Shown one piece after another: positions 1 through 64,000 of a DNA stretch of 64,000 bases (position 1 is the first letter of the stretch; every line of letters begins with the position of its first letter). A program made the translations under genes and the position numbers. Origin of the DNA: Chloroflexota bacterium (GTDB taxonomy: Bacteria > Chloroflexota > UBA11872 > VXOZ01); the NCBI GenBank assembly GCA_965221905.1, contig OZ244922.1:2048001-2112000 (forward strand). Direction: 5' to 3'. Under the pieces are notes generated by a model that was not told the origin of the DNA, did not search any database, and worked only from the letters and a program-made list of their open reading frames with translations.

Positions 1-41
1 TAAGCTGGTAAGCACACAAGGAAGTAAGAAGGACGTACCGC

Positions 42-851
42 ATGAAGGCGCCGCCGGCACGCGTAATCGAGTTGTTCGACCGCGATGCCCTCAATTTTGA
101 GGAATACCTTCAGAGCCCGCTGGGACGACTGCGGACAGAGCTCATTTGGTCCGGCCTCGCGCCCATGCTCGAGCAGAGCGACTCCGCACACCACGTGCTG
201 GACGTTGGAGGCGGCACGGGGGCCTTTGCGCTTCGCATCGTTGGGCAGGGCCACCGCGTATTGCTGCTTGATCCCGCCCAGGGAATGCTGGACCTTGCGT
301 CAGCCAAGGCAAAGCGTGATCTCCCTTCAAAGGCAAGGGAGAACTTGCGAGTGAAAAAAGGCACCATCACAGACCTAAGCATCCGCTCTTTAGCACGACA
401 CTTCTCAACAGTGCTTGTCCACAATATCCTCGAGTATGCCGTGGGACCGCAACAGATTCTAAGCCACGTTCGCCAGTTAATCCGCGATGACGGTTGCTTG
501 TCCATCGTGGTAGCTAATCGCGACGCAGAGCCCCTGCGAACTGTGGTAAACCAACAGGACCCCTGCACGGCTCTGCAATTGCTCGACAAAACGGTGCATT
601 CGTCTTCACTCTTTGGCGGTTACCGCCGCGTCTATGCGCTTCAAGAGATTGTGTCGATGCTAGACGCAGCCGGATTCTATAGCGTTGGGGTTCGCGGTGT
701 GCGGGTGAACTGCGACTTTCTTTCACAAAGCCTGCTTGAGCAGCAGGACGGCTGGCATGCCGCTTTTGCTCTGGAGCAAGAGCTCATTACGCGCACACCG
801 CACAAATATCTTGCACGCTACTTGCATATCCTCGCCCGACCTCATGACTAG
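42..851 (+). CDS. Class I SAM-dependent methyltransferase (SmtA/CmoM-like)
   Basis: VLDVGGGTG SAM-binding motif; N-terminal 'Y..SPLGRLR' and C-terminal 'LARYLHILAR' resemble SmtA-type proteins. Confidence 0.8.
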   Translation: MKAPPARVIELFDRDALNFEEYLQSPLGRLRTELIWSGLAPMLEQSDSAHHVLDVGGGTGAFALRIVGQGHRVLLLDPAQGMLDLASAKAKRDLPSKARENLRVKKGTITDLSIRSLARHFSTVLVHNILEYAVGPQQILSHVRQLIRDDGCLSIVVANRDAEPLRTVVNQQDPCTALQLLDKTVHSSSLFGGYRRVYALQEIVSMLDAAGFYSVGVRGVRVNCDFLSQSLLEQQDGWHAAFALEQELITRTPHKYLARYLHILARPHD

Positions 852-869
852 CCCAAACAACTGAAGCAA

Positions 870-1877
870 ATGACGCCCAAAAGACCTCTATTCCTGCTCC
901 TGCATTTCCTACTCTTCGCACTTATCCTGGCAGTGGCGCCGGCGCGGGCATATGCTGATGTAACGGAAGTCCAAGACTGGGTCATTCTACAGGGACACTT
1001 CTATACCCAAACGAACGGCAGCGACGGAAGCGATGACCTTGGATATGCAGTCATTGATGATGAAGACGCACTGTTTTGGACTTGGTTTGAAAATCTTGGC
1101 GGCGTCAACGCGTTGGGCTATCCGGTCTCGCAACGCTTTCGCCATGGTGGATTCGTCGCCCAAGCATTTCAGAAGGCAATTCTCCTCTGGGATGAGCAAG
1201 CGCAAGGCGTGCATCTTATGAATCTCTTTGATGAGCTTTCCGCTGCCGGTGCGGATCCGTTCCTTGTAACCCATCGATTCATACCGAAATCAGAGCCTTG
1301 GTTGGAAGACGCAGGCCAGCCGTGGGAAATAGTGGTAGCTAACCATCTCGCACTGCTTGAAGATGATCCGGCGATAAAAGCGGCCTACTACGCCGAATCC
1401 AAACATGGGCGTGACCCCATTACGTTCAATGGACTTCCCATGGGTATACGTGACTTTGGATTCGTGGTCGTGCTGCGCGCGCAGCGGCGCGCGTTTCAGC
1501 ACTGGAAGATAGACACGCCTTCGGCGGGCGTGGGGGTGGTGGAAGTAGTCAATGGGGGCGATTTGGCGAAAGAGCTCAGTCTCATTCCGGCAGCCGCACA
1601 GGAGCCGATGCCGGCCCCATCACCCCCATTTGCATACGGCAATGCCGCACTTGGAGAGACCCTCTACCGTGAGTCCGGATGCGTGCTCTGCCACGGACTG
1701 CTGGCCGATGGCGGGATTGGCCCGGCACTCGTAGGAACCGAATTCGACTTCCCGGCGTTTCTTGATGCCGTGCGCTCCCCTAGCGATACTATGCCGCCAT
1801 ACGATGAAGAACTGATCACGGATCAAGCGGTGCGGGAAATCCTCGCCCACGTGCGTTCTCTGGCCGCTGGGCCTTAG
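870..1877 (+). CDS. Secreted protein: Chloroflexi-type extracellular domain fused to a C-terminal cytochrome c
   Basis: Signal peptide (ARAYA), Pro-rich linker, CVLCH heme motif, 'GIGPAL' and axial Met in 'TMPPY'. Confidence 0.75.
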   Translation: MTPKRPLFLLLHFLLFALILAVAPARAYADVTEVQDWVILQGHFYTQTNGSDGSDDLGYAVIDDEDALFWTWFENLGGVNALGYPVSQRFRHGGFVAQAFQKAILLWDEQAQGVHLMNLFDELSAAGADPFLVTHRFIPKSEPWLEDAGQPWEIVVANHLALLEDDPAIKAAYYAESKHGRDPITFNGLPMGIRDFGFVVVLRAQRRAFQHWKIDTPSAGVGVVEVVNGGDLAKELSLIPAAAQEPMPAPSPPFAYGNAALGETLYRESGCVLCHGLLADGGIGPALVGTEFDFPAFLDAVRSPSDTMPPYDEELITDQAVREILAHVRSLAAGP

Positions 1878-1891
1878 GGTCTCAGCTATCT

Positions 1892-2704
1892 CTATGAGCG
1901 ACGGCGCGTGACCGGCCCAGTGATGCGAGACAGGAGAATGCCAACTTCGTAGAGGAGGTACATGGGAATCGCCACCAGTGCCTGATTGAATGGGTCCGGA
2001 GTAGGCGTGATGACTGCAGCCACGATGGCAACTATGACGACGACGAATGGCCGCCACTTGGAAAGACGCCGCGTGTCCACAATTCCAATTGCAGAGAGAA
2101 AGTAGATGAATATGGGCGTCTGGAATACCAGACCAAGCGCGAGTAGCATTCGTGTCACAAACGAGACATACAGCGAGACGGAGGGAAAACTCTCCACTTG
2201 ATCGGAAATCCAGCTATTCGTTCCTAGCAAGAACCCCAACGCAAACCGCAGCACCACAAAGTAGCAGAAGGCCATGCCAATTACAAAGGCAAATGTGGAA
2301 GTGGGTACGAGCATGTAGAGATAGCGCCGCTCGCGCCGGGTGAGGCCGGGCATAACATAGGCGCCAATCTGATAGACGAGCACCGGCATCGCACCCGCGA
2401 CGCCCACCATAATCGCCACGCGCATGAATGTGAAAATGCCCTCGGTGGGAGAAAACTGGTACAGCGTAGTAACGTTGTCCGGTGCGGGCATTATGAGAAT
2501 TTCCATGATCGGCCTAATAAAGATAAAGCCGACCACCGTAAAGAAGAGCACCGAAAGTACCGCGATCAGCATACGACGCCGCAATTCGGAGAGGTGCTCT
2601 CCCAGCGTCATCTCCATGTCGAGATCTGCTACGTTATCCGGATTCACGCCATCCGGCGCCACCTCCGGCGGTTCCTCCGACCCTGAGCGATTCTCTGTTG
2701 CCAT
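1892..2704 (-). CDS. tatC: Twin-arginine translocase subunit TatC
   Basis: 'MTLGEHLSELRRR', 'SPTEGIFTFM', 'ITPTPDPFNQ', 'LLYEVGI' motifs. Confidence 0.95.
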   Translation of the reverse strand: MATENRSGSEEPPEVAPDGVNPDNVADLDMEMTLGEHLSELRRRMLIAVLSVLFFTVVGFIFIRPIMEILIMPAPDNVTTLYQFSPTEGIFTFMRVAIMVGVAGAMPVLVYQIGAYVMPGLTRRERRYLYMLVPTSTFAFVIGMAFCYFVVLRFALGFLLGTNSWISDQVESFPSVSLYVSFVTRMLLALGLVFQTPIFIYFLSAIGIVDTRRLSKWRPFVVVIVAIVAAVITPTPDPFNQALVAIPMYLLYEVGILLSRITGPVTRRRS

Positions 2705-3297
2705 ACGTGCAGTTACTTCCTTAGACTCATCGCTTCATAGATTAACGCTACACTGGGCACAAGGGAGACTTCAAGTTAGCGTTCCCTGGGGCGAGTGCAG
2801 CAGGCGTGCAAGAGGTCAGCCACGCGTAGCCCAAGCGTGACATATGCGTGTGTTAATGCTACCACTGTGGGCTCATGCGTGCACCGTGCCGAGGCCTTCA
2901 GCGATTGTATAACCCGCTACTGCAACATAGCGCGGGAATTTGCTCAGAAGGCGAAGGCATGGAGCAAGTGTTCGGCCCATCGACATCCCCAAAGCTTGAA
3001 CTGCGCCGCATGTGCGGAGCGATTACACTTGCTGAACCAATTGCCGAATTGGTACGACGAACCGCACATCTAGCGGGAGTATTACAACTAGCAGACTTGG
3101 CTTCTCGATATCCCAAGACTGTGTAAGCCAACCCGCTGACGCTTTAGCATTCGCTTGGGTTTGTATAATGGACAATAGGGCTTGGGAATTCGAAATCATG
3201 CAAGTGCCATGCTTGAATCGCCAGTCGCACAGGTGATGTTCGAATCTCCAAGTCATCCCTATGGGTTCAAAGATAGGCACTCCTCAGTTGGCTCAAA

Positions 3298-5811
3298 ATG
3301 TCGCAACAGGCCGGCCTGCAACGCAATGAAGCAGGCAATTACATAGTCCGCCCAGCAGTCTTGGTCGCGCTGATTGCGCTCCTTGGCTTAGGCGTACGTC
3401 TGTTCTACCTAGGCAATCTCGGCGGCTTCGACTTTGACGAGATAGTCAGCTACGAGTACGCGGAACTACCCCTGGCCACCATGCTGCGGACTATTGCTAC
3501 TCGTACTTTTGAGCATCCTCCCTTCTACTATGCACTGCTCCATCTTTGGTTTAGTGTGCCGGTGGAGCGGTCGGAGTCGTTTGTGCGCCTACTTTCCGTT
3601 GGGCTGGGAACGCTTACGATTCCTACGTCTTTTCTCTTGGCTTCTCGATTGCTGCGCGGCACGCGAGTCGCCTTGCTCACCGCTCTGTTAGTAGCCTTGT
3701 CGCCGCTAGAGGTCTACTTCAGCCGCGAGTCCCGCATGTACGCTCTCCTAGTGCTGCTGGGGGTACTTTCGCTCTGGCTGTTGCTAAAGGCTCTTGATCG
3801 TGGGCGCTGGTGGTGGCTCCTCTACGCGATCGTGACGCTCCTGGCGCTCTACACCCATTACGTTTCGCTGGCAGTTCTCCTTGCCGCGAATTTCTATCTG
3901 GCTTGGGTTTGGCGGCGCAACCCACTACCTCTTCTTGGTTTTGTAGCGCTTGAACTTGCTATTGGGCTCTTACATTTCCCTCTGATCAATTCATCATCCG
4001 GCCTCACCGCCAGCTTGCCGGCTTTTGGCACTGGAAGTTGGAGTTGGAGTTACCTGGCCGCAATTGGTGAGGAAACGTTATCCGGCTTCGTGGTCGGCCC
4101 AGAAGGCGTTGTACGTTCTCGTTGGGCAACAGTGATTACGGGAGTGGTTTGGATTGTAGCCCTCGCTGGAATAGTACGTTTGGTTCGCCGAAGAGAGTGC
4201 TTGCTATTGGCCGCGCTATTTGCTTGTACCCTCGTCGCGTTAGCTGCGCTCGTAGCGATCGACAAGGATTTCCAAATTCGCTACCTCCTGATTCTGCACG
4301 TTCCCTTCCTCATGGTGGTGGCTACCGGACTAGAGCATGTACAAAAGTGGCAGTGGTGGCTTGCATCCGCCGGCCTGGCAGCGGCGACCGCGCTCCCCTT
4401 GCTTCCCTACTACTTCGAGTACCAGCGCGGTGACTACCAGCAAATCACCCAACGCGTTGAATTACTTGCCGTGGACGGTGATGAAGTTGTGCTCACTGGG
4501 CCTTGGCAGGAACGGTATTGGTGCCACTTTTCCACCAGAGACGACGCAAACGTTGCTTCGATCGCCCCAACGGATTCGGGATGTAAACAAGCTACAAAGT
4601 ACGAACTATTCGTGCATCGTATTCCCCTTTCGGTACCGCCTGCCCTGGACCCGGTGCAGACCGACAAAGACATGCGGTTCATTTACGACGTGCACAGGCC
4701 CAAGCAACTTTGGTTCGTCCAAGCCGGACTCGCCCAGGCGGACCCGACTAACTACGTTGAACGGTGGCTGACCGAGCATGCTTGGCAAGGGTACCGTCGC
4801 ACCTACCTCAATGGCGTGCTATCACTGTGGGCGGTGGAGACACGTGGCATGACCCGCGTTGTGCCCACGAACATGAACATCAGTAATGCGTTAGCCGTAG
4901 AGTGGTACGAGATAGAAACAAACCCACAAGCAGGTTCGATTCTGCGCACGACATTCGGCTTGCGCCTACTCAAGCAAACTGATAAAAACATCAAGCTTTC
5001 ATTTCGGTTGTATGATGGGCGCGGAGAGCACATCCAGCGCGATGTTTTTGTCGGTCACCCGCACCATCCCACAAGCTCCTGGGAGGTTGGTGAAACAGTG
5101 TTGTTTCGCGCCGGCATCTTGCTGCCACCCGGCGCGAAACCAGGCATGTACACTCTCGGCTCCATCTTTTATGTCGACTCCGAGCCGCCTCTACCCATAA
5201 GTGTTGGTGGAACTGTTCAGCCTGACAGCCCATTCATCTTGAGCGAGGTTGAATTGCAGCGCGGTCCCCCCGAAGTAGTCGATCCTGCAGTTACTCCTAG
5301 AGAAATCAACGTTCAGTTCGCGGACCCGGAGAAGAGCACCGACCGCCAAATGGTAGCTTTGGAGGGTTTTGGCATCGCGAACCCAACGCTCCAGCCCGGT
5401 GAGGGCTTACAGGTCCTGCTGGTTTGGCGTGCATTGCGGAATGTCGACGCGCAGTTGCTCGCAGAGCTCAGACTGATAGACACAGTAGGCACTGTGGCTT
5501 GGGAGCATCAACGCGTCGTAGGCGGCGAGACGTACCGCGTAGATCGCTGGATAGTTAACGACTTCGTCCGGGATTGGTATTTGAGTGAAATTAGCCCCAC
5601 GCTTCCGAAGGGAGATTATTCACTTCAGCTAAGGGTGCTGAAGCCTTCCGGTCGCGAAGGTGATGAGCAAGTCGCGCTGGTAAATGCCACGGAACGAGAG
5701 ATCAGTGTCTCTCTCGGAACCGTACACATCAGGTCCCAAGACGATCTTCCCGCTCGTCCACCTCTCTGGCAACGCGCTTTGCGGCGCCTTTGGCGCGAAG
5801 TAACCAAGTAG
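3298..5811 (+). CDS. GT-C fold (GT39/ArnT/PMT-like) membrane glycosyltransferase with extracellular C-terminal domains
   Basis: 'FDFDE', 'HPPFYYALLHLW', 'RESRMYAL', 'LYTHY', 'RYLL' motifs; multiple TM helices. Confidence 0.85.
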   Translation: MSQQAGLQRNEAGNYIVRPAVLVALIALLGLGVRLFYLGNLGGFDFDEIVSYEYAELPLATMLRTIATRTFEHPPFYYALLHLWFSVPVERSESFVRLLSVGLGTLTIPTSFLLASRLLRGTRVALLTALLVALSPLEVYFSRESRMYALLVLLGVLSLWLLLKALDRGRWWWLLYAIVTLLALYTHYVSLAVLLAANFYLAWVWRRNPLPLLGFVALELAIGLLHFPLINSSSGLTASLPAFGTGSWSWSYLAAIGEETLSGFVVGPEGVVRSRWATVITGVVWIVALAGIVRLVRRRECLLLAALFACTLVALAALVAIDKDFQIRYLLILHVPFLMVVATGLEHVQKWQWWLASAGLAAATALPLLPYYFEYQRGDYQQITQRVELLAVDGDEVVLTGPWQERYWCHFSTRDDANVASIAPTDSGCKQATKYELFVHRIPLSVPPALDPVQTDKDMRFIYDVHRPKQLWFVQAGLAQADPTNYVERWLTEHAWQGYRRTYLNGVLSLWAVETRGMTRVVPTNMNISNALAVEWYEIETNPQAGSILRTTFGLRLLKQTDKNIKLSFRLYDGRGEHIQRDVFVGHPHHPTSSWEVGETVLFRAGILLPPGAKPGMYTLGSIFYVDSEPPLPISVGGTVQPDSPFILSEVELQRGPPEVVDPAVTPREINVQFADPEKSTDRQMVALEGFGIANPTLQPGEGLQVLLVWRALRNVDAQLLAELRLIDTVGTVAWEHQRVVGGETYRVDRWIVNDFVRDWYLSEISPTLPKGDYSLQLRVLKPSGREGDEQVALVNATEREISVSLGTVHIRSQDDLPARPPLWQRALRRLWREVTK

Positions 5812-6012
5812 CAACTCGTGCACTATGGCTGGCACCGTCTCACCCAAGCCTACTTTGTACACGCCCTCTTGCATTCTGCGGGTCAGTCAATTGCGCTAGC
5901 AACGCCAGGACAATGTCTTGCATTGTAGGCTTGTGTCTGTCTAACTATGGACTTCGATTGACCGTTGAAGGAAGACATCGCTTGTGGTCAGAGGTCTTGG
6001 TTTACCCATAAA

Positions 6013-6058
6013 AAACGCACTCACTTTCCTCAATTACGTTAGAGGAGTGAGTGCGTTT
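6013..6058. terminator. Probable bidirectional intrinsic terminator
   Basis: AAACGCACTCAC...GTGAGTGCGTTT inverted repeat flanked by A and T runs, between convergent genes. Confidence 0.7.
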
Positions 6059-6250
6059 CAGTTTTCGTCGCGTGGATTATCTAGATGGCTCGCCTTGTCA
6101 CCGGCTTTGGCGCATCCACTGCTCTGCCTCTCGGTCAACTTCCCAATGGTTCGCCGCATCGGTAAGCGGGCGCTGGCCCGCTCTCGAATCGGTGGTTTGA
6201 TCGACGGATTCTCGAATAGGCTATGCTACCTGCGACAGTGGGTTATGTTC

Positions 6251-7546
6251 TTAGCCGGCCTTGGCCAGCAATTCCACGAGCCTTGGGCCATGCTCCACCA
6301 CCTTGCGGACGGCCGCGGCAGTCTGCTCGAGCCAGTCTTCGCTGGGATCGACCGGCGTGGAAAGCCAGAAGCACGAATCGTGGACGCGCTCACTGACCGG
6401 CAATGAGCCGCGCTTTAGGGGTTGGCGAGTATCTGACGGCAGATCGCCCCAAGGTCCCCCTAATCCCTCAAAGGAGAAATCGGTAAACAACGGTTCCAAG
6501 TGCATCACGCCGTATCCGAACGGCGTAATCGCCGGTTTCGTGCTGACCCCTTCGGCCACCAGTGCCTTAAGCACACTATTGACCGGTGCACCAATTTCCG
6601 CTGGATCGAACACCCCTGCGTAGAGCAGCAGTCCACCGCGCACTGCCGCGGGATAGGTCTTCTGAGGGTGGATTCCCGGAATTGGCTCCAGAAGGTCATC
6701 GAGTTTCTTGAACCACGCCAGGCGCTTTTCGTTCAGTTCAGGTAGGCGCTCAAGCTGAGCGCGCGCCATTGCCATAGCCAGCGGGTTGGCTCGATACTTT
6801 ACACCGAGCCCGATATTGTGGAGCGACCTAAACTGCTCTGTCTGCCACATTCTTTCATTGCGGCCATAGTGCCCCAGAGCAAGCATGCGGTCGTAGAGAT
6901 CGGGGCAATTCGTGGTAGCGACGCCGGCTTCGATGCCGGTAACCGCTTTACTGCCCTGCAGGCTAAAGCAGCCAATGTCACCCAGGGAACCGACAGACTG
7001 TCCGTCCCAGGTCGCGCCATGGGCATGGGAAGCATCTTCGATCAATGTAATGTCCGTGCCCTCAACCATCTCGCGGAAGGCATCCATATCCGCTGGGTTG
7101 CCGTAGACGTGGGTAACGATGATCGCACAGGTGTTCGGCGTAATCTTGCGGCGCACATCTTCCGGGTCTGCGCAGAACGTCTCTGGATCTATGTCGCAAA
7201 ACACCGGCGTGGCATTGCAGTGCAGAATAGGGGTGATGCTGGCATGCCAGGTCACCGACGGCACGATCACCTCTTTGCCGAGGCGAGCGCCGGATGCAAA
7301 GACAGCAGCGTGAATGGTGGACGTGCCGTTGCAGTGGGCCAGGGCATAGCGTGTGCCGACAAAGTCCCGGAATTGCTCCTCGAACTTCTCAATCTCGTCG
7401 TAGGCGCTGCCGTAGTCATCGAGAACAGCATTCACGTATTGCTTTTCCAGCGGACTCACGCGCTCCCACGTATCATTGGCAGGCGCGGTCACCGCCTTGG
7501 GGCCGCCCTCGAGCGCCAAGGCCTCTCTGCTAATCACCTTTGCCAT
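6251..7546 (-). CDS. DegT/DnrJ/EryC1/StrS family PLP-dependent aminotransferase
   Basis: 'NGTSTIH', 'IEDASHAHGA', 'FSLQGSKAVTGIEAG' (PLP lysine). Confidence 0.92.
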   Translation of the reverse strand: MAKVISREALALEGGPKAVTAPANDTWERVSPLEKQYVNAVLDDYGSAYDEIEKFEEQFRDFVGTRYALAHCNGTSTIHAAVFASGARLGKEVIVPSVTWHASITPILHCNATPVFCDIDPETFCADPEDVRRKITPNTCAIIVTHVYGNPADMDAFREMVEGTDITLIEDASHAHGATWDGQSVGSLGDIGCFSLQGSKAVTGIEAGVATTNCPDLYDRMLALGHYGRNERMWQTEQFRSLHNIGLGVKYRANPLAMAMARAQLERLPELNEKRLAWFKKLDDLLEPIPGIHPQKTYPAAVRGGLLLYAGVFDPAEIGAPVNSVLKALVAEGVSTKPAITPFGYGVMHLEPLFTDFSFEGLGGPWGDLPSDTRQPLKRGSLPVSERVHDSCFWLSTPVDPSEDWLEQTAAAVRKVVEHGPRLVELLAKAG

Positions 7547-7753
7547 CGCACACTCCTTTGAAATGGAAAATTACCGAACGCAGCGCATGCCCAACAGTCT
7601 CACTGCCGTTCCTCACGAGTTTATCATGCTTCGCCTTACGGTAACAGGTGTATCAAAGATTACCCAGCAATCAGGGGAAGGCATTATGTAATCCCTTCCC
7701 CTGTCGTTCTACTCCCATTGTCGCGGCGTTGATTCAACGTGCGGTCAATCCTA

Positions 7754-8458
7754 TCAGGTCAGCTTCCACGTTTTTATTTCCAGCCTGGCAGCCGGGTTGC
7801 GCCAGTCGTGTTGTGCAGGGTCGAGTCCACCGTCGCCGTGGATGCCCGCGTGGACGTGGACAAATCCCTCGGCGGTTGCCGTGTCTCTGGCGTTGTGACT
7901 GCCGCAGGGCGGACCTGGGACGTAATCGCAGCTTTCGCTGTTTCCTTCACTGCCTGCGTCGTAGACATTCAAGTAAACGACCTTGGAGGAGGATAGGTCG
8001 AGACTGTTTGCGCCAATGAAGCCGTCATTCGTTGACACCAGCATGCTGGCTAAGGAGAGTAGCTGCTTACCGTCCGCGATAGTGAACGAAATAGTAACGG
8101 TCTGGCCGGGCCGGATGAGGCCGCCCTCTACTCTGACTTCGGCGACGCTGCTATTCTCATCCGGATTCCACGCCTCACGCAGGCCGGTGGCGTTGCCATC
8201 CTCCGCCATGGCCGCCAACCCGTCACTGGCAGGCTGTCCTAATGTGTAGAGAGGATCGGCATTCCGGTCGTGCCGCGCGGCGAAGACGGAGGTCATCGTC
8301 TGTCCGCGAGTCAGGTTAGTAATGGTGACCTCAACCATCAATTCATCGGTATCGTTGCCGGCGGTGTTGAGCATGCCGGCAGCGTTGAGTATGCCGGCGG
8401 ACAGGGCCAGCAACACCACTAGCCCAGCCAGGGCAATGAGGATTGTCTTTTTGCTCAA
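7754..8458 (-). CDS. Secreted Spondin_N domain protein
   Basis: Signal peptide; 'VTITNLT', 'AMAEDG', 'SMLVSTNDGFIG', 'YDAGSEGNSE', 'VHVHAGIHG'; TTG start at 8458 after AGGAGG. Confidence 0.85.
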   Translation of the reverse strand: MSKKTILIALAGLVVLLALSAGILNAAGMLNTAGNDTDELMVEVTITNLTRGQTMTSVFAARHDRNADPLYTLGQPASDGLAAMAEDGNATGLREAWNPDENSSVAEVRVEGGLIRPGQTVTISFTIADGKQLLSLASMLVSTNDGFIGANSLDLSSSKVVYLNVYDAGSEGNSESCDYVPGPPCGSHNARDTATAEGFVHVHAGIHGDGGLDPAQHDWRNPAARLEIKTWKLT

Positions 8459-8492
8459 TTTAGTATCCTCCTGAAAACGAGCTTTCCTCAAA

Positions 8493-8526
8493 AGACAGGA
8501 GGTAGCATTGCTGCTACCTCCTGTCT
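8493..8526 (-). terminator. Intrinsic terminator downstream of the solute-binding protein gene
   Basis: Perfect 15-bp stem AGACAGGAGGTAGCA/TGCTACCTCCTGTCT followed by a T run on the minus strand. Confidence 0.8.
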
Positions 8527-8574
8527 CAATCGACTAATCGGAGTGTGCCTGCAAACAGGCAGACTTTCCTAGTC

Positions 8575-9945
8575 TTACGTCATCGCCCACTCGGCAGGAC
8601 GGTTGCTGAAGAGCACGTTCATCTCTTCGGCAGACTGTCGGAACGCCTCAGGCACGGTGACCTCACCGGAGATCGCCTTGCGTGTCCATTCGATGTCGAT
8701 GCCCCAAGCCTCAGTGCCTTCCGGCACGATCATGGCATCGTGACCGCCGGAAATCCACACGTCCACCACGTCCGTTACGCGGGTGCCCTTGAATGGCTCC
8801 AGCCACTTCGGATGCGTGGCGTACTCAATGACGGGCGGCCAGGCGATAGAACCGAAGTGCGGGGTCTCCAGCATGCTCTCGTCAGAATGGAACCACATGA
8901 GGAAGTCCCATGCCAGGTCTTTGGCTTCAGAAAGTGCCATGATGGAGTAGGCATTGCCCAGCACGGTCACGCGCTGATCAAGACCTTTCGGCGGCGGCAG
9001 GAAGTCCAGCGCCTCGCCCAAATGGGGGCGGATACCGTTGTGACGGTAAATACCGTTGTTTTCCATAGCCACAAAGCGCGCCTCAATGTGGTTCTGGCCC
9101 TTCGGGATTTCTTCGCGAATTTCTGGCGGCGGTGTCAACTTGTGCTTGAGCGCCAGGTCAACATTGAACTGGGCGCCTTCCAGAGAAGCCGGATCCGTGC
9201 CATATAGCGCCTTGTCCTTGGTCTCGTTGAGGATCTGGCCGCCAAAGTTGTACATCCACGTGCCCATCATGTAGAACACGTAGTTCTGGTAGATCACCAG
9301 TCCCCACTGCTTCTCATCCTCATTGGTGAGCTTGCGGGAGATTTCCAACAGGTCGTCGTAGCTCCAGTCCGGTGGCGGGATTTCAACACCGGCCTTGGTG
9401 AACATGTCCTTATTGATCATGAAGTTCTCACCGCCCGACTGGAAGGGCACGCCGTAGAGGTTGGGACCCCAACTCCAATTCACCAACTCGCCGGCAAAGT
9501 AGTCCTCTTTGCTGCGCGGGCCTTTGGCGAAATAGGGAGTCAGTTCCTCAATGATACCCGTGAGACCCCACTTGAGCGCCCAGTTAACCTGGTTGTAGGT
9601 AAGGTCCACATTGGTGATGCCAGCCGCAAACTCAGTATTGCGTTTTCCAAAGACTCCACCATTGCCGCGGTCAGCCGACGTCTCGATTGTGATGCCGAGT
9701 GACTCTGCACCAACTCGGAACGTCTCGGAAAGCGCTGTCCAACGGGGGTCTTCCGGTGAGTGGTAATTAGATATCACCAGTACCGGCTTCTCCATCATCT
9801 CGGTCTTTTCCTCGGCCTTGGGCGCCTCGGCCATGTCGGCTTTGGGCTCACCAGTTGGTGCCACTGCCGTGCCGCACGCGGCGAGTATGGCGATACCACC
9901 GGCCGCAACTCCCGAACCTAGCAATGATCGTCTCGTCATTCTCAT
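8575..9945 (-). CDS. ABC transporter extracellular solute-binding lipoprotein (carbohydrate family, Tat signal)
   Basis: 'MTRRSLL' Tat motif, 'LAACG' lipobox, 'LYGVPF', 'NKDMF..AG', 'WDFLMW'; ATG at 9945 after AAGGAGG. Confidence 0.9.
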   Translation of the reverse strand: MRMTRRSLLGSGVAAGGIAILAACGTAVAPTGEPKADMAEAPKAEEKTEMMEKPVLVISNYHSPEDPRWTALSETFRVGAESLGITIETSADRGNGGVFGKRNTEFAAGITNVDLTYNQVNWALKWGLTGIIEELTPYFAKGPRSKEDYFAGELVNWSWGPNLYGVPFQSGGENFMINKDMFTKAGVEIPPPDWSYDDLLEISRKLTNEDEKQWGLVIYQNYVFYMMGTWMYNFGGQILNETKDKALYGTDPASLEGAQFNVDLALKHKLTPPPEIREEIPKGQNHIEARFVAMENNGIYRHNGIRPHLGEALDFLPPPKGLDQRVTVLGNAYSIMALSEAKDLAWDFLMWFHSDESMLETPHFGSIAWPPVIEYATHPKWLEPFKGTRVTDVVDVWISGGHDAMIVPEGTEAWGIDIEWTRKAISGEVTVPEAFRQSAEEMNVLFSNRPAEWAMT

Positions 9946-10092
9946 GGGGGACTCCTCCTTTTTGGCTCTTCCCCAGCGAGAACCTGCAAATGAATGGGCC
10001 AACTCAATCGGCCATCATACGCCCAGCCATGTTGCAAGTCCAATCAGTATTCCGATAAGCGATTCACACTGAAATCGGCTAGGCTAGGAGAG

Positions 10093-10121
10093 ATTATATA
10101 CGTTCCGTCAAGGTGGGTCAA
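10093..10121 (-). promoter_or_regulatory. Sigma70-type promoter for the solute-binding protein gene
   Basis: TTGACC-17 nt-TATAAT on the minus strand. Confidence 0.7.
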
Positions 10122-10383
10122 GGATTTTCTCCGTACAATCCGTTCCCCAAAAATCTCTACAGGAAGCCGCGGGGGCACCACCTCCTGTATTAGTCGTACC
10201 GATCTCTTACAACTGCCTGGGTCCTCCGAGCAAACCGGCAAGTCTCCGGACGAGGCTTAGCTTCCAATTCAAAGATCTGCTAGCAAGAGAGAGTAAAGGG
10301 GGCACTGTTTTGCTGCGCAAGCAAGGAATGCTCAAGGAGAACGTTACGCAGAGCACTAACTTAGCGCGCCCGCTCTAGGTAGA

Positions 10384-11121
10384 CTACCCTTCCACCTCAA
10401 TCGTGAAGAATTGCCACTTGGGGGTGCAACTGTCGCGGAGCGTGTCGTCATCTAGCACCATCTGATAGCAGGGCCAGATTTCCCATGTGCCCGGTTCATC
10501 GAGCGGTATTAAAACGCCTGTCTTGAACTTCTGATACCTGGCAACTTCCACCCCCTCATGCACTAACCCAAAGTCTTTCTCTTCCCCTGTGGGGTGATTT
10601 ACGGAAACAAACGTTCGCTTTAGCTCGATTGGAGAGGCCCAAAGGCTTTGGACAGTGAACTCAATGTAGATCTCTTGGCCCACCTTGAAGGCAGACTTGT
10701 CGGCTTCAATGCCATGCCCCGGCGGGCCGTAAGCCGTCATTTCCACCAATCGAAAGGCATCGAAGTTTGCGGCCGGCTGGAATGCCTCGTAAAAGACCTC
10801 CAGTTCGCCAAGGATCTCCGGCGTGGCTGTGGGTTCGATGAGCGGCAACTCGGCCGTCTCGGCAGCCGATTCAGACTCTTCATCACCCTTCGCCGCCGCA
10901 GTTGCCGTGCTGCTCACATTGATGGTTACGCCTGCGGACTCCGGAGACGCTGTCTCTGAAGTACCGGAAACCATGTAGATCACGGCGACAACGAGAAATA
11001 TACCTCCCACGCCCATGGCACCCAATGACACTGCAGGGCGGCGACCTGCGACCCTGCCTATCAGCCCAACGGCCAAGAGTAAGGCGCCGACTACACCAAA
11101 GGCAATTGTAAGCGGAGCCAT
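10384..11121 (-). CDS. Hypothetical membrane-anchored protein
   Basis: Two N-terminal TM helices, acidic Ala/Ser/Thr linker, beta-rich C-terminal domain with two Cys. Confidence 0.7.
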   Translation of the reverse strand: MAPLTIAFGVVGALLLAVGLIGRVAGRRPAVSLGAMGVGGIFLVVAVIYMVSGTSETASPESAGVTINVSSTATAAAKGDEESESAAETAELPLIEPTATPEILGELEVFYEAFQPAANFDAFRLVEMTAYGPPGHGIEADKSAFKVGQEIYIEFTVQSLWASPIELKRTFVSVNHPTGEEKDFGLVHEGVEVARYQKFKTGVLIPLDEPGTWEIWPCYQMVLDDDTLRDSCTPKWQFFTIEVEG

Positions 11122-11270
11122 GCTTGTAACCTCGAGTTCCTGATGTACAGCAGCGGCTCGTTCACCCTAAGCCGCTAGAGACTTCAACAAATTGATGACG
11201 GAGAAATGGGAGGCCCAACTCCTCCGCAAGCCTCAGCCAGTTGAATGAGCGCAACTGCCTATTCTTGACG

Positions 11271-11300
11271 ATTATAGTATCCGGAAGGCCACGAAGTCAA
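11271..11300 (-). promoter_or_regulatory. Sigma70-type promoter
   Basis: TTGACT-18 nt-TATAAT on the minus strand, upstream of the gene starting at 11121. Confidence 0.55.
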
Positions 11301-11446
11301 GAAATTGGCGAGACACAGCAATTGCAGCGCGGTGGCGCATTAGGTACCGTATAGCAAACCGAATGATCTTTTATGTAGATGGCACCCATTCTGCTGCGAC
11401 TCCCGCTATGCGCAGTTGCTCGGATGTTGTGAGAAAGGATGAATTG

Positions 11447-12289
11447 ATGAATCTCTTCCACAAAGCGCCTGTGGGTCTAGGTCATCACGCAGTCGTTGCC
11501 GATGGACATCCCTCGCTCGACCGCATTCGCATTGCTGTCTTGCGGCTAGCTCCCGGCGAAAGCCTCACAGGCGAAACCGGAGCATGGGAATCCGCTCTCG
11601 TGCTGCAAGCGGGAGAAGGGATTATCGCCGTGGAGTCCCACGGCATTGCTCACCATTGCCGGCGCCAGAACGTCTTTGCCGGCCCTTCATCGACGGTATT
11701 CGTTGCGCCTGAGCAAACGTGGGAAGTCCGCGCGCAAGGAAGCTCGCCCATGGAAGTGGTCGTCTGCAGCACGCCCGGCAAGCCGGGAATGGCTTCCCAG
11801 GTCATCACCGCCGATCAGCTCAAGGTCCGTAAAGTTGGACAAGGTAACTGGTTCCGCACCATCTATGACGTTATCGACGCGCCGTTTCCGGCACACACGA
11901 TGGTCCTGGGTGAGACCTATAACCCGCCCGGCTTCTGGAGCAGCGCCCCGCCGCACAAGCACGAGGTTGACGACCCGCCGCATGAGTCCCTGCACGAGGA
12001 AGCCTATCTCTTCCGCATCACGCCGGCGCGGGGCTTTGGCATGCAGCGCGTCTATACCGACGACGGCTCGATTGACGAGTCTTACACAGTGGAAGACGGC
12101 GACGTGGTCGCCATCCCGCGCGGCTACCATCCTGTTGTGGCAGGGCCGGGATATCAACTCTATTACCTCTGGGTTTTGGCAGGCAATCAGCGTGTGCTGG
12201 CCCCGCGAGACGATCCAAAGCACGCCTGGCTCAAAGATAGCGAGGCCGTGATCACGGCCGTGGGTAGCCTGAGAACGCCCGGCGGGTGA
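11447..12289 (+). CDS. iolB: 5-deoxy-glucuronate isomerase
   Basis: 'GFWSSAPPHKHE', 'HEEAYLFR', 'GFGMQRVYTDD', 'IPRGYHPVVAGPGYQLYYLWVLAG'. Confidence 0.9.
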   Translation: MNLFHKAPVGLGHHAVVADGHPSLDRIRIAVLRLAPGESLTGETGAWESALVLQAGEGIIAVESHGIAHHCRRQNVFAGPSSTVFVAPEQTWEVRAQGSSPMEVVVCSTPGKPGMASQVITADQLKVRKVGQGNWFRTIYDVIDAPFPAHTMVLGETYNPPGFWSSAPPHKHEVDDPPHESLHEEAYLFRITPARGFGMQRVYTDDGSIDESYTVEDGDVVAIPRGYHPVVAGPGYQLYYLWVLAGNQRVLAPRDDPKHAWLKDSEAVITAVGSLRTPGG

Positions 12290-12388
12290 GGCATGCCACC
12301 CATGGCCGAGGCAAGTCAGCGCAGACGTACGGTGATGCGCGCTAAGTCATGCGGAAGCTGAAGTTAGTCAAAGGAGAGTGACCGAGCA

Positions 12389-13780
12389 TTGGATGAACGA
12401 TTCGACCTGATCGTACTTGGCGGCGGCAGCGCCGGATACGCCGCCGCGCGCACGGCCGCCGAAATGGGCGCCAGCGTAGCGGTAGCAGAGCTAGGGCCGC
12501 TGGGCGGCCTGTGCATCTTGCGCGGCTGCATGCCCAGCAAGGCGATACTGGCATCTGCCAACCGTCTCTATCATGCTCAGCACGCAGCGGAACTGGGCAT
12601 TCACATTGGCAGCGTTACGCCTGACCTGCCCGCCATCATCGCCCGCAAGCGGCGCTTGATCAAGGAATTTGCCGAGTACCGCATCGAGCAGCTTTCGACG
12701 CCGGATCTTACCCTCGTCAACGGTGCGGCGCAGTTCTTGTCCGCCGAACGCGTGCAGGTGGGCGAACGCGTGCTCACTGCGCCAAAATTTGTCATTGCTA
12801 CGGGCTCCGTGCCTTTCGTGCCGAAGATTCCCGGTCTGCTGGAAGCGGGTTACCTGACGAGCGACGATGCCCTGGAAATGGAAGAGTGCCCGGAATCGAT
12901 CTGTGTGCTCGGCGGCGGTCCGATCGGCTTAGAGCTGGGGCAATTCTATTCGCGTCTCGGCGCAAACGTCACCCTCTTGCAGCGGAGTAGCTGCATTCTC
13001 AGTAGTGAAGATGAAGCAGTGGGCACGGCGCTTGAAGGGTACCTGCGGGAAGACGGCATGGACATTCGCTGCGCCACCCGTCTCAATGCTGTAGAGCAAC
13101 GCAACGGCAAGAAGTTGCTCCACCTCGTGCAGAATGACGTGGAGAGCCAAATCGAAGTGGACCAAGTCCTGGTCGCAACCGGGCGCAGTCCGGCGCTGGA
13201 GGGCCTGAATCTTGCCGCCGCCGGTGTGGAGAGCACGGCGCGCGGCATTGCGACGGATACCGCCATGCGCACGTCCAATCCGGCGATCTTCGCCGTGGGG
13301 GATGTCACGGTCTCATACGACATCGTGCACGTGGCGATCCAGCAGGGCGAAATCGCGGCCCACAATGCGCTCGCCGCCGGCCCGCCGCAGTATATGGACT
13401 ACCGTATCGTTCCCGTCGTCATCTTCACCGAGCCGCAGTACGGACGCGTGGGCATGACGGAGAAGGAGTCCCGCGCCAAGGGGATTCCTATCGTCACTGC
13501 CTCATACCCCTTCAGCGACCATGGCAAGGCGCTCTGCCTGGGCGAAACGAGGGGCTTTGTCAAGATGATCGGCCACGCGCAGACGGGTGAGATCCTGGGC
13601 TACCAAGTCCTAGGCCCGGAAGGGGGCGAGTTGATCCACGAATGTATCGTGGCGCTCCACTACCGCGCCACGGCCCAGGACTTCATGCGCATTCCCCACT
13701 ACCATCCGACGCTGGCGGAAATCCTCACCTACCCCGCCGAGGAGATCGCCGAACAGGTCGCCGGACGGAATGGATCCTAG
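12389..13780 (+). CDS. Pyridine nucleotide-disulfide oxidoreductase, dihydrolipoamide dehydrogenase-like
   Basis: GGGSAG FAD motif, redox 'CILRGCMPSK', GGGPIG NAD motif, C-terminal 'HPTLAE'; no MerA C-terminal Cys-Cys pair. Confidence 0.85.
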   Translation: MDERFDLIVLGGGSAGYAAARTAAEMGASVAVAELGPLGGLCILRGCMPSKAILASANRLYHAQHAAELGIHIGSVTPDLPAIIARKRRLIKEFAEYRIEQLSTPDLTLVNGAAQFLSAERVQVGERVLTAPKFVIATGSVPFVPKIPGLLEAGYLTSDDALEMEECPESICVLGGGPIGLELGQFYSRLGANVTLLQRSSCILSSEDEAVGTALEGYLREDGMDIRCATRLNAVEQRNGKKLLHLVQNDVESQIEVDQVLVATGRSPALEGLNLAAAGVESTARGIATDTAMRTSNPAIFAVGDVTVSYDIVHVAIQQGEIAAHNALAAGPPQYMDYRIVPVVIFTEPQYGRVGMTEKESRAKGIPIVTASYPFSDHGKALCLGETRGFVKMIGHAQTGEILGYQVLGPEGGELIHECIVALHYRATAQDFMRIPHYHPTLAEILTYPAEEIAEQVAGRNGS

Positions 13781-13826
13781 CGGCTCGACAAGTTTGTATT
13801 GATGTGTAGAAAGGCTCGCCTCCGTG

Positions 13827-13858
13827 CCCGTCAATTCCGCGCAAGTGGGAATCCAGGG
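13827..13858. repeat. Degenerate REP-like palindrome
   Basis: CCCGTCAATTCCGCGCAAGTGGGAATCCAG resembles the CGTCATTCCGGCGAAAGCCGGAATCCA element at 25467-25495. Confidence 0.5.
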
Positions 13859-13946
13859 GTAGGCGGGTGGGGCCGATCTTATCCTTACAGTGTTGTTGAA
13901 CCACTAGCGTCCCCTCCCGTTCGCATTGCTGCGGACTCGCCAAGTT

Positions 13947-14131
13947 CCTGTCGAAGCGCACATGACTTCCAGTAACCGTTCGTGCTGAGCCTGTCGAAGC
14001 ACACATGGCTCCCAGCAACCGTTCGTGCTGAGCCTGTCGAAGCACACTTGGCTCCCAGTAGCCGTTCGTGCAAAGCCTGTCGAAGCGCTCATGGCTCCCG
14101 GCAACCGTTCGTGCTGAGCCTGTCGAAGCAC
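13947..14131. repeat. 43-bp tandem array with a REP-like palindromic core
   Basis: About 4.3 units; core CCGTTCGTGCTGAGCCTGTCGAAGCAC with near-identical linkers. Confidence 0.9.
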
Positions 14132-14200
14132 AAGCGGAAACCCCTTCTACCGGGCACTCATCTAGTCGTGCTGACGCGCCGCTGCTAAAATAGAAGGCGC

Positions 14201-14285
14201 GGGGACGTGTCGGAACTGGAAGACGAGCATGACTTAGGATCATGTGCCGCAAGGCGTGCGGGTTCGAGTCCCGCCGTCCCCACCA
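14201..14285 (+). tRNA. tRNA-Leu (anticodon TAG)
   Basis: Acceptor stem GGGGACG/CGTCCCC, anticodon arm CATGA-CTTAGGA-TCATG, long variable arm, GGTTCGAGTCC T-loop, encoded CCA; TGcTAAAAT extended -10 upstream. Confidence 0.97.
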
Positions 14286-14930
14286 ATTCAAGCCCTATCT
14301 GGCCCGACGACCAAATTCAACACTTACGCGTGACAAAGCACGCGACAGTGCGGTTGCATCCCTAAGCTGGGCTCTATCCGCCGGCGGGCTGGCGAATCAG
14401 CGGCCATTCTTAGCGCGAGGCCGAAACTCAATCCGTCATTGCCGCTTGGGCGCAGTGCCTTCGACAAGGCGCCAAACCAAACGTCTGCACGCGCAAAACC
14501 ACACTCATGCTCAATCGGTCTTGCCTCTTGGGCAACCAGCCTATCTCAGTCCAATCGCCGTCATCCTAGATTCTTCAAGCGAGGAGTTAGCGTTGTGTAA
14601 CCTCTGATTCTGGGTCTCGCCGACAACTTTCTTCTCTTGAAAGGGCAATATCTCTTGGGGCTATCGTGCAGACTGGAGGAATCCTTCAAAGAGTCTGACC
14701 TGCCTTGGCGCCAGAACTTCCGGTGACGCCTCGAGTCCGGGCATAAACATAGCGCCCATTCCTGAAGCTATTCCTCCCGCAATTGGGCCAAATCGCTAGG
14801 GTCCAGATATTTTGCTATAGGGCCTTGACGCTGTCAGAGATTAGATACACTATTTGCAGTAAGGGGAAGCCTGACCGCTTCTCTAAATTGCCTTTACTTT
14901 GCAGGCAGCAGCCCAAAGCCTTATCCGGCT

Positions 14931-16229
14931 TTGCACGCCGAAAGGAATCCTCCGATCTCAACGCTCTTTTCGGGCCGTTCAAGTTTCTTGGATCGCGCTC
15001 AGCGTCTTCTGGCTGCAACAGCCGAGGTCTTGGCGTTGCACCGGCGGAGTTTCAATGTAACTAAATCGGACGAATTGCGCTATTTGGGAACGATCTCGGT
15101 TTGGATACGTTGGCTGATTGCTGCCATTTGCGTGCTGTTATTGTTGTATCGCCCCGACTTTCATCCCGTTCAATATGCGGCCTACATTAGTTTTCTCATT
15201 GTGCTGGCAGCACTCAATGGCCTTGTTCACGGCCGCATCCTAACGGGTCGTCAGGTGACACTTCGCTGGCTTCTCGCTCTGAGCGCGATGGACTTTGTCT
15301 TGATAACAGGCGGTGTCATTGCGAGTGGGGAGTTTGACCACTATTTCTTCTATTTGTTGTATTATCCTGCCCTGGCCGGGCTCGCGGTCATGTTCAGCTC
15401 ATTCAGGCTGAACATGGCTTGGACTTCACTGGTGGCGCTTGCATATATCGTTGTGAGCATGACTGTCAACAATGGCCTGGACTTGGCGGCCAAAGAGGAG
15501 AGGACGCTGTTTGTTAGAATTGTCGTTATGTATACTATTGTAGTGTCTTTTAACCTGGCTGCTCGGATTGAGAGGGTAAGAAGGCAAGAGGCCGTGGAGC
15601 GGGAACGAGCGCTCCATGAGGAGCAAGTCCGGCTTGCAAAATCCTTGCATGACACGACTGCCCAGTCGGCATACATGATTGGCCTTGGGATTGAGACTGC
15701 TATGGAACTGGCGCAAGACTCCAATCGAGAATTGGTCGATAAGCTTGAGGCGACCTACCGCTTGTCCAAGTCGGCAATGTGGGAACTGAGGTATCCTATC
15801 GATATCGGGCTTGTAGTCGAAGGCAGGAAGCTGGGCGCAGTTCTGGAGTCGCATGCCGGCACGTTTACTGCCATTTCGTCAATACCTACCAAGGTTGTCC
15901 GAACCGGCAATGAGCCGCCGCTCCCCCCAGCCACTACGAGGACTCTCCTTTCAATTGCGCACAACGCGCTGACCAACGCGTTTAGGCACTCTCATGCCGG
16001 CAAGGTCACCATTGAGCTCGAGTTTAAAGATAACGGCCTGCGAATGGCCCTGTCGGACGACGGCATTGGCCTACCGGATGACTACGCCGAACGCGGCCAT
16101 GGCTTCAAGAACATGAGGGCAGATGCGGAGCGTATTGGCGGCAGGCTTTTAGTAGACTCGAGCACATCCGGACAAGGCACAACCGTGACGTGCGCGCTAG
16201 AATATAATGTACCTATAGGAGGTATGTGA
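14931..16229 (+). CDS. Membrane sensor histidine kinase (HisKA_3 type); start uncertain
   Basis: Several TM helices, 'LAKSLHDTTAQ' H-box, 'NALTNAFRHS', 'DDGIG', 'GHGFKNM', 'GQGT'. Confidence 0.88.
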   Translation: MHAERNPPISTLFSGRSSFLDRAQRLLAATAEVLALHRRSFNVTKSDELRYLGTISVWIRWLIAAICVLLLLYRPDFHPVQYAAYISFLIVLAALNGLVHGRILTGRQVTLRWLLALSAMDFVLITGGVIASGEFDHYFFYLLYYPALAGLAVMFSSFRLNMAWTSLVALAYIVVSMTVNNGLDLAAKEERTLFVRIVVMYTIVVSFNLAARIERVRRQEAVERERALHEEQVRLAKSLHDTTAQSAYMIGLGIETAMELAQDSNRELVDKLEATYRLSKSAMWELRYPIDIGLVVEGRKLGAVLESHAGTFTAISSIPTKVVRTGNEPPLPPATTRTLLSIAHNALTNAFRHSHAGKVTIELEFKDNGLRMALSDDGIGLPDDYAERGHGFKNMRADAERIGGRLLVDSSTSGQGTTVTCALEYNVPIGGM

Positions 16230-16230
16230 C

Positions 16231-16926
16231 TTGTCAACAGGTCAACTAACCAAGGTAATGATCGTGGACGACCATTCCATTATGCGGGATGGTCTAAAAG
16301 AGGTCTTGGAGCGCTCTGGCGCCTTTGAGGTAGTAGGCCAGGCCTAAGATGGTGTGGTGGCAGTAGAAGTGGCTCAGTCTCTCAGGCCCGACGTGATCAT
16401 CATGGACGTGATAATGCCGGAGAAAGACGGTATCGAGGCGTGCCGGGAGATTAGGGAGGCGCTGCCTGAGACTCGTGTGCTCATCTTGACCGCCTCGACC
16501 GAGGAAGACGCCGTGCTAGCGGCAGTGGCCGCTGGCGCTACCGGGTATCTGCAGAAATTCTCCGGTAAGGAGAAACTCCTCTCAACCATCCGTGAGGTCG
16601 CTGAAGGCGAATTCAGCATCCCAGGCGACTTGACGCGGCGGGTGTTTAATAAGATCCGTACAGCACCGCCTAGCAAACAAAGCCAACGGACGAACGGCCT
16701 AACTCCGCGGGAGCGGGAAATACTTACGCTCTTTGCCCAGGGCTTGTCGTATGATGCAATTGCCGAGGTTAGGGGCAACCGACCGTTAACCATCCGCAAT
16801 GCTATCTATATCATCCGGGACAAACTGGGAGCTAAATCCATTCAGGAAATGGTGGTCTGGGCCGTGCGCAATGGACTGCTGGACGATGATCTGCCATCAA
16901 GCCCTTCGCCCAAAGACAACCGCTAG
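16231..16926 (+). pseudogene. NarL/LuxR family response regulator with in-frame TAA at 16345-16347
   Basis: TTG start after GGAGG; 'KVMIVDDHSIMRDGLKEVL...VVGQA*DG' continues in frame into 'PDVIIMDVIMP' and an LTPRE HTH. Confidence 0.85.
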
Positions 16927-17030
16927 GTCTGAATTTGCTGCGTTTGCCGGCAAGCCGGCTGCCCCCTCTGCCGAGCACACCCCTTCTTGACGAGCGCCAG
17001 CCCGCGCGCCAGCCGCATGACACGGTACAG

Positions 17031-17074
17031 TGTCGCGAGTCTGTCGCAAGTTTTGTCACAAGTTTGTCGCAAGT
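17031..17074. repeat. Four TGTCRCRAGT direct repeats
   Basis: Copies at 17031, 17042, 17054 and 17065, directly abutting the Fic stop codon. Confidence 0.8.
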
Positions 17075-18121
17075 TCAGCCGGAGCCGTTAGCAATCACGT
17101 ATTCCAGCCGGTTCGAACCTTCCCGGCGGCGGAGCAGGCCCTTCTCCACCAGGGCCCTGAGGTCTCGCTGGAGCGTCCGGCGCGACATCTCAGGATAGAG
17201 CTTTTGGTATTCGGCAATCGTGAGCCTGCCGTGCTCTAGCACGTGCCCCAGCGCGCGCGCCTGCCGTTCTGTCAGACCACGGCGGCGCGCAAGAGTCTCC
17301 TGCCTGATTGCCCGCTCTCCCCTCTGCTTGACCTCGGCGAGTTGGGTTGCCAGGCCCTTAGTGAAGAACTCGATCCAACCGGTCATGTCCATATGCGCTC
17401 GCCTCACGCCTTGAAGGGCGTCGTAGAAAGCCGTTCGATCCCGGTCGTAATACTCGCTAAGCGTGAAGAGCCGCTTGAAGTCATAGCCCGCGCGGTAGAG
17501 GCACAGCGTCGAAAGCAGCCGGGACGTGCGCCCATTGCCGTCCAGGAACGGGTGGATGTGCACCAACTGGAATTGCGCTAGTCCACTAACGATGACGGGG
17601 TGGATGTCGCTGGGATGACTCAGCCACGCGACCAATTCCCGCATGAGGATGGGTACGTCCTCGGTCGGCGGCGGCGTGTAGATCGTCTCGCCGGTCGCGG
17701 CGTTGATGACATAGTTCTGCACGCGCCGGTACTCTCCCGGCGCCGCAGACCCGCCACGCACGCCGGCCACCAGCCGCCGGTGTATTTCAAGGATTAGTCT
17801 CTCTGTGATGGGTCCCCCGTCGTTGAAGTAAGCGCTGACGAACGCGAAAGCGTCGCGATAGTTGAGAAGTTCACGGGCGTCGTCCGGGTCCGCTCCCGGC
17901 ACCGCACGGCCCGCTAGCAGATCGTCGGCGTCCTCCAGCGTCAGCCGCGTGCCCTCGATGTGCGTCGTGTGGTGCGCTTCCAGGAGAAACGCCTCCGAAC
18001 GCATCGCGTCAACCCACTCATCCGTAAGCGTCGCCGCCTCCAGAAAGCCCCGCGCACGCTCGATCTCGGTGAGCGCTGCAGTGATTGCGTTCGTGATTGA
18101 AAAGCGCAGTTCAAAGGCCAT
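17075..18121 (-). CDS. Fic family protein with C-terminal winged HTH
   Basis: Catalytic '[12 protein letters not shown]', N-terminal inhibitory 'TTHIEG', C-terminal '[18 protein letters not shown]'. Confidence 0.93.
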
Positions 18122-18248
18122 TTTGTAACCCACTAGACTCCCGATTTCTCTCACTCAGTATAAGCGGGGTCTGTGTGAATGGGCACTTTCTACCCGCAAG
18201 TATCTTACGTGCTTCTGGACAACAGTGGGTATAGTGCCGCGCCGCCAC

Positions 18249-20879
18249 TCATGACTTGTGCTGACGCTGTTCGTGGCGCTGGTGAATGTCTTCTATGGCG
18301 ACGTCGAGATCGTCCCAAAGTCGTTGCACCATGGAGCGCAACCGCATATTCTGATATGCGCCCCAAACGGTCATAGCCGGCGGCACGACTACGATGGAGG
18401 CGATCAGCGAGTATGCAATTGTGATGGTAGCAGTCAGCCCGAATTGCTGGAACGAGGGGATAGGCGAAAATGCCAGCATCCCGAATCCGATCGCAGTCGT
18501 CAGCGCGGAGCCAAGCAGCGCCGTACCGGTGGTGGCTAGAGTCCGGATCGCCGCGGATTCTGGGTTGCGCACCTTGGTGAATTCTTCTCGGTAACGGTGG
18601 ATCATGTGAATTGTGTAGTCAACGCCGATCCCTATTGAAAGTGCCGTGATTATCGAGGTCACCGGTGTATAAGGGATGCCAAGAAGCGCCATCGTGCCTA
18701 AAGCACAGATAAGCGACAGGATGATGGGCCCAACTGCTACAAAACCAAGGACAGGTTGGCGGACGGTTGCCCAGAAGAAGAAGACAAGTATGCCGAGGGC
18801 AGCGGCGATGGTCGTAATGATTGCCTGTCTTTGGCTCTCTGTAACCGCGTTCGAGACCTCAATGCTTACGATGGATTGCGACATCAGTGTGATCTCGCGG
18901 TCGTGACCCAACCACAGTTTCTCTGTTTCCTCGGCCATGTCCAGCGTGCGCCCGGAGTCGCCGGTAAGTGCGTGAAACTGAATCAGCATCGTGTCAATGC
19001 CTTCAGGATTGTTGACCAATACCTGCGGAACAAGCTCAGGCTCCTTGGATTCCAGTCTGCTAATGAATTCCTGCACGAGTATTGCGTCAAGGTGCAGGCC
19101 TGCGGTCGCCTCCCAAAAAAGCATCGCCAACTCAGGGTCGTACTTGTCTTCCGGGCTGCCGTCATCTAAGATCCAGTCAAACGCGATCTGGCCGAACGAG
19201 AGACTGATGTCGCCCTTCACGCCAGCCGGCCGCTGTCCCTCATCCCGAAACGCTGCCATGAAATCCCACAGGTTCAGGACTGTCCGAACCTCTGTCAATT
19301 CCGCATTTATGAGTACGTTCACCACCTCCGTCGAACCTCCCAGAGCAGCCTCGAGTGTCTGGATGTCCTTGACCACTTCACTATCCCGAGGCAACAAGCC
19401 TTGCCTGCTGAATGCGGTGTCAATCCGTCTAGCCTCATACCCAAGCCCTATTGTCACCAAAACAACAATAGAGAGATAGGGCGTCGGCCTGCGCGCCACC
19501 TCTCTACCGAGAACCCCTGCCACCCGCTTGATGCCCGGAAGTGCTTCCGATATCGGACGAGCCGGAGCGAAAGTGCCTTTTTTTATCCGCCGCCGGTCGA
19601 TGATTATTCGAACAGCAGGGATCAGCGTGAGCATCGCGATCAAGCTCATGCCTACGCCCAGTCCTGTGACGACTCCGAATTCGGCGATCGCAGGGAATGG
19701 CGATAGAAGCGTCGTGAAGAAGCTTATGATCGTCGTGACGGCTGCCAGCGACAAAGGGACTATTACGTTTCGCAGCCCATTGCGAACTGCATTCACTCCT
19801 AGCTCACCCGAATTCGTTTGCTCTCGGTAGCGCGCGACGGTTTGAATCGAATAGTCGACGGCAAGGCCGATTACAATCAACGGTACGATAGACGCCAGTA
19901 GGCTGGGCGGGCCGATGAGGCCGAGGCCATTCGGTCCGAGCCAGCCCTGCGCGCCGGTGGCCCAGACAAGCGCCATAGCCAGCCCGCCTAAGGTGAGCAA
20001 CAGATCGGATATCACCCGCATGAAGAGCAGTGTTATGGCGGCGATAACTACCAGGACCAAAACCAGCAATCGCAGCACCCCTGGGCCTATAGCTTCCTTC
20101 TGCACATTGTCGATAAGTGTTTGCGATAGGCTGCGAACCGAGAGTGGACCCGTCTCCTGATTGACCAACTCGTGAATTCTGAGTTCGGCGTCGCCAACCG
20201 TGCCCTCGGAATCGATTTCAATCAAGCGTATTCTGGCGACCGATATGGGGGTGCCGTCGGCATCGGTCCCGGTCAGGCTATCCAGCGCGTTTCGTACCTG
20301 CGCGAACTCCGGCGTACTGCGAATGGCGTTCAACGCCCCGTCAATTTGAGCTTGGGTGACTCCATCGAATCCGGTCACCTGAAGCGTGGCGGCTATCAAC
20401 TGAGAAGGCGATACGACTGAATCCTTAGGCGCCAAGTTATCGGCGACTTCCGGGTCCGTGAGCACCCGCTCGATAACACGGTCCATTTGCGCCAGCCCTG
20501 CGGGAGTGAAAGCCTCTCCTCTGAAAAGCAGCGTCACGAGGGTTACCGACGCAGAGTCACTGAAGAGATTCTCCAGGTCCTCCAATGCCCTGGTGATCTC
20601 GCCGTCCTGCGGCAGAAACGACTCGTCGGCCGACTGTGGCGCAAGCTGAGCAATTCCTGCGGCGAAGAAGATCGTTACAATGAATAGGGCGGCGAGGGTC
20701 GCGACAGGACGGACCGTTACCAGCCAGCTTAGCGCATCGACGATCCTGCCCATTGCAGCCCTCCTACTATTACCAGCCAGGTAGCGTGCCGACCTTCCCT
20801 CAGAAGCATTATAACTGCCATTGAGGAGTTCCGGCCCACTGTCCAAAACCACCCGCTGACCAGTAATCGACGTGTCCAC
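18249..20879 (-). CDS. MMPL/RND family transporter
   Basis: Two TM bundles with 'IGLAVDYSIQ' and 'IGIGVDYTIH', 'SALTTAIGF', and large extracytoplasmic loops. Confidence 0.9.
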   Translation of the reverse strand: MDTSITGQRVVLDSGPELLNGSYNASEGRSARYLAGNSRRAAMGRIVDALSWLVTVRPVATLAALFIVTIFFAAGIAQLAPQSADESFLPQDGEITRALEDLENLFSDSASVTLVTLLFRGEAFTPAGLAQMDRVIERVLTDPEVADNLAPKDSVVSPSQLIAATLQVTGFDGVTQAQIDGALNAIRSTPEFAQVRNALDSLTGTDADGTPISVARIRLIEIDSEGTVGDAELRIHELVNQETGPLSVRSLSQTLIDNVQKEAIGPGVLRLLVLVLVVIAAITLLFMRVISDLLLTLGGLAMALVWATGAQGWLGPNGLGLIGPPSLLASIVPLIVIGLAVDYSIQTVARYREQTNSGELGVNAVRNGLRNVIVPLSLAAVTTIISFFTTLLSPFPAIAEFGVVTGLGVGMSLIAMLTLIPAVRIIIDRRRIKKGTFAPARPISEALPGIKRVAGVLGREVARRPTPYLSIVVLVTIGLGYEARRIDTAFSRQGLLPRDSEVVKDIQTLEAALGGSTEVVNVLINAELTEVRTVLNLWDFMAAFRDEGQRPAGVKGDISLSFGQIAFDWILDDGSPEDKYDPELAMLFWEATAGLHLDAILVQEFISRLESKEPELVPQVLVNNPEGIDTMLIQFHALTGDSGRTLDMAEETEKLWLGHDREITLMSQSIVSIEVSNAVTESQRQAIITTIAAALGILVFFFWATVRQPVLGFVAVGPIILSLICALGTMALLGIPYTPVTSIITALSIGIGVDYTIHMIHRYREEFTKVRNPESAAIRTLATTGTALLGSALTTAIGFGMLAFSPIPSFQQFGLTATITIAYSLIASIVVVPPAMTVWGAYQNMRLRSMVQRLWDDLDVAIEDIHQRHEQRQHKS

Positions 20880-20919
20880 CTCTAATGCCGGGCAATCTTG
20901 GGGAAACTGCCCGTGAAAA

Positions 20920-21366
20920 TCAAGACATGTCGCCGCCGGTGGCCGCGTTGATCACATAGTTCTGCACGCGCCGGTATTCTCCCGGCGCCGCAGACCCGCC
21001 GCGCACGCCGGCTACCAACCGCCGGTGTATTTCAAGGATTAGCCGCTCGGTGATGGGTCCCCCGTCGTTGAAGTAAGCGCTCACGAACGCGAAAGCGTCA
21101 CGATAGTTGAGAAGCTCGCGGGCGTCGTCCGGGTCCGCTCCCGGCACCGCACGACCCGCTAGCAGATCATCGGCTTCCTCCAGCGTCAGCCGCGTTCCCT
21201 CGATGTGCGTCGTATGATGCGCTTCCAGCAGAAACGCCCGCGAACGCATCGCGTCAACCCACTCATCCGATAGCGTTGCCGCATCCAGAAAGCCTCGCGC
21301 GCGCTCGATCTCCGTGAGCGCGGCGGTGATTGCGTTCGTAATGATAAAGCGAGGAGCCAAGAGCAA
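20920..21366 (-). pseudogene. Truncated duplicate of the Fic gene (N-terminal ~145 aa only)
   Basis: Near-identical to 17075-18121 up to 'VINAATG', then ends; lacks the HPFxDGNGR motif. Confidence 0.85.
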
Positions 21367-21529
21367 TGGTTAATCGCCACACTCTAAAGACTTCCCATTC
21401 AGCAAAGGCGTGGTCGTGATTGAAAAGACACTAAGATGTACCCTATTAGCAATGTTGAAGATGGCTGGGTCTAGTCGTGTGATACGCTGAGAAAGTGACG
21501 ATGGGCAACTTCTAGCGCAAGGGTCAATT

Positions 21530-23392
21530 GTGGCTGACGATAACTCCCAAGAATCTGATAGTGGCGATCCTCTTGACGGGGTAATGCGAATCATTAGAGA
21601 GATTGCCGAGAGGTCAGTGGACGGTGACTATCTCTACCGGGGTGAACCAAAGCATTACCGTCGCGTGTCATCGAGCCTTTACCGAAGACGCGAAGAAATC
21701 GAGATGGAAGACTTAGACATCAACATCGCCCAAACTGAGATTCTGAAAGTCGCAAGGACTTTTGTTGGTCACGCCGATGATGAGCGAATATTGACACAAC
21801 TTCAACACTACGGCTCTGCTACCAACTTGATTGATTTTACCACTGACAGCCTAATAGCGCTGTTCTTTGCTTGCGATGGGGAGCCTTCAGAGAATGGAAG
21901 GGTCCTTCTACTGATCAAGTCGAAGTATCCTTGGATGCCACCGCAGTCGCCTGAGAATCGCGCGATCGCCCAGAGAAGTGTTTTTGTCCAATCACCGAAG
22001 GGATATGTGATACCAGACAAGTCGGTGTGTGTGCCTCATATGCTAAAGGGAGAGATTCTCGAGTATCTTAGGAAACATCATGGTTTGACAGTTGCAGCAA
22101 TCTACAATGACATTCACGGCTTCATTCGCTATCACGAAGGTCGCGAGAGTGCCTATATTGAGTTCTATGCGGGGAAAACCCATCAGGAAAAGGGGGAAAA
22201 TGCGAAGGCGATTGATCGTTACAGCAACGCAATTGCACTTATTCCGCAACTGCATGGAGCCTTCAACAACCGTGGTACAGTTTACGCCACAATGGGCGAG
22301 TACCGACGCGCAATTCAAGACTACGATAAGGCCCTGAAACTAGATCCTCTTTACGTTGGCAGTTATGTTAATCGCGGCAATGCCTACCTGCAGTTGGATG
22401 AATCAAAAGCTGCGTTTGACGACTTTAAGAGTGCTATAGAAATTGAGCCAACCTACTCTGAAGCGTATTGCAGTCGTGGTGCTGCACATATTAAAACTGG
22501 CAACTATGAACTCGCTATACGCGACCTAGATAGGTCGATAGAGCTTCGCCCTCACTATGCGGAAGCTCTTGTATTTCGGGCCATGGCATATGCGCAGCAA
22601 GGGGAATCTGAACGCGGTTCTCAAGACCTCGACAAAGCCATAGAATTAGACCCAGACTACGCGGATGCATACGAGCATCGAGGAAGATACCTAATCGACA
22701 AAAGAGAGAAAGACCGGGCAATTCAAGACTTTAGCAGGCTATTGGAATTGAGGCCCAATTCCGCGGTCGCACATAACGGTCGTGGTATCGCTCTATTGCT
22801 CAAGAATCAGATCGACCGCGCCATAGATGACTTTGATAGGGCGTTAGAGATCAACCCCCAATTTGCTGAAGCACTCTGTGGCCGCGGAGATGCCTACTGC
22901 GCGAAGAGAGATTATGGTACTGCAATCCAAAACTACAGTTCGGCAATCGCGATAGACCCAAATTATGCGAACGCTTACAACAATCGGGGTAACTCCCGTA
23001 GATATCGGGGAGAGTTCGATAAAGCAATTCAGGACTTCAACAGAGCACTAGAGCTCAAAATCAATGACCAGGTTGCCACTTATAACAATCGTGCCCATAC
23101 CTTTAGCGAAATGAAGAAGTACGATTGCGCAATTCAAGACTACACTAAGTCCATTCAATTGAGGGCTCAAAATCCGGAAGCCTACTTTAGCCGGAGCATG
23201 TGCCGATTGATCCTGAAGCGGTGGAAAGGTGCCCGGAAGGACTTAATTGCAGCAAGCAAGCATGGTTTCGATATAAAGGCTGAGTTCCGAGACACTTTCG
23301 CGAGCGCGGCCAACTTCGAAAGACGTTTCGAAGTTAAGTTGCCTCCTAATGTTGTAGCTATGCTTTCGCCCGCTAGCAATGCGAAGGGATAG
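21530..23392 (+). CDS. FRG domain protein with a long TPR array
   Basis: 'YLYRGE', 'LQHYGSATNLIDFTTDSLIALFFACD', 'NRAIAQRSVF'; roughly ten or more 34-aa TPRs ('AFNNRG...AIQDYDKALKLDP'). Confidence 0.88.
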   Translation: MADDNSQESDSGDPLDGVMRIIREIAERSVDGDYLYRGEPKHYRRVSSSLYRRREEIEMEDLDINIAQTEILKVARTFVGHADDERILTQLQHYGSATNLIDFTTDSLIALFFACDGEPSENGRVLLLIKSKYPWMPPQSPENRAIAQRSVFVQSPKGYVIPDKSVCVPHMLKGEILEYLRKHHGLTVAAIYNDIHGFIRYHEGRESAYIEFYAGKTHQEKGENAKAIDRYSNAIALIPQLHGAFNNRGTVYATMGEYRRAIQDYDKALKLDPLYVGSYVNRGNAYLQLDESKAAFDDFKSAIEIEPTYSEAYCSRGAAHIKTGNYELAIRDLDRSIELRPHYAEALVFRAMAYAQQGESERGSQDLDKAIELDPDYADAYEHRGRYLIDKREKDRAIQDFSRLLELRPNSAVAHNGRGIALLLKNQIDRAIDDFDRALEINPQFAEALCGRGDAYCAKRDYGTAIQNYSSAIAIDPNYANAYNNRGNSRRYRGEFDKAIQDFNRALELKINDQVATYNNRAHTFSEMKKYDCAIQDYTKSIQLRAQNPEAYFSRSMCRLILKRWKGARKDLIAASKHGFDIKAEFRDTFASAANFERRFEVKLPPNVVAMLSPASNAKG

Positions 23393-25360
23393 CTAGAGGT
23401 CGCCCTACAGGTGCACTTACGTCCTAGTCTCCTTCCGTCCAGCCAAATGCATGGCAGACTTTGCGTCACTCTGTATGAGTGCTTCGAGGAACTCGAGCCC
23501 AGGTTGCTGGATGGGTGTTGTGCCGAGGGGCACGGCAGCATCTGGCCCTAGCGGTCTACGATAGTTGTGGTGTCGCCGGCTTTTAAGGCGTTCATGTAGG
23601 CGCGGATGAGGTTGCGGGTGCGGTAGCGGTTGAAAGAGGCTTCGTCTTGGCGGCGGACGATGGGGAAGGTGCTCAGGATGTAGTCGGCGTCCTCCCGCGA
23701 GATGCCGTAGAGGTGGAAGTAGAGGGCGTCCAGGCGGGCGCGCAGGTGGCGGCGGTCTTCGTCGTTCCAGATGAAGGGCGGGCCGCCGTAACCCAGGTCG
23801 CGGGCGAACGGCGCCATGTCGTGGGCGGTGTACGTGAGGCGCAGCACGTGGTCGCGGACGAGGTCGCGAGCGGTCTTATCCCCGAATTGGCGGTCGTAGT
23901 CCTCCGGCGCGATCACGGGCAGTTGCTCGATCATAAACAACTTTAGATGAGTGCCCGGTACCTTTTGCCGTGAAACAAAATCAAATACAAAAGCATTGAA
24001 ATTCCCTAGCAAGCATGCAATGTCAAGAGCGAGTAATTGGTCCTTATCAGGAAGCAGGAGGGCCAGTGTATCCGAACAGCCAACTTGAGGTACAACTGTA
24101 GATGTCATCGTGCGGGCATTTGTCGCCGCTGTTATCTCCTTGAATGCTAGCATGAATTGCAATTGCTGGGTTTCAACTCTCTCACGCTGATTAACCCAAA
24201 ATCGAGGACTTGCAGTGAAGCGGGAATCTTGATGCTGTTTCTCAAGCGTTGGGACTGGCTGTCCAGGCCGAAACAAGTTGTCACTCCGAGTAATTATCGA
24301 AGCAGCACGATGGTCGAACGCTTGTACGGTCTTTCCTTCGAATAGTGGCAGACAAGAGTCGTCACCTTTCTTCCATCGATTGAATTCAACAGGGTAAAAC
24401 CCGTCTCTGTCCAACTGCTCCGCCGTGCGGAACAACTTCGAGTCGTTCTGCGAATGGAAGAGTCCTTGCCGATACTTGACCGGCCAGGTCTTGTGCTCTG
24501 TGCCGTCGGAGCGGTTGACGAGCACGGGGTGGCGGGCGTAGATGTCGCGGGTGATGTCGGCGTCGCGGCGGGTGCGGAATACCGGGGAGGTGCCGGTGTT
24601 GGGGTTGACGCGGGCAAAGTCGTCCGGCGCCAGCGGGAAGCAGCGGTCCTCATCAGTGATGGTCTTGGTGTCGTGGAGGAAGAAGGCGCACGCGGTGGCG
24701 TCGAATTGCCGCTGCGCGCCGCCAAAGATGAGGGCGCAGAACTTGAAAGAGGCGTGCACGTCCTTGAAGAATATCTTCCTGTTTTCAAAGTCGTACAGCC
24801 CGGCCACGCGCCCGCGGGTGGAAACCGACTTGAAGAATTTTGCCGCGGTCAGATCGGCGTAGATACCGGACGGGGTGAGCAGGCCGACCAGACCCTCGGC
24901 CTTGACCAGGCGCATGGCGCGCTCCACGAAGAGCGAATAGAGGTTTATGTCGCCGCCGCCTAGCAGTGGATAGTGACCGGAAGCCCGCACCAGCCGGCCC
25001 AAACTGTCGGCGCGCCCTTTGGCGTCATCGAAATCAGCGGCCAACGGATCGCCCTGCGTACGCAATTCGCCAATGGCGGCCCGGCGCGCCGCCGCGGTGG
25101 GGGCGCGGGCGAGTTCCGGCGCGCGGGTGGCAAACCACTCCACTTCCTGCAGCTTGATGCGGTCCCAGGGCGGGTTGCCGATCACGGCGTCGAATCCGCC
25201 GCGCGGGTGGGCGTCCTGCCACTGCTTCCACACCCCGGGAAAGGCCGCCTCCCAGTGCAGAAAGGTCTCGCGGTCGGCGATGGCTCTGGCGTTATGCCAG
25301 AGATTGGCGAATTCGGTGGCGCTCTGTATGTTGTCCGGCGTTGGCGGATTGTCCCCTTGG

Positions 25361-25445
25361 CCGGACGCAGGTTGCAAACCTACGCTACCGGACGCAGGTT
25401 GCGGACCCGCGCTGCCGGACGCAGGTTGCAAACCTGCGCTACCGG
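25361..25445. repeat. Three 27-bp palindromic tandem repeats inside the RM gene
   Basis: CCGGACGCAGGTTGCAAACCTGCGCTA-like units at 25361, 25388 and 25415, read as SGSAGLQPA. Confidence 0.9.
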
Positions 25446-25466
25446 AAGATGCTGCGTCAGGAGAAG

Positions 25467-25495
25467 ATGGATTCCGGCTTTCGCCGGAATGACGG
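25467..25495. repeat. REP-like palindrome inside the RM gene
   Basis: TGGATTCCGGCTTTCGCCGGAATGACG hairpin, read as RHSGESRNP. Confidence 0.85.
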
Positions 25496-27932
25496 TCACT
25501 GGGTGCACGGGAATGAGCGATGTCATCCGTTGTTTGAGACTCAATTGCGTCGGGCCCGTGGGCCAGGAGCTTGAAGGCGTCGTTCGGCTGTCGGCCGAGG
25601 GTCTCGAACAACGAGGCCTCAAAGAGGGTGCGTTCCTGCTTCTTCATGCCCGCGGTCAGCCAGCGCAAGCCGCAGAGCACGTCGAGCACACTGCGGAGGT
25701 CGGCGGTGGTATTTTCCACTTCCCGGAACAGGGTCGCGGACTCCCGCACCTCGGCCACGTCGGCATCGGAGAGCAGTTCGATGTGCTCCATCCCCTCAGC
25801 GGCTGTCTCAGCGCCGGCAACGGCGGACTGCACAAACAAGCCGCCCATGCGATTCAGTTCGTCCACGGCCTCCTCCACGCGCAGGCCGAGCAGCGAGTCG
25901 CCGCAGCGCAGGTGGTGGTCCAGGAACGAAAGCGGCGCGCCCACGGTGAAACTATGCAGCCAAAGCGAGACTTTGGCCAGCTCCACGGCCAGGGGGTTCT
26001 TGTCCACGCCGTAGATGCAGCGCTTGAGCACCATGCGCCGGATGATGGCTTGGTCGGTGAGTTGCAGCTTGTCGATTGCCCAATCCGACTCACGCGCCCG
26101 CTGCAGAATTTCTTCCCGAATTACCGCAATGCGCTCCACCAGCGGCGAAACGTAGGCGCTACCGCAGCCGTCGTCCAGCCATTCCGGCACGGCAGGCACG
26201 TATTCGACCATGTGGGCGATCTCGTCGGAGAGATAGTCCACGGCGGTCACCAGGAAGTGGCCGCTGCCCATGGCCGGATCGAGAATCTTCAGGTCGAGCG
26301 CGGCCACCGCCGGGTCGAGCGCCTCCAATTCCTGGCGGCGCTCCGGCTTGGGGCGATGATCGCTTCTGAGCTCCTTTGCTCGAGTCTCAAACGCCTTGAG
26401 GCGCTCCTCCACCAAAGGTTCAAGAGTCTTTTCCACGATTAGGTCGACGAGTTCCTGGGGCGTGTAGAAACTGCCGCTGTCCTTGCGGGCGTAGGGGTTG
26501 GGCCGCATGATGATTTTGCCGTCATCGCCGCGCACCGGCTCCTGTTCCAGCAGGCGCTCGTAGATTGAGCCGAGCTGTTGCACCGACATGTCGCGATAGT
26601 TGACGAAAGAGCGGACGCTGTCGCCTTTGCGCGCACTGCGCGTATGGCTGAGGTCATAGATGATGCCGGCGATAACCGAATCCGGCAAGCGGACGTGCTG
26701 CAAAAGCGGCGCGGAGTCCGGGGCGAAGAGCCCGCCGTTGTAGGGAGGGAGGCCGATAGAAGGATCGCCGCGGTCGATAAGCCTGAACAGCGTGTTGAGG
26801 CGGTCGTAGTAGTTGGTTGCCGCGCTGGAGAAGGTATCGCCAGTCTGCATGCGCGCGGCAACGTCGTCGCGCACACGCTTGCGCAGGCCGTAATCCGTCA
26901 TAGCGCGAATCGTTGACCGGCAAGAGGCCGCGGTCCTCGGCGTAGAGAATGAAGAGGAGCCTATAGAGGAATATGAGAGCCGCGTGACGCACCGCCGTGA
27001 AGTCATCACTGGGATCGCCTTCTGCGGCATAGCGATCCGCAAGCGCTTCGACCAAGTGGGGGAATACGCGCGAAAACACAACTTCCGAGAGGTCTGCGGC
27101 CACCCGCTGCTCATAGCGCTTTCCTTCCGCGATCGCATCTTCCAGGAAGGTAGTCGCCGCGCCCTCTTGCGCTATGAATGATTCGCGCCTGAAGAGTAGG
27201 AAGATCGCGCGGAGGGCGTGGTCGTCGTCCTGCTGCAAAAGGGCTTTCAGGTCCGCTTCGTAAAAGCCGCTGGCACGGGGACGGGCGCGGAAATCGTAGA
27301 GCCGCCAGACTGCGCCGTTGGTCAAGATGCCCCAGCGGATGCGACCGTCGGTCACTTTATCTGCCGTGTCGAGATACCTGAGAATCTGGCCGTGAGGGGT
27401 GCCGCGGCGGGTGGTTTCACCGCTGTCGCGGTTGTCGAGCGGCAAGCCGAAGCGTTTGCTCTCCTCGATTACAAGGGCGTCTTGATAGCGATTTTCGGAA
27501 CCCTCGCGCGCTGCGGCCCTGTCCTTCGCCTCCCCATCGGCAAAGAGCAGGTAATCGGGAATGTCCTCTTGGCGGTCTGAGCCTTGCTGGGGCATATGGT
27601 TGTCCCAGCCTAGCAATTCCAGGAGCGGACGCACCACCTCGTTTTCAGTTTGTGCCTCGTTGGGTTCGTGAGCGGAGGAAATCTTATCCAGAATTTCGCG
27701 CAGGGATTGCTTGAACGCGGTAAATGTCAGCGGCTGCCGCACGCAATCCTGCCAGGCATCGGTTGCCTGGATGCCTTCGGTAAGGAAGTATTGTGTGAAG
27801 AGTTGACCGATCATGGCGATGATTTCAAACTCTCAGCGAGCATCGCGAGTAACAGATTGCAGAGCCGGCCCCAGGACTAGGACTGAGGCGTGGGTGAGTC
27901 TTTTGCTGGAGGCGAATGGCAACAAGCCTGAT

Positions 27933-28121
27933 CTATTGCTTTTGCAGCCATCCGCGGACGATCCAGAATAGGTTGGCGAGTGCGATGGCTATGGCGGCGA
28001 CCCAGAGGGCGGTGCCGAGAGTAGGATTTGCCGCCAAGCCGATGCCTTGTCCGAGAAAGAAGACGATGACCGCCACCACGAAGAGCACGATATGGGCGAT
28101 TTTCTTAAGCTTTTTCCGCAT
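27933..28121 (-). CDS. Small two-TM membrane protein (62 aa)
   Basis: Basic N-terminus, two hydrophobic helices, GGAG RBS. Confidence 0.6.
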   Translation of the reverse strand: MRKKLKKIAHIVLFVVAVIVFFLGQGIGLAANPTLGTALWVAAIAIALANLFWIVRGWLQKQ

Positions 28122-28259
28122 GGTTCCACTCCCATAGCGTAGGTGCGGGAAACGACGAATCGGACTCACCCAGATGTTAGCAACACCTCAATGGTACCAG
28201 AGGGTAGGGAACGCAACTGCGCGTAGACAAGCATCGAGCCGGGCATGGGCCGGGGCAGG

Positions 28260-29276
28260 TCACGCCAATTCGGCCTTCGTAGACGGGAGCAGGCGCATGC
28301 GCACGTCCACCTCCAGGATGCTGCTAACGAAACCGTTGAGAATGCCTTTGGAAGGGGGCACGTCTTGATAGTCGCGTCCCACAGCGATAGAAACGTGGTG
28401 GTCTCCGGCAAGGGTCTGGTTGGTGGGATCGAAACCAACCCAGCCGAGGCCGGGCAACCGGCACTCTACCCATGCGTGGGTGGCGCTCTGCGGCGTCTGC
28501 GACGACGTCTGCGTCTGCGACAAAGTCGGCGTCTGCGACAGAGTCTGAGTCTGTGACAAAGTCAGCGCGTGCTCACGGGATTCACCCGAAACGTGCACGT
28601 AGCCGGATACATAGCGGGACGGCACGCCCCAAGAGCGCGCAACAGCAATCATGACGTGGGCGTAGTCCTGGCAGACACCCCGCCCGGTCTCCAAGATGTG
28701 GTCGATGGGGGAGGCCACCGAGGTGCTGCCAGGAACGTAGTCGAAGACGTGATGCAGCTTCTCGGACAGCATTCCCACAGCCTGCAGAGGGTCGTCGGCC
28801 GGCTCGATGCCTTCACGCTGGATGAAGGAGGAGAGGGCGGGCGACGACTGCGCTAACGGGCTGTCATGGGTAAAGTCCCAAAGCGCAAAAGAGTGCTGCC
28901 AGGCTTGAATCTTGTCCCATGCGCCGGAATTCAAAGAGCCCGGTAGCTGGGCCGCAGGTCCGGTTTCAACCGAAGAGCGGGCCACAATCTCGAGCGACTC
29001 GTGCCGCTGATGCACGCTAAAGACGTGCCTTGTGTTGCCGTAGGGGTCTGTTGCTGTGCTTAGTGTGGAGAGCGGGTGCGTGGAAAGATCGAACTGCAGG
29101 AGTTGCTGTCTCACGCTTTCGCGCGGTCTTAAACACAGGGACATCACAGAGTACCACGCCGGTGAGGCATAGCGGTAGCGGGATACGTGCTCTATCTCAA
29201 AGCGGTTCGATCTGGCGATGCGACCACTAGATTCTGCACTGTGTTCGGAGCGGCTGGATAAACTCGAGTCGGCCAT
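28260..29276 (-). CDS. Transglutaminase-like family protein
   Basis: 'IEHVSRYRY' N-domain; catalytic Cys 'GVCQDYAH', His 'THAWVE', Asp 'GFDPTN'; 'GRDYQDVPP'. Confidence 0.92.
   Translation of the reverse strand: MADSSLSSRSEHSAESSGRIARSNRFEIEHVSRYRYASPAWYSVMSLCLRPRESVRQQLLQFDLSTHPLSTLSTATDPYGNTRHVFSVHQRHESLEIVARSSVETGPAAQLPGSLNSGAWDKIQAWQHSFALWDFTHDSPLAQSSPALSSFIQREGIEPADDPLQAVGMLSEKLHHVFDYVPGSTSVASPIDHILETGRGVCQDYAHVMIAVARSWGVPSRYVSGYVHVSGESREHALTLSQTQTLSQTPTLSQTQTSSQTPQSATHAWVECRLPGLGWVGFDPTNQTLAGDHHVSIAVGRDYQDVPPSKGILNGFVSSILEVDVRMRLLPSTKAELA
28491..28562. repeat. Four 18-bp in-frame tandem repeats (TLSQTQ-like)
   Basis: Units at 28491, 28509, 28527 and 28545. Confidence 0.85.
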
Positions 29277-29283
29277 GAGGTCA

Positions 29284-30249
29284 TTATACGGGAGAGTCTT
29301 CGACATGGTAGTCGAAGTAGGTCACCGCAATCAGGTCGTGAAGGTCCCGGCAAAAGGCGCCCATCTGTCGCAAAGCCTGTTCACGGTCTTCCAGGTCGGG
29401 CCAATCGTAGCGGATTAAGGACACGAGCCGACCCGCCAGCCGCCGCGTCGCGCCACTGGAATCCGCATTTGGCCCGGGTCCGATAGCGTCAAGTTGCTGT
29501 CCCACGATATCGAGCGAAAAACAGAGGGAGTCGGGGAGCAGCGGATCTGTCACGAGCAGATCCAAAACATGGTTAGGGTGAACCTCCACGCTGTAGCTGC
29601 GGTTATAGACCTCCAAGGCGTGGTATGCGCGCAGCAAGCTAACCCAGTCAGCTTCGGAAGACTCCTCAAAGTGCACTTCGGAGGCAAGTTGCGCCAATAG
29701 CAGCGAAATCGTGATCTGGGCCCGCTCGATCAAACGACCGAGTTGCAGGAAGTGCCAACCCTCGTCGCGGTACATTGTTGCTGCAGCCACACCCATGAAG
29801 GTGTCGATGTCTGCGGTCACCCCAGCGTAGAAACTCTCCGGAGACGTGGACCAAATATCTTGTATGTCCCGATTCTGGAGCTGAAGATAGACAAGGTTTA
29901 GGTGCGACCACATTTCCGCGCTAATGCAGTTTCGCGTTTGACGGGCATTCTCTCGCGCTGCGGCGAAGCAATTCCACAGCGAGCCAAGATTCGAAGGCTC
30001 AAACGTCAGGTCGTCGGCAAGGGTATACGAGTCCGCCAGCGTGAAGTCATCACTGTCGCTGAGTTCGAGACTGCCGCCAGGCGTCAACCGGTCGACACTT
30101 ATGTAAATGCGACTCCAGCCGAAGTAAATTTCCTGGACAGGGCGATCCACCAGAGCCGCCGTCTGCAATTGCAGAAAGCGGCTGAGGTGTTGCGCCCGTT
30201 CCAAGTAGCGCCCCATCCAGAAGAGGCTTTGTGCGCTTCGTGAGAGCAC
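29284..30249 (-). CDS. Alpha-E domain protein (DUF403)
   Basis: 'MLSRSAQSLFWMGRYLERA', 'ARENARQTR', 'LGRLIERA' ER motifs. Confidence 0.92.
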   Translation of the reverse strand: MLSRSAQSLFWMGRYLERAQHLSRFLQLQTAALVDRPVQEIYFGWSRIYISVDRLTPGGSLELSDSDDFTLADSYTLADDLTFEPSNLGSLWNCFAAARENARQTRNCISAEMWSHLNLVYLQLQNRDIQDIWSTSPESFYAGVTADIDTFMGVAAATMYRDEGWHFLQLGRLIERAQITISLLLAQLASEVHFEESSEADWVSLLRAYHALEVYNRSYSVEVHPNHVLDLLVTDPLLPDSLCFSLDIVGQQLDAIGPGPNADSSGATRRLAGRLVSLIRYDWPDLEDREQALRQMGAFCRDLHDLIAVTYFDYHVEDSPV

Positions 30250-30279
30250 GTGTGCTTAATTCCTTAGCTCAGGTAAACG

Positions 30280-31677
30280 CTAGTCCTCATCATGCTCTTC
30301 AGGCATCAGCACAAATTCGGGATAGGCCTCAAGGCCCAACTCGGCGGTGTCCTGACCCAGACGCTCAGCTTGCACCGAAACACGCAGGCCGAGGGTCAAT
30401 CCTATGACCTTCCAGAGGATCAGCGAAACGATGAAGACGAATGCGCCAACTGCTAGAACACCAATGAGCTGCACAACAATGTCGCCGCCTGCGACAATGG
30501 CAACCGCCAGCGTGCCCCAGATGCCTGCCATCAAGTGAGCGGGGATTGCGCCAACGACGTCATCGAGCTTGACTTTTTCAAGCAGTTTGAGACCTAGGGT
30601 GCAGATGATGCCGCCGATAGCGCCGATTATGACCGCCCAGTAGTGTTGAGTGATGTCGGGGCCGGCCGTAATCGAGACGAGTCCTGCAATGGCTCCGTTC
30701 AAGCCGGCGAAGAGGTCAGTGCGTCCGAGGAGCGGCCGCGAGATTATGAGGGCGGCCATAACACCGGCTGCTGCCGCGAGGTTGGTGTTTACCAAAATGT
30801 GGCCGATTGAAATCGCGTCGGCTGCGCTGCCCAGCGCCAACTGCGAGCCGCCGTTGAAACCAAACCAACCAAGCCACAGGATGAAGACGCCCAGAGTCAC
30901 CAACAAGACGTTCGAAGGCGACGTTAGCCTGACTGAACCATCCTTGCGGTACTTGCCAAGCCTGGGTCCGACGATAATCACACCCGCCAGGGCTGCCCAG
31001 CCACCTGTACTGTGCACGATGGTTGAACCGGCGAAATCCTGGAAACCCATTTCAGCCAGCCAGCCGCCGCCCCACGTCCAAGCGCCGACTACGGGGTAGA
31101 TGACGGCGGTTAGAATTATTATGAAGAGGAAGAACGACCACATCTTGACGCGCTCTGCCAGGGCGCCGGATATGATGGATGCCGTGGTCGCTACGAAGAC
31201 CATCTGGAAGAACCAGTCCGACATGACCGAGTAGCCGCTCTCGATTACGGCCGCCGCGGCGCCCTCGTTACCATCCAGCAATGCTAGTTCGTCAGATGAA
31301 GGCCCATAGAGCAGATTGAAAGAGCCGATCAAGCCCCATAGCCGGTCCCCACTCACGTCCACGTACATCAGGTTGTAGCCGACGAAGAAGTAGGCTAGAC
31401 CGGCGATAGAGTAGAGGCCGATATTCTTTAGGCAAATCATTGAGGCGTTCTTGGTGCGTACCGCGCCGGCTTCGAGCATGGTGAAGCCCGCTGCCATCCA
31501 CATCACCAGTACACCCCAAATGAGGAACGCGAAGGTATTTAGGACAAATGCAGTCTCGCCGTCGGTTGCTGCCTGGGCGACGGGCGGTCGGAACAAGAAA
31601 TAGAGAAACGTCAACAGCAGCACCGCCGCGATGACGGCAATACGCCGATGGCGTGCAAGTACGTCCGTGAATACCAT
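30280..31677 (-). CDS. amt: Ammonium transporter (Amt), intact, with signal peptide
   Basis: 'GFTMLEAG', 'FFQMVF', 'DFAGSTIVH', 'GWFGFNGGS', 'DDVVGAIPAH'; twin His and Phe gate present. Confidence 0.95.
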   Translation of the reverse strand: MVFTDVLARHRRIAVIAAVLLLTFLYFLFRPPVAQAATDGETAFVLNTFAFLIWGVLVMWMAAGFTMLEAGAVRTKNASMICLKNIGLYSIAGLAYFFVGYNLMYVDVSGDRLWGLIGSFNLLYGPSSDELALLDGNEGAAAAVIESGYSVMSDWFFQMVFVATTASIISGALAERVKMWSFFLFIIILTAVIYPVVGAWTWGGGWLAEMGFQDFAGSTIVHSTGGWAALAGVIIVGPRLGKYRKDGSVRLTSPSNVLLVTLGVFILWLGWFGFNGGSQLALGSAADAISIGHILVNTNLAAAAGVMAALIISRPLLGRTDLFAGLNGAIAGLVSITAGPDITQHYWAVIIGAIGGIICTLGLKLLEKVKLDDVVGAIPAHLMAGIWGTLAVAIVAGGDIVVQLIGVLAVGAFVFIVSLILWKVIGLTLGLRVSVQAERLGQDTAELGLEAYPEFVLMPEEHDED

Positions 31678-31706
31678 AAGCTCTCTCTCCTTTGAGACAC
31701 TAAGCA

Positions 31707-33170
31707 TCAATCATCATCAACCACCCAGAAGTCTTTGCCACCTCCCCCCTGACTAGAGTTGACTACCAAGCTACCGCGGCGCAGAGCGACGCGACAGAGT
31801 GCCCCAGGTACTATGCGGGTCTCGCGGCCGTGCAGCACGAACGGACGTATGTCCACGTGACGCGGCTCGAAGCGGCCGTCAATGAAGCACGGCGCGCGAG
31901 AGAGCGCGAGCACCGGCTGTGAGATGAACCCGGCTGGGTCCGCGCGCAATTGCTCGGCGTATTCCTCACGCTCCTTAGGGGATGCGTGGGGGCCGATAAG
32001 CATGCCGTAGCCACCGGATTCACCGACACGTTTTACCACTAAATTCTGTAAATTGTCAAGCGTAAACTCCAGATCTTCACGCCGCCTGCAGAGGTAAGTA
32101 GGTACGTTTGCAAGGATCGGCTCTTCATGTAAGTAGTAGCGGATCATGTCAGGCACGTAGGCATACATGCTCTTGTCATCCGCTACACCAGTACCCGGAG
32201 CATTCACCAGGGCAACATTGCCAAGCTTGTACGCATGGAGCAGGCCCGGTACCCCAAGCAGTGAATCCGGGCGAAATACAAGCGGGTCCAAGAAGTCATC
32301 GTCCACACGCCTGTACACCACGTCGACTCGCCGCAAGCCCGCGGTAGTGCGCATATAGACATAGCCATCGTTCACCAATAGGTCACGACCCTCCACGAGC
32401 TCCGCTCCGATCTCGCGGGCCAGGAAGATGTGTTCATAAAAGGCGGAGTTGTAGACGCCCGGGGTCAACAACACGATGGTGGGATTCGATTGTCCGCTCG
32501 TTGCGAGCTCTCGGAGCGTTGTCTGGAGCACTTGGCCGTAGTGTTCGATCTCCCGGACGCGAGACCTTCTATACAGACGGCGAAAGCTCTTCTTCACCGC
32601 CTCGCGATTTGCCAGCATGTAGGAGACGCCGGAGGGAACCCGCAGGTTGTCTTCAAGCACACAGAAGCCGTCGCTGGTCCGCACAATGTCGGAGCCGCAG
32701 ATAGCAACCCATGTGCCGTGGGGGGCAGAAAACCCGCGCATTTCGACCCGGTACTGGGGACATCCACGCACCATGTCTACGGGGATTACACCGTCATGGA
32801 CGATGCTCGGTTCGCCATAGAGATCCTTGCTTCTGGATCTTCCGTAGACGTCTTCCAAGAAGCTATTCAGCGCTTTTATTCGCTGCGTTAATCCCGCCTC
32901 GATTACTTGCCAATCTGAACCTGAAAGAACGCGAGGGAGAGAGTCGATCGGAATAATGCGCTCGTCGGCCTCATCGTCGCCGTAGACCGTAAACGTGATG
33001 CCTTCGTTGGAAAATGAGCGGGTAACCCGTTCCTGGATTGTCGCCAACTCTTCGGGTGAAAGCTGGCAAAGCAGTTCGTGAAGGTCTCGACTGTGTTCCC
33101 GGGGAGTGCCGTCCGACAAGAACATCTCGTCGTAGACGTCGGCATCAAGTTGATAGTCTTCAAAGTTCAC
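31707..33170 (-). CDS. Circularly permuted type 2 ATP-grasp protein (DUF404/407)
   Basis: 'YDEMF', 'GITFTVY', 'VLEDNLRVPSGVSY', 'YRRVDDDFLDP', 'GTGVADDK', 'VVNSSQGGGGKD'. Confidence 0.95.
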   Translation of the reverse strand: MNFEDYQLDADVYDEMFLSDGTPREHSRDLHELLCQLSPEELATIQERVTRSFSNEGITFTVYGDDEADERIIPIDSLPRVLSGSDWQVIEAGLTQRIKALNSFLEDVYGRSRSKDLYGEPSIVHDGVIPVDMVRGCPQYRVEMRGFSAPHGTWVAICGSDIVRTSDGFCVLEDNLRVPSGVSYMLANREAVKKSFRRLYRRSRVREIEHYGQVLQTTLRELATSGQSNPTIVLLTPGVYNSAFYEHIFLAREIGAELVEGRDLLVNDGYVYMRTTAGLRRVDVVYRRVDDDFLDPLVFRPDSLLGVPGLLHAYKLGNVALVNAPGTGVADDKSMYAYVPDMIRYYLHEEPILANVPTYLCRRREDLEFTLDNLQNLVVKRVGESGGYGMLIGPHASPKEREEYAEQLRADPAGFISQPVLALSRAPCFIDGRFEPRHVDIRPFVLHGRETRIVPGALCRVALRRGSLVVNSSQGGGGKDFWVVDDD

Positions 33171-33528
33171 GGCTCATCTCGCTTACCGGGTTTGAATGGC
33201 TCATTGCCAGTGTCATAGCACCATGTCAGTCGTGCACCACTAGCACTCCACATTCCATAGTCGAGCGTTCAGAAAACGTGTCGGCCTCGCCAGAACAGTA
33301 GCAAAACAAGCACACAATTTCAAGCCTTCGCAATTCTGCGTCAAGCTTGTGGAATATCTGGCTGATAGCAACTAAAATGCAAGTTCGCTCAAGCGCCATG
33401 TGTCAATACCAATTGCGCCCGGCATGGGAGCAACTTGGCGATAGACACCAACTAGCCCGGTGCTCGCGGGTAGAAGGAATCCAATTGGCCGATCAGCACA
33501 TTGCCCTGATTAGACCGCACTCCCAACG

Positions 33529-35694
33529 CTATGCTTGGACCGGCTCTTCATCGGCACCCTCTCCAATAACCACGGGCGCAAGAGGGATTTCGATTGTCAT
33601 TTCGGTAAATTCGCCGGGTTCGGATTCGACGCGGATAGTGCCGCCATGGCGCCGCACAATGTCGCTGGACATGGCAAGACCAAGGCCGGTGCCTTGGTCG
33701 GTAGGCTTTGTAGTAAAGAAGGGATTGAACATCTTCTCAACAACGTCCGGTGGCATGCCGGTGCCATTGTCTTTGATGCGGAATTCGGCAGACTCGTCAC
33801 CTCGCCGCGAAGAGAGCCAGACTGTGGGGCTATAGTCCGTGGCGCCATCCGTTTTCTCGATGGCACGCCTTCTCTCATCGGTAGCGTCGCAGGCGTTGCT
33901 TACCATATTCAAGAAGACGCGGCCCATGTCCTGCGGAATGACTTCGATCTCTCCCATATCCGGGTCGAGGTCTTGCTTCAAGTCAAGCTGGAAATCCGAA
34001 TCGGTAGCCCGCTTGCTGTGGTAAGCGAGGCGTGCGTGTTCATCCAGAAGGTTATTGACATTCGTGGGCTGCTGTCCGCCGGTGCCCCGGCCCATGGAGA
34101 GCATGTCATGCACAATGCGGTTAGCGCGTTCTCCGTGCGAATGAATGCGTTCGAGGTTGCCTGTGAGATCACCGGAAATCTCTGCGATGAGGTCGCGGTC
34201 CTCAGCGCTCAACTCGCCTCCGTTTTCACTGAGAACCTCTCGCAATTCTTCAAGCAGGTCTGCTGAAGACTCGGAGAAATTCTTGACGAAGTTTAACGGG
34301 TTCTTGATCTCGTGGGCCACACCTGCGGTGAGCTCACCGAGTGCAGCCAGCTTCTCGCGCATTACGATTTGGTCTTGCGCTCTTCTCAAGTCAACCAACA
34401 CGCTTTCAAGCTGTTCATTCTTTCCCTGTAACTCGTCTGCAAGCTTCTCAACCAGATTCAAGCGCTGCACTTCCAATGCGTGACGACGGAAGACTTCCAG
34501 AGCTGAAGCCATTTCCGCTACCTCGTCGCGGCCACCAATCTCGACCTGGGCCTCCAAGTCGCCACCGGCCATATCGCGCATCCAACTTGAAAGCATTTCA
34601 ATTCGGCGCACCACGACCCGGCCAACGAAGAGCCACACGATTACCAGGGCGCCGCCAATACTGATGATGCCGATGGCAAGCAGGAGAAGACGACCGGTTA
34701 AAATTGCCTGCGTGGACGCTTGGGTGGCTTCCTCTACACTGTCGGACGCTGCGCTTACCAGGCCTTCCACCTCGCCCAGGAGTTCGTTGGCCAGATCGTT
34801 GTTGCTTGCCAACAAAGAGTTCTGGTGCTCGACGAGCCGCAGTTGCCGGGCGCGTAATTCAAATACGCTCTTCAACTCCAACAATTCGTCGAAGATAGGG
34901 GCAAGTTCGGCATAGAATGGCGCGTCCAGAAGCGCAAAGAGACTCCGCTCAATCTGGCTCTGAGCGGACTCGAATCGCTCCCTTAAAGGCTCGACTGAAG
35001 CCGCATCTGAAACCACATAGGAGTTTGCCAAAAGCTCGGTGGCAATGTTAGCTTGCGTGCGCAAAATCTCTAAGTGGCGATACCGATTGAATTCTTCTTC
35101 AGAGAAGTGGTCTGCGCGCGGCGCTGCGGCTTCTCCGATGGCACGAAAACCTGTGATCAAGTAGAAGATCTGGTCGTCAATCTCGGGGACCAAGACTTCG
35201 TCCAGGCCGCTGCGCAGGTTTGTTAGTGCATCACGCAACTGCTCACTTTGCCTATTCAGTTCAAACGACTCGGACATCCCGGTTTCAACGGCGCCGATGT
35301 TAGAAATGAGGGCATCGGCGCGGGCACGAACGCGCGCAAATCGTTCATCCGCTGAATCGGCCTGCTCCAAGACAGCCAATTGCTCCTCAAGGGCGGCATG
35401 CGCTTCGTCGATACTGGCAGCTACGCGGTTGAAGTCCGCGGGCGACGCAGCGCTCGCGAGCCGTGGAGCAGCGGCCTCTAACGAGTTACTGTGCTGTGCC
35501 ACCCTAAAGGCGGCTACCATTTCCGGCACGCTTCCTTCGTTTACCTGGCTCTGGACTTCACCAACGCGATTGAACGAAAACCACCCCACGAGACTGGCCG
35601 CAATGACAAGCGTCACAGCGCCGCCAATGCCCAAATAGAGCTGCGTTGATATCCTGTAACGGCTTTCGAGCAAGCCCCGAAATTGTTCAATCAC
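33529..35694 (-). CDS. Sensor histidine kinase with TorS-like helical extracytoplasmic domain and HAMP
   Basis: TM - long helical domain - TM, HAMP 'GRDEVAEMASAL', 'AHEIKNPLNF', 'DNGTG', 'PFFTTK', 'GTGLGL'. Confidence 0.9.
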   Translation of the reverse strand: MIEQFRGLLESRYRISTQLYLGIGGAVTLVIAASLVGWFSFNRVGEVQSQVNEGSVPEMVAAFRVAQHSNSLEAAAPRLASAASPADFNRVAASIDEAHAALEEQLAVLEQADSADERFARVRARADALISNIGAVETGMSESFELNRQSEQLRDALTNLRSGLDEVLVPEIDDQIFYLITGFRAIGEAAAPRADHFSEEEFNRYRHLEILRTQANIATELLANSYVVSDAASVEPLRERFESAQSQIERSLFALLDAPFYAELAPIFDELLELKSVFELRARQLRLVEHQNSLLASNNDLANELLGEVEGLVSAASDSVEEATQASTQAILTGRLLLLAIGIISIGGALVIVWLFVGRVVVRRIEMLSSWMRDMAGGDLEAQVEIGGRDEVAEMASALEVFRRHALEVQRLNLVEKLADELQGKNEQLESVLVDLRRAQDQIVMREKLAALGELTAGVAHEIKNPLNFVKNFSESSADLLEELREVLSENGGELSAEDRDLIAEISGDLTGNLERIHSHGERANRIVHDMLSMGRGTGGQQPTNVNNLLDEHARLAYHSKRATDSDFQLDLKQDLDPDMGEIEVIPQDMGRVFLNMVSNACDATDERRRAIEKTDGATDYSPTVWLSSRRGDESAEFRIKDNGTGMPPDVVEKMFNPFFTTKPTDQGTGLGLAMSSDIVRRHGGTIRVESEPGEFTEMTIEIPLAPVVIGEGADEEPVQA

Positions 35695-36965
35695 TGTTCT
35701 ATATCTCGTAGTGAACTCACAGGCTGGTACGTGCCGTCCGGGCCGATCATAGTAAGGAATACTGAATCTGATCCCTGGTTGTCGTCCGAACCATAGTTAA
35801 GTTCAAATTCGCTTAAGTCGATCACCCCAGTATTTCGTATGCTATCGAGAAAGCACTCTCGCGTGAGCTGCGGGCCGCACCGCTCAAGCCCGGCGATTGC
35901 CAGGCGCCCGGCAAGGTAGCCCTCTAGTGAAACAAAGCTGGGATCATGCCACGAAGACAATTCGCGAATGGCGCGAAGGTAGTCCTTGACGATTTGTTTG
36001 GAGTCGTCTGTTGGGAACGGAACCACCTGTGTCACGAACACTCCTACTCCCGCAGGGCCAAGTTCTTCCGCCAAGGCGTTGCTGCCGACAAAGGAAACGT
36101 TCATGAAAACCGGGTCCAGACCAATGTGCCGTGCCCAAAGGATAAGGGCGGCAACCGGCTTGTATGCGCCAATCATAATCACCGCTTCGGGATTACCGCG
36201 ACGGAGATCGAGCAAGGCCGCCTTTACAGCAGTGGTGTTGCGCGTATAGACGCCAATTGACACCATTTCCATGTTTCGCTTATCTAGGGCCAACCGCACC
36301 CCGTTGAAGCCGGCGCGACCGTAAGAATCGTCCTGATACAACACACCGATACGCGTGACGCCCAAGTCGATGGTCAGTCTTTCGACCATTTCTTCGGTCT
36401 CTTGATAATAAGAGGCGCGCATATTCACTACATTGAAAAGGTCTGAATTGCGCAGGAATTCGGCGCCGGTGAAGGGGGCAATGTAGGGGACACCCGCTTC
36501 ATAAGCAACCGGCACCGCAGAGCGGGACGTCGGCGTGCCAACGGCTCCGATGAGGGCGAATACATCGTGCTCTTCTATGAGCATTCTGGTGTTGGCAATA
36601 GCGGCTTCCGGTTCGTAGGCATCATCAGATATGAGCAAAACAAGCTCCCGCCCATGGACGCCGCCCTTCTGGTTGACTTCATGGAAAGCGGCCCTAATGC
36701 CGAATTCCATGTTAGTACCAAGCTCTACAGCGGGGCCGCTGAAGGCTGCGGATTGGCCAAAGAGAATCTGGTCGTCGGTGACGCCGGGAGCAGCAGACTG
36801 GGAAGCATCGGCTGCGGTCACTGGCGTTGCTGTTGCAACTACTGACTCGCCATCTTGGGCAGGTGTGGAGCAACCCACGAGAATAGCGGCAACGACAAAC
36901 CCACCAATGACCCTCACCATTGCATTGAATAGTGGGACCGTCGGCAGGCGGTGGGCCCTCTTCAT
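35691..36965 (-). CDS. Type I periplasmic-binding-fold lipoprotein (LivJ-like), no cognate permease nearby
   Basis: 'ILVGCS' lipobox, 'GQSAAFSGP', 'DDAYEP', 'GAVGTPT', 'NMRASY', 'YQDDSYG'. Confidence 0.88.
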   Translation of the reverse strand: MKRAHRLPTVPLFNAMVRVIGGFVVAAILVGCSTPAQDGESVVATATPVTAADASQSAAPGVTDDQILFGQSAAFSGPAVELGTNMEFGIRAAFHEVNQKGGVHGRELVLLISDDAYEPEAAIANTRMLIEEHDVFALIGAVGTPTSRSAVPVAYEAGVPYIAPFTGAEFLRNSDLFNVVNMRASYYQETEEMVERLTIDLGVTRIGVLYQDDSYGRAGFNGVRLALDKRNMEMVSIGVYTRNTTAVKAALLDLRRGNPEAVIMIGAYKPVAALILWARHIGLDPVFMNVSFVGSNALAEELGPAGVGVFVTQVVPFPTDDSKQIVKDYLRAIRELSSWHDPSFVSLEGYLAGRLAIAGLERCGPQLTRECFLDSIRNTGVIDLSEFELNYGSDDNQGSDSVFLTMIGPDGTYQPVSSLRDIEQ

Positions 36966-37381
36966 TTGGCTATACTCGCAACCATTGTTAGATGATTCTT
37001 GCCCTGTTCCCGTCGATAGCGCACGTCATCCATTATTTTGCGCACAAGATGGATGCCTAAACCGCCTATGCTTCTATCCTCTAGCTCACCGGTCACATTG
37101 GGTTTAGGAGCGTCATGCAACGGATCAAAGGGCCGACCGTCATCAACGATCTCTATCGTGAGGGCGTTCTCATCAGAAAATAGTGATATTTCAATTTCAT
37201 GCAGACCATCGTCATGACCGTAATTCATGACGTTGATTACTACCTCTTCTAAGGCCAAGTTCACCTTGAATACGAGATCCAAAGGCCAATCCGCTTGCAG
37301 GCCGAAGTCCTCTATGGCTGTCGAGACCCGGTCTAACTCATCTTGTTTGGTCTCGACCTTTAGGTGCAATTCTGTACCCAC
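36962..37381 (-). CDS. RsbW/SpoIIAB-like anti-sigma factor Ser kinase
   Basis: 'LALEEVVINVMNYG', 'DDGRPFDP', 'GGLGIHLV'; GTG start at 37381 coupled to the upstream stop. Confidence 0.9.
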   Translation of the reverse strand: MGTELHLKVETKQDELDRVSTAIEDFGLQADWPLDLVFKVNLALEEVVINVMNYGHDDGLHEIEISLFSDENALTIEIVDDGRPFDPLHDAPKPNVTGELEDRSIGGLGIHLVRKIMDDVRYRREQGKNHLTMVASIAK

Positions 37382-37382
37382 T

Positions 37383-38543
37383 TCAAGACTCGCTACGGTA
37401 AATGGCCAAGCAGGTGATATCGTCAGATTGAGGTGTATCGCCGGCAAAGTCGCTTACAGCTTGGAAGACCGCTTCGTTTGCTTCTTTGGGGTCTCGAGGA
37501 GGATTGGTCGCGAACACTTCCTGCAAGCGTTCTACCCCAAACTCCTCTTCTTGGGCATTCATGGCCTCGGTGACACCGTCCGTGTAGAGGAATGCGAGAT
37601 CGCCGGGAGCCAAGCTTATCGATTGCTGCTGATAGGGCATATCCGGCACCACTCCAAGCGCGATGCCTCCTGTTAGTGGAAGCAGAGATGAGCTCCCGTC
37701 GGGATGCACAATGAGAGGACTGTTATGTCCTCCGTTGGCGTAAGTGAATTCACCGGTTGACGAACTATACACCGCATACAGAATCGTGACGAACATTCCT
37801 GTGTCATTGTCTTCATGGAGCAGATCGTTAACCTCACCCAGAACTTGACCGGGCTCTCCCATGCCAATGGCAGAGCCTTTCAAGAGAGTGCGGCTAGACA
37901 TCATAAAGAGAGCGGCCGGAACGCCCTTGTCGGAGACGTCCGCAATAGCAACGCCGACAAGGCCGGCATCCAAAGTCAATACGTCGAAGAAGTCTCCACC
38001 GACGTTGCGGGCCGGCTCCATGCTGGCGTAAATCTCAAAGTCAGTACCTCGGGGGAAGTCAGTGGGGAGGATTGATTGTTGGATTTGACTGGCAACGTTC
38101 AGCTCGTTCTGCAACGCGACAAGCTTATCGCGCGACGAGAGCGCCTCACGCCACTCAGTCATATGACTCAGAGTGCGATCGATAGTGATTTGGAGGTCCG
38201 CAAAGTCCAGCGGCTTGGTGACGAAGTCGAAAGCGCCTCGATTCATCGCCGTCCGGATATTCTTCATATCCCCGTAAGCTGAGACGATTACGGAGCGAAT
38301 GTTGGGATCAACTTTGGGAATCTGCTCAAGCAGTGTCAAGCCGTCCATGCGCGGCATATTGATATCGGACAGTACCATATCAATTTCATTATCTTCATTG
38401 AGGCGTTCCAGCGCTTCTATGCCATTCTGAGCAAATACAAATGTATACCGCCCTGCTCTAATGTGGCGCCGCATCCGCTGCAACATGAGCGGCTCGAGAT
38501 CCGGTTCATCGTCGACAACGAGGATCTTATAGGGTGGTTCCAT
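37383..38543 (-). CDS. Response regulator fused to a SpoIIE/PP2C phosphatase (RsbU/RsbY-like)
   Basis: REC 'VVDDE..LSDINMP..TKP'; PP2C 'VGGDFFD', 'ADVSDKG', 'YTDGVTEA', 'SDDIT'. Confidence 0.93.
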   Translation of the reverse strand: MEPPYKILVVDDEPDLEPLMLQRMRRHIRAGRYTFVFAQNGIEALERLNEDNEIDMVLSDINMPRMDGLTLLEQIPKVDPNIRSVIVSAYGDMKNIRTAMNRGAFDFVTKPLDFADLQITIDRTLSHMTEWREALSSRDKLVALQNELNVASQIQQSILPTDFPRGTDFEIYASMEPARNVGGDFFDVLTLDAGLVGVAIADVSDKGVPAALFMMSSRTLLKGSAIGMGEPGQVLGEVNDLLHEDNDTGMFVTILYAVYSSSTGEFTYANGGHNSPLIVHPDGSSSLLPLTGGIALGVVPDMPYQQQSISLAPGDLAFLYTDGVTEAMNAQEEEFGVERLQEVFATNPPRDPKEANEAVFQAVSDFAGDTPQSDDITCLAIYRSES

Positions 38544-38636
38544 CGTTTCCTTTCCACAAGAACTACATTAGCAAGCCCAATAGGTCCTTCCTATTAGCTG
38601 GCCAGAGTTCTCAACACTGCGAAAGAATGGGGTGAG

Positions 38637-38975
38637 CTAGTTCTTGAGTGCGTCTATTGCCTCATCTCGAGAGTCGTGAACTGCAATGATCTGATCGAAA
38701 CCGCTAATCTCGAAGATTTCGCGGATTGACTCAGAAAGAGAGCATACAGCGAATCTGGCATCCTGCTTTTGGAGAGACTTGGCGGTTAATAGGATGACCC
38801 GCAGCCCAGCACTACTTATATAAGAAACTTCCTCCAAATCCAAGACAACGGCTCGCTCGCTCGCGTCTATCGCAGCATCTAATGCATCCTGGAATTCACG
38901 GGCATTAGCACCATCAATGCGACCGTCCGTCTTTGCGATTAAGGTATTGTCCTGCCGCTCGGTGGTAACTCCCAT
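38637..38975 (-). CDS. STAS anti-anti-sigma factor (RsbV/SpoIIAA-like)
   Basis: 'GRIDG', 'VLDLEEVSYISSAGLRVIL' with the phosphorylatable Ser. Confidence 0.93.
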   Translation of the reverse strand: MGVTTERQDNTLIAKTDGRIDGANAREFQDALDAAIDASERAVVLDLEEVSYISSAGLRVILLTAKSLQKQDARFAVCSLSESIREIFEISGFDQIIAVHDSRDEAIDALKN

Positions 38976-39196
38976 TGGGCACTTCTCCTAAGTGTTGCTA
39001 TTCGGCTCTTGGCTGATCGCAATGCGTGAACGACAACCGCCGGTTTCGAAACCGGCTTTGCGTTTCACCTCACAGGCATTCCCTCCACTGGATGTAATGC
39101 AATCGGCTCGTTTTCTACCGATAGTACAAGCGTCTCCTGATCCTAGGAAATACTATACCATTTCCGATTATAGGGGTATGGCAAAGAATGCAAATG

Positions 39197-39517
39197 CTAC
39201 TTTGCAGACTCCCCGGTCTCCGCAGGCATAACCTCAGATATCCAAACCCGTGAATATCGGGACGGATCGGATGCGCTAGCACGACGAATGGCAGCAGTGG
39301 CTTGCTCGACTATGCCATCTTCTACTATCGCCTCGATCTTCACCATGGGCAGGAAGTCAATCTTGTATTCGACACCACGCAGAATCTCCGAATGGCTCAC
39401 CTCTTCTCTGAAGCCTTTGATGTCGATTGCGCTGACACTCGTGACCCCAAGCTTCACTAGGGCTTCATATACAATGCTTACCCTATCCGGTTGAACCCGT
39501 GCCACGACTAGTTTCAT
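39197..39517 (-). CDS. PII-family nitrogen regulator, degenerate GlnK-like
   Basis: 'MKLVVARVQP', 'KGF', 'RGVEYKIDFLPMVKIE'; directly downstream of amtB. Confidence 0.8.
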   Translation of the reverse strand: MKLVVARVQPDRVSIVYEALVKLGVTSVSAIDIKGFREEVSHSEILRGVEYKIDFLPMVKIEAIVEDGIVEQATAAIRRASASDPSRYSRVWISEVMPAETGESAK

Positions 39518-39538
39518 TGTCTGTGTCCTTATGCTTCT

Positions 39539-40756
39539 CTAAATGTCATAGCCACGCTCGCCGTGAAAGGCGAGGTCGAGTCCTTGCTCCTCGTCTTGGG
39601 CAGAAACTCGTATCCCACCAGTAAGCATACCTGTAACTTTCACGATAATGAAAGTGAGGACAGCCGCCCATGCTATGACTACAACCACGCCAAGTGCCTG
39701 CACGCCTAGTTGTGCAATAATCGTGCCGCTGGCAACCAAGAGACCGCCACCGCCAAACGCAGCGACCGCTTAGACTGATACCAGCAGCGTGCCGAGTATG
39801 CCCCCCACGCCGTGCACTGCAAAGACGTCAAGCGAGTCGTCGATCTTCAATCTTTCTTTAACTATACCAACTGCGAAGAAACACACTAAACCCGCAAGCG
39901 CGCCCAGGATCACGCCGCCAATCGGTCCAACGAACCCAGAAGCGGGAGTGACTGTTGCTAGGCCCGCAATCGCGCCCGTGACGGCGCCTACCAGAGAAGG
40001 CTTACCCAGCTTGATCCACTCGATTGCCGACCACACGATCACAGCGCTAGCGGCTGCAAGATGGGTCGCGGTGATAGCCATGCCTGCGCCGCCATCAGCC
40101 ATCAGTTGGCTGCCCCCGTTGAATCCGAACCAGCCCACCCAGAGCATCGCGGCTCCCGCTGCGGTCATGCCGGGATTGTGCGGAGGTTGGAGTTGGTCGG
40201 GAAAACCGATCCGTCTGCCGAGTAGAGCGGCGATGACCAAGGCCGATATACCGGCGGTCGTATGAACCACCAGGCCGCCTGCAAAGTCCATTACGCCAAG
40301 CTCGCCCAGCCAACCACCACCCCAAACCCAATGACAAACCGGCGCATAAACGAGGATGAGCCAAGCACTGCTCAGGATTAGCATCGAAGAGAATTTGATG
40401 CGCTCCACATAGGCGCCCACGATTAGCGCCGGAGTAATGATGGCGAAAGTCATCTGAAAGATTGCGAATACGATTGCCGGGATCGAGCCCCTCATCATAT
40501 CCGCTGCCATACCAGCGAAGAAGACTCTATTAAAGCCGCCGACAATGCCGCCTAGGCTGTCGCCAAAAGACAGGCTGTAGCCCACAACCAACCAAAGTAT
40601 GCTGACCACAGCGGCAATGGAAAAACAGTGCATCATCACGGACAGTACCGACCTGGAACGCACCAAGCCCGCGTAGAACATTGCCAAACCCGGCAGTGTC
40701 ATGAACAAGACGAGAGCAGTAGACATTAGAATCCATGCAGTGTCGCCGGAGTTCAT
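39539..40756 (-). pseudogene. amtB: AmtB-type ammonium transporter with in-frame TAA at 39770-39772
   Basis: 'SGDTAWIL', 'FQMTFA', 'DFAGGLVVH', 'GWFGFN', 'DDSLDVFAVHG'; frame continues past TAA to 'EEQGLDLAFHGERGY'. Confidence 0.9.
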
Positions 40757-41633
40757 GTGATTCTCCCTTGGGACATTTTACCGTTGGGGTAGAATGGTTG
40801 AAAGAGGTCGACCATACAAAATTTGGATGCTGAGAACATCGAGACAAGCAACCAAATAAACGCGACACTACCCTACCAACTACGGCTGCGTCTGTCAAGA
40901 ATAGCTTCGAGAAAGGGAGCGCGCTGCTAGACCTAATTCGGCACTCTCACGTTGCGATTGTTCTGAAGTCAACGAACGCCCTAGGTCAAGCGTCAGTAAG
41001 CCAGCATGGGTGCAGTCATTCGAGGGACCTATGCCCCAATGCTTCCCACGATCTTGCTCTCCTCTAACGATCTGTAGACGACCTAGCGCTGTGCGCGCTA
41101 AGCTACCACGCTGCAGAGCTTTGGGGTGGGTTTTGGGCACAAAGTGGAGACAATGAGTCTGAGGCGCACCGGGCCCAGAGCAGTTTGGAAGATAGTGAGG
41201 GCGGACCTCCCACAGTATGACCTCTAGCGCGTACTAGCGCTTGACACGAGGGCGGAATTAGCCGGAGGTGCTCGTAACTTTGTCAGCCCGGCAGTTTACG
41301 CCCGGCGTAGTGGGAGGGACTAGCTATGTGGACCGCTAGGAAGTCCAACAATGGGACATAGGGGTGCTTTCGAGGGGGATCGCTCTGCCCGGATACAGGC
41401 TTGAATTGAATGGGCTCTTGGCGCCGGCAGGCAGAATTAGACCAGCCATCTCAAATTTCTAGGAAGTCTCTTGTAGAGTTAACTCGCTGTGCGTTCTTCA
41501 CGCACCCAGTGGCGATATCGGCAAGGGGAGCGACATTTGCACTGATACAAAAATGCGCACAGTGCTCCCTGTCCTCTCTCGAAGGAACAGTTCTCATCTG
41601 CTGCGAGCATCTCCAACTTTGACCAAACTGGGA

Positions 41634-42485
41634 CTAGCGCGGCGACCGCTGGCATTCTGCCATGTACATATTGGTTTCTTCGTTGAGCAGCGGGTGATTC
41701 AGGGCCTCGTTGCCACTATCGTATACATGAGAGGGCGGGACTCGATAATCCATGAAAGCATGGCACAACCGACCCCAACTCCCGTCGATATCTCCTTCAA
41801 CGTAGAATCCGTGCCAGGGCGCATCAGAAATAGGGTTAGAGGAGGAAGGCTCTGGAGTGGGAGTGGGGTCGAGAGCAGACCCCACTCGGATATCAGCCTG
41901 TCTGGATTGTTGAGATTGGGACGTAGTCCCGGGCGGCCGCTCAGGTCCAAGGCCGCAATTGTGCTCATACACCCAACGTGCCGCGGCGTGCGACCCCCAG
42001 GTACTCACGAAAAGGTCCTGCACGTGAGCAGGCTGATCGGTAAGTATCGTTCCGTCCCGCGCCTCCAGCGCGCCGGTGTACTCTGTGTATGGGCACTGGT
42101 CGGAAATAGAAGGAGTCTGCGGCGCATAGCCAGAACCAAGCGTGCAGTTGTGCTCGAATACCCAACGCGCAGCCGCGTCCTCTCCCCAAGTATTCGCGAA
42201 GAGTTCTCGCACGTCGGCGGTCTGATCGGATAGCCGCTTGCCGTCTCGGGCCACGATTGCACCCGTGTAGGCTGCTGGTGTACAATAATCTACCGGCGAG
42301 GCAAAGGCAGTGTTTATGTGCCAGGTACCGGCGGCTACCACTGCCAATAGCCCGATCGAGAACGCGACGACGATAGCAAAGCCGGATGGGCCGGTGACCG
42401 ATCGCCGCACGCTACGCAGCCAGTGCGAAAAACACACTGTTAGTGCTAGGGTCACGTACACTTTGTTCACGTGCAGCCTCCTCAT
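41634..42485 (-). CDS. Hypothetical secreted protein with two Cys-bounded 42-aa repeats; start uncertain
   Basis: Hydrophobic signal ending 'AFA'; repeats at 42144-42269 and 41955-42080. Confidence 0.7.
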   Translation of the reverse strand: MRRLHVNKVYVTLALTVCFSHWLRSVRRSVTGPSGFAIVVAFSIGLLAVVAAGTWHINTAFASPVDYCTPAAYTGAIVARDGKRLSDQTADVRELFANTWGEDAAARWVFEHNCTLGSGYAPQTPSISDQCPYTEYTGALEARDGTILTDQPAHVQDLFVSTWGSHAAARWVYEHNCGLGPERPPGTTSQSQQSRQADIRVGSALDPTPTPEPSSSNPISDAPWHGFYVEGDIDGSWGRLCHAFMDYRVPPSHVYDSGNEALNHPLLNEETNMYMAECQRSPR

Positions 42486-42806
42486 TCGCTATTTAGAGCT
42501 ACGATTGCCGTAGTGGGGAATCCAGCAAGAAAATTGGATGAATCGTCAGCAGACGGTGTATGGGGGAAGGGCGAATCGGTCCGATTACAGAATGGAAATA
42601 GAAAAGTAGGCAGAATACCAGTTAAGCGTGAAGATGCTTACGGTCATAAAGGGAAAGAAATCGTCAAAGAATGGCACCGAGGATGGCACCACAAAGAAAA
42701 CACTGATCTGGATTGGAATTTCTAAAGGGAGATCCTATAATGCCAGACAACGAAAAATAAGTCAAATTTGGTCTTGCAATCTCGTCTAATTCGTGGGAAT
42801 ACTCAT

Positions 42807-43226
42807 ATGCCATACGCCGAATGGATACTACTTATTTGCGCTGTTTTGTTCGCTCTGCGCGTAATCGGGCAGGTGAACGTTGCGCTATATGCCCCACGGT
42901 GGTTGCCGGCGATGGAACATTGGTATTCGGGGCTGATGCCATACCGCTACCTGCTGCCGGCACAACTGTTCCTGCTGGCGCTCATGGTTCTCATCGTTGC
43001 CGACGTGTTTCGGGGCGATGGATTCTTTGTCGCGGGCGGTTGGGGATCCGTGGCCACGCCTCTAAGGCTTGCAGCAGTGATGTATTTCTCTTCCATGGCT
43101 GTGCGTTACGTGCTGACCATGACCTTTAGACCGGAAAGAAGGTGGTTCAAACGCACCATCCCAATCTGGTTTCACATGGTGTTGGCAACAGCCCTATGGA
43201 CGTTTGGCAACTATCACAGTCCGTAA
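42807..43226 (+). CDS. Hypothetical integral membrane protein
   Basis: Four hydrophobic segments; 'PAMEHWYSGLMPY', 'IPIWFHMVLA'. Confidence 0.7.
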   Translation: MPYAEWILLICAVLFALRVIGQVNVALYAPRWLPAMEHWYSGLMPYRYLLPAQLFLLALMVLIVADVFRGDGFFVAGGWGSVATPLRLAAVMYFSSMAVRYVLTMTFRPERRWFKRTIPIWFHMVLATALWTFGNYHSP

Positions 43227-44347
43227 CTCGCGTCGATCAGCCGCGCTATGCGCTTTGCATCTATGGCAATGTTGTACAAGCCGCCTCTACCGTCATAGTT
43301 GTGCCCTACAAAGTAGAGACTTGGGAGCTCCAGGCTCCGCACGCGGTCCCGTCGTTTGGCGAAGCCGCAATCGTCTCTGGCACTGAAGGCCCCCATCCAA
43401 TCTATTGCCGAGCGGTAGCCGGTTGCTAGTATCACGGAGTCAAAGTCACGTTGAGCCCCGTCGGTGAAGGCCGCTCCCTGCGGCGTAAAGCACTTTATGC
43501 CTGGTAGGAGCGCTATAGATTCAGACCGCACCGCATTTGCTAGCTTCATTCCGATCAGTGGAACGTCCGGGCAGTTGCTGAAACCTGTCTTGCGCGGAAT
43601 TGGGTTGCCGCCCCGGACAGCCGCACCCACCAATCCGAATAGTCTGGTCAGGCGTTGCTGCAGACGCCGGGGCATCCAGGAAATTGCCCACCCCAGATAT
43701 TGGCTTGGAAGCCCTGCGATGCTCCTGGGCACGGTATTCGCCCCGGACCTGACAGACACGGCCACTCTTGCCCCAATGCCTGCTAGCTCCACCGCAATCT
43801 CTGCGCCGGAATTCCCAATGCCAACTACCAACACGCGTTGGGCGGCAAAGTTCTCAGGCTCTCTGTATGCTGAACTGTGGAATAGGTTCCCCTTGTACGT
43901 TTCTGCACCTTCAATGTCCGGTACCACCGGAGATGACATGATCCCGGTCGCCACCACTACGGCGGGCGCCGCAAGTGGACCTTCATTGGTTTCAATCCGC
44001 CAGTTAGTCCCGTCCCGCTCGAGCGCCTTCACCTCGACGCCAAGGCGCATTGGGAAGTGGAATCGCTCTGCATAGCTTGCCATGTAGCTCATAAACTCGG
44101 CGCGCGAGGGGAAGAGACTCGTGCCTCTAGGGAATGGCATCCCAGGCAGTGCGCTGAGGTGTCTGCCGGTATGTAAGCAGAGGCTTTTATACGTCTGCCC
44201 CCACATCCAACCTGGGTAAGCGCCCTTCTCAAGGATTATATTGGGTACGCCCCGCGCACCCAATTGTTGCGAAACGGCAAGTCCACCCGGCCCCCCGCCA
44301 ACAATCACGACGTGCGGAGGCGGCGCTGTTTGGGTTGAAGCTGTCAC
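43214..44347 (-). CDS. Flavin-containing monooxygenase (class B, YUCCA/CzcO-like)
   Basis: GGGPGG FAD motif, 'YKGNLFHSSAY' FMO fingerprint, GIGNSG NADPH motif, 'ATGY'. Confidence 0.9.
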   Translation of the reverse strand: MTASTQTAPPPHVVIVGGGPGGLAVSQQLGARGVPNIILEKGAYPGWMWGQTYKSLCLHTGRHLSALPGMPFPRGTSLFPSRAEFMSYMASYAERFHFPMRLGVEVKALERDGTNWRIETNEGPLAAPAVVVATGIMSSPVVPDIEGAETYKGNLFHSSAYREPENFAAQRVLVVGIGNSGAEIAVELAGIGARVAVSVRSGANTVPRSIAGLPSQYLGWAISWMPRRLQQRLTRLFGLVGAAVRGGNPIPRKTGFSNCPDVPLIGMKLANAVRSESIALLPGIKCFTPQGAAFTDGAQRDFDSVILATGYRSAIDWMGAFSARDDCGFAKRRDRVRSLELPSLYFVGHNYDGRGGLYNIAIDAKRIARLIDASYGL

Positions 44348-44597
44348 GATCTGAACCTCTATACCTTCGAAACTCTAGTTTTCTCAATACGGCCATAGTC
44401 GGGTATAAAACGCGCTGCCGCAACCTTGTTCAGGTCAAGGAATATGATGCGTTCTCCTGTGGAGCAACCGGATCGATCCAAGTGCATGCCGCTAAGCCTA
44501 AGGTCATCTAAAGTAGTACACTACGGAAGGCCGCAAGGCATGTAATTCATGCCTTTTACACGAATTGACGAGCAGGCAATTTCCAGTCAGGGGTCGT

Positions 44598-45467
44598 ATG
44601 CGTATCCTAATTACGGGTGGCAACGGACAACTGGCGTACGACTTGACGCGTACGCTGACAGTACATGAGGTGCATGCTCTGCCTCGCCGGGAACTGGACA
44701 TCTGCAACCCTGCACAGGCGGCTGCCGTCGTTCGTGCCATAGGGCCGGATGTGCTCATAAACACGGCTGCTTTCCACCGCGTAGACGATTGTGAGATACA
44801 GCAGGAGCCTGCTTTTGCCACCAATGCCCTTGCCGTGCGGCATCTTGCCCAACTCTGTAGAGAGTTGGACGCCCAGTTCGTCCATTTTAGTACGGACTAC
44901 GTGTTCGGCGGCCAAGCAAAGCGCGACCCGTTGACCGAAGGTGATGCGCCCGCCCCGCTCTCAGTATACGGAACATCCAAGCTGGCCGGGGAGTACCTTG
45001 CACTGCTGACGTGGCATAGAGCGGTAACTATCCGCACGTGCGGGCTCTACGGCGTTGCCGGCACAAGCGGCAAGGGCGGTAACTTTGTCCGAACAATGCT
45101 TCGCAAAGCTAGTGAAGGGGCGGCACTCCGGGTGGTCGACGACCAAGTGTGTACACCCACGTCCACCAAGGACTTGGCAGAGAAAATAGCATGGCTCATC
45201 ACCCAAGATATTTCCGGCGTCGTGCACATCACGAATGCCGGTTCCTGCACGTGGTATGAATTCGCCAAAGCAATCTTTGAACTGGCCGGTGTGGAGGCAA
45301 GCCTTTCACCAACTACGTCACAGGAGTACGCCACTCCCGCGACGCGCCCGCCCTACTCGGTCCTCTCAAATGAACGGCTCGCTGCCCTCAACCGCAACGA
45401 CCTTCGAACCTGGCGGGAAGCGCTAGCCGACTACCTAGAGGAAGCGAACAGAGGGACTAAAGACTGA
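44598..45467 (+). CDS. rfbD: dTDP-4-dehydrorhamnose reductase
   Basis: 'ITGGNGQL', 'STDYVF', 'YGTSKLAGE', 'VDDQVCTPT', 'RPPYSVL'. Confidence 0.93.
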   Translation: MRILITGGNGQLAYDLTRTLTVHEVHALPRRELDICNPAQAAAVVRAIGPDVLINTAAFHRVDDCEIQQEPAFATNALAVRHLAQLCRELDAQFVHFSTDYVFGGQAKRDPLTEGDAPAPLSVYGTSKLAGEYLALLTWHRAVTIRTCGLYGVAGTSGKGGNFVRTMLRKASEGAALRVVDDQVCTPTSTKDLAEKIAWLITQDISGVVHITNAGSCTWYEFAKAIFELAGVEASLSPTTSQEYATPATRPPYSVLSNERLAALNRNDLRTWREALADYLEEANRGTKD

Positions 45468-45823
45468 CGGCGTCTGGCAGTGCAGCAGGCTCTTGTGAAC
45501 AAATGCACTGTGATGGAGTTGCCTCGTCCACGTTCGTGGGGCGAATTGCACAGTCTGACGGTGACAAGGGACTTACCCAAGTCCTTCTCTCCCATCCCGC
45601 AGCCCGGCGCGGGTCGCCTCGAAGTGCCTCTCGACCTGACCTCCCAACAGCATGCTGCCTATCACAACGAGCCAAGAATACAAACGCGCTCCCGTAAACA
45701 CAATCAAGAGCGATTGCCTGGAAAGAACAAGCTATGCCCTGGCAGCGGCCCGCAGCATTAGAATTCTTCAAGAGTATCGACGCCAAGCGCTTCTCTGTGT
45801 GCCACCTACCAAGCGTATCTTGC

Positions 45824-46288
45824 CTAGAGTCTAGGTAGTCTTCCTAAGGACTCCGTGAACGCCTGAAACACCATAATTGGAATCGAAAACAAGCCCAGCA
45901 TCCAACCAAGGAAAAGGCCGTTGCGAAAGTTGAGCGTCTGTGTTCCTTCCTTCATGGAGAGAGCGAGCGCAATAGGCAAGAATGAAAAGAACAAGCCGCC
46001 GATGAAAATGAACAGAGCGTAGTCCCCAGCAGACTCACCGATGAGGCGATCCAGGTTCAGGAGCGGCCGAGTTGGCTGGGTAAACCGATCGAGTTGCGGT
46101 ATGACGTTCAGCAATAAGATACCTAGCGACCAGAGCCACGTCGTCGAACCCGCTGCACTACACATGGCGCCAGCTATGAAGCCGACCATAAATCCTAGCG
46201 GGTCGCTCTCTTCGATCTGCTGCTCCGGTCGATGCTCGGGCAGTCTCTGGGGGCCCCTGTCCGTATCTTCCATTGCACTTGCTACCAT
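45824..46288 (-). CDS. Hypothetical membrane protein
   Basis: Several hydrophobic helices; fills the gap between divergent genes. Confidence 0.55.
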   Translation of the reverse strand: MVASAMEDTDRGPQRLPEHRPEQQIEESDPLGFMVGFIAGAMCSAAGSTTWLWSLGILLLNVIPQLDRFTQPTRPLLNLDRLIGESAGDYALFIFIGGLFFSFLPIALALSMKEGTQTLNFRNGLFLGWMLGLFSIPIMVFQAFTESLGRLPRL

Positions 46289-46427
46289 TTGGGTGACAGG
46301 CTCGTCCGATACCGTTATTGTACCGCCGCCATAGCACCTGCGTCTAAGTCTAATTACCGGGCAAGTGTGATGGTATACTGATTGCTACTAACGGCCCGCC
46401 TTCGCAGCTTCTTTTCTGGCTTGGATA

Positions 46428-47522
46428 ATGCAACCGACCACGAGCACACTCTTGCTTGTCCTATTCTCCGCTACGGTAGTCGCCTTGCTTCTGACTGACG
46501 CTGTGCGGCGAATTGCGTTCCGGCTGCAATGGTTGGACATACCAGGGATAGGGAGAGTACACGCTAAGCCGGTGCCGCGCATCGGCGGTCTCGCCATCTT
46601 CGCGGCCTTCACGGGAACTTTTCTCGTTGCAATATGGTTGTTGGAAGACCTCACGTTTGATACTAAGTATCTCGGCTTACTCTTGGGCGCCGGCCTCATC
46701 ACGCTCGTGATGTTCATTGACGATGTCCGGGGGTTGCCTCCGCTTCCCAAGTTTGTCGCGCAAATCGTTGCGGCCGGCATAGCCATTTCATTCGGCATCT
46801 TCATTGAATTCGTGCGCGACCCCTTCGGCGGTAGTGTTTCCTTTCCTGGCTGGCTCGCCGAGTCCATGGAAGGCCATATCCACTTTCCGTTTTGGCTCTC
46901 GGTGATCATCACGTTGTTTTGGATCGTCGGCATGATGAATGCCATTAACTTCGTAGACGGGTATGACGGCTTGGCCGGTGGCCTCTCGTTCATTGGCGCT
47001 GGCGTACTCTTCTTTCTCAGCATTTCGCTGCAGCAGTTTAGCATTGCTTTTCTCCCGCTCATCCTCGCCGGTGCGATTCTCGGCTTTCTCCCCTTCAACG
47101 TGTACCGCGCACGCATCATCATGGGGGATAGCGGCTCCCACTTCTTAGGCTTTGCTCTAGGGACGATTGCTATCACTGGCGGCGCGAAGCTCGCCACTAC
47201 CTTGCTTATCTTTGGGGTACCGGCCATTGACGTGGCCTGGTCGATCATTCGGCGCACCTTACAGGGAGGACGCTTCTACCACCGGGATACAAGCCACTTG
47301 CATCATCGCCTTTCGGAACTTGGTCTGCCGCCGTTAGGCATCGCGTTTGTCTACTGGTCGTTGTCCGCAGCTTTTGGCACCATCGCCCTGCTGCTGCCGA
47401 CACCACTGCAAAAGGTCTATGCGCTTGGCATTCTTGGTGTCATAGTTATCGCTTTGCTCGTCGTGCTCGCACGCGGCGGCAAGACAAGAGAAAACTCTCA
47501 GGAACCCGATCGAGGGAAGTAG
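46428..47522 (+). CDS. WecA/TagO-like undecaprenyl-phosphate GlcNAc-1-phosphate transferase (MraY family)
   Basis: 'PRIGG', 'FIDD', 'NAINFVDGYDG', 'IMGDSGS', 'HLHHRL'. Confidence 0.92.
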   Translation: MQPTTSTLLLVLFSATVVALLLTDAVRRIAFRLQWLDIPGIGRVHAKPVPRIGGLAIFAAFTGTFLVAIWLLEDLTFDTKYLGLLLGAGLITLVMFIDDVRGLPPLPKFVAQIVAAGIAISFGIFIEFVRDPFGGSVSFPGWLAESMEGHIHFPFWLSVIITLFWIVGMMNAINFVDGYDGLAGGLSFIGAGVLFFLSISLQQFSIAFLPLILAGAILGFLPFNVYRARIIMGDSGSHFLGFALGTIAITGGAKLATTLLIFGVPAIDVAWSIIRRTLQGGRFYHRDTSHLHHRLSELGLPPLGIAFVYWSLSAAFGTIALLLPTPLQKVYALGILGVIVIALLVVLARGGKTRENSQEPDRGK

Positions 47523-47524
47523 GC

Positions 47525-48508
47525 ATGCGCTACCGGGTGCTCGTTACCGACTACGTTTGGCCTACTCTGGATAGAGAGCGAGCCATTCTCGAACCGCTTG
47601 GCGTGGAGTTGGTCCCGTCGCCCAGCGGCGATGAAGAGACCCTGGTGCAGCTTGCCGCTGGCGTAGACGGCATAATGACGTGCTTTGCCAGCGTAACCCC
47701 GGCAGTGGTGCGCGCCTCCAATAAACTTAGAGTCATTGCGCGCTACGGCATCGGCGTCGACAATATCGCTGTGGACGTCGCTACGAGCCGTGACGCGGTT
47801 GTCACGAATGTGCCTGACTACTGTGTTGAAGAAGTGGCGGAACATGCGCTGGCGTTGCTCTTTGCCAGCGCCCGCAAACTCGCGCGCTATGATCGAGAAG
47901 TGCGCAATGACAACTGGAATAGCAAAGTTGGCATGCCGCTCTATCGTATTCAAGGCAAGACTTTGGGAGTAGTCGGCTTTGGGCAAATCGGCAGAGAGGT
48001 GGCCGCAAAAGCGCAAGCCCTGGGCCTGCACGTCATCGCCCACAGCCCTCGCCTGACACCCGCAGAAGCTCATGTGGCAGGCTGTAGGGCGGTTGACTTG
48101 CCCGATCTTCTGCAAACAGCAGACTTTGTCAGCTTGCACTTGCCGCTGAACCCCCAAACGATACACATGTTCGACCGGGAACAGTTCGATTTGATGAAGC
48201 CCGGTGCAATCTTCATCAATACATCACGCGGCGGTTTGGTTGACAGCGCCGCCCTTGCCGGGGCACTTGCATCCGGACGGGTTGCCGCTGCCGGTATCGA
48301 CGTGCTGCCCCAAGAGCCGCCGGCTGCCGGCGATTCACTCCTCAGTCAGGAGAATCTCATCATTACCCCCCACGTCGCGTTCTACAGCGAGGAATCGCTC
48401 GCGGCACTCCAAAGCCGGACGGCACATGCAGTTGCACGGGTACTGCAGGCACAAATGCCGGAAAGTGTCGTCAATTCGGAGGTTTTGGAACGAGTGGTAC
48501 TGCGGTAA
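47525..48508 (+). CDS. D-2-hydroxyacid dehydrogenase (CtBP-like)
   Basis: 'RYGIGVDNI', 'NVPDYCVEEVAEH', GFGQIG, 'NTSRG', 'TPHVAFYS'. Confidence 0.92.
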   Translation: MRYRVLVTDYVWPTLDRERAILEPLGVELVPSPSGDEETLVQLAAGVDGIMTCFASVTPAVVRASNKLRVIARYGIGVDNIAVDVATSRDAVVTNVPDYCVEEVAEHALALLFASARKLARYDREVRNDNWNSKVGMPLYRIQGKTLGVVGFGQIGREVAAKAQALGLHVIAHSPRLTPAEAHVAGCRAVDLPDLLQTADFVSLHLPLNPQTIHMFDREQFDLMKPGAIFINTSRGGLVDSAALAGALASGRVAAAGIDVLPQEPPAAGDSLLSQENLIITPHVAFYSEESLAALQSRTAHAVARVLQAQMPESVVNSEVLERVVLR

Positions 48509-48544
48509 TTTGGAAAATCATGAGTCTTGTGAGGAGAATGAGGA

Positions 48545-49387
48545 ATGGCGATGTATGACTTTGCGGGACGAGTAGCCATTGTTACCGGCGGGGCCTCGGG
48601 AATCGGCGGGGCTACTGCCAGGCGGCTGGCCGCCGACGGCGCCAAGGTTCTTGTCGCTGACATCAACGAGGCGGCGGCTCAAGAGAGTGCGTCGAGGATC
48701 CGTGATGCGGGCGGCGAGGCCGATGTAGCGGTAACGGACGTGAGCAGTTCCGCGGACATTATCGCGATGATCGACCGCGGCGTGGAGCTTTGGGGACGGT
48801 TGGACATTCTGGTGAATAACGCCTATTCACCGACCGCAGCCAATGACACCAGTGCTCTCGAAACTACGGAAGAAGCTTGGGATACCGGCATGGCAATTCT
48901 CGCCAAAGCGATTTTCCTGGCCAGCAAGCACGCCATACCGCATATGGAGCAGAGCGGCGGCGGAAGTATTATAAACATGTCGTCCGTGCATGGGCTGCTC
49001 CAGTCTCCCGGCTTTCTCGTCTACGAAGCAGGCAAGAGCGCAGTGATCGGCATGACCCGCCAAATGGCGATTGACTTCGGGCCCCGCGGTATTCGTGTGA
49101 ACGCAATTTGCCCCGGCCATATTGTGACCGAACAAATTCAAGCCCGCATGTGGCAGGAGAATCCCAGCGGCTATGCCTTCTTCGAAGAACAGTACCCATT
49201 GCGGCGTTGCGGCAAGCCTGAGGAGATCGCCAACGCCATTGCGTTTCTCTGCTCAGAGCAAGCAAGTTTCATAACCGGCCATTCGTTGGTGGTCGATGGC
49301 GGCCTGACCATTCAATTGCAGGAAAACTTGGGTGTGCGGCTTGCGCAATTTGTGCAAAAGAATCCTGAGACAGACCTCCCCTACTAA
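48545..49387 (+). CDS. Short-chain dehydrogenase/reductase
   Basis: TGGASGIG, NNA, YEAGK catalytic motif, 'RVNAICPG'. Confidence 0.93.
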   Translation: MAMYDFAGRVAIVTGGASGIGGATARRLAADGAKVLVADINEAAAQESASRIRDAGGEADVAVTDVSSSADIIAMIDRGVELWGRLDILVNNAYSPTAANDTSALETTEEAWDTGMAILAKAIFLASKHAIPHMEQSGGGSIINMSSVHGLLQSPGFLVYEAGKSAVIGMTRQMAIDFGPRGIRVNAICPGHIVTEQIQARMWQENPSGYAFFEEQYPLRRCGKPEEIANAIAFLCSEQASFITGHSLVVDGGLTIQLQENLGVRLAQFVQKNPETDLPY

Positions 49388-49713
49388 ATGCCAAGCCTAA
49401 GCTAAGGCTAGCAGTCGAGGATGACCACAGTGGTCGCGGCAATTGGTTGAGGACAGCGCCGAGTCCAGAGAATGCTTGCGCCGACTAATGTGTTGCTTGA
49501 CTGTGGCTCGAAGAGGGTCATACGTATCGCCAAATTGTGGGCAGTGTCACTCTCGGCTCAGCACATGCAGACCGGCGTACTCAGTTTGCCGCTCCCAATG
49601 AGTGTTTGCCAGGTTGGAGCCAACGTCCGATGGACGTCGACAGCTTTGTTCTGGGAAACCTTTGCAGCGGGTAAAGAAGACCGACGTGTTACGTCTCTGA
49701 GAAATGCCGCCCA

Positions 49714-50433
49714 TTACTCGAGACCTGAACGGGACCGACTCCGGAGTTGCCAGCACAGCCGAAAGAACTGCAATGCTTCGCCTGTGCTTAGCTTGGATTT
49801 TCCGTGCCGACGTTCTACGAACGTAATGGGAGCTTCAGTCACGCGGGCCTGGGTCGCTCTGACCACTATTTCGAGAAGCAGCTTGAACCCTTCCGGTTGC
49901 AGCGAGGGCAGCAGCGGCGCAACGGTCTCCCGGCGGAAAGCCGCGAAGCCGGACGTGGCATCGCGAATGTCCAGGCCAAGTGCCTTTTGGGCTAGCATCC
50001 CCGCTGCGCGACTCATGAGCCGACGCCGCAGAGGCCATCCTTGAGTTGCCCCTCCAGATATATAGCGAGAACCGACAACGATATCGGCATTCGCTAAGGC
50101 TTCCAATAGTATTGGCAGGTCTTGGGGGCGATGGGATAAGTCGGCGTCCATCATCACCCAGTAATCCCCCTTGGCTATAGAGAATCCGGCAGCCACTGCG
50201 CTGCCGAGACCTAGTTTCCGAGGGCGTTCCACCAGACGGATCGATGGACATTCGGCTGCCGCACTACGTACAACATCGGCAGTGCCATCCGGACTGCCGT
50301 CGTCGACCACTATCACCTCGTATTCCCAGGTCGCTTCCAGAGCGGCTCTTAGTCCGGAGATGAGCAAGGCTATATTGTCCCTTTCGTTATACGTGGGAAC
50401 CACTATGGAGATAGCTGCTCTGTTCTCTGTCAT
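49714..50433 (-). CDS. Polyprenol monophosphomannose synthase (GT2, Dpm1-like)
   Basis: 'VPTYNERDNI', 'VDDGSPDGT', 'MDADLSH', 'VGSRY', 'DATSGF'. Confidence 0.9.
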   Translation of the reverse strand: MTENRAAISIVVPTYNERDNIALLISGLRAALEATWEYEVIVVDDGSPDGTADVVRSAAAECPSIRLVERPRKLGLGSAVAAGFSIAKGDYWVMMDADLSHRPQDLPILLEALANADIVVGSRYISGGATQGWPLRRRLMSRAAGMLAQKALGLDIRDATSGFAAFRRETVAPLLPSLQPEGFKLLLEIVVRATQARVTEAPITFVERRHGKSKLSTGEALQFFRLCWQLRSRSRSGLE

Positions 50434-51291
50434 GTGGACATGCGTACGTTGAGAATGCAATCCGAATATGTGTGGGGGAAAAGCAAAGATACTCTATTGA
50501 GAAGTAGCTAGAATGAGATTGGCTCATCCACAGCTACATTGGCGGCCGTTGTCTCCAACACCTATACACAATTGACTACCTCTTCCCTAATCCGCAATAG
50601 AGTAAAGAAGAGGGAGAGAGTTGCGTTGGTATCCTACTCTTGCGGTGTGTGCAAACCTCGTTAACACTCCCAATACTTCACGCGTGACTTGATGGTATGC
50701 TTTCACATCCTCTAATGAAAGAGAGTGCAATGGCTGCAATCTATGTCTGCAATGGGTAAATCATGCTCACGCATCGAAATAGAACAGATTTGCGATAATC
50801 CCGCTTCCACGTGAGTTAAGGTTTAAAGTCTTCCCTGAGAAGCATCACTTGCTAGTCTCCAATTCATTGAGACCAGACTACTATAATTTGCCCCAGGCCC
50901 ACTAGAACAAGGATTGACCATCCAACATTTTAACGATTGTTAGATAATTAAGATAGATCGCCCATCTGCCTTTCTCTAGTGGAACGACTATCCTAATTAA
51001 CACCAAGCAAAATATACATCGAGCTGTGGAGTTTCGCCGCCATCTATGGGGACCAATTCGCAAGAGTGGCTAAACGGAAAATGCAAAGCAGTCGTAGGAA
51101 CCGGTGAGTAATTAGGATTAGGCTTTCCCCTGACCCGCACTCTTGGCGTGAAGTGCAGGGGTGGCAACGAGAGACAGTAAGGGTGATTGGACTGCAGAGC
51201 GCTCACCTAACGCGTTAGTAGAGGCCATAGCCGATAGGCGACTGTCAAGAGACCCGCATCACATGAGAGCAAATTACTTGGATTTCATATC

Positions 51292-53898
51292 GTGAGCAAG
51301 CGCTGGCACACGCATGCGCTTCTGTTCTCACTGTTTTTCCTGATTCAAGTAGCTCTGGCACACGCGCGTGAGCAGCCGTTGAGAATGTCGGATGAGGCGG
51401 TCTTCTTGGCGAATGCCCTCTATCTCTCTGGTAGCGCTCCCATGCCTACTCTTCACGGGGCACACTATTCGGCTTTTGGCTACTCCCTATTCCTAGTCCC
51501 AGCCTTCTGGGTTTTCGACCATCCCCATACAATTTACTTTGCAAGTCTGGTTATCAGTGCGCTCCTCATGAGCACGCTTTACTTAGGCCTATACTATGTC
51601 TTGACATCCTTACTCGGTTCGCCGTCGCGCTACTCTGCTCTCGCCGCAATCTTTACCTGTCTCTATCCACCTTTCCTGCTACGTGCCAACTTCGCCTGGG
51701 CTGACGCTGCCTACTTGCCGGGCTTCGTGTTTCTTGTAGCTCTTTTCGGAATTCTGTTGCGTCAGAAATCTGTGCGCACTGCAATTCTCTTCGGCTTGCT
51801 CCTGGGCTTTATGTATACTATTCACTCTCGCTCGTTGCCTCTCATTCCAATTGCCGCACTCTATCTTGTCATCCTCGGCCTTGTGCGTAGTTTGCCATGG
51901 CGGACGGTGGGCGCCGCACTAACTGCTACCGGTGTGATTTTCATCGGCACTCGTCTTGCAATAAACCATCTGAGAATAGCTAGCGGCACTGCCATCCCGC
52001 AGAACCCGGTAAGTCCGATATTCGCCTACTTCTTCTCTGCGGAAGGATTCTATGCATTCGTCGTCAAGGCCAACGAATACTTGCTATACCTTGTCCAGAC
52101 ATCCTACGGACTCTTTCCCATTGGCGTGCTGGCCGCCGGCTACGTGCTCTGGGGGCGGCGCCGTAATGAACTTAGCAGCCTTGTCAAAGACGTGCCCAGT
52201 GCAACAATTGTGTTCTTCATATTGACTTGGCTGGGTACGCTTACGCTCGGCGCTGCATTTGTTGCATCGGGTCAGGAACGGGCACAGTTTCTGATTGGAG
52301 GGCGTTACATTGATGGTGTTTCCGCCATCTTTTTCGGGCTTGGTCTTGTTACCATCCTGCGGGAAAAGCAATGGTCGCCTTGGCGCTTAGCTACTGTCGT
52401 TGTCCTATTGCTTGCAGGAAGCACCCTCGCGGCTACTTTGGGCTCGTCTCTATTCTCAACAAGCGTATTTGAAGCGAGTGCCTATCCCTTTCTTAGAATT
52501 TTGGGGCCTACGCCGCTCGCTCTGGTTGTTGCCTCTGCTGTAGCTGCTGTGGGCTTTGTGTGCTTCTCTCTCGCCCGCGGTCGCTGGCGTTTCCTCGCCG
52601 TCGCCGCCATTGCCTGCCTCTTCCTCCTTACCAGCGCCTTCGGCTACTTCTCCGCTATCCTCCCGCTCCAAGAGCGTGTCGCCCGCTCCTCCACCCTCGC
52701 TGCCTACATCCGTACTTACCTCGGCTCCCCTCCCACCATCGCCTACGACACCACTTACTATCATCCGTTGACTTACTTCACTTACGAATACCTCCTGCCG
52801 CACACACGGTTTATTCCCTTTGACGGCGCTGCGGGCGAACTACCGCCGGCTCCCATCGTCATCAGTAGCCGCTACTGGAAAGACGCCGATACCTTAGACG
52901 CACGCTTCTGGCAGGCTGAACACCATGTCCCTCTCGTCGGCGCCGATCAAGCCCTCTGGACACTCCCCGGCCCTGTTCAGTCTGCCCTGCTTCCACACCT
53001 GGACTACGCCAATGCCGTCCTCGGCCTCCATGCCCTCCCTGCCTGGAGCATCGTGACCCCTGCCGGCATTGCCGTCCAACCCTCCTGGGGTCTGCGCCAG
53101 CACGGCCTCTTCCACCCTACCGATTACAGTGATACTATCCCGCCAGTCCGGTTCACTTCCCTTGCCTCTTTCCATGTACCCACCGCAGACCACCCACCGC
53201 AAGCCCTCCTCCTCAACCTCATCAGTACCGTCAATCAAGACACTCCTCTGCGCGTCCAGGTCAACGAACATACCCTCTTCGCTAATTCCATCCCTCCCGG
53301 CAACTGGTGCCACCTCTTCCCCCTCCACTCCTCTCCAAACGCTTCACTCACCCATGTCCAACTTAGCCTGCCCTCCGCTGACAGCACGCAACCGGCTCTC
53401 ATGGTCGTGCGCGGCATCACCCTGCTCGATCATGTCCCAGCACAGCACCATTCCCTTACCGCCGATCCCCTTCCTCCCAGCGCCTACCGCTCACGCCTCA
53501 CTCTCCTCTCTCCTCCCTATCCCCAACCAATCGTGCGCGGCGCCATGGCTTCCCTGCGTCTCACTGTGACTAATACCGGCGACCACACCTGGCCCACTCC
53601 CTGCGAAATCGGCCAAACTCCCGCCGCCGTCCAGCTCGGCATCCTCTGGTTCCCCTTGCACACCACTAACCGTGACTTCTCCTCTCACGTGGCTGAAGGG
53701 AGAACTGCCCTGCCCTACGCTCTCGCTCCCGGCTCCTCCATCAGCCTCACCGCCATCCTCGCTCCCTTCACACAAGCTGGCGATCCACTGCCTCCCGGTG
53801 AATATGAAGTCTGGATCGGCCCCGTCCAAGAAGGCATCGCATGGTTCTTCCAACATGGCGACAACGTGCTTAAAGTGCCAGTAACAGTAGTACACTAA
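51292..53898 (+). CDS. Multi-TM GT-C-like membrane protein with C-terminal Ig-like domain
   Basis: 'SDE' after TM1, 'GYSLFLVP', 'GRYID'; C-terminal 'VTNTGDHTW...PGEY..EG..WF'. Confidence 0.7.
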   Translation: MSKRWHTHALLFSLFFLIQVALAHAREQPLRMSDEAVFLANALYLSGSAPMPTLHGAHYSAFGYSLFLVPAFWVFDHPHTIYFASLVISALLMSTLYLGLYYVLTSLLGSPSRYSALAAIFTCLYPPFLLRANFAWADAAYLPGFVFLVALFGILLRQKSVRTAILFGLLLGFMYTIHSRSLPLIPIAALYLVILGLVRSLPWRTVGAALTATGVIFIGTRLAINHLRIASGTAIPQNPVSPIFAYFFSAEGFYAFVVKANEYLLYLVQTSYGLFPIGVLAAGYVLWGRRRNELSSLVKDVPSATIVFFILTWLGTLTLGAAFVASGQERAQFLIGGRYIDGVSAIFFGLGLVTILREKQWSPWRLATVVVLLLAGSTLAATLGSSLFSTSVFEASAYPFLRILGPTPLALVVASAVAAVGFVCFSLARGRWRFLAVAAIACLFLLTSAFGYFSAILPLQERVARSSTLAAYIRTYLGSPPTIAYDTTYYHPLTYFTYEYLLPHTRFIPFDGAAGELPPAPIVISSRYWKDADTLDARFWQAEHHVPLVGADQALWTLPGPVQSALLPHLDYANAVLGLHALPAWSIVTPAGIAVQPSWGLRQHGLFHPTDYSDTIPPVRFTSLASFHVPTADHPPQALLLNLISTVNQDTPLRVQVNEHTLFANSIPPGNWCHLFPLHSSPNASLTHVQLSLPSADSTQPALMVVRGITLLDHVPAQHHSLTADPLPPSAYRSRLTLLSPPYPQPIVRGAMASLRLTVTNTGDHTWPTPCEIGQTPAAVQLGILWFPLHTTNRDFSSHVAEGRTALPYALAPGSSISLTAILAPFTQAGDPLPPGEYEVWIGPVQEGIAWFFQHGDNVLKVPVTVVH

Positions 53899-54045
53899 CC
53901 CTTGCGTTGCGTAAGAACTCTAATGGGCAATTGTCCAGGCAGAGCAAAGAGCTTCGGACAGCACGAGCCGCAGACCTATTGCTCTCAATCGAATGGCAAT
54001 TGAGGCGTGGATTGGCGCAAGACCAAATGACAGGAGTATGACACA

Positions 54046-55173
54046 GTGTCTAACCCTCCGACGATCGGCGTACTTGGCATAGGACAGCGCGGACTGCAGC
54101 ACCTTGCAGCGCTTTGGCGCTTGCAGGAGATGGAGCTCGCGCGAATAGTCGCTCTTGCGGACATGCACCCGCCGAATCTGGAAGAAGCCAAGATTCGGCG
54201 GTATATTCCGGACTACCGGCAAGGAGAGATTCGCTGTTACAACGCATTCGATAGGCTCATGGCTGAAGAAGAATTGGACGCGCTCTACGTTTGCATTCCC
54301 CCGAACCGCCACAACGGGGAAGTCGTCTGCGCAGCAGAACGGGGCATACACCTCTTCGTGGAAAAACCCATGAGTCTCGTCCTCGATGAGGCTCTCGCTA
54401 TGAATGCCGCCATCAAGCGCAGCGGTGTGATCGCCGCCGTAGGTTTCCAGCAACGTTACGATGCATGGCATGCCGCTATGCACGAGTATCTACAAGGAAA
54501 GCGCGTCGTAATGGCTACCATGGTGCATACGGGCAACGTGGAGAGCCACAATGCAAAACACACGCCGACCGAAGCCCTTGGCGGACCGGCCAGCCGGGTG
54601 TGGACCGCGTATCAAGATTGGTCCGGCAACAGCGTTGTGGAAGCCGGCATTCACCAGACCGACCTGATGCGCTTCTGGTGCGGCGAGATTGACTCGGTAC
54701 AAGCAAACTATGTGCCTCGCGACCCCGCTCTTGTCGCTACCGAGGGCGATAATCCGATGGCGTATAGCGTAACCTACACTTTTGCGAATGGAGCGGTAGG
54801 CCATCTCATTATGTCGCGTTTAGCGGGCGTCTTTCACCAGGAGGCCTACATGCACGTACTTTGGGATCACGGCCATCTCAGCGTGGAATCGAGTGGGCCG
54901 GTCGCCTACTTCTACGATGGCGCGTATCCGCCCGGGGCACCTCCGGCCGCTGAAGTCTTGCGCCATCCCTTGCAGGCAGGGGATCGCGGTGACTCCACGT
55001 TCGAGGTGAATCGTGCCTTTGTGCAAGCGGTTGCACACCATGATCCTTCAGCCGTCCGCAGCCCGTTCCACGACGCCATGCATAGCCTTGCCGCCGTCCT
55101 TGGCGCGAATATTTCTAGTATGCGCAACGGCGCGCGCGTATCCTTAGAAGAGCTCTTAAGAAGCCCCCGTTAA
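54046..55173 (+). CDS. Gfo/Idh/MocA family oxidoreductase
   Basis: GIGQRG, 'FVEKP', 'VGFQQRY', 'EAGIHQTD'. Confidence 0.9.
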   Translation: MSNPPTIGVLGIGQRGLQHLAALWRLQEMELARIVALADMHPPNLEEAKIRRYIPDYRQGEIRCYNAFDRLMAEEELDALYVCIPPNRHNGEVVCAAERGIHLFVEKPMSLVLDEALAMNAAIKRSGVIAAVGFQQRYDAWHAAMHEYLQGKRVVMATMVHTGNVESHNAKHTPTEALGGPASRVWTAYQDWSGNSVVEAGIHQTDLMRFWCGEIDSVQANYVPRDPALVATEGDNPMAYSVTYTFANGAVGHLIMSRLAGVFHQEAYMHVLWDHGHLSVESSGPVAYFYDGAYPPGAPPAAEVLRHPLQAGDRGDSTFEVNRAFVQAVAHHDPSAVRSPFHDAMHSLAAVLGANISSMRNGARVSLEELLRSPR

Positions 55174-55280
55174 GGCGCCTTCAGCGGAACACTTAGAGGG
55201 TCTCGCGCAAAGGTAGACAAATCGAAAAGCTTGTGAAATAATGCACATGCATTTGGATGCATGCACTTGCGCTGGATGCT

Positions 55281-55309
55281 TTGAGGCGATTATGAGCGTA
55301 TGCTATACT
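55281..55309 (+). promoter_or_regulatory. Probable atp operon promoter
   Basis: TTGAGG-17 nt-TATACT with an extended -10 TG. Confidence 0.6.
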
Positions 55310-55329
55310 TGCTTGACGCAAGAAGAAGG

Positions 55330-55560
55330 ATGATGCCGCCACAGCCCAAGAAGCGCATCGAAATCGGCCCGCTGCGAGCCGGGATGTTCGCAATCCAGTT
55401 CGGCTTCGTCGTGGGCAGCTTTGTGCTTGGCGGAGTTTGGGCTGGAAACTATCTTGACGAGCGATTTGGCACGTCGCCGCTATTGGTGATCTTGGGCATG
55501 CTGGCAGGGCTTCTTTTCAGCTTCGGTACGCTGTACCAGCTCTATCGCATGCAGATATAG
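55330..55560 (+). CDS. atpZ: AtpZ/AtpI family protein
   Basis: 'GVWAGNYLDERFGTSP' two-TM motif at the head of the atp operon. Confidence 0.85.
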   Translation: MMPPQPKKRIEIGPLRAGMFAIQFGFVVGSFVLGGVWAGNYLDERFGTSPLLVILGMLAGLLFSFGTLYQLYRMQI

Positions 55561-55568
55561 GGAACACT

Positions 55569-56336
55569 ATGGACTTTCTGGAAGTCATCGGCTTCAAGGG
55601 ACTGCACATTTCACTGGCTGCGGAGCCGCTGTTTCACATAGGTCCGGTTACGATCACGAATACCATCTTTACAGCTTGGATCGTGATGGCGCTCCTCGTG
55701 ATAGCGTCATTCTTGGCCACGCGCAAGATGCAATTGGTGCCAAGCGGCCTCCAGAACTTTGCGGAGGCCATCGTGGAAATGCTCTACGACATCGTTGAAG
55801 GGGTCTTGGGAGACCGCGCACGCAGAATTTTCCCCATCATTGCCACGTTCTTCATCTACATCGTGGTTGCGAACTGGATGGGGTTGCTACCGGGGTTCAA
55901 CAGCATTGGCGTTTGGGAGCACGATGCGGAGGGTCATGAACTCTTCATACCGATATTCCGCGCAGCCAATAGCGATCTCAATATGACCGTTGGGATGGCG
56001 CTCATCGCCTTTATTCTCATTCACTCCGCCGGCGTTATCGTCCACAAGCCGCTTGGCTACCTCAAACATTTGGCCGGCCCCCTGCCCATCCTTATTATCA
56101 TCAACGTCGCGATTGAAGCCTTTGTGCCTGTATCGCTTTCCGTGCGTCTTTTTGGCAATATCTTCGCCGGTGAAGTGTTGCTCCTGGTTATGCGCCTGCC
56201 AGTGGTCGGAGCCGCATTCATGGTCTTGGAGGTGTTATTCGGTCTGATCCAGGCGCTCATCTTCACCATGCTTTCGCTGATTTTCCTCGGGCTGGCGATG
56301 AGTGGAGAGCATGAACAAGAAGAAGCACACGCATAG
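55569..56336 (+). CDS. atpB: ATP synthase F0 subunit a
   Basis: 'PSGLQN', 'NWMGLLPG', 'SLSVRLFGNIFAGE', 'IQALIF'. Confidence 0.97.
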   Translation: MDFLEVIGFKGLHISLAAEPLFHIGPVTITNTIFTAWIVMALLVIASFLATRKMQLVPSGLQNFAEAIVEMLYDIVEGVLGDRARRIFPIIATFFIYIVVANWMGLLPGFNSIGVWEHDAEGHELFIPIFRAANSDLNMTVGMALIAFILIHSAGVIVHKPLGYLKHLAGPLPILIIINVAIEAFVPVSLSVRLFGNIFAGEVLLLVMRLPVVGAAFMVLEVLFGLIQALIFTMLSLIFLGLAMSGEHEQEEAHA

Positions 56337-56411
56337 GTTTCAGTTGGAGTAAGAGCAGTTAGGTTACACGTACCGATCCAGTAGAGGTCACAGTAAGGAG
56401 AAGAGGATTTC

Positions 56412-56642
56412 ATGGAACCGGAAACTGCTGCAAAGTTGGCTGCGGGAATTGCCATGGGCGTCGGCGCCATCGGTCCCGGTTTGGGTATCGGTATCGCCGT
56501 TCGCGGCGCGATGGAAGCAATCGGCCGCAACCCGGAAGCAGCGAATGACGTGCGCAACACCCTTATCATCGGCGCGGGCTTGGCGGAAGCAATCGCCATC
56601 TATTCGTTGCTCACGGCAATTCTGCTTATCTTCCTCGGCTAA
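56412..56642 (+). CDS. atpE: ATP synthase F0 subunit c
   Basis: Gly-rich helix, 'GRNPE' loop, 'LAEAIAIY'. Confidence 0.97.
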   Translation: MEPETAAKLAAGIAMGVGAIGPGLGIGIAVRGAMEAIGRNPEAANDVRNTLIIGAGLAEAIAIYSLLTAILLIFLG

Positions 56643-56714
56643 CGCACCGAGTCGGCAACAACCGACCGAGGCTAGATTAGTGTCACACTAGGAAACAAGG
56701 GAGAACGTATTGCT

Positions 56715-57209
56715 ATGGGCGAGCTGGGGATCAACCCGTTCTATCTCGCCTTCCAAATTATCAATTTCCTGATTCTTGTCTTTCTGCTGCATCGCATTCT
56801 CTACCGACCCGTGCTGAATATACTCGATCAACGGAAAGAGCGTATCCGCGAGGGTCAGGAGGCGGCGGAGCGAGCGCGCACCGAAGCGGAGCAACTCCGA
56901 CAAGAGTACGAGCAACAGCTTGAAGAATCGCGCGCGCATGCGCGTAAGATAATTGATGATGCGGCGGCAGCGGCTGAACGCTTACGTGATGAGAGTGTCG
57001 TCAGCGCCCAGCAGGAGGCGCAGCGCATTCTTGATCGGGCTCGGGAGGAACTCCGCGCTGAGACTGAGTACGCTCGTCGAGAACTGCGACATGAAGTAGC
57101 ATCTCTTTCCGTAGCAGTGGCCGGGAAGCTCATTCAAGATAGCCTCGATACAGAGAAGAATCGCGAGCTTGTGGCGCGCCTCATTTCAGATATGGAAGAG
57201 CCAACGTGA
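56715..57209 (+). CDS. atpF: ATP synthase F0 subunit b
   Basis: 'QIINFLIL', coiled coil, operon position. Confidence 0.96.
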   Translation: MGELGINPFYLAFQIINFLILVFLLHRILYRPVLNILDQRKERIREGQEAAERARTEAEQLRQEYEQQLEESRAHARKIIDDAAAAAERLRDESVVSAQQEAQRILDRAREELRAETEYARRELRHEVASLSVAVAGKLIQDSLDTEKNRELVARLISDMEEPT

Positions 57210-57739
57210 GCAGTTCCATCAATGTGCGTCGCTACACGCGTGGTGTGTTGCACTACGCTGAGCAAACGAACACCCTCGACCTGTGGCGACGCGATTTTCC
57301 GGTTCTCCTAGCGATTGGTGAGGATCGGACGGTGCGAAAGTTCTTAGAAAACCCGCGCCTTTCAGTAGCTAGGCGTTTGGAAGTCGTTCTTGGGTCTATT
57401 GGCGACCATGTCTCTGCCGCCGGTCAAGAGTTGTTGCGCGTTCTTATCGAAGATCGCGCAGTGCGCATTCTGCCGCAACTCGCAAGGCAAGTTTTGCGGG
57501 AAGCTGACCGCATCGAAGGAATTGCGCGTGTGCACGTGACCAGCGCTGAATCCCTGACTGAAGACCTGCGCGAGAAACTTCAGGGATCCCTGGGAAGGGA
57601 CGGCCGAAAGGTTATCTTGGAGGAATCAGTAGATCCCGCAATCATCGGCGGCTTGATCCTGCGTGAGGAAGACCGCTTACTCGATCTCAGTGTCAATGCG
57701 TCGCTCAGAGCGATGGAGGAGCAATTGGCGCGCGTATGA
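57206..57739 (+). CDS. atpH: ATP synthase delta subunit
   Basis: 'VTSAESL', 'VDPAIIGG', 'DLSV'. Confidence 0.94.
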
Positions 57740-57770
57740 CTGCGCCGGTATGAAAAGGAGAGAGGGCCTC

Positions 57771-59303
57771 TTGAGCATCAAATCTGAAGATATTGCCTCA
57801 GTGCTACGCCAGCAAATTGAATCGTTCGATCGCCCGAGCGAGGCGGTTAACGTGGGCACAGTCGTTGAAGCGGGGGACGGCATCGCTCGTATCTTCGGCC
57901 TTTCAGGAGTAATGAGTAGCGAGATTCTGGAGTTTTCCAACGGTGTATTCGGTTTGGCGCTCAACCTAGAGGAAGACACCGTCGGCGCGGTCATTATGGG
58001 CCCTTATGAGGAGATTAAAGAGGGTGATGAGGTACGGGGCACAGGTCGTGTCATGTCGGTGCCAATTGGCCCGGAACTGGCGGGCCGTGTGGTCAACTCG
58101 CTGGGCCATCCTGTTGACGGCAAAGGGCCGATCAATACCGCTGAGACCAGTGTTATCGAGAAGGTAGCTCCCGGTGTAGTTACCCGTGAGAGCGTGAATG
58201 TCCCGTTGCAAACCGGCATCAAGGCCATCGACTCGATGATTCCGATCGGCCGCGGCCAGCGTGAGCTCATCATTGGCGACCGGCAAACGGGCAAGACAGC
58301 TATCGCCCTCGACACCATCATCAACCAAAAGGGCAAGGGCGTAACCTGCATATACGTCGCAATCGGCCAGAAACAGTCTGACATCGCCAACGTGACGGCG
58401 ATTCTCGATCGCCATGGTGCGATGGACCACACCATCATCATAGCCGCAGGCGCGTCTGATCCCGCGGCATTGCTCTACTTAGCCCCATTTACGGGCTGCA
58501 CCATGGGCGAATACTTCCGAGATAGAGGCCAGGATGCTCTTGTCATTTATGACGACCTAAGCAAGCACGCGTGGGCCTATCGTCAGGTCTCCTTGCTGCT
58601 CCGACGCCCGCCGGGCCGTGAGGCTTATCCGGGTGACGTCTTCTACCTGCACTCGCGTTTGCTGGAACGCGCTTCCTGCCTTAACGAGAACTATGGCGGC
58701 GGCACGTTGACTGCTCTCCCCATCATCGAGACCCAGGCCGGTGACGTCTCGGCCTACATTCCCACCAACGTGATTTCCATTACGGACGGCCAGATCTATC
58801 TTGAGCCGGATCTCTTTTACGCCGGCCAGCGCCCTGCGGTTAATGCCGGTATTTCGGTGTCGCGTGTCGGCGGTGACGCACAGACTAAAGCGATGAAGCA
58901 GGTTGCCGGTCGACTGCGGTTGGACATGGCGCAATACCGCGAACTTGCCGCATTTGCGCAGATTGGTTCCGACCTTGACCGTGTCACACGACAGCAACTT
59001 GAACGCGGACAGCGGGCAATGGAACTTTTGAAGCAACCCCAATACGCCCCACTCCCGGTTGAGAACCAGGTCATCACCATTTATGCATTGAATGCCGGCG
59101 AACTTGACGACGTTGCGGTGAGCGACATCAGCCGCTTCGAAGCCGAGTTGATGCAATATATCTCTGCCAGCCACCACGAGTTGGGAGATGAGATCAGGGA
59201 GTCTCAGACCCTCTCCGATGAAATTGAAGAGAAGCTGACGGCAGCAGTCAAGCAATTCAAGCAGGATGTATTCCAGCCTGCCGTGCAAACAGGAGCAGCG
59301 TAA
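57771..59303 (+). CDS. atpA: ATP synthase alpha subunit
   Basis: 'GDRQTGKT', '[14 protein letters not shown]'; TTG start at 57771 after AGGAG. Confidence 0.98.
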
Positions 59304-60185
59304 GTGCCGAGTATTCGTCAACTGCGGCGGCGAATTCGCGGAGTTCAGAACACCCGCCAGATCACGCGTGCGATGGAGCTTGTGGCTTCAAGCCGTTTGC
59401 GCCGCGCTCAGGAGCTGGTGTTAGCCTCGCGTCCCTATGCAGAACGGATCCGGTTGGTAATCAACAACCTGGCGGCAGTCAGCGGCGCACAGGAACTCCA
59501 TCCCCTGCTTCAAGTCCGCCCGGTATCTCGCGCTGCAGTGATTCTCTTCACTACCAGTCGTGGCCTGTGCGGCAGCCTGAATTCCAACATGGTACGGGCT
59601 GTGGTCCGCTTCATTCTCGATCGCGGCGTGTCCGTTGACATTTTTGCCGTGGGCACAAAGGGACCGGCTCTGTTGCGGTCTGTTGGACTGAGTGACGCGG
59701 TTTCGGCGCAATATCAGGACTTGGGCAACTACCCTAACTTGGCGGACATTCTGCCGATTTCTCGCAGCACCATCGAAGGATATACAACCCAAGAGTATGA
59801 TGAAGTTTATGTTGGGTATTCCCAATTCGTGAACCTGATGCGTCAGGAGCCGACGCTGACACGGATCTTGCCAATTGCCCCAGATGAACTCGATAAGACT
59901 GAAGTCCGTGCTTTTCAGCAAGTTGATTACATCTATGAGCCAGATCCTGACGAGGTGCTCTCTACGCTTTTACCTCGGTTTATCGAAGCACAAATCTACC
60001 GAGCATTACTGGAGAACATTGCCAGCGAGCATAGTGCGCGTATGATCGCGATGCGCAACGCCACGGAAAATGCGGAGGAAATCCTGCAGGACCTAACGCT
60101 CACCTACAACAAGGTACGCCAGACCGCGATCACAAACGAGGTCATTGAGATTGCGACGGCAGCGAAAGCAATCGCCGGAGCATAG
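59304..60185 (+). CDS. atpG: ATP synthase gamma subunit
   Basis: 'ITRAMELVA', 'RGLCG', 'SEHSARMIAM..ATENA', 'RQTAIT.E'. Confidence 0.97.
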   Translation: MPSIRQLRRRIRGVQNTRQITRAMELVASSRLRRAQELVLASRPYAERIRLVINNLAAVSGAQELHPLLQVRPVSRAAVILFTTSRGLCGSLNSNMVRAVVRFILDRGVSVDIFAVGTKGPALLRSVGLSDAVSAQYQDLGNYPNLADILPISRSTIEGYTTQEYDEVYVGYSQFVNLMRQEPTLTRILPIAPDELDKTEVRAFQQVDYIYEPDPDEVLSTLLPRFIEAQIYRALLENIASEHSARMIAMRNATENAEEILQDLTLTYNKVRQTAITNEVIEIATAAKAIAGA

Positions 60186-60220
60186 AATTAATGTATGGTT
60201 TTGCAGCGATCCAGACTTAG

Positions 60221-61645
<1,425 letters not shown>

Positions 61646-61656
61646 GACTCCTAACT

Positions 61657-62091
61657 ATGGCCTCGCTACGACTTGAAATCATAACTGCCGAGCGCATTGT
61701 CCTCACGGAGGAGATGGTGGAGTCCGTGCGCGTGCCGGGGGCTGACGGCGTGGTTGGGATCTTGCCGCGCCACGCACCGCTAATGACTGCACTGGCGCCG
61801 GGTGAACTCATTATGCGCAAGGGTGAGGAAGAGGAGTCCTTTTTCGTTACGGGAGGATTCCTGGAAGTGCGAGATAACCAGGTAGCAGTTCTGGCGGATG
61901 CTTCCGAGCGAGCCGAGGAAATTGACATTGCTCGCGCAGAAGAGGCGCGCCATCGCGCTGAAGAAGCACTCAGCGAGAAGAAAGATGGCGCAGAGCTTGC
62001 GGCCGCCGAGGCGGCAATGCGTCGCGCATTGATTCGATTGCGCCTGGCGCAACAAGCAAGACGCAGGCGAGGTCCCAGACGGGCACAATAG
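61657..62091 (+). CDS. atpC: ATP synthase epsilon subunit
   Basis: 'GILPRHAPL', 'GGFLEV'. Confidence 0.96.
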   Translation: MASLRLEIITAERIVLTEEMVESVRVPGADGVVGILPRHAPLMTALAPGELIMRKGEEEESFFVTGGFLEVRDNQVAVLADASERAEEIDIARAEEARHRAEEALSEKKDGAELAAAEAAMRRALIRLRLAQQARRRRGPRRAQ

Positions 62092-62293
62092 GCATTGCAG
62101 TAGGATTCTGACGATCAACAACGTCTTAAGTTTGTGCAGCGTGGCAGTCGCCAGCATGGCAGTCGTCAGCATGGATTTGTTGCGAACATCACCCATCTTT
62201 CTTCCTGTACGTAGGCCCGTTTACTCTCTATCTACAGCCTAATGTTGCCGGGTAATTGTCGGTGCGTGCGATCTTCTTCTGGAGCAGCTCACT

Positions 62294-63574
62294 ATGACAG
62301 CGCTGGAGCAACGAACGCAGGGCGACAACGCTATCGTGCGGGGCGGCCGGCGTTTGACGGGCGAGGTGCGAGCGCGGGGATCAAAGAACTGCGCTCTTCC
62401 TCTGATGGCTGCCGCCCTACTTACGAAAGAAACGTGCGTACTGCACAACCCGCCATTCATTCGCGACGTCGCGGCAATGGCCGATCTGCTCACTAGCTTG
62501 GGCGCTCGCGTTGAACTAGATGAGAAACAGCGCACGATTACGATAACTGCAGACAAGATTACTTCTACGCGCACCCCAACGGCAATAGCAGCAAGTTTTC
62601 GGGCGTCGTTTCTCGTAACCGGCCCGCTGCTTTCTCGAGCCGGAGAAGCATCCTCAGTGCATCCCGGCGGCTGCAAGATTGGCGAACGGCCCGTAAACGT
62701 GGATCTGCTCGGCTTTGAGGCAATGGGCGCCACGGTAGAAAGCCAAGAGCAAGACTATCGGTTGTCCGCCAAACGCCTGAACGGTGCTCGACTCTATCTT
62801 GATTATCCCAGTCATACCGGCACAGAAAACCTCATGCTCGCCGCCACATTGGCGCAAGGAACGAGCGTAATCAGGCATGCTTCTGCCGAACCGGAAGTTG
62901 TTGCATTGGCCGATTGCCTCAATGAGATGGGAGCGCGCGTCCGTGGCGCAGGAACGAACACCATTGAAATTGAAGGAGTAGAGAGTCTCCATGGCGCCGA
63001 ATGGGACGTCATACCCGATCGGCACGAAGCGGGTACTTTCGCGCTAGCCGCAGCTATGACTGGCGGAGCGGTGACAATTCACAATGTTATCTACGACCAC
63101 TTAGAGCCCGTGCTTTACAAACTTGCGCAGTGTGGTGTTACCATACAAGGAACATGCGATCCGATTACGGTTTCCTCGAATGATCGTCTGCGAGCCGTAG
63201 AAGTACAAGCCATTCACTTTCCAGGTTTTCCCACAGACTTGCAGCCACAGATTTGCGCGCTGCTTACGCAGGCCAGCGGTGAGAGCGTCATCCACGAGCG
63301 CGTATTTGAAGCACGTTTCAACTACGTGGAAGAGTTGAGCAAGATGGGGGCCGATATCAACGTTTCAGGCGGGAAAGCGTATATTCATGGGCCAACGGTC
63401 TTGCGCGGCGCCACGGTACAAGCGCTCGATATTCGCTCCGGAGTCGCTCTCTTGCTCGCGGCACTGGCTGCCGAGGATACCACGCGCGTGAGGGATATGC
63501 ATCACGTTTATCGAGGATATGAGTCCCTTCCTGAAGACTTGATCGCTCTCGGCGCAAGCGTAGTAATGGAATAG
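62294..63574 (+). CDS. murA: UDP-N-acetylglucosamine 1-carboxyvinyltransferase
   Basis: 'GSKN', 'RASF', '[10 protein letters not shown]', 'GTEN', 'PGFPTDLQ', 'FEARF'. Confidence 0.96.
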
Positions 63575-63582
63575 CTAGATTT

Positions 63583-64000
63583 ATGTTTGGTGCACAGCAA
63601 ATCGGCATAGACCTGGGAACGGCTAACGTACTGGTCTACGTTCCGGGACGCGGCATTACTATTGACGGACCTTCCGTCGTCGCCGTTTCGACTGACGACA
63701 ACCACGTTGAAACTATCGGTGACGAAGCCCGCCAAATGATCGGACGGGTGCCATCCAATATCGCCGTTGTGCGCCCAATGCGTGAAGGCGTGATTGCTGA
63801 TTACGTCATTACCCAAGAGATGATCCGCCATCTGATTCGGCGCGTTTGCGGCCGGGTGCGCTTCTACAAGCCTGACGTTATGGTCTCGGTGCCAACCGGC
63901 ATCACCAGCGTCGAACGCCGCGCAGTGCATGATGCAGTGATCTCAGCCGGTGCCGGCAATGCTTACTTGATCGAAGAACCGCTTGCCGCCGCGCTCGGCG
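63583..64000 (+). CDS. mreB: Rod shape-determining protein MreB/Mbl, partial (runs off the window)
   Basis: 'IGIDLGTAN', 'PSVVA', '[11 protein letters not shown]', '[13 protein letters not shown]', 'IEEPLAAA'. Confidence 0.95.

Follow-up and report, generated by a model that had tools for sequence, protein, structure and literature searches.

A candidate nitrogen-control locus combining ammonium channels, a partner-switch cassette and an amidoligase trio in a Chloroflexota bacterium

Why are two ammonium channels, a PII-like protein, a partner-switch cascade and a peptide-ligase module encoded one after the other in a Chloroflexota genome, and do they act together? The window analysed here (64,000 nucleotides of Chloroflexota bacterium GCA_965221905.1, OZ244922.1:2048001-2112000) comes from a host genome of 3.52 Mb in a single contig, in which a genome search found two Amt genes only and one CP-ATP-grasp gene. 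A first-pass annotation, made from the sequence alone, had described 11 consecutive co-oriented genes with named domains and had read them as one nitrogen-sensing system. Its observation is confirmed: Pfam finds the stated domains in all 11 neighbouring genes, which lie on the minus strand at 28260-40756. Its interpretation is partly supported: the blocks do occur together elsewhere, and joint control by ammonium status and an external amine is a hypothesis. The locus is made of three units: amt1 and a PII-like gene (PII*); a five-gene signalling cassette (lipoprotein binding protein, TorS-like kinase, receiver-PP2C, RsbW-like kinase and STAS protein); and a group encoding CP-ATP-grasp, Amt2, Alpha-E and transglutaminase. 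We lean towards viewing it as a composite of three adjacent units on one theme, the supply of nitrogen (ammonium). The annotation knew of no described system joining all three, and our literature search likewise found no published description joining Amt/PII, the switch cassette and the ATP-grasp trio. The recurrence of the same neighbours in several bacterial phyla points to an undescribed nitrogen-control circuit.

Composition of the three units

The first unit begins with amt1 (39539..40756), an AmtB-type ammonium channel gene carrying one in-frame TAA. The first 328 amino acids match Ammonium_transp with 322.9 bits; the Pfam match up to the stop (39770-40756) covers profile positions 1-323 of 399, and the profile match in the whole-genome search spans positions 1-399 with one TAA inside. 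The gene is indeed disrupted, as annotated, but it is neither truncated nor frameshifted: the single in-frame stop (TTA>TAA) lies at 39770-39772, the same frame continues to 39539, and the codon is TTA (Leu) in close relatives (G005, G004 and G003). One nonsense change may have freshly knocked out the channel gene in the window's strain. The protein fits TIGR00836/AmtB (364.1 bits), and its assignment to the "marine subtype" TIGR03644 was rejected (167.2 bits against a cut-off of 514). PII* (39197..39517, 106 amino acids) begins 21 nt after amt1. It scores only 37.5 bits with Pfam P-II and aligns without gaps to GlnB chains of the PDB (E = 8e-20). G37, R38, Q39, K58 (now Met), G87, D88, G89, K90, R101 and R103 are all lost; all of these except D88 we take, in the numbering used here, to be the PII residues that bind ATP/ADP and 2-oxoglutarate. 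The earlier label "degenerate PII" is therefore right for the effector sites, and wrong for the T-loop, where Arg47 and Tyr51 are intact. The same pattern of kept and lost residues, with Met at position 58 throughout, is repeated in L067, L068, L073, G020 and G077. PII* could still reach the channel via its T-loop, and would no longer read ATP, ADP or 2-oxoglutarate. No canonical PII was found in the host genome, and among 41 relatives a PII scoring about 100 bits occurs only in genus g4. The amt1-PII* pair adjoins the cassette in only 3 of the 10 same-genus genomes fetched.

The second unit starts with a STAS-only protein of the anti-sigma-antagonist type (38637..38975, 112 amino acids; Pfam STAS, 82.1 bits), which passes TIGR00377 (87.4 bits, cut-off 53.45); no other stand-alone STAS protein was found in the host genome. 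All 32 aligned relatives share its YISSAGLR motif unchanged, and the serine is presumably the phospho-site, by analogy with SpoIIAA and RsbV; a STAS antagonist with a conserved phosphorylatable serine, as expected of a partner switch, is thus present. The next gene (37383..38543, 386 amino acids) encodes a receiver fused to a SpoIIE/PP2C phosphatase (SpoIIE, 181.5 bits; Response_reg, 84.2 bits), with the PP2C motifs GDFFD, DVSDKG, TDGVTE and DDIT readable in its sequence. No second SpoIIE-type PP2C was found in the host genome, and relatives of this protein in four phyla are 70-89% identical. Its gene is followed by that of an RsbW-like GHKL serine kinase (36962..37381, 139 amino acids; HATPase_c_2, 94 bits, cut-off 27.4) with N, G1 and G2-like motifs, the one small RsbW-like protein that the host genome holds. 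The open reading frame matched by Pfam is 36962-37447; given the lengths and sequence of relatives, the start is most likely the GTG at 37381, one base past the PP2C stop.

The binding protein (35691..36965, 424 amino acids) belongs to the LivK family (Peripla_BP_6, 174.9 bits) and its best solved relative is 4kv7 (E = 7e-69); an LVGC lipobox at residues 29-32 bears out its description as a lipoprotein. Its gene overlaps the kinase gene by 4 bp, which is also the median in 67 loci, and median overlaps of 4 bp are found in related loci at all three junctions from receiver-PP2C to kinase (REC-PP2C/RsbW, RsbW/PBP and PBP/HK). The membrane histidine kinase (33529..35694) has hydrophobic segments at about residues 18-41 and 329-365 and contains TorS_sensor, HAMP, HisKA and HATPase_c domains. 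The TorS-type periplasmic sensor domain is recognised by PF21689 (35.7 bits, cut-off 27), and residues 5-429 match TIGR02956 (TorS) with 179.7 bits. Since the cut-off of this model is 676.5 bits and neither a receiver nor an HPt domain was found in the protein, a full-length TorS equivalog, which is a hybrid with both, was rejected.

The third unit opens with a circularly permuted ATP-grasp amidoligase (31707..33170, 487 amino acids) matching CP_ATPgrasp_1/2 (CP_ATPgrasp_2, 509.6 bits), which shares 70-99% identity with relatives across the families of its class. Amt2 (30280..31710; Ammonium_transp, 335.7 bits) lies between the ATP-grasp and Alpha-E genes, a position kept in 10/10 genus genomes and 4/4 family-f5 genomes fetched. 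It passes TIGR03644, "probable ammonium transporter, marine subtype" (527.6 bits, cut-off 514), and its translation probably begins a few codons into the open reading frame. The Alpha-E protein (29284..30249, 321 amino acids; 234.8 bits) and a transglutaminase-like cysteine enzyme (28260..29306, 348 amino acids; Transglut_core, 78.8 bits; Bact_transglu_N, 74.1 bits) complete the unit, the latter with the candidate residues Cys212, His267 and Asp283 read from its sequence. Pfam recognises nothing in an open reading frame (28166-28438) that overlaps the 3' end of this last gene. The three enzyme-family genes are co-oriented in the order of the "Anbu operon", an order that relatives preserve whether or not an Amt gene is inserted.

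The units are separated by gaps of 221 bp (38976-39196) and 358 bp (33171-33528), as first measured. The caution that each could hold a separate promoter proved right for the window's genus, where conserved promoter-like elements are found in both. Upstream of the STAS gene (39150..39194) these are TTTGCA-16-TATAAT at 39194-39167 and a TGGTATAGT-type box at 39161-39150, the box being conserved in at least 9 of the 11 aligned genus genomes, with TA and GT invariant in all 11. The kinase/ATP-grasp gap contains TTGAAA-17-TACTGT (33295..33323), conserved in 9 of the 11 genomes and absent where the gap is shorter (about 156 bp in G011, 72 bp in G010). Both may act as promoters, and since the units have their own such elements they could be regulated separately in this genus. 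Overall promoter and terminator scans of the sequence gave results not above shuffled sequence. Contigs from RNA libraries of two studies, which differ by 1-5% from the window and may contain DNA, cover the locus. Four of them span the PII*/STAS gap (X2, 36545-39744; X3, 37272-39674; X5, 37560-40407; X1, 38764-40757), and others bridge the ATP-grasp/Amt2 and Amt2/Alpha-E junctions, a spanning contig not being proof of one transcript.

Recurrence of the neighbourhood

The nine-gene block from STAS to transglutaminase is kept in 10/10 same-genus genomes fetched. Beyond the genus we surveyed 80 related loci, out of at least 593 relatives, from genomes titled Chloroflexota/Dehalococcoidia, Acidobacteriota, Latescibacterota and Acidimicrobiia (four phyla), bearing in mind that related genomes are non-independent samples. 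All five cassette genes are intact in 77 of the 80. An Amt lies within 10 kb of the cassette in 35 loci by tblastn (30 by clustering of open reading frames) and a CP-ATP-grasp gene in 26 (22 by clustering); clustering also placed Alpha-E near the cassette in 21 loci, the transglutaminase in 17 and a convergent DUF502 gene in 15. Beyond the core, no family but these five was seen in more than 9 loci. One or both of Amt and ATP-grasp recur in 39 loci. A random 20-kb stretch is estimated to contain an Amt gene with a chance of about 1%, there being some two Amt genes in a genome of roughly 3.5 Mb. In the window's class, an ortholog is present in 70 of 98 genomes and an Amt lies within 10 kb in 30 of these 70, spread over 6 of the 8 genera having the ortholog. 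The neighbourhood check had been set beforehand as a test of the proposal, and the three blocks do co-occur elsewhere: G077, from another family, has the order Amt1-PII*-STAS-REC/PP2C-RsbW-PBP-HK-CPgrasp-AlphaE-TGase, and L067, L068 and L073 carry the same blocks. In G020 the order is Amt1-PII*-cassette. Given the intact block in all the genus genomes and the recurrence across phyla, the arrangement is more than chance.

The alternative that survives best is that the three units are functionally independent, the cassette being a mobile general solute sensor with its target elsewhere, brought next to the others by block transfer in a shared habitat. We regard it as unlikely, although several observations fit it. 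REC-PP2C relatives are 70-77% identical across phyla, which are intermixed on the tree, so that whole blocks may have been co-transferred, inflating the synteny counts. Neither Amt nor ATP-grasp is found within 10 kb in 41 of the 80 loci, some 294 kb separate the cassette from the trio in G026, and both gaps have their own promoter-like elements in the window's genus. Our favoured reading is further weakened in that no other nitrogen gene is recurrent in those 41 loci, that the cassette is unlinked in genus g4, the one with a canonical PII (0/7 genomes), and that only 1/21 genomes of genus g10 has an Amt within 10 kb. Against independence, at least four different arrangements recur (Amt co-oriented and upstream, divergent, following the kinase, or embedded in the trio), and the REC-PP2C tree (73 rows) needs at least 15 changes between the linked and unlinked states, 8 of them forced by well-supported branches. 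In other lineages the gap from the kinase to the ATP-grasp gene is 18 bp or less in 8/15 measured cases, and in one locus the Amt gene starts 7 bp after the kinase gene. In L091 and L095 the first gene of the ATP-grasp/Amt2 operon is a second STAS copy, and in L079 the only STAS hit stands at the head of the Amt2/Alpha-E pair; another STAS gene lies beside a decayed ATP-grasp gene in G021. Finally, DUF502 is the sole family recurring beside the cassette apart from Amt and the trio.

Output of the switch and proposed circuit

This cassette is the only partner switch found in the host genome, and neither the locus nor that genome yielded a SigB/F-type sigma factor. With no canonical PII found either, these observations suggest that the output is probably not a sigma factor. 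The data establish the domains with their conserved motifs at catalytic and phospho-sites, a neighbourhood that recurs, operon fusions in other lineages, and the lack of detectable canonical PII and SigB/F-type sigma in the genome. The reading favoured above, of three units on one theme, goes further and infers which class of ligand is bound, which way each phospho-step runs, what the target is and what chemistry the trio performs. The LivK-type lipoprotein would bind a compound outside the cell, an amino acid, an amide or another nitrogen compound being the likeliest ligand, and would signal to the TorS-like membrane kinase in the TorT/TorS manner. The kinase would phosphorylate the receiver of the PP2C phosphatase and alter its activity, and the phosphatase and the RsbW-like serine kinase would together set the phosphorylation of STAS at Ser54/55. 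Given the single switch and the missing SigB/F-type factor, free STAS or free RsbW may act on a non-sigma target, the prime candidates being the ammonium channels and the amidoligase trio. The third unit is an "Anbu-operon" trio with a built-in ammonium channel. Control would likely be post-translational, such that ammonium uptake and the ATP-dependent formation or breakdown of amides follow an external nitrogen signal.

A classical anti-sigma route, in which a divergent or primary sigma factor is sequestered by RsbW and then released by dephosphorylated STAS to transcribe the ATP-grasp/Amt2 operon and other genes, seems to us rather improbable. In its favour, the RsbK-RsbY-RsbV-RsbW switch of Bacillus cereus has SigB as its output. 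The other closest characterised kinase-fed switch, RsfSR of M. smegmatis, ends on SigF and provides a precedent for the step from kinase through receiver-PP2C to STAS, according to PMC10950880. The STAS protein passes the anti-sigma-antagonist superfamily model and RsbW matches the anti-sigma F and B models, but weakly, at 37-39 bits, far under the equivalog cut-offs of 135-155. The host genome has two proteins with sigma-70 region 4 and no recognisable region 2 (L134, 222 aa; L135, 573 aa), which could be divergent sigma factors and hence possible RsbW targets, and the conserved element at 33295-33323 gives the ATP-grasp operon of the genus its own putative promoter. Yet only one Sigma70_r2 match, in a 464-aa frame, and no SigB/F-like protein were found in that genome, sigma genes are not among the recurring neighbours of the cassette in the 80 loci, and the conserved element resembles an ordinary -35/-10 promoter. 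Mere chance juxtaposition, with no shared biology, is scarcely credible: co-orientation of neighbours is common in compact genomes and the overall scans did no better than shuffled sequence, but the block conserved throughout the genus, the recurrence in 39 loci against the estimated 1%, the short kinase-to-ATP-grasp gaps and the three-block locus of G077 all contradict it.

Comparison with known systems

The composite locus that we favour resembles several described systems in part. The HptB-HsbR-HsbA system of Pseudomonas aeruginosa reportedly also pairs a receiver-PP2C with a STAS protein that switches partners according to its phosphorylation, some partners being non-sigma; HsbR is said to be a fused phosphatase-kinase, whereas separate genes are found here, and the input, neighbours and presumed target differ. 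In the RsbK-RsbY-RsbV-RsbW-SigB switch, a histidine kinase phosphorylates the PP2C receiver, the PP2C dephosphorylates the STAS antagonist and an RsbW-type kinase phosphorylates it, as proposed here. The same steps are described for RsfS/RsfR-RsfB-RsbW1-SigF of Mycobacterium smegmatis in PMC10950880. The present cassette differs from both in its TorS-like periplasmic sensor with a dedicated LivK-type lipoprotein, in having no SigB/F-type sigma factor detectable in locus or genome, and in its recurring neighbours, which are ammonium channels and the amidoligase trio. The input side recalls TorT-TorS, since the kinase sensor matches TorS (PF21689, and TIGR02956 over residues 5-429) and translational coupling links the genes for binding protein and kinase, but the binding protein is of the LivK family (Peripla_BP_6) rather than the TorT type, and the kinase is not a hybrid.

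Like an amtB-glnK pair, the first unit has an AmtB-type gene and, 21 nt further on, a PII-family gene that retains T-loop Arg47 and Tyr51. Unlike in such a pair, the ATP/ADP and 2-oxoglutarate binding residues are replaced, the amt1 of the window's strain has a stop codon, and in related loci the STAS gene directly follows Amt with no PII gene between. The third unit shares its three families and their order with the "Anbu operon" (Iyer et al. 2009; Valas & Bourne 2008, as cited in PMC6376114). These families have published links with nitrogen limitation: high expression under nitrogen starvation (PMC6376114), an NtrC/sigma-54-dependent cluster in B. cenocepacia (PMC5491218) and covariation with urea-metabolism domains in marine metagenomes (PMC3597751). 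Here the locus is without an Anbu gene, the ATP-grasp and Alpha-E genes have that of an ammonium channel between them, and a signalling cassette lies directly upstream.

Gene content of the locus and its surroundings

The 11 consecutive genes at 28260-40756 are all on the minus strand and, according to the ORF listing and Pfam searches, carry the domains that the first-pass annotation had attributed to them. The upstream end is formed by amt1 (39770-40756; Amt match to profile positions 1-323 of 399) and PII*, a degenerate PII-like protein (39197-39517; weak Pfam PII match, 37.5 bits). The five-gene cassette follows, encoding a STAS protein (38637-38975), a receiver fused to a SpoIIE/PP2C phosphatase (REC-PP2C, 37383-38543), an RsbW-like HATPase_c_2 protein (36962-37447 as an ORF), a Peripla_BP_6 binding protein (PBP, 35691-36965), and a kinase (HK, 33529-35694) with a TorS-like sensor, HAMP, HisKA, and HATPase_c. 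The last unit comprises the CP-ATP-grasp gene (31707-33170), the second ammonium channel gene Amt2 (30280-31710), the Alpha-E gene (29284-30249), and the gene of a transglutaminase-like protein (28260-29306). The two Amt matches and the CP-ATP-grasp match are the only ones in this 3.52 Mb single-contig genome. The locus is a genuine feature and not a chance arrangement.

The most likely start of the RsbW-like gene is the GTG at 37381, 1 base past the PP2C stop, giving a protein of 139 aa, as in relatives. The binding protein carries an LVGC lipobox, and its nearest solved proteins are of the LivK type. The HK has two hydrophobic segments, and the periplasmic stretch of some 285 residues between them matches TorS. 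NCBIfam models classify the amt1 product as AmtB-like, and Amt2 scores above the cut-off of the "probable ammonium transporter, marine subtype" (527.6 versus 514). The catalytic or phospho-site motifs of STAS, receiver, PP2C, RsbW-like kinase, and transglutaminase are present, as read by eye and from an alignment of 32 STAS proteins. A TLSQTQ-like low-complexity run (about 28490-28562, minus strand) lies at residues 249-272 or so of the transglutaminase, between the candidate catalytic Cys and His.

The amt1 gene has a single in-frame TAA (39770-39772), after which the same frame resumes and ends at 39539 with a normal Amt C-terminus, and this codon is TTA (Leu) in the three closest relatives (G005, G004, and G003). 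A truncated or frameshifted amt1 was ruled out, since there is one nonsense codon and the frame goes on; the stop is either a single-base knock-out of recent origin or an error in the consensus. The PII* protein gives an ungapped alignment with GlnB proteins of known structure (E = 8e-20). In this alignment, T-loop residues Arg47 and Tyr51 are kept, and G37, R38, Q39, K58 (Met in PII*), G87, D88, G89, K90, R101, and R103 are replaced; these replacements include the ATP/ADP- and 2-oxoglutarate-binding residues of canonical PII. The same pattern is found in homologs that are only 44 to 52% identical (loci L067, L068, and L073 and genomes G020 and G077), which argues for a maintained subfamily and not for decay. 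From its residues, PII* is predicted to represent an effector-blind subfamily, whose pair with amt1 lies directly upstream of the cassette. The ORFs in the approximately 2.4 kb between amt1 and an FMO-like gene (40757-43213) all lack a Pfam match. The stretch from the FMO-like gene to STAS is much shorter in genus members devoid of amt1-PII*, suggesting that the pair and the 2.4-kb stretch were inserted here or deleted in the others.

Downstream of the locus, an MmeI/Eco57I-type restriction-modification gene (23548-27814, minus strand) is represented by two ORFs in different frames that overlap by some 485 bp; the MmeI_N and helicase-spacer parts lie in 26654-27814, and the Eco57I/N6_Mtase parts in 23548-27138. 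This may be a single frameshifted gene. A Fic/DOC-family gene and a Fic_N fragment (17075-18154 and 20920-21366, minus strand) flank an MMPL-family transporter gene. The restriction-modification gene and a TPR/FRG protein lie next to this stretch, and the whole looks like a variable, defence-type region. On the other side of the locus, an ORF of 868 aa (51292-53898, plus strand) has no Pfam match at E ≤ 1e-5 and lies where the window has its most extreme GC skew (-0.27) and AT skew (-0.165).

Conservation of the cassette and its neighbors

We searched 20-kb regions from 20 related genomes with the window proteins using tblastn. The nine-gene block from STAS to transglutaminase was present in all 10 same-genus genomes fetched (identities of 58% to 99%), and amt1-PII* was adjacent in only 3 of these 10. 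In the four genomes fetched from family f5, the ATP-grasp-Amt2-Alpha-E-transglutaminase order was kept without an adjoining cassette. Other arrangements were an Amt gene 2 kb upstream of the trio (G037), the trio without an Amt gene (G025 and G027), and a STAS gene adjoining a decayed ATP-grasp gene (G021). The first-pass annotation had proposed a single co-oriented nitrogen-sensing locus joining the three blocks and had named a failure of these blocks ever to co-occur in other genomes as a refuting result. They do co-occur in G077, a genome of another family, in the order Amt1-PII*-cassette-ATP-grasp-Alpha-E-transglutaminase, and partial forms are found in G020 (Amt1-PII*-cassette) and G029 (Amt2-STAS-cassette).

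A full-length REC-PP2C ortholog (≥57% identity) was identified in 70 of the 98 genomes searched in the class, at least 30 of which have an Amt match within 10 kb on the same contig; these counts of proximity are lower bounds, and related genomes are not independent samples. The link was found in all 16 genomes of genus g1, in the single genome of g12, in at least 10 of 11 in g8 (one via a truncated copy), and in at least 1 of 21 in g10 (14 more at about 30 to 39 kb), 1 of 4 in g15, and 1 of 9 in g5; among the matches listed, it was found in none of the 7 genomes of g4 nor in the one of g6. Genus g8 has a second REC-PP2C copy, 65 to 67% identical (G033:C10:75834-77495 and like places). The copy at such places is the sole one in g10. 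In both genera, a stand-alone receiver gene that shares about 70% identity with the receiver portion of the query comes before this copy.

Beyond the class, a scan of one genome per species revealed at least 593 REC-PP2C relatives. The best 80 of these loci are 70 to 89% identical to the REC-PP2C of the window, and their titles correspond to Chloroflexota/Dehalococcoidia, Acidobacteriota, Latescibacterota, and Acidimicrobiia MAGs. According to tblastn, 77 of the 80 carry all five cassette genes, 35 an Amt within 10 kb on either side, 26 an ATP-grasp gene with >50% identity (24 of them downstream on the same strand), 13 an amt1-type gene upstream on the same strand, and 4 PII*; both Amt and ATP-grasp genes were absent from 41. 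Clustering of the ORFs showed that the non-core neighbors found in more than 9 of the 80 loci were Amt (30), CP-ATP-grasp (22), Alpha-E (21), transglutaminase (17), and a convergent DUF502 gene (15), all others being scattered housekeeping genes. The DUF502 gene encodes a membrane protein and lies directly past the kinase gene (e.g., L076:14994-15713).

The cassette genes overlap by a median of 4 bp at the REC-PP2C/RsbW, RsbW/PBP, and PBP/HK junctions, and one Amt gene starts 7 bp past the kinase gene. Two loci (L091 and L095) have a second STAS gene at the head of the ATP-grasp/Amt2 operon, and in another (L079) the only STAS gene heads an Amt2/Alpha-E pair; in some genomes, the STAS gene takes the position of glnK after amt. 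A quick maximum-likelihood tree of 73 REC-PP2C sequences requires at least 15 changes between the linked and unlinked states, and well-supported branches force 8 of these. Members of different phyla mix on this tree, which points to transfer between phyla. Taken together, the comparative evidence gives good support to a putative functional coupling of the parts of the locus.

Transcription units

The earlier caveat that the intergenic gaps could hold separate promoters is upheld within this genus, since both contain conserved promoter-like elements. The kinase/ATP-grasp gap has TTGAAA-17-TACTGT (33323-33295), common to 9 of 11 genus genomes; in the two others, the gap is reduced to about 156 bp and about 72 bp. 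The region before STAS contains a TGGTATAGT-type box (39161-39150) that is present in at least 9 of 11 aligned genus genomes, whatever the gene upstream; all 11 keep its TA and GT unchanged. We relied only on these alignment-conserved elements; the totals of the promoter and terminator scans (7 and 15) were not above those of shuffled sequence (7.5 and 13, respectively). The gap between HK and ATP-grasp genes is ≤18 bp in 8 of the 15 cases measured, and those of 300 to 354 bp are the ones of the window's genus. The locus has separate promoter-like elements in this genus, versus fused operons in other lineages.

No known riboswitch or leader was found by Rfam between 27500 and 42000 with a permissive E-value, the only match being sub-threshold (D12-methyl, E = 0.047) and within the Alpha-E coding region, and the consensus fold of 11 genus genomes revealed no structured leader upstream of STAS (-0.4 kcal/mol, 8 pairs). 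The locus is covered by contigs assembled from the RNA libraries of two studies; these are 1 to 5% different from the window, and thus come from close relatives. They span the PII*/STAS gap (four runs) and the ATP-grasp/Amt2 and Amt2/Alpha-E junctions, but such contigs may include DNA and a spanning one is no proof of a single transcript. Two reach beyond the ATP-grasp gene and end at 33280 and 33351 in the kinase/ATP-grasp gap. Among the contigs listed, there is little or no cover over the kinase gene or over most of this gap, and runs X6-X12 contain small shares only; we take neither as evidence.

Predicted signaling and relation to known systems

The cassette is a probable kinase-fed partner switch. 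Its domain set suggests that signals would pass from HK to the receiver-PP2C and then to STAS, opposed by the RsbW-type kinase. The binding protein would be a co-sensor of HK, because its gene is translationally coupled to that of the kinase in most loci and the HK sensor is TorS-like. The only SpoIIE PP2C, the only stand-alone STAS protein, and the only small RsbW-like protein found in the genome are those of the cassette.

A sigma factor would be one target for such a switch. Sigma70_r2 matched one protein in the genome (a 464-aa frame). The Sigma70_r4_2 matches comprise two proteins in which region 4 is present and no region 2 is recognizable, a PAS-LuxR regulator, a peptidase M78 protein, and, as a fifth inside the window, a receiver-GerE regulator. 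No SigB/F-type sigma factor was found in the genome, and a target other than a sigma factor is therefore favored. Judging from the neighborhood, the prime candidates are the Amt channels and the trio. The complex prediction for Amt2 (residues 40-476) and STAS, run without controls and neutral on binding, gave no support (scores of 0.02 and 0.05 versus a mark of 0.32).

Glutamine synthetase is present in the genome, and no canonical PII was found in it, its only PII match being PII*. Among 41 relatives, PII proteins scoring about 100 bits occur only in g4. Several genus members have, as their only other PII-like gene, one (40.4 bits) in a row between genes of a DUF1538 membrane protein and a CBS-pair protein (L139:4727-6531 in G001) and not beside an Amt gene. 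This second PII-like protein was rejected as a part of the locus, since it belongs to that DUF1538-PII-CBS trio.

One could speculate that in PII-less bacteria the switch replaces GlnK as the post-translational governor of ammonium channels and that the enzyme trio, long without an explanation, is an ATP-driven device for ammonium trapping and amide recycling that receives ammonium through an Amt of its own and answers to the same switch. We regard this full scenario as rather unlikely. Two orphan systems, the enzyme trio and the cassette, gain a testable context. The operon-internal ammonium channel and the dedicated adjoining sensor cascade narrow the candidate substrates of the trio to ammonium or amide chemistry. 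The cassette would be a sigma-less partner switch in a genome without detected canonical PII or second sigma-70 region 2 protein, and it bears on the control of ammonium uptake in PII-less bacteria. Because the cassette is found in no fewer than four phyla (≥70% identity), experiments in a single system would be informative for many uncultured lineages.

Our literature searches returned no paper that links a partner switch to ammonium transporters and none that links Amt to the CP-ATP-grasp/Alpha-E/transglutaminase trio, in agreement with the initial claim that no described system is known to join all three blocks. The trio itself is widespread. According to PMC6376114, it is induced under nitrogen starvation, with published role hypotheses experimentally unconfirmed as of 2017-18. 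Two other papers report that it is NtrC/sigma-54-dependent in B. cenocepacia (PMC5491218) and co-varies with urea-metabolism domains in marine metagenomes (PMC3597751). For the proposed cascade, RsfSR of M. smegmatis is a direct precedent, in which, according to PMC10950880, phosphorylation of the receiver lowers the phosphatase activity.

Follow-up and report, generated by a model that had tools for sequence, protein, structure and literature searches.

The locus analysed here raises the question of why an ammonium transporter (Amt) gene is located inside a set of genes whose families make up the Anbu operon. That operon is composed of a circularly permuted (CP) ATP-grasp ligase (COG2308), alpha-E (COG2307), a transglutaminase-like protein (COG1305) and Anbu; peptide ligation or protein tagging has been proposed for it, and a link with nitrogen limitation was reported (PMC3235984, PMC6376114, PMC5666114). 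In the window (the whole 64,000-nucleotide stretch of DNA analysed), profile matches identify the first three of these families, in that order and interrupted only by amt: CP-ATP-grasp, Amt, alpha-E and the transglutaminase-like protein form one tight row on the minus strand (Table 1). The reading that we favour, and consider reasonably probable, is that of a conserved row, likely transcribed as one nitrogen-scavenging unit, where Amt is likely an ordinary importer and its slot likely one of several shuffled orders, with no hand-over of ammonium being required.

Layout, conservation and transcription of the row

Table 1. Features of the four-gene row and of the region upstream, in window coordinates.
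Feature	Position	Strand	Evidence or remark
Transglutaminase-like, up to 348 aa	28260..29306	-	PF01841 + PF08379; start uncertain
Alpha-E (DUF403), 321 aa	29284..30249	-	PF04168
Amt, marine subtype, 465 aa	30280..31677	-	PF00909 335.7 bits; TIGR03644 527.6 bits vs cut-off 514
CP-ATP-grasp ligase (DUF404/407 type), 487 aa	31707..33170	-	PF14403 509.6 bits, PF04174
Predicted sigma-70-type promoter	33295..33323	-	TTGAAA, 17 nt, TACTGT; 125 nt before CP start
HAMP histidine kinase, TorS-like sensor domain	33529..35694	-	Pfam
Periplasmic binding protein (Peripla_BP_6)	35691..36965	-	Pfam
RsbW-type anti-sigma kinase (HATPase_c_2)	36962..37447	-	single copy by tblastn
Receiver + SpoIIE/PP2C phosphatase	37383..38543	-	single full-length copy
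STAS anti-anti-sigma protein, 112 aa	38637..38975	-	PF01740; single copy
Degenerate PII-like protein	39197..39517	-	PF00543 37.5 bits
Second ammonium transporter (AmtB type), broken	39539..40756	-	in-frame TAA 39770-39772

The CP stop codon lies 29 nt before the Amt ATG (31677), which is preceded by an AAGGAG ribosome site; 30 nt separate Amt from alpha-E, and the longest transglutaminase frame overlaps alpha-E by 23 nt. The first two distances agree with the gaps of ~30 bp that an earlier note on this DNA had described around an intact Amt. All four genes are under purifying selection (dN/dS 0.03-0.24 against five congeners, with 0.03-0.04 for the CP gene). The closest solved structure to the CP-ATP-grasp protein is 3N6X (E 1e-162), and its active-site motifs are kept (LEDNxRxPSG, VVK, QxV, D440-R442 and VNSSQGGG); ATP hydrolysis is the only activity shown for a homolog in the available part of PMC6376114. 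Alpha-E carries two ER motifs, E17-R18 and E175-R176, invariant in 12 aligned rows. Its predicted model is all-helical (pLDDT 85); a fold search with it gave no specific solved match, the hits being helical bundles of a generic kind (best Z 10.4). The transglutaminase-like protein is nearest to structure 3ISR, and its Cys212-His277-Asp293 is invariant in nine aligned rows.

The footprint of the predicted promoter is kept in 7/7 aligned upstream regions of the genus, with diverging flanks. L230 and L231, which have only a short gap up to the kinase gene, lack it. A consensus promoter scan picked up no site, including this one, and terminator-like sites occur at chance level (7 vs. 5.0 ± 2.2). 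No motif shared by the upstream regions of glnII, gltB, amtB, STAS and CP was seen by eye. Neither a nitrogen-regulator box upstream nor an Rfam match in 27500-42000, leaders included, was found, which counts against the favoured reading.

Contigs from RNA libraries bridge the CP/Amt junction (X16 record 11, X17 record 20) and the Amt/alpha-E junction (X15 record 1, X16 record 9, X18 record 25); no bridging contig for the alpha-E/transglutaminase junction was present among the matches listed. These contigs, which come from two studies and may hold DNA, support the co-transcription of Amt in that both of its junctions are bridged, but contigs show neither the strand nor a single transcript. Two contigs end at 33301 and 33318, slightly past the predicted start site, which is hence not mapped by them. 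The stretch 40976-42000 had no cover in four RNA runs, a weak control, given that the strains concerned may lack it. A run with a sponge-metagenome label was left out, as it contained only 0.06 of the words.

Known ligase operons and gene order across genomes

Compared with the Anbu operon, the locus includes an Amt that separates the ligase from alpha-E, is preceded by a partner-switching module and carries a ligase from a distinct subclade, and the genome has no Anbu. The absence of Anbu from the locus, pointed out in the earlier note, extends to the whole 99.6% complete genome: no PF00227 match was obtained (the profile matched in 10/14 control genomes, Synechococcus elongatus included), nor any tblastn match with an Anbu-type protein (PF00227) from L240. 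This absence is ordinary, however. Anbu adjoins 11 of the 32 other-clade ligases used as control regions and is missing from the other 21, and COG2308 is described in genomes without Anbu (Valas and Bourne, in the part available); an unusual loss of Anbu was hence rejected. Another relative is the homologous cluster BCAM1233-1236 of Burkholderia cenocepacia, NtrC/sigma-54-dependent, in which DUF404/407, DUF403 and transglutaminase genes are likewise clustered. In the part of PMC5491218 available, no Anbu is among the four genes named and no Amt is listed; the promoter here, by contrast, looks sigma-70-type. In Pseudomonas putida, the genes of the homologous cluster are reported to show the strongest induction on nitrogen limitation (PMC3235984).

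The nested order, with Amt between CP and alpha-E, is not a singleton. It was counted in 30 of 61 class genomes from three families (17/17 of genus g1, including G014, whose contig ends after alpha-E, 9/9 of g5 and 4/4 of g8) and in one Acidobacteriota record (L053). With the dN/dS values of all four genes, this conservation argues that the arrangement is not due to chance. The nested order was not found in the literature searched, but Iyer et al. 2009 and its supplements may list amt in such neighbourhoods. Its stability in three families and in L053 would be unexpected if the order were shuffled quite freely, which counts against the favoured reading.

The inside position of Amt is not special: it is found before the enzyme genes (Amt-CP-alphaE-TG, five Gemmatimonadota loci), after them (CP-alphaE-Amt, three Vicinamibacterales loci), inside, or unlinked. 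In most genomes it is unlinked, only 13 of 52 loci of the Amt clade being linked to CP/alpha-E, and Amt adjoins none of the 32 other-clade ligases. In L211 and L213, unrelated genes occupy the CP/alpha-E junction: one of the two has a gene for a beta-propeller protein there, the other HicA and aspartyl-protease genes. A direct link of the ligase to ammonium flux, as the earlier note had proposed, does not follow from such a variable position. Nor is the proposed release by the transglutaminase-like enzyme a fixed part, since 6/13 linked loci have no transglutaminase in the flank fetched.

All Amt-linked ligases fall in one CP subclade (quick tree; SH-aLRT 99, 39/67 rows), 43-57% identical to the other sampled clades, Anbu-linked ligases among them. 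Many independent captures of amt are therefore not supported, and the recurrence across phyla may reflect one origin rather than repeated selection. Linked and unlinked Amts, for their part, interleave in one clade, with no separate linked branch.

The transporter, its tail and the signalling genes

Amt contains the twin histidines (H222/H381) and phenylalanine gate (F157/F161) that the earlier note had recognized, as well as W202, D214, F274 and S278, all of which we equate with positions in the E. coli AmtB numbering; W202, S278, F161/F274 and H222/H381 are invariant in the Amt alignments. In 14/17 genomes of g1, it is the only intact ammonium transporter. The closest solved structures by sequence are Sd-Amt1 (8QJ3) and Ks-Amt5 (6EU6), which resemble the present case in the placement of Amt with signalling genes. 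Here, in contrast, there is no fused output domain: the protein ends ~12 residues past YPEF, without the transducer domain that is typical of receptors, though not universal. The ammonium-receptor N1/N2 signature, QX6EX15NX2D[F/T]... (PMC11152129, in the part available), is matched by 0/113 extracted Amts. In the Amt of the window, Ala62 stands in place of the Gln and Leu88 in place of the Asp, and a receptor like Sd-Amt1 was rejected on this signature.

The C-terminal tail is conserved (EAYPEF-VLMP-acidic; positions 452-459 conserved 89-100% in 55 aligned clade members) and is common to linked and unlinked Amts. Of the 113 Amts extracted, 84 matched its pattern and two of the others carry a close variant; among the alphaproteobacterial relatives, most of which adjoin glnK, 0/27 matched. 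Compared with the glnK-amtB operon and the alphaproteobacterial TIGR03644 Amts, family and subtype are the same and the pore residues are all kept; here, however, Amt has no adjoining glnK but an extra VLMP-acidic tail, with the ligase pair and STAS/RsbW/PP2C genes in its neighbourhood.

The genes of an Rsb-type partner switch (STAS, kinase and PP2C) are all present upstream. No gene of the locus is as conserved as STAS (dN 0-0.02), and the HAMP kinase precedes the row in each of the 15 further genus regions that reach far enough. No SigB/SigF-type sigma factor was found in the genome, in which a full sigma-70 was seen along with two divergent region-4 proteins. No canonical PII is present beside the nested Amt, and the only PII match of the genome is the degenerate one next to the broken amtB, far under the NCBIfam cut-offs (canonical PII in family f4 reaches ~100 bits with PF00543). 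A contig of X1, at depth 92 and possibly from the source sample, shares the TAA of amtB, whereas X4, X16 and three congeners have a sense codon there. PII matches are weak or missing in genera g1, g5, g8 and g10. Restriction of tail-type Amts to genomes without PII was nevertheless rejected as a general rule, as PII is present in 33/38 genomes with an unlinked tail-type Amt.

A STAS homolog is found in 37 of those 38 genomes, vs. 2/12 without the tail, while a same-clade CP is found in only 21/38 and no CP match at all in 6/38. Tail-type Amt hence tracks STAS better than the same-clade ligase. In the class (tails checked for nine unlinked class Amts), this Amt and STAS are both present in 42 of 61 genomes, neither in 16, and the three discordant ones are fragmented. 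All pairings of the three parts (transporter, ligase set and signalling module) occur: Amt with the module without CP (L096/L286, L273, L276), amt directly adjoining STAS (L070, L074, L079, L081, L085, L276), module and CP without Amt (L199, L200, L206, L210, L221), and Amt with CP without a module in the fetched flank (g5, L060, L092, L072, L080).

What holds the parts together

The nesting of Amt in the enzyme set is likely explained by both belonging to one reshuffled nitrogen-scavenging cassette. Three parts would compose it: the acidic-tail Amt; CP-ATP-grasp and alpha-E with or without the transglutaminase; and a signalling part made of sensor kinase, binding protein and RsbW/PP2C/STAS partner switch. 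The cassette would have moved between phyla, its parts held together by a shared control by nitrogen status where canonical PII has decayed or is missing. From the chemistry of the families, the ligase may activate a glutamate carboxyl, which alpha-E most likely presents or itself carries, as an acyl phosphate for coupling to an amine, and the resulting amide may be cut or deamidated by the Cys-His-Asp enzyme. Amt would take back any ammonia released in this way, and GSII/GOGAT would assimilate it. The genome encodes GSII (NF041605 above cut-off), a type III/GlnT-like ligase, GOGAT and GDH, and a GS-family match is present in 60/61 class genomes; replacement of a missing glutamine synthetase by the system was thus rejected.

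In the model that goes back to the earlier note, Amt would feed ammonium to the ligase, which would fix it, or glutamate, on the alpha-E ER glutamates as a store of nitrogen on protein, for release by the transglutaminase-like enzyme. The co-oriented nested order in 30 genomes, the linkage limited to one ligase subclade, the invariant ER and Cys-His-Asp residues and the frequent status of Amt as sole intact transporter are in line with this. Yet the position of Amt varies and is often lost, and the junction accepts unrelated genes; linked Amts form no branch of their own and share their tail with unlinked ones, some of them in genomes without a CP match; a transglutaminase gene is missing from the fetched flank of 6/13 linked loci; and GS/GOGAT are present. 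The proposal appears distinctly unlikely as a whole, although it is partly supported by the recurrent arrangement, the bridged junctions and the nitrogen regulation of the ligase genes in other bacteria. It is quite improbable that amt is a neutral passenger, inserted a single time in an ancestor, between the CP and alpha-E genes and under a housekeeping promoter, and inherited since without shared regulation. A single ligase subclade, a permissive junction and a housekeeping-type promoter without a regulator box would fit, but the linkage persists in three orders across three phyla, the same Amt or the AmtB paralog repeatedly pairs with the same signalling module, and homologous ligase clusters are nitrogen-regulated elsewhere (PMC5491218, PMC3235984).

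The tail may instead dock STAS in place of GlnK control, so that the kinase/RsbW/PP2C cascade gates or reads ammonium uptake and the ligase pair is a second output. The distribution of the tail, its concordance with STAS, the loci in which amt adjoins STAS, and a single STAS, RsbW and PP2C with no SigB/SigF-type factor found all point this way. Against it, kinship and habitat confound the co-occurrence, PII persists in most of the genomes concerned, the tail may just pack on the neighbouring Amt subunit, and RsbW could bind the two divergent sigma-like proteins. The module is also found behind a tail-less AmtB-type transporter (window, L200, L284) and hence is not tied to the tail. Such gating is considered unlikely. 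A bolder version is quite unlikely: the 12.5-kb locus would be an undescribed nitrogen-sensing circuit replacing PII/GlnK control and spread laterally among sponge-type bacteria of many phyla (a habitat taken solely from taxon names), in which the kinase and the RsbW/PP2C/STAS switch, lacking its own sigma factor, act on the Amt tail, and ATP-grasp/alpha-E are an enzyme arm amidating or glutamylating alpha-E or the tail.

With the reshuffled cassette as the favoured reading, the locus flags a clade of Amts that have no neighbouring glnK and may be regulated in another way. The CP-ATP-grasp/alpha-E/transglutaminase set is widespread and without known product, and its tie to nitrogen has so far consisted of expression data from a few proteobacteria, which the gene context here supports from other phyla. 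This context does not reveal the chemistry itself but points to ammonium, glutamate, the tail of Amt and STAS as candidate substrates and partners.

Gene order in the window and across the class

The four genes lie in one row on the minus strand, as the earlier note had placed them: CP-ATP-grasp ligase (CP), ammonium transporter (Amt), alpha-E and transglutaminase-like gene (TG), with spacers of 29 and 30 nt flanking amt. The transporter passes the cut-off of the marine-subtype profile and is intact, as claimed, since the Trp/Ser site, the Phe gate and the twin His are all kept. Both ER motifs of alpha-E and the Cys-His-Asp residues of TG are invariant in the alignments, and dN/dS against five congeners is 0.03-0.24 across the four genes. 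The TG insert is present in the genus (L037, a genus locus) and absent from other lineages. The reported lack of the proteasome-like peptidase Anbu also holds: searches of the genome, which is 99.6% complete, yielded no gene of the proteasome family.

Features of the window around the four-gene row
Feature	Position	Strand	Remark
Fic_N fragment	20920-21366	-	short
FRG-domain + TPR protein	21530-23392	+	adjoins Fic_N fragment
Eco57I/MmeI-like restriction-modification gene	23548-27814	-	in two separate frames (26654-27814; 23548-27138)
TG	28260-29306	-	Cys212-His277-Asp293
TG insert	28460-28545	-	24-residue Ser/Gln/Thr repeat, roughly SQTQT units, between Cys and His
alpha-E	29284-30249	-	two ER motifs
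Amt	30280-31677	-	marine subtype
CP	31707-33170	-	full-length match to solved structure 3N6X
Predicted promoter element	33323-33295	-	TTGAAA-17-TACTGT
Signalling module	33529-38975	-	histidine kinase, periplasmic binding protein, RsbW-type kinase, receiver-PP2C phosphatase, STAS; upstream of row
Degenerate PII	39197-39517	-	after AmtB-type gene
AmtB-type gene	39539-40756	-	in-frame TAA
Predicted secreted protein	41634-42485	-	283 aa; internal Cys-containing repeat; no Pfam match
F-type ATP synthase operon	55569-61645	+	presumably ordinary
murA-like gene	62294-63574		after ATP synthase operon

A CP match was found in 53 of the 61 class genomes searched. The nested order, with amt between CP and alpha-E, occurs in three families, in all genomes of the own genus (17/17), g5 (9/9) and g8 (4/4), a count that includes two genomes (G014 and G044) whose regions stop after alpha-E. 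In five genomes of genus g10, amt lies upstream in the same orientation at a distance of 0.5-3.8 kb; it is unlinked in family f4, G021, G029 and G041. The nested-type Amt is the sole Amt match in 13/17 genus genomes, and the closest named relatives of the window ligase are Chloroflexota records.

The TAA of the second, AmtB-type transporter gene is also found in read-set contig X1, possibly from the source sample; contigs X4 and X16, like three congeners, carry a sense codon there. Only 4/17 genus genomes possess this gene with the degenerate PII. The split Eco57I/MmeI-like gene is probably frameshifted, and related DNA flanks the four-gene operon in several congeners.

Amt and ligase beyond the class

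A genome-collection scan with the Amt query gave at least 609 candidate stretches, and 79 loci were kept. Among the loci listed, 52/79 form an Amt clade at ≥67% identity from several phyla, including several named sponge-symbiont taxa; the remaining 27 are alphaproteobacterial, most with a glnK neighbour. Ligase linkage is seen in 13/52 listed clade loci, compared with 0/27 alphaproteobacterial ones. The order is nested in L053 (Acidobacteriota) and in L060, L061, L062 and L092 (Chloroflexota; L061 duplicates L044), while amt is upstream of the ligase genes in five Gemmatimonadota loci and downstream in three Vicinamibacterales loci. With three families of the class and L053, the arrangement is repeated, and the singleton considered in the earlier note can be set aside. 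No TG was seen in the fetched flank of 6/13 linked loci. A record titled Thermodesulfobacteriota carries a tandem pair of Amts of this clade (L095:6001-8947).

A genome search covered 50 of the 66 unlinked loci (38/39 clade loci, 12/27 others), and 44 of these 50 have a ligase elsewhere in the genome. As a control, 32 stretches (3.5-18 kb) surrounding ligases from other clades, 43-57% identical, contained no Amt, and Anbu was present in 11; no Anbu was found in the loci of the Amt-linked ligase clade.

The position of amt inside the ligase pair is not special. Two regions with ligases 80-81% identical hold other genes at the CP/alpha-E junction instead: a PD40 beta-propeller gene (L211:6928-8324) and HicA with an aspartyl-protease gene (L213:7238-8450). 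The stretch directly preceding alpha-E is common to the two loci and may be alpha-E's own promoter.

Signalling module and expression

Each module gene tested is single-copy in the source genome, and STAS is nearly invariant across the genus. The module accompanies Amt without ligase (loci L096/L286, L273, L276, and as amt-STAS pairs L070, L074, L079, L081 and L085) and the ligase without Amt (L199, L200, L206, L210, L221); it follows AmtB with degenerate PII in the window, L200 and L284. No SigB/SigF-type sigma factor was found in the source genome; its sigma factors seen are a single full sigma-70 and, as divergent forms, two sigma-like proteins.

The predicted promoter element is kept in 7/7 aligned genus regions. 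Metatranscriptome contigs (four runs, two studies) include two records that bridge the CP/Amt junction and three that bridge the Amt/alpha-E junction; strand and single transcript are not readable from them and DNA carry-over is possible. No piece among those listed bridges alpha-E and TG.

Nitrogen link and competing readings

The triad of CP, alpha-E and TG is the Anbu operon minus Anbu. Two mycobacterial proteins are presumably homologs. According to the available parts of the sources, the mycobacterial pair made no GABA-trehalose (bioRxiv 10.64898/2026.04.15.718621), the ligase also occurs in genomes without Anbu and its genes are strongly induced in P. putida under nitrogen limitation (PMC3235984), NtrC dependence was shown in Burkholderia (PMC5491218), and the three domains are tied to urea-metabolism domains in marine metagenomes (PMC3597751). 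In the sections at hand, phosphate release from ATP is the sole activity shown, with untested proposed roles including a transglutaminase freeing ammonia (PMC6376114), and substrates were sought and none found (PMC5666114). Unlike ammonium receptors, the window Amt fails the receptor signature as the accessible text defines it (PMC11152129). Among the papers listed by literature searches, none was seen to describe an amt-ligase linkage, although Iyer et al. 2009 may mention one. The gene context is real, conserved and apparently unpublished, a variant of a known, still unexplained system.

The C-terminal tail of Amt (EAYPEF-VLMP-acidic) is found in the Amt clade and is missing from glnK-linked relatives. 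A STAS homolog is present in 37/38 genomes with an unlinked tail-type Amt versus 2/12 without the tail, and in the class 42 genomes have the two genes together, 16 have neither and 3, all fragmented, are discordant, counts that are not independent of kinship. The same 38 genomes have a same-clade ligase (21), only a more distant one (11, two assigned by profile score) or none (6), and 33 have PII. Gating of Amt by STAS via this tail is unlikely. The earlier note had tied the ligase directly to ammonium flux: the gene context strengthens the nitrogen link, but direct coupling was not borne out, and capture of ammonium on alpha-E itself appears less probable still. All linked ligases fall in one subclade of a quick tree (39/67 rows) with unlinked members intermixed, and the Amt clade is a single FastTree branch (61/68 rows) in which linked rows stand among unlinked ones; neutral inheritance of the arrangement ranks slightly lower again.

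The assimilatory glutamine synthetase is GSII (glnII, G000:C1:1438220-1439221 of the source genome, L133) in 13/17 genus genomes, and a GSI-type match takes its place in the other four. A type III (GlnT-like) glutamate-ammonia ligase adjoins a sarcosine-oxidase-beta-like gene, with an FMN glutamate-synthase domain nearby (G000:C1:2496070-2505724; L132, L165); this region presumably resembles the N-methylglutamate (methylamine) pathway, and methylammonium is a possible second Amt substrate.

The row is probably a nitrogen-scavenging operon in which Amt feeds GSII/GOGAT, with control common to the ligase pair and the thiol enzyme. Amt would import or recover ammonium for GSII/GOGAT, and a putative amide-forming ligase pair and a putative amide-cutting thiol enzyme, chemistries suggested by their families, would be under the same control.
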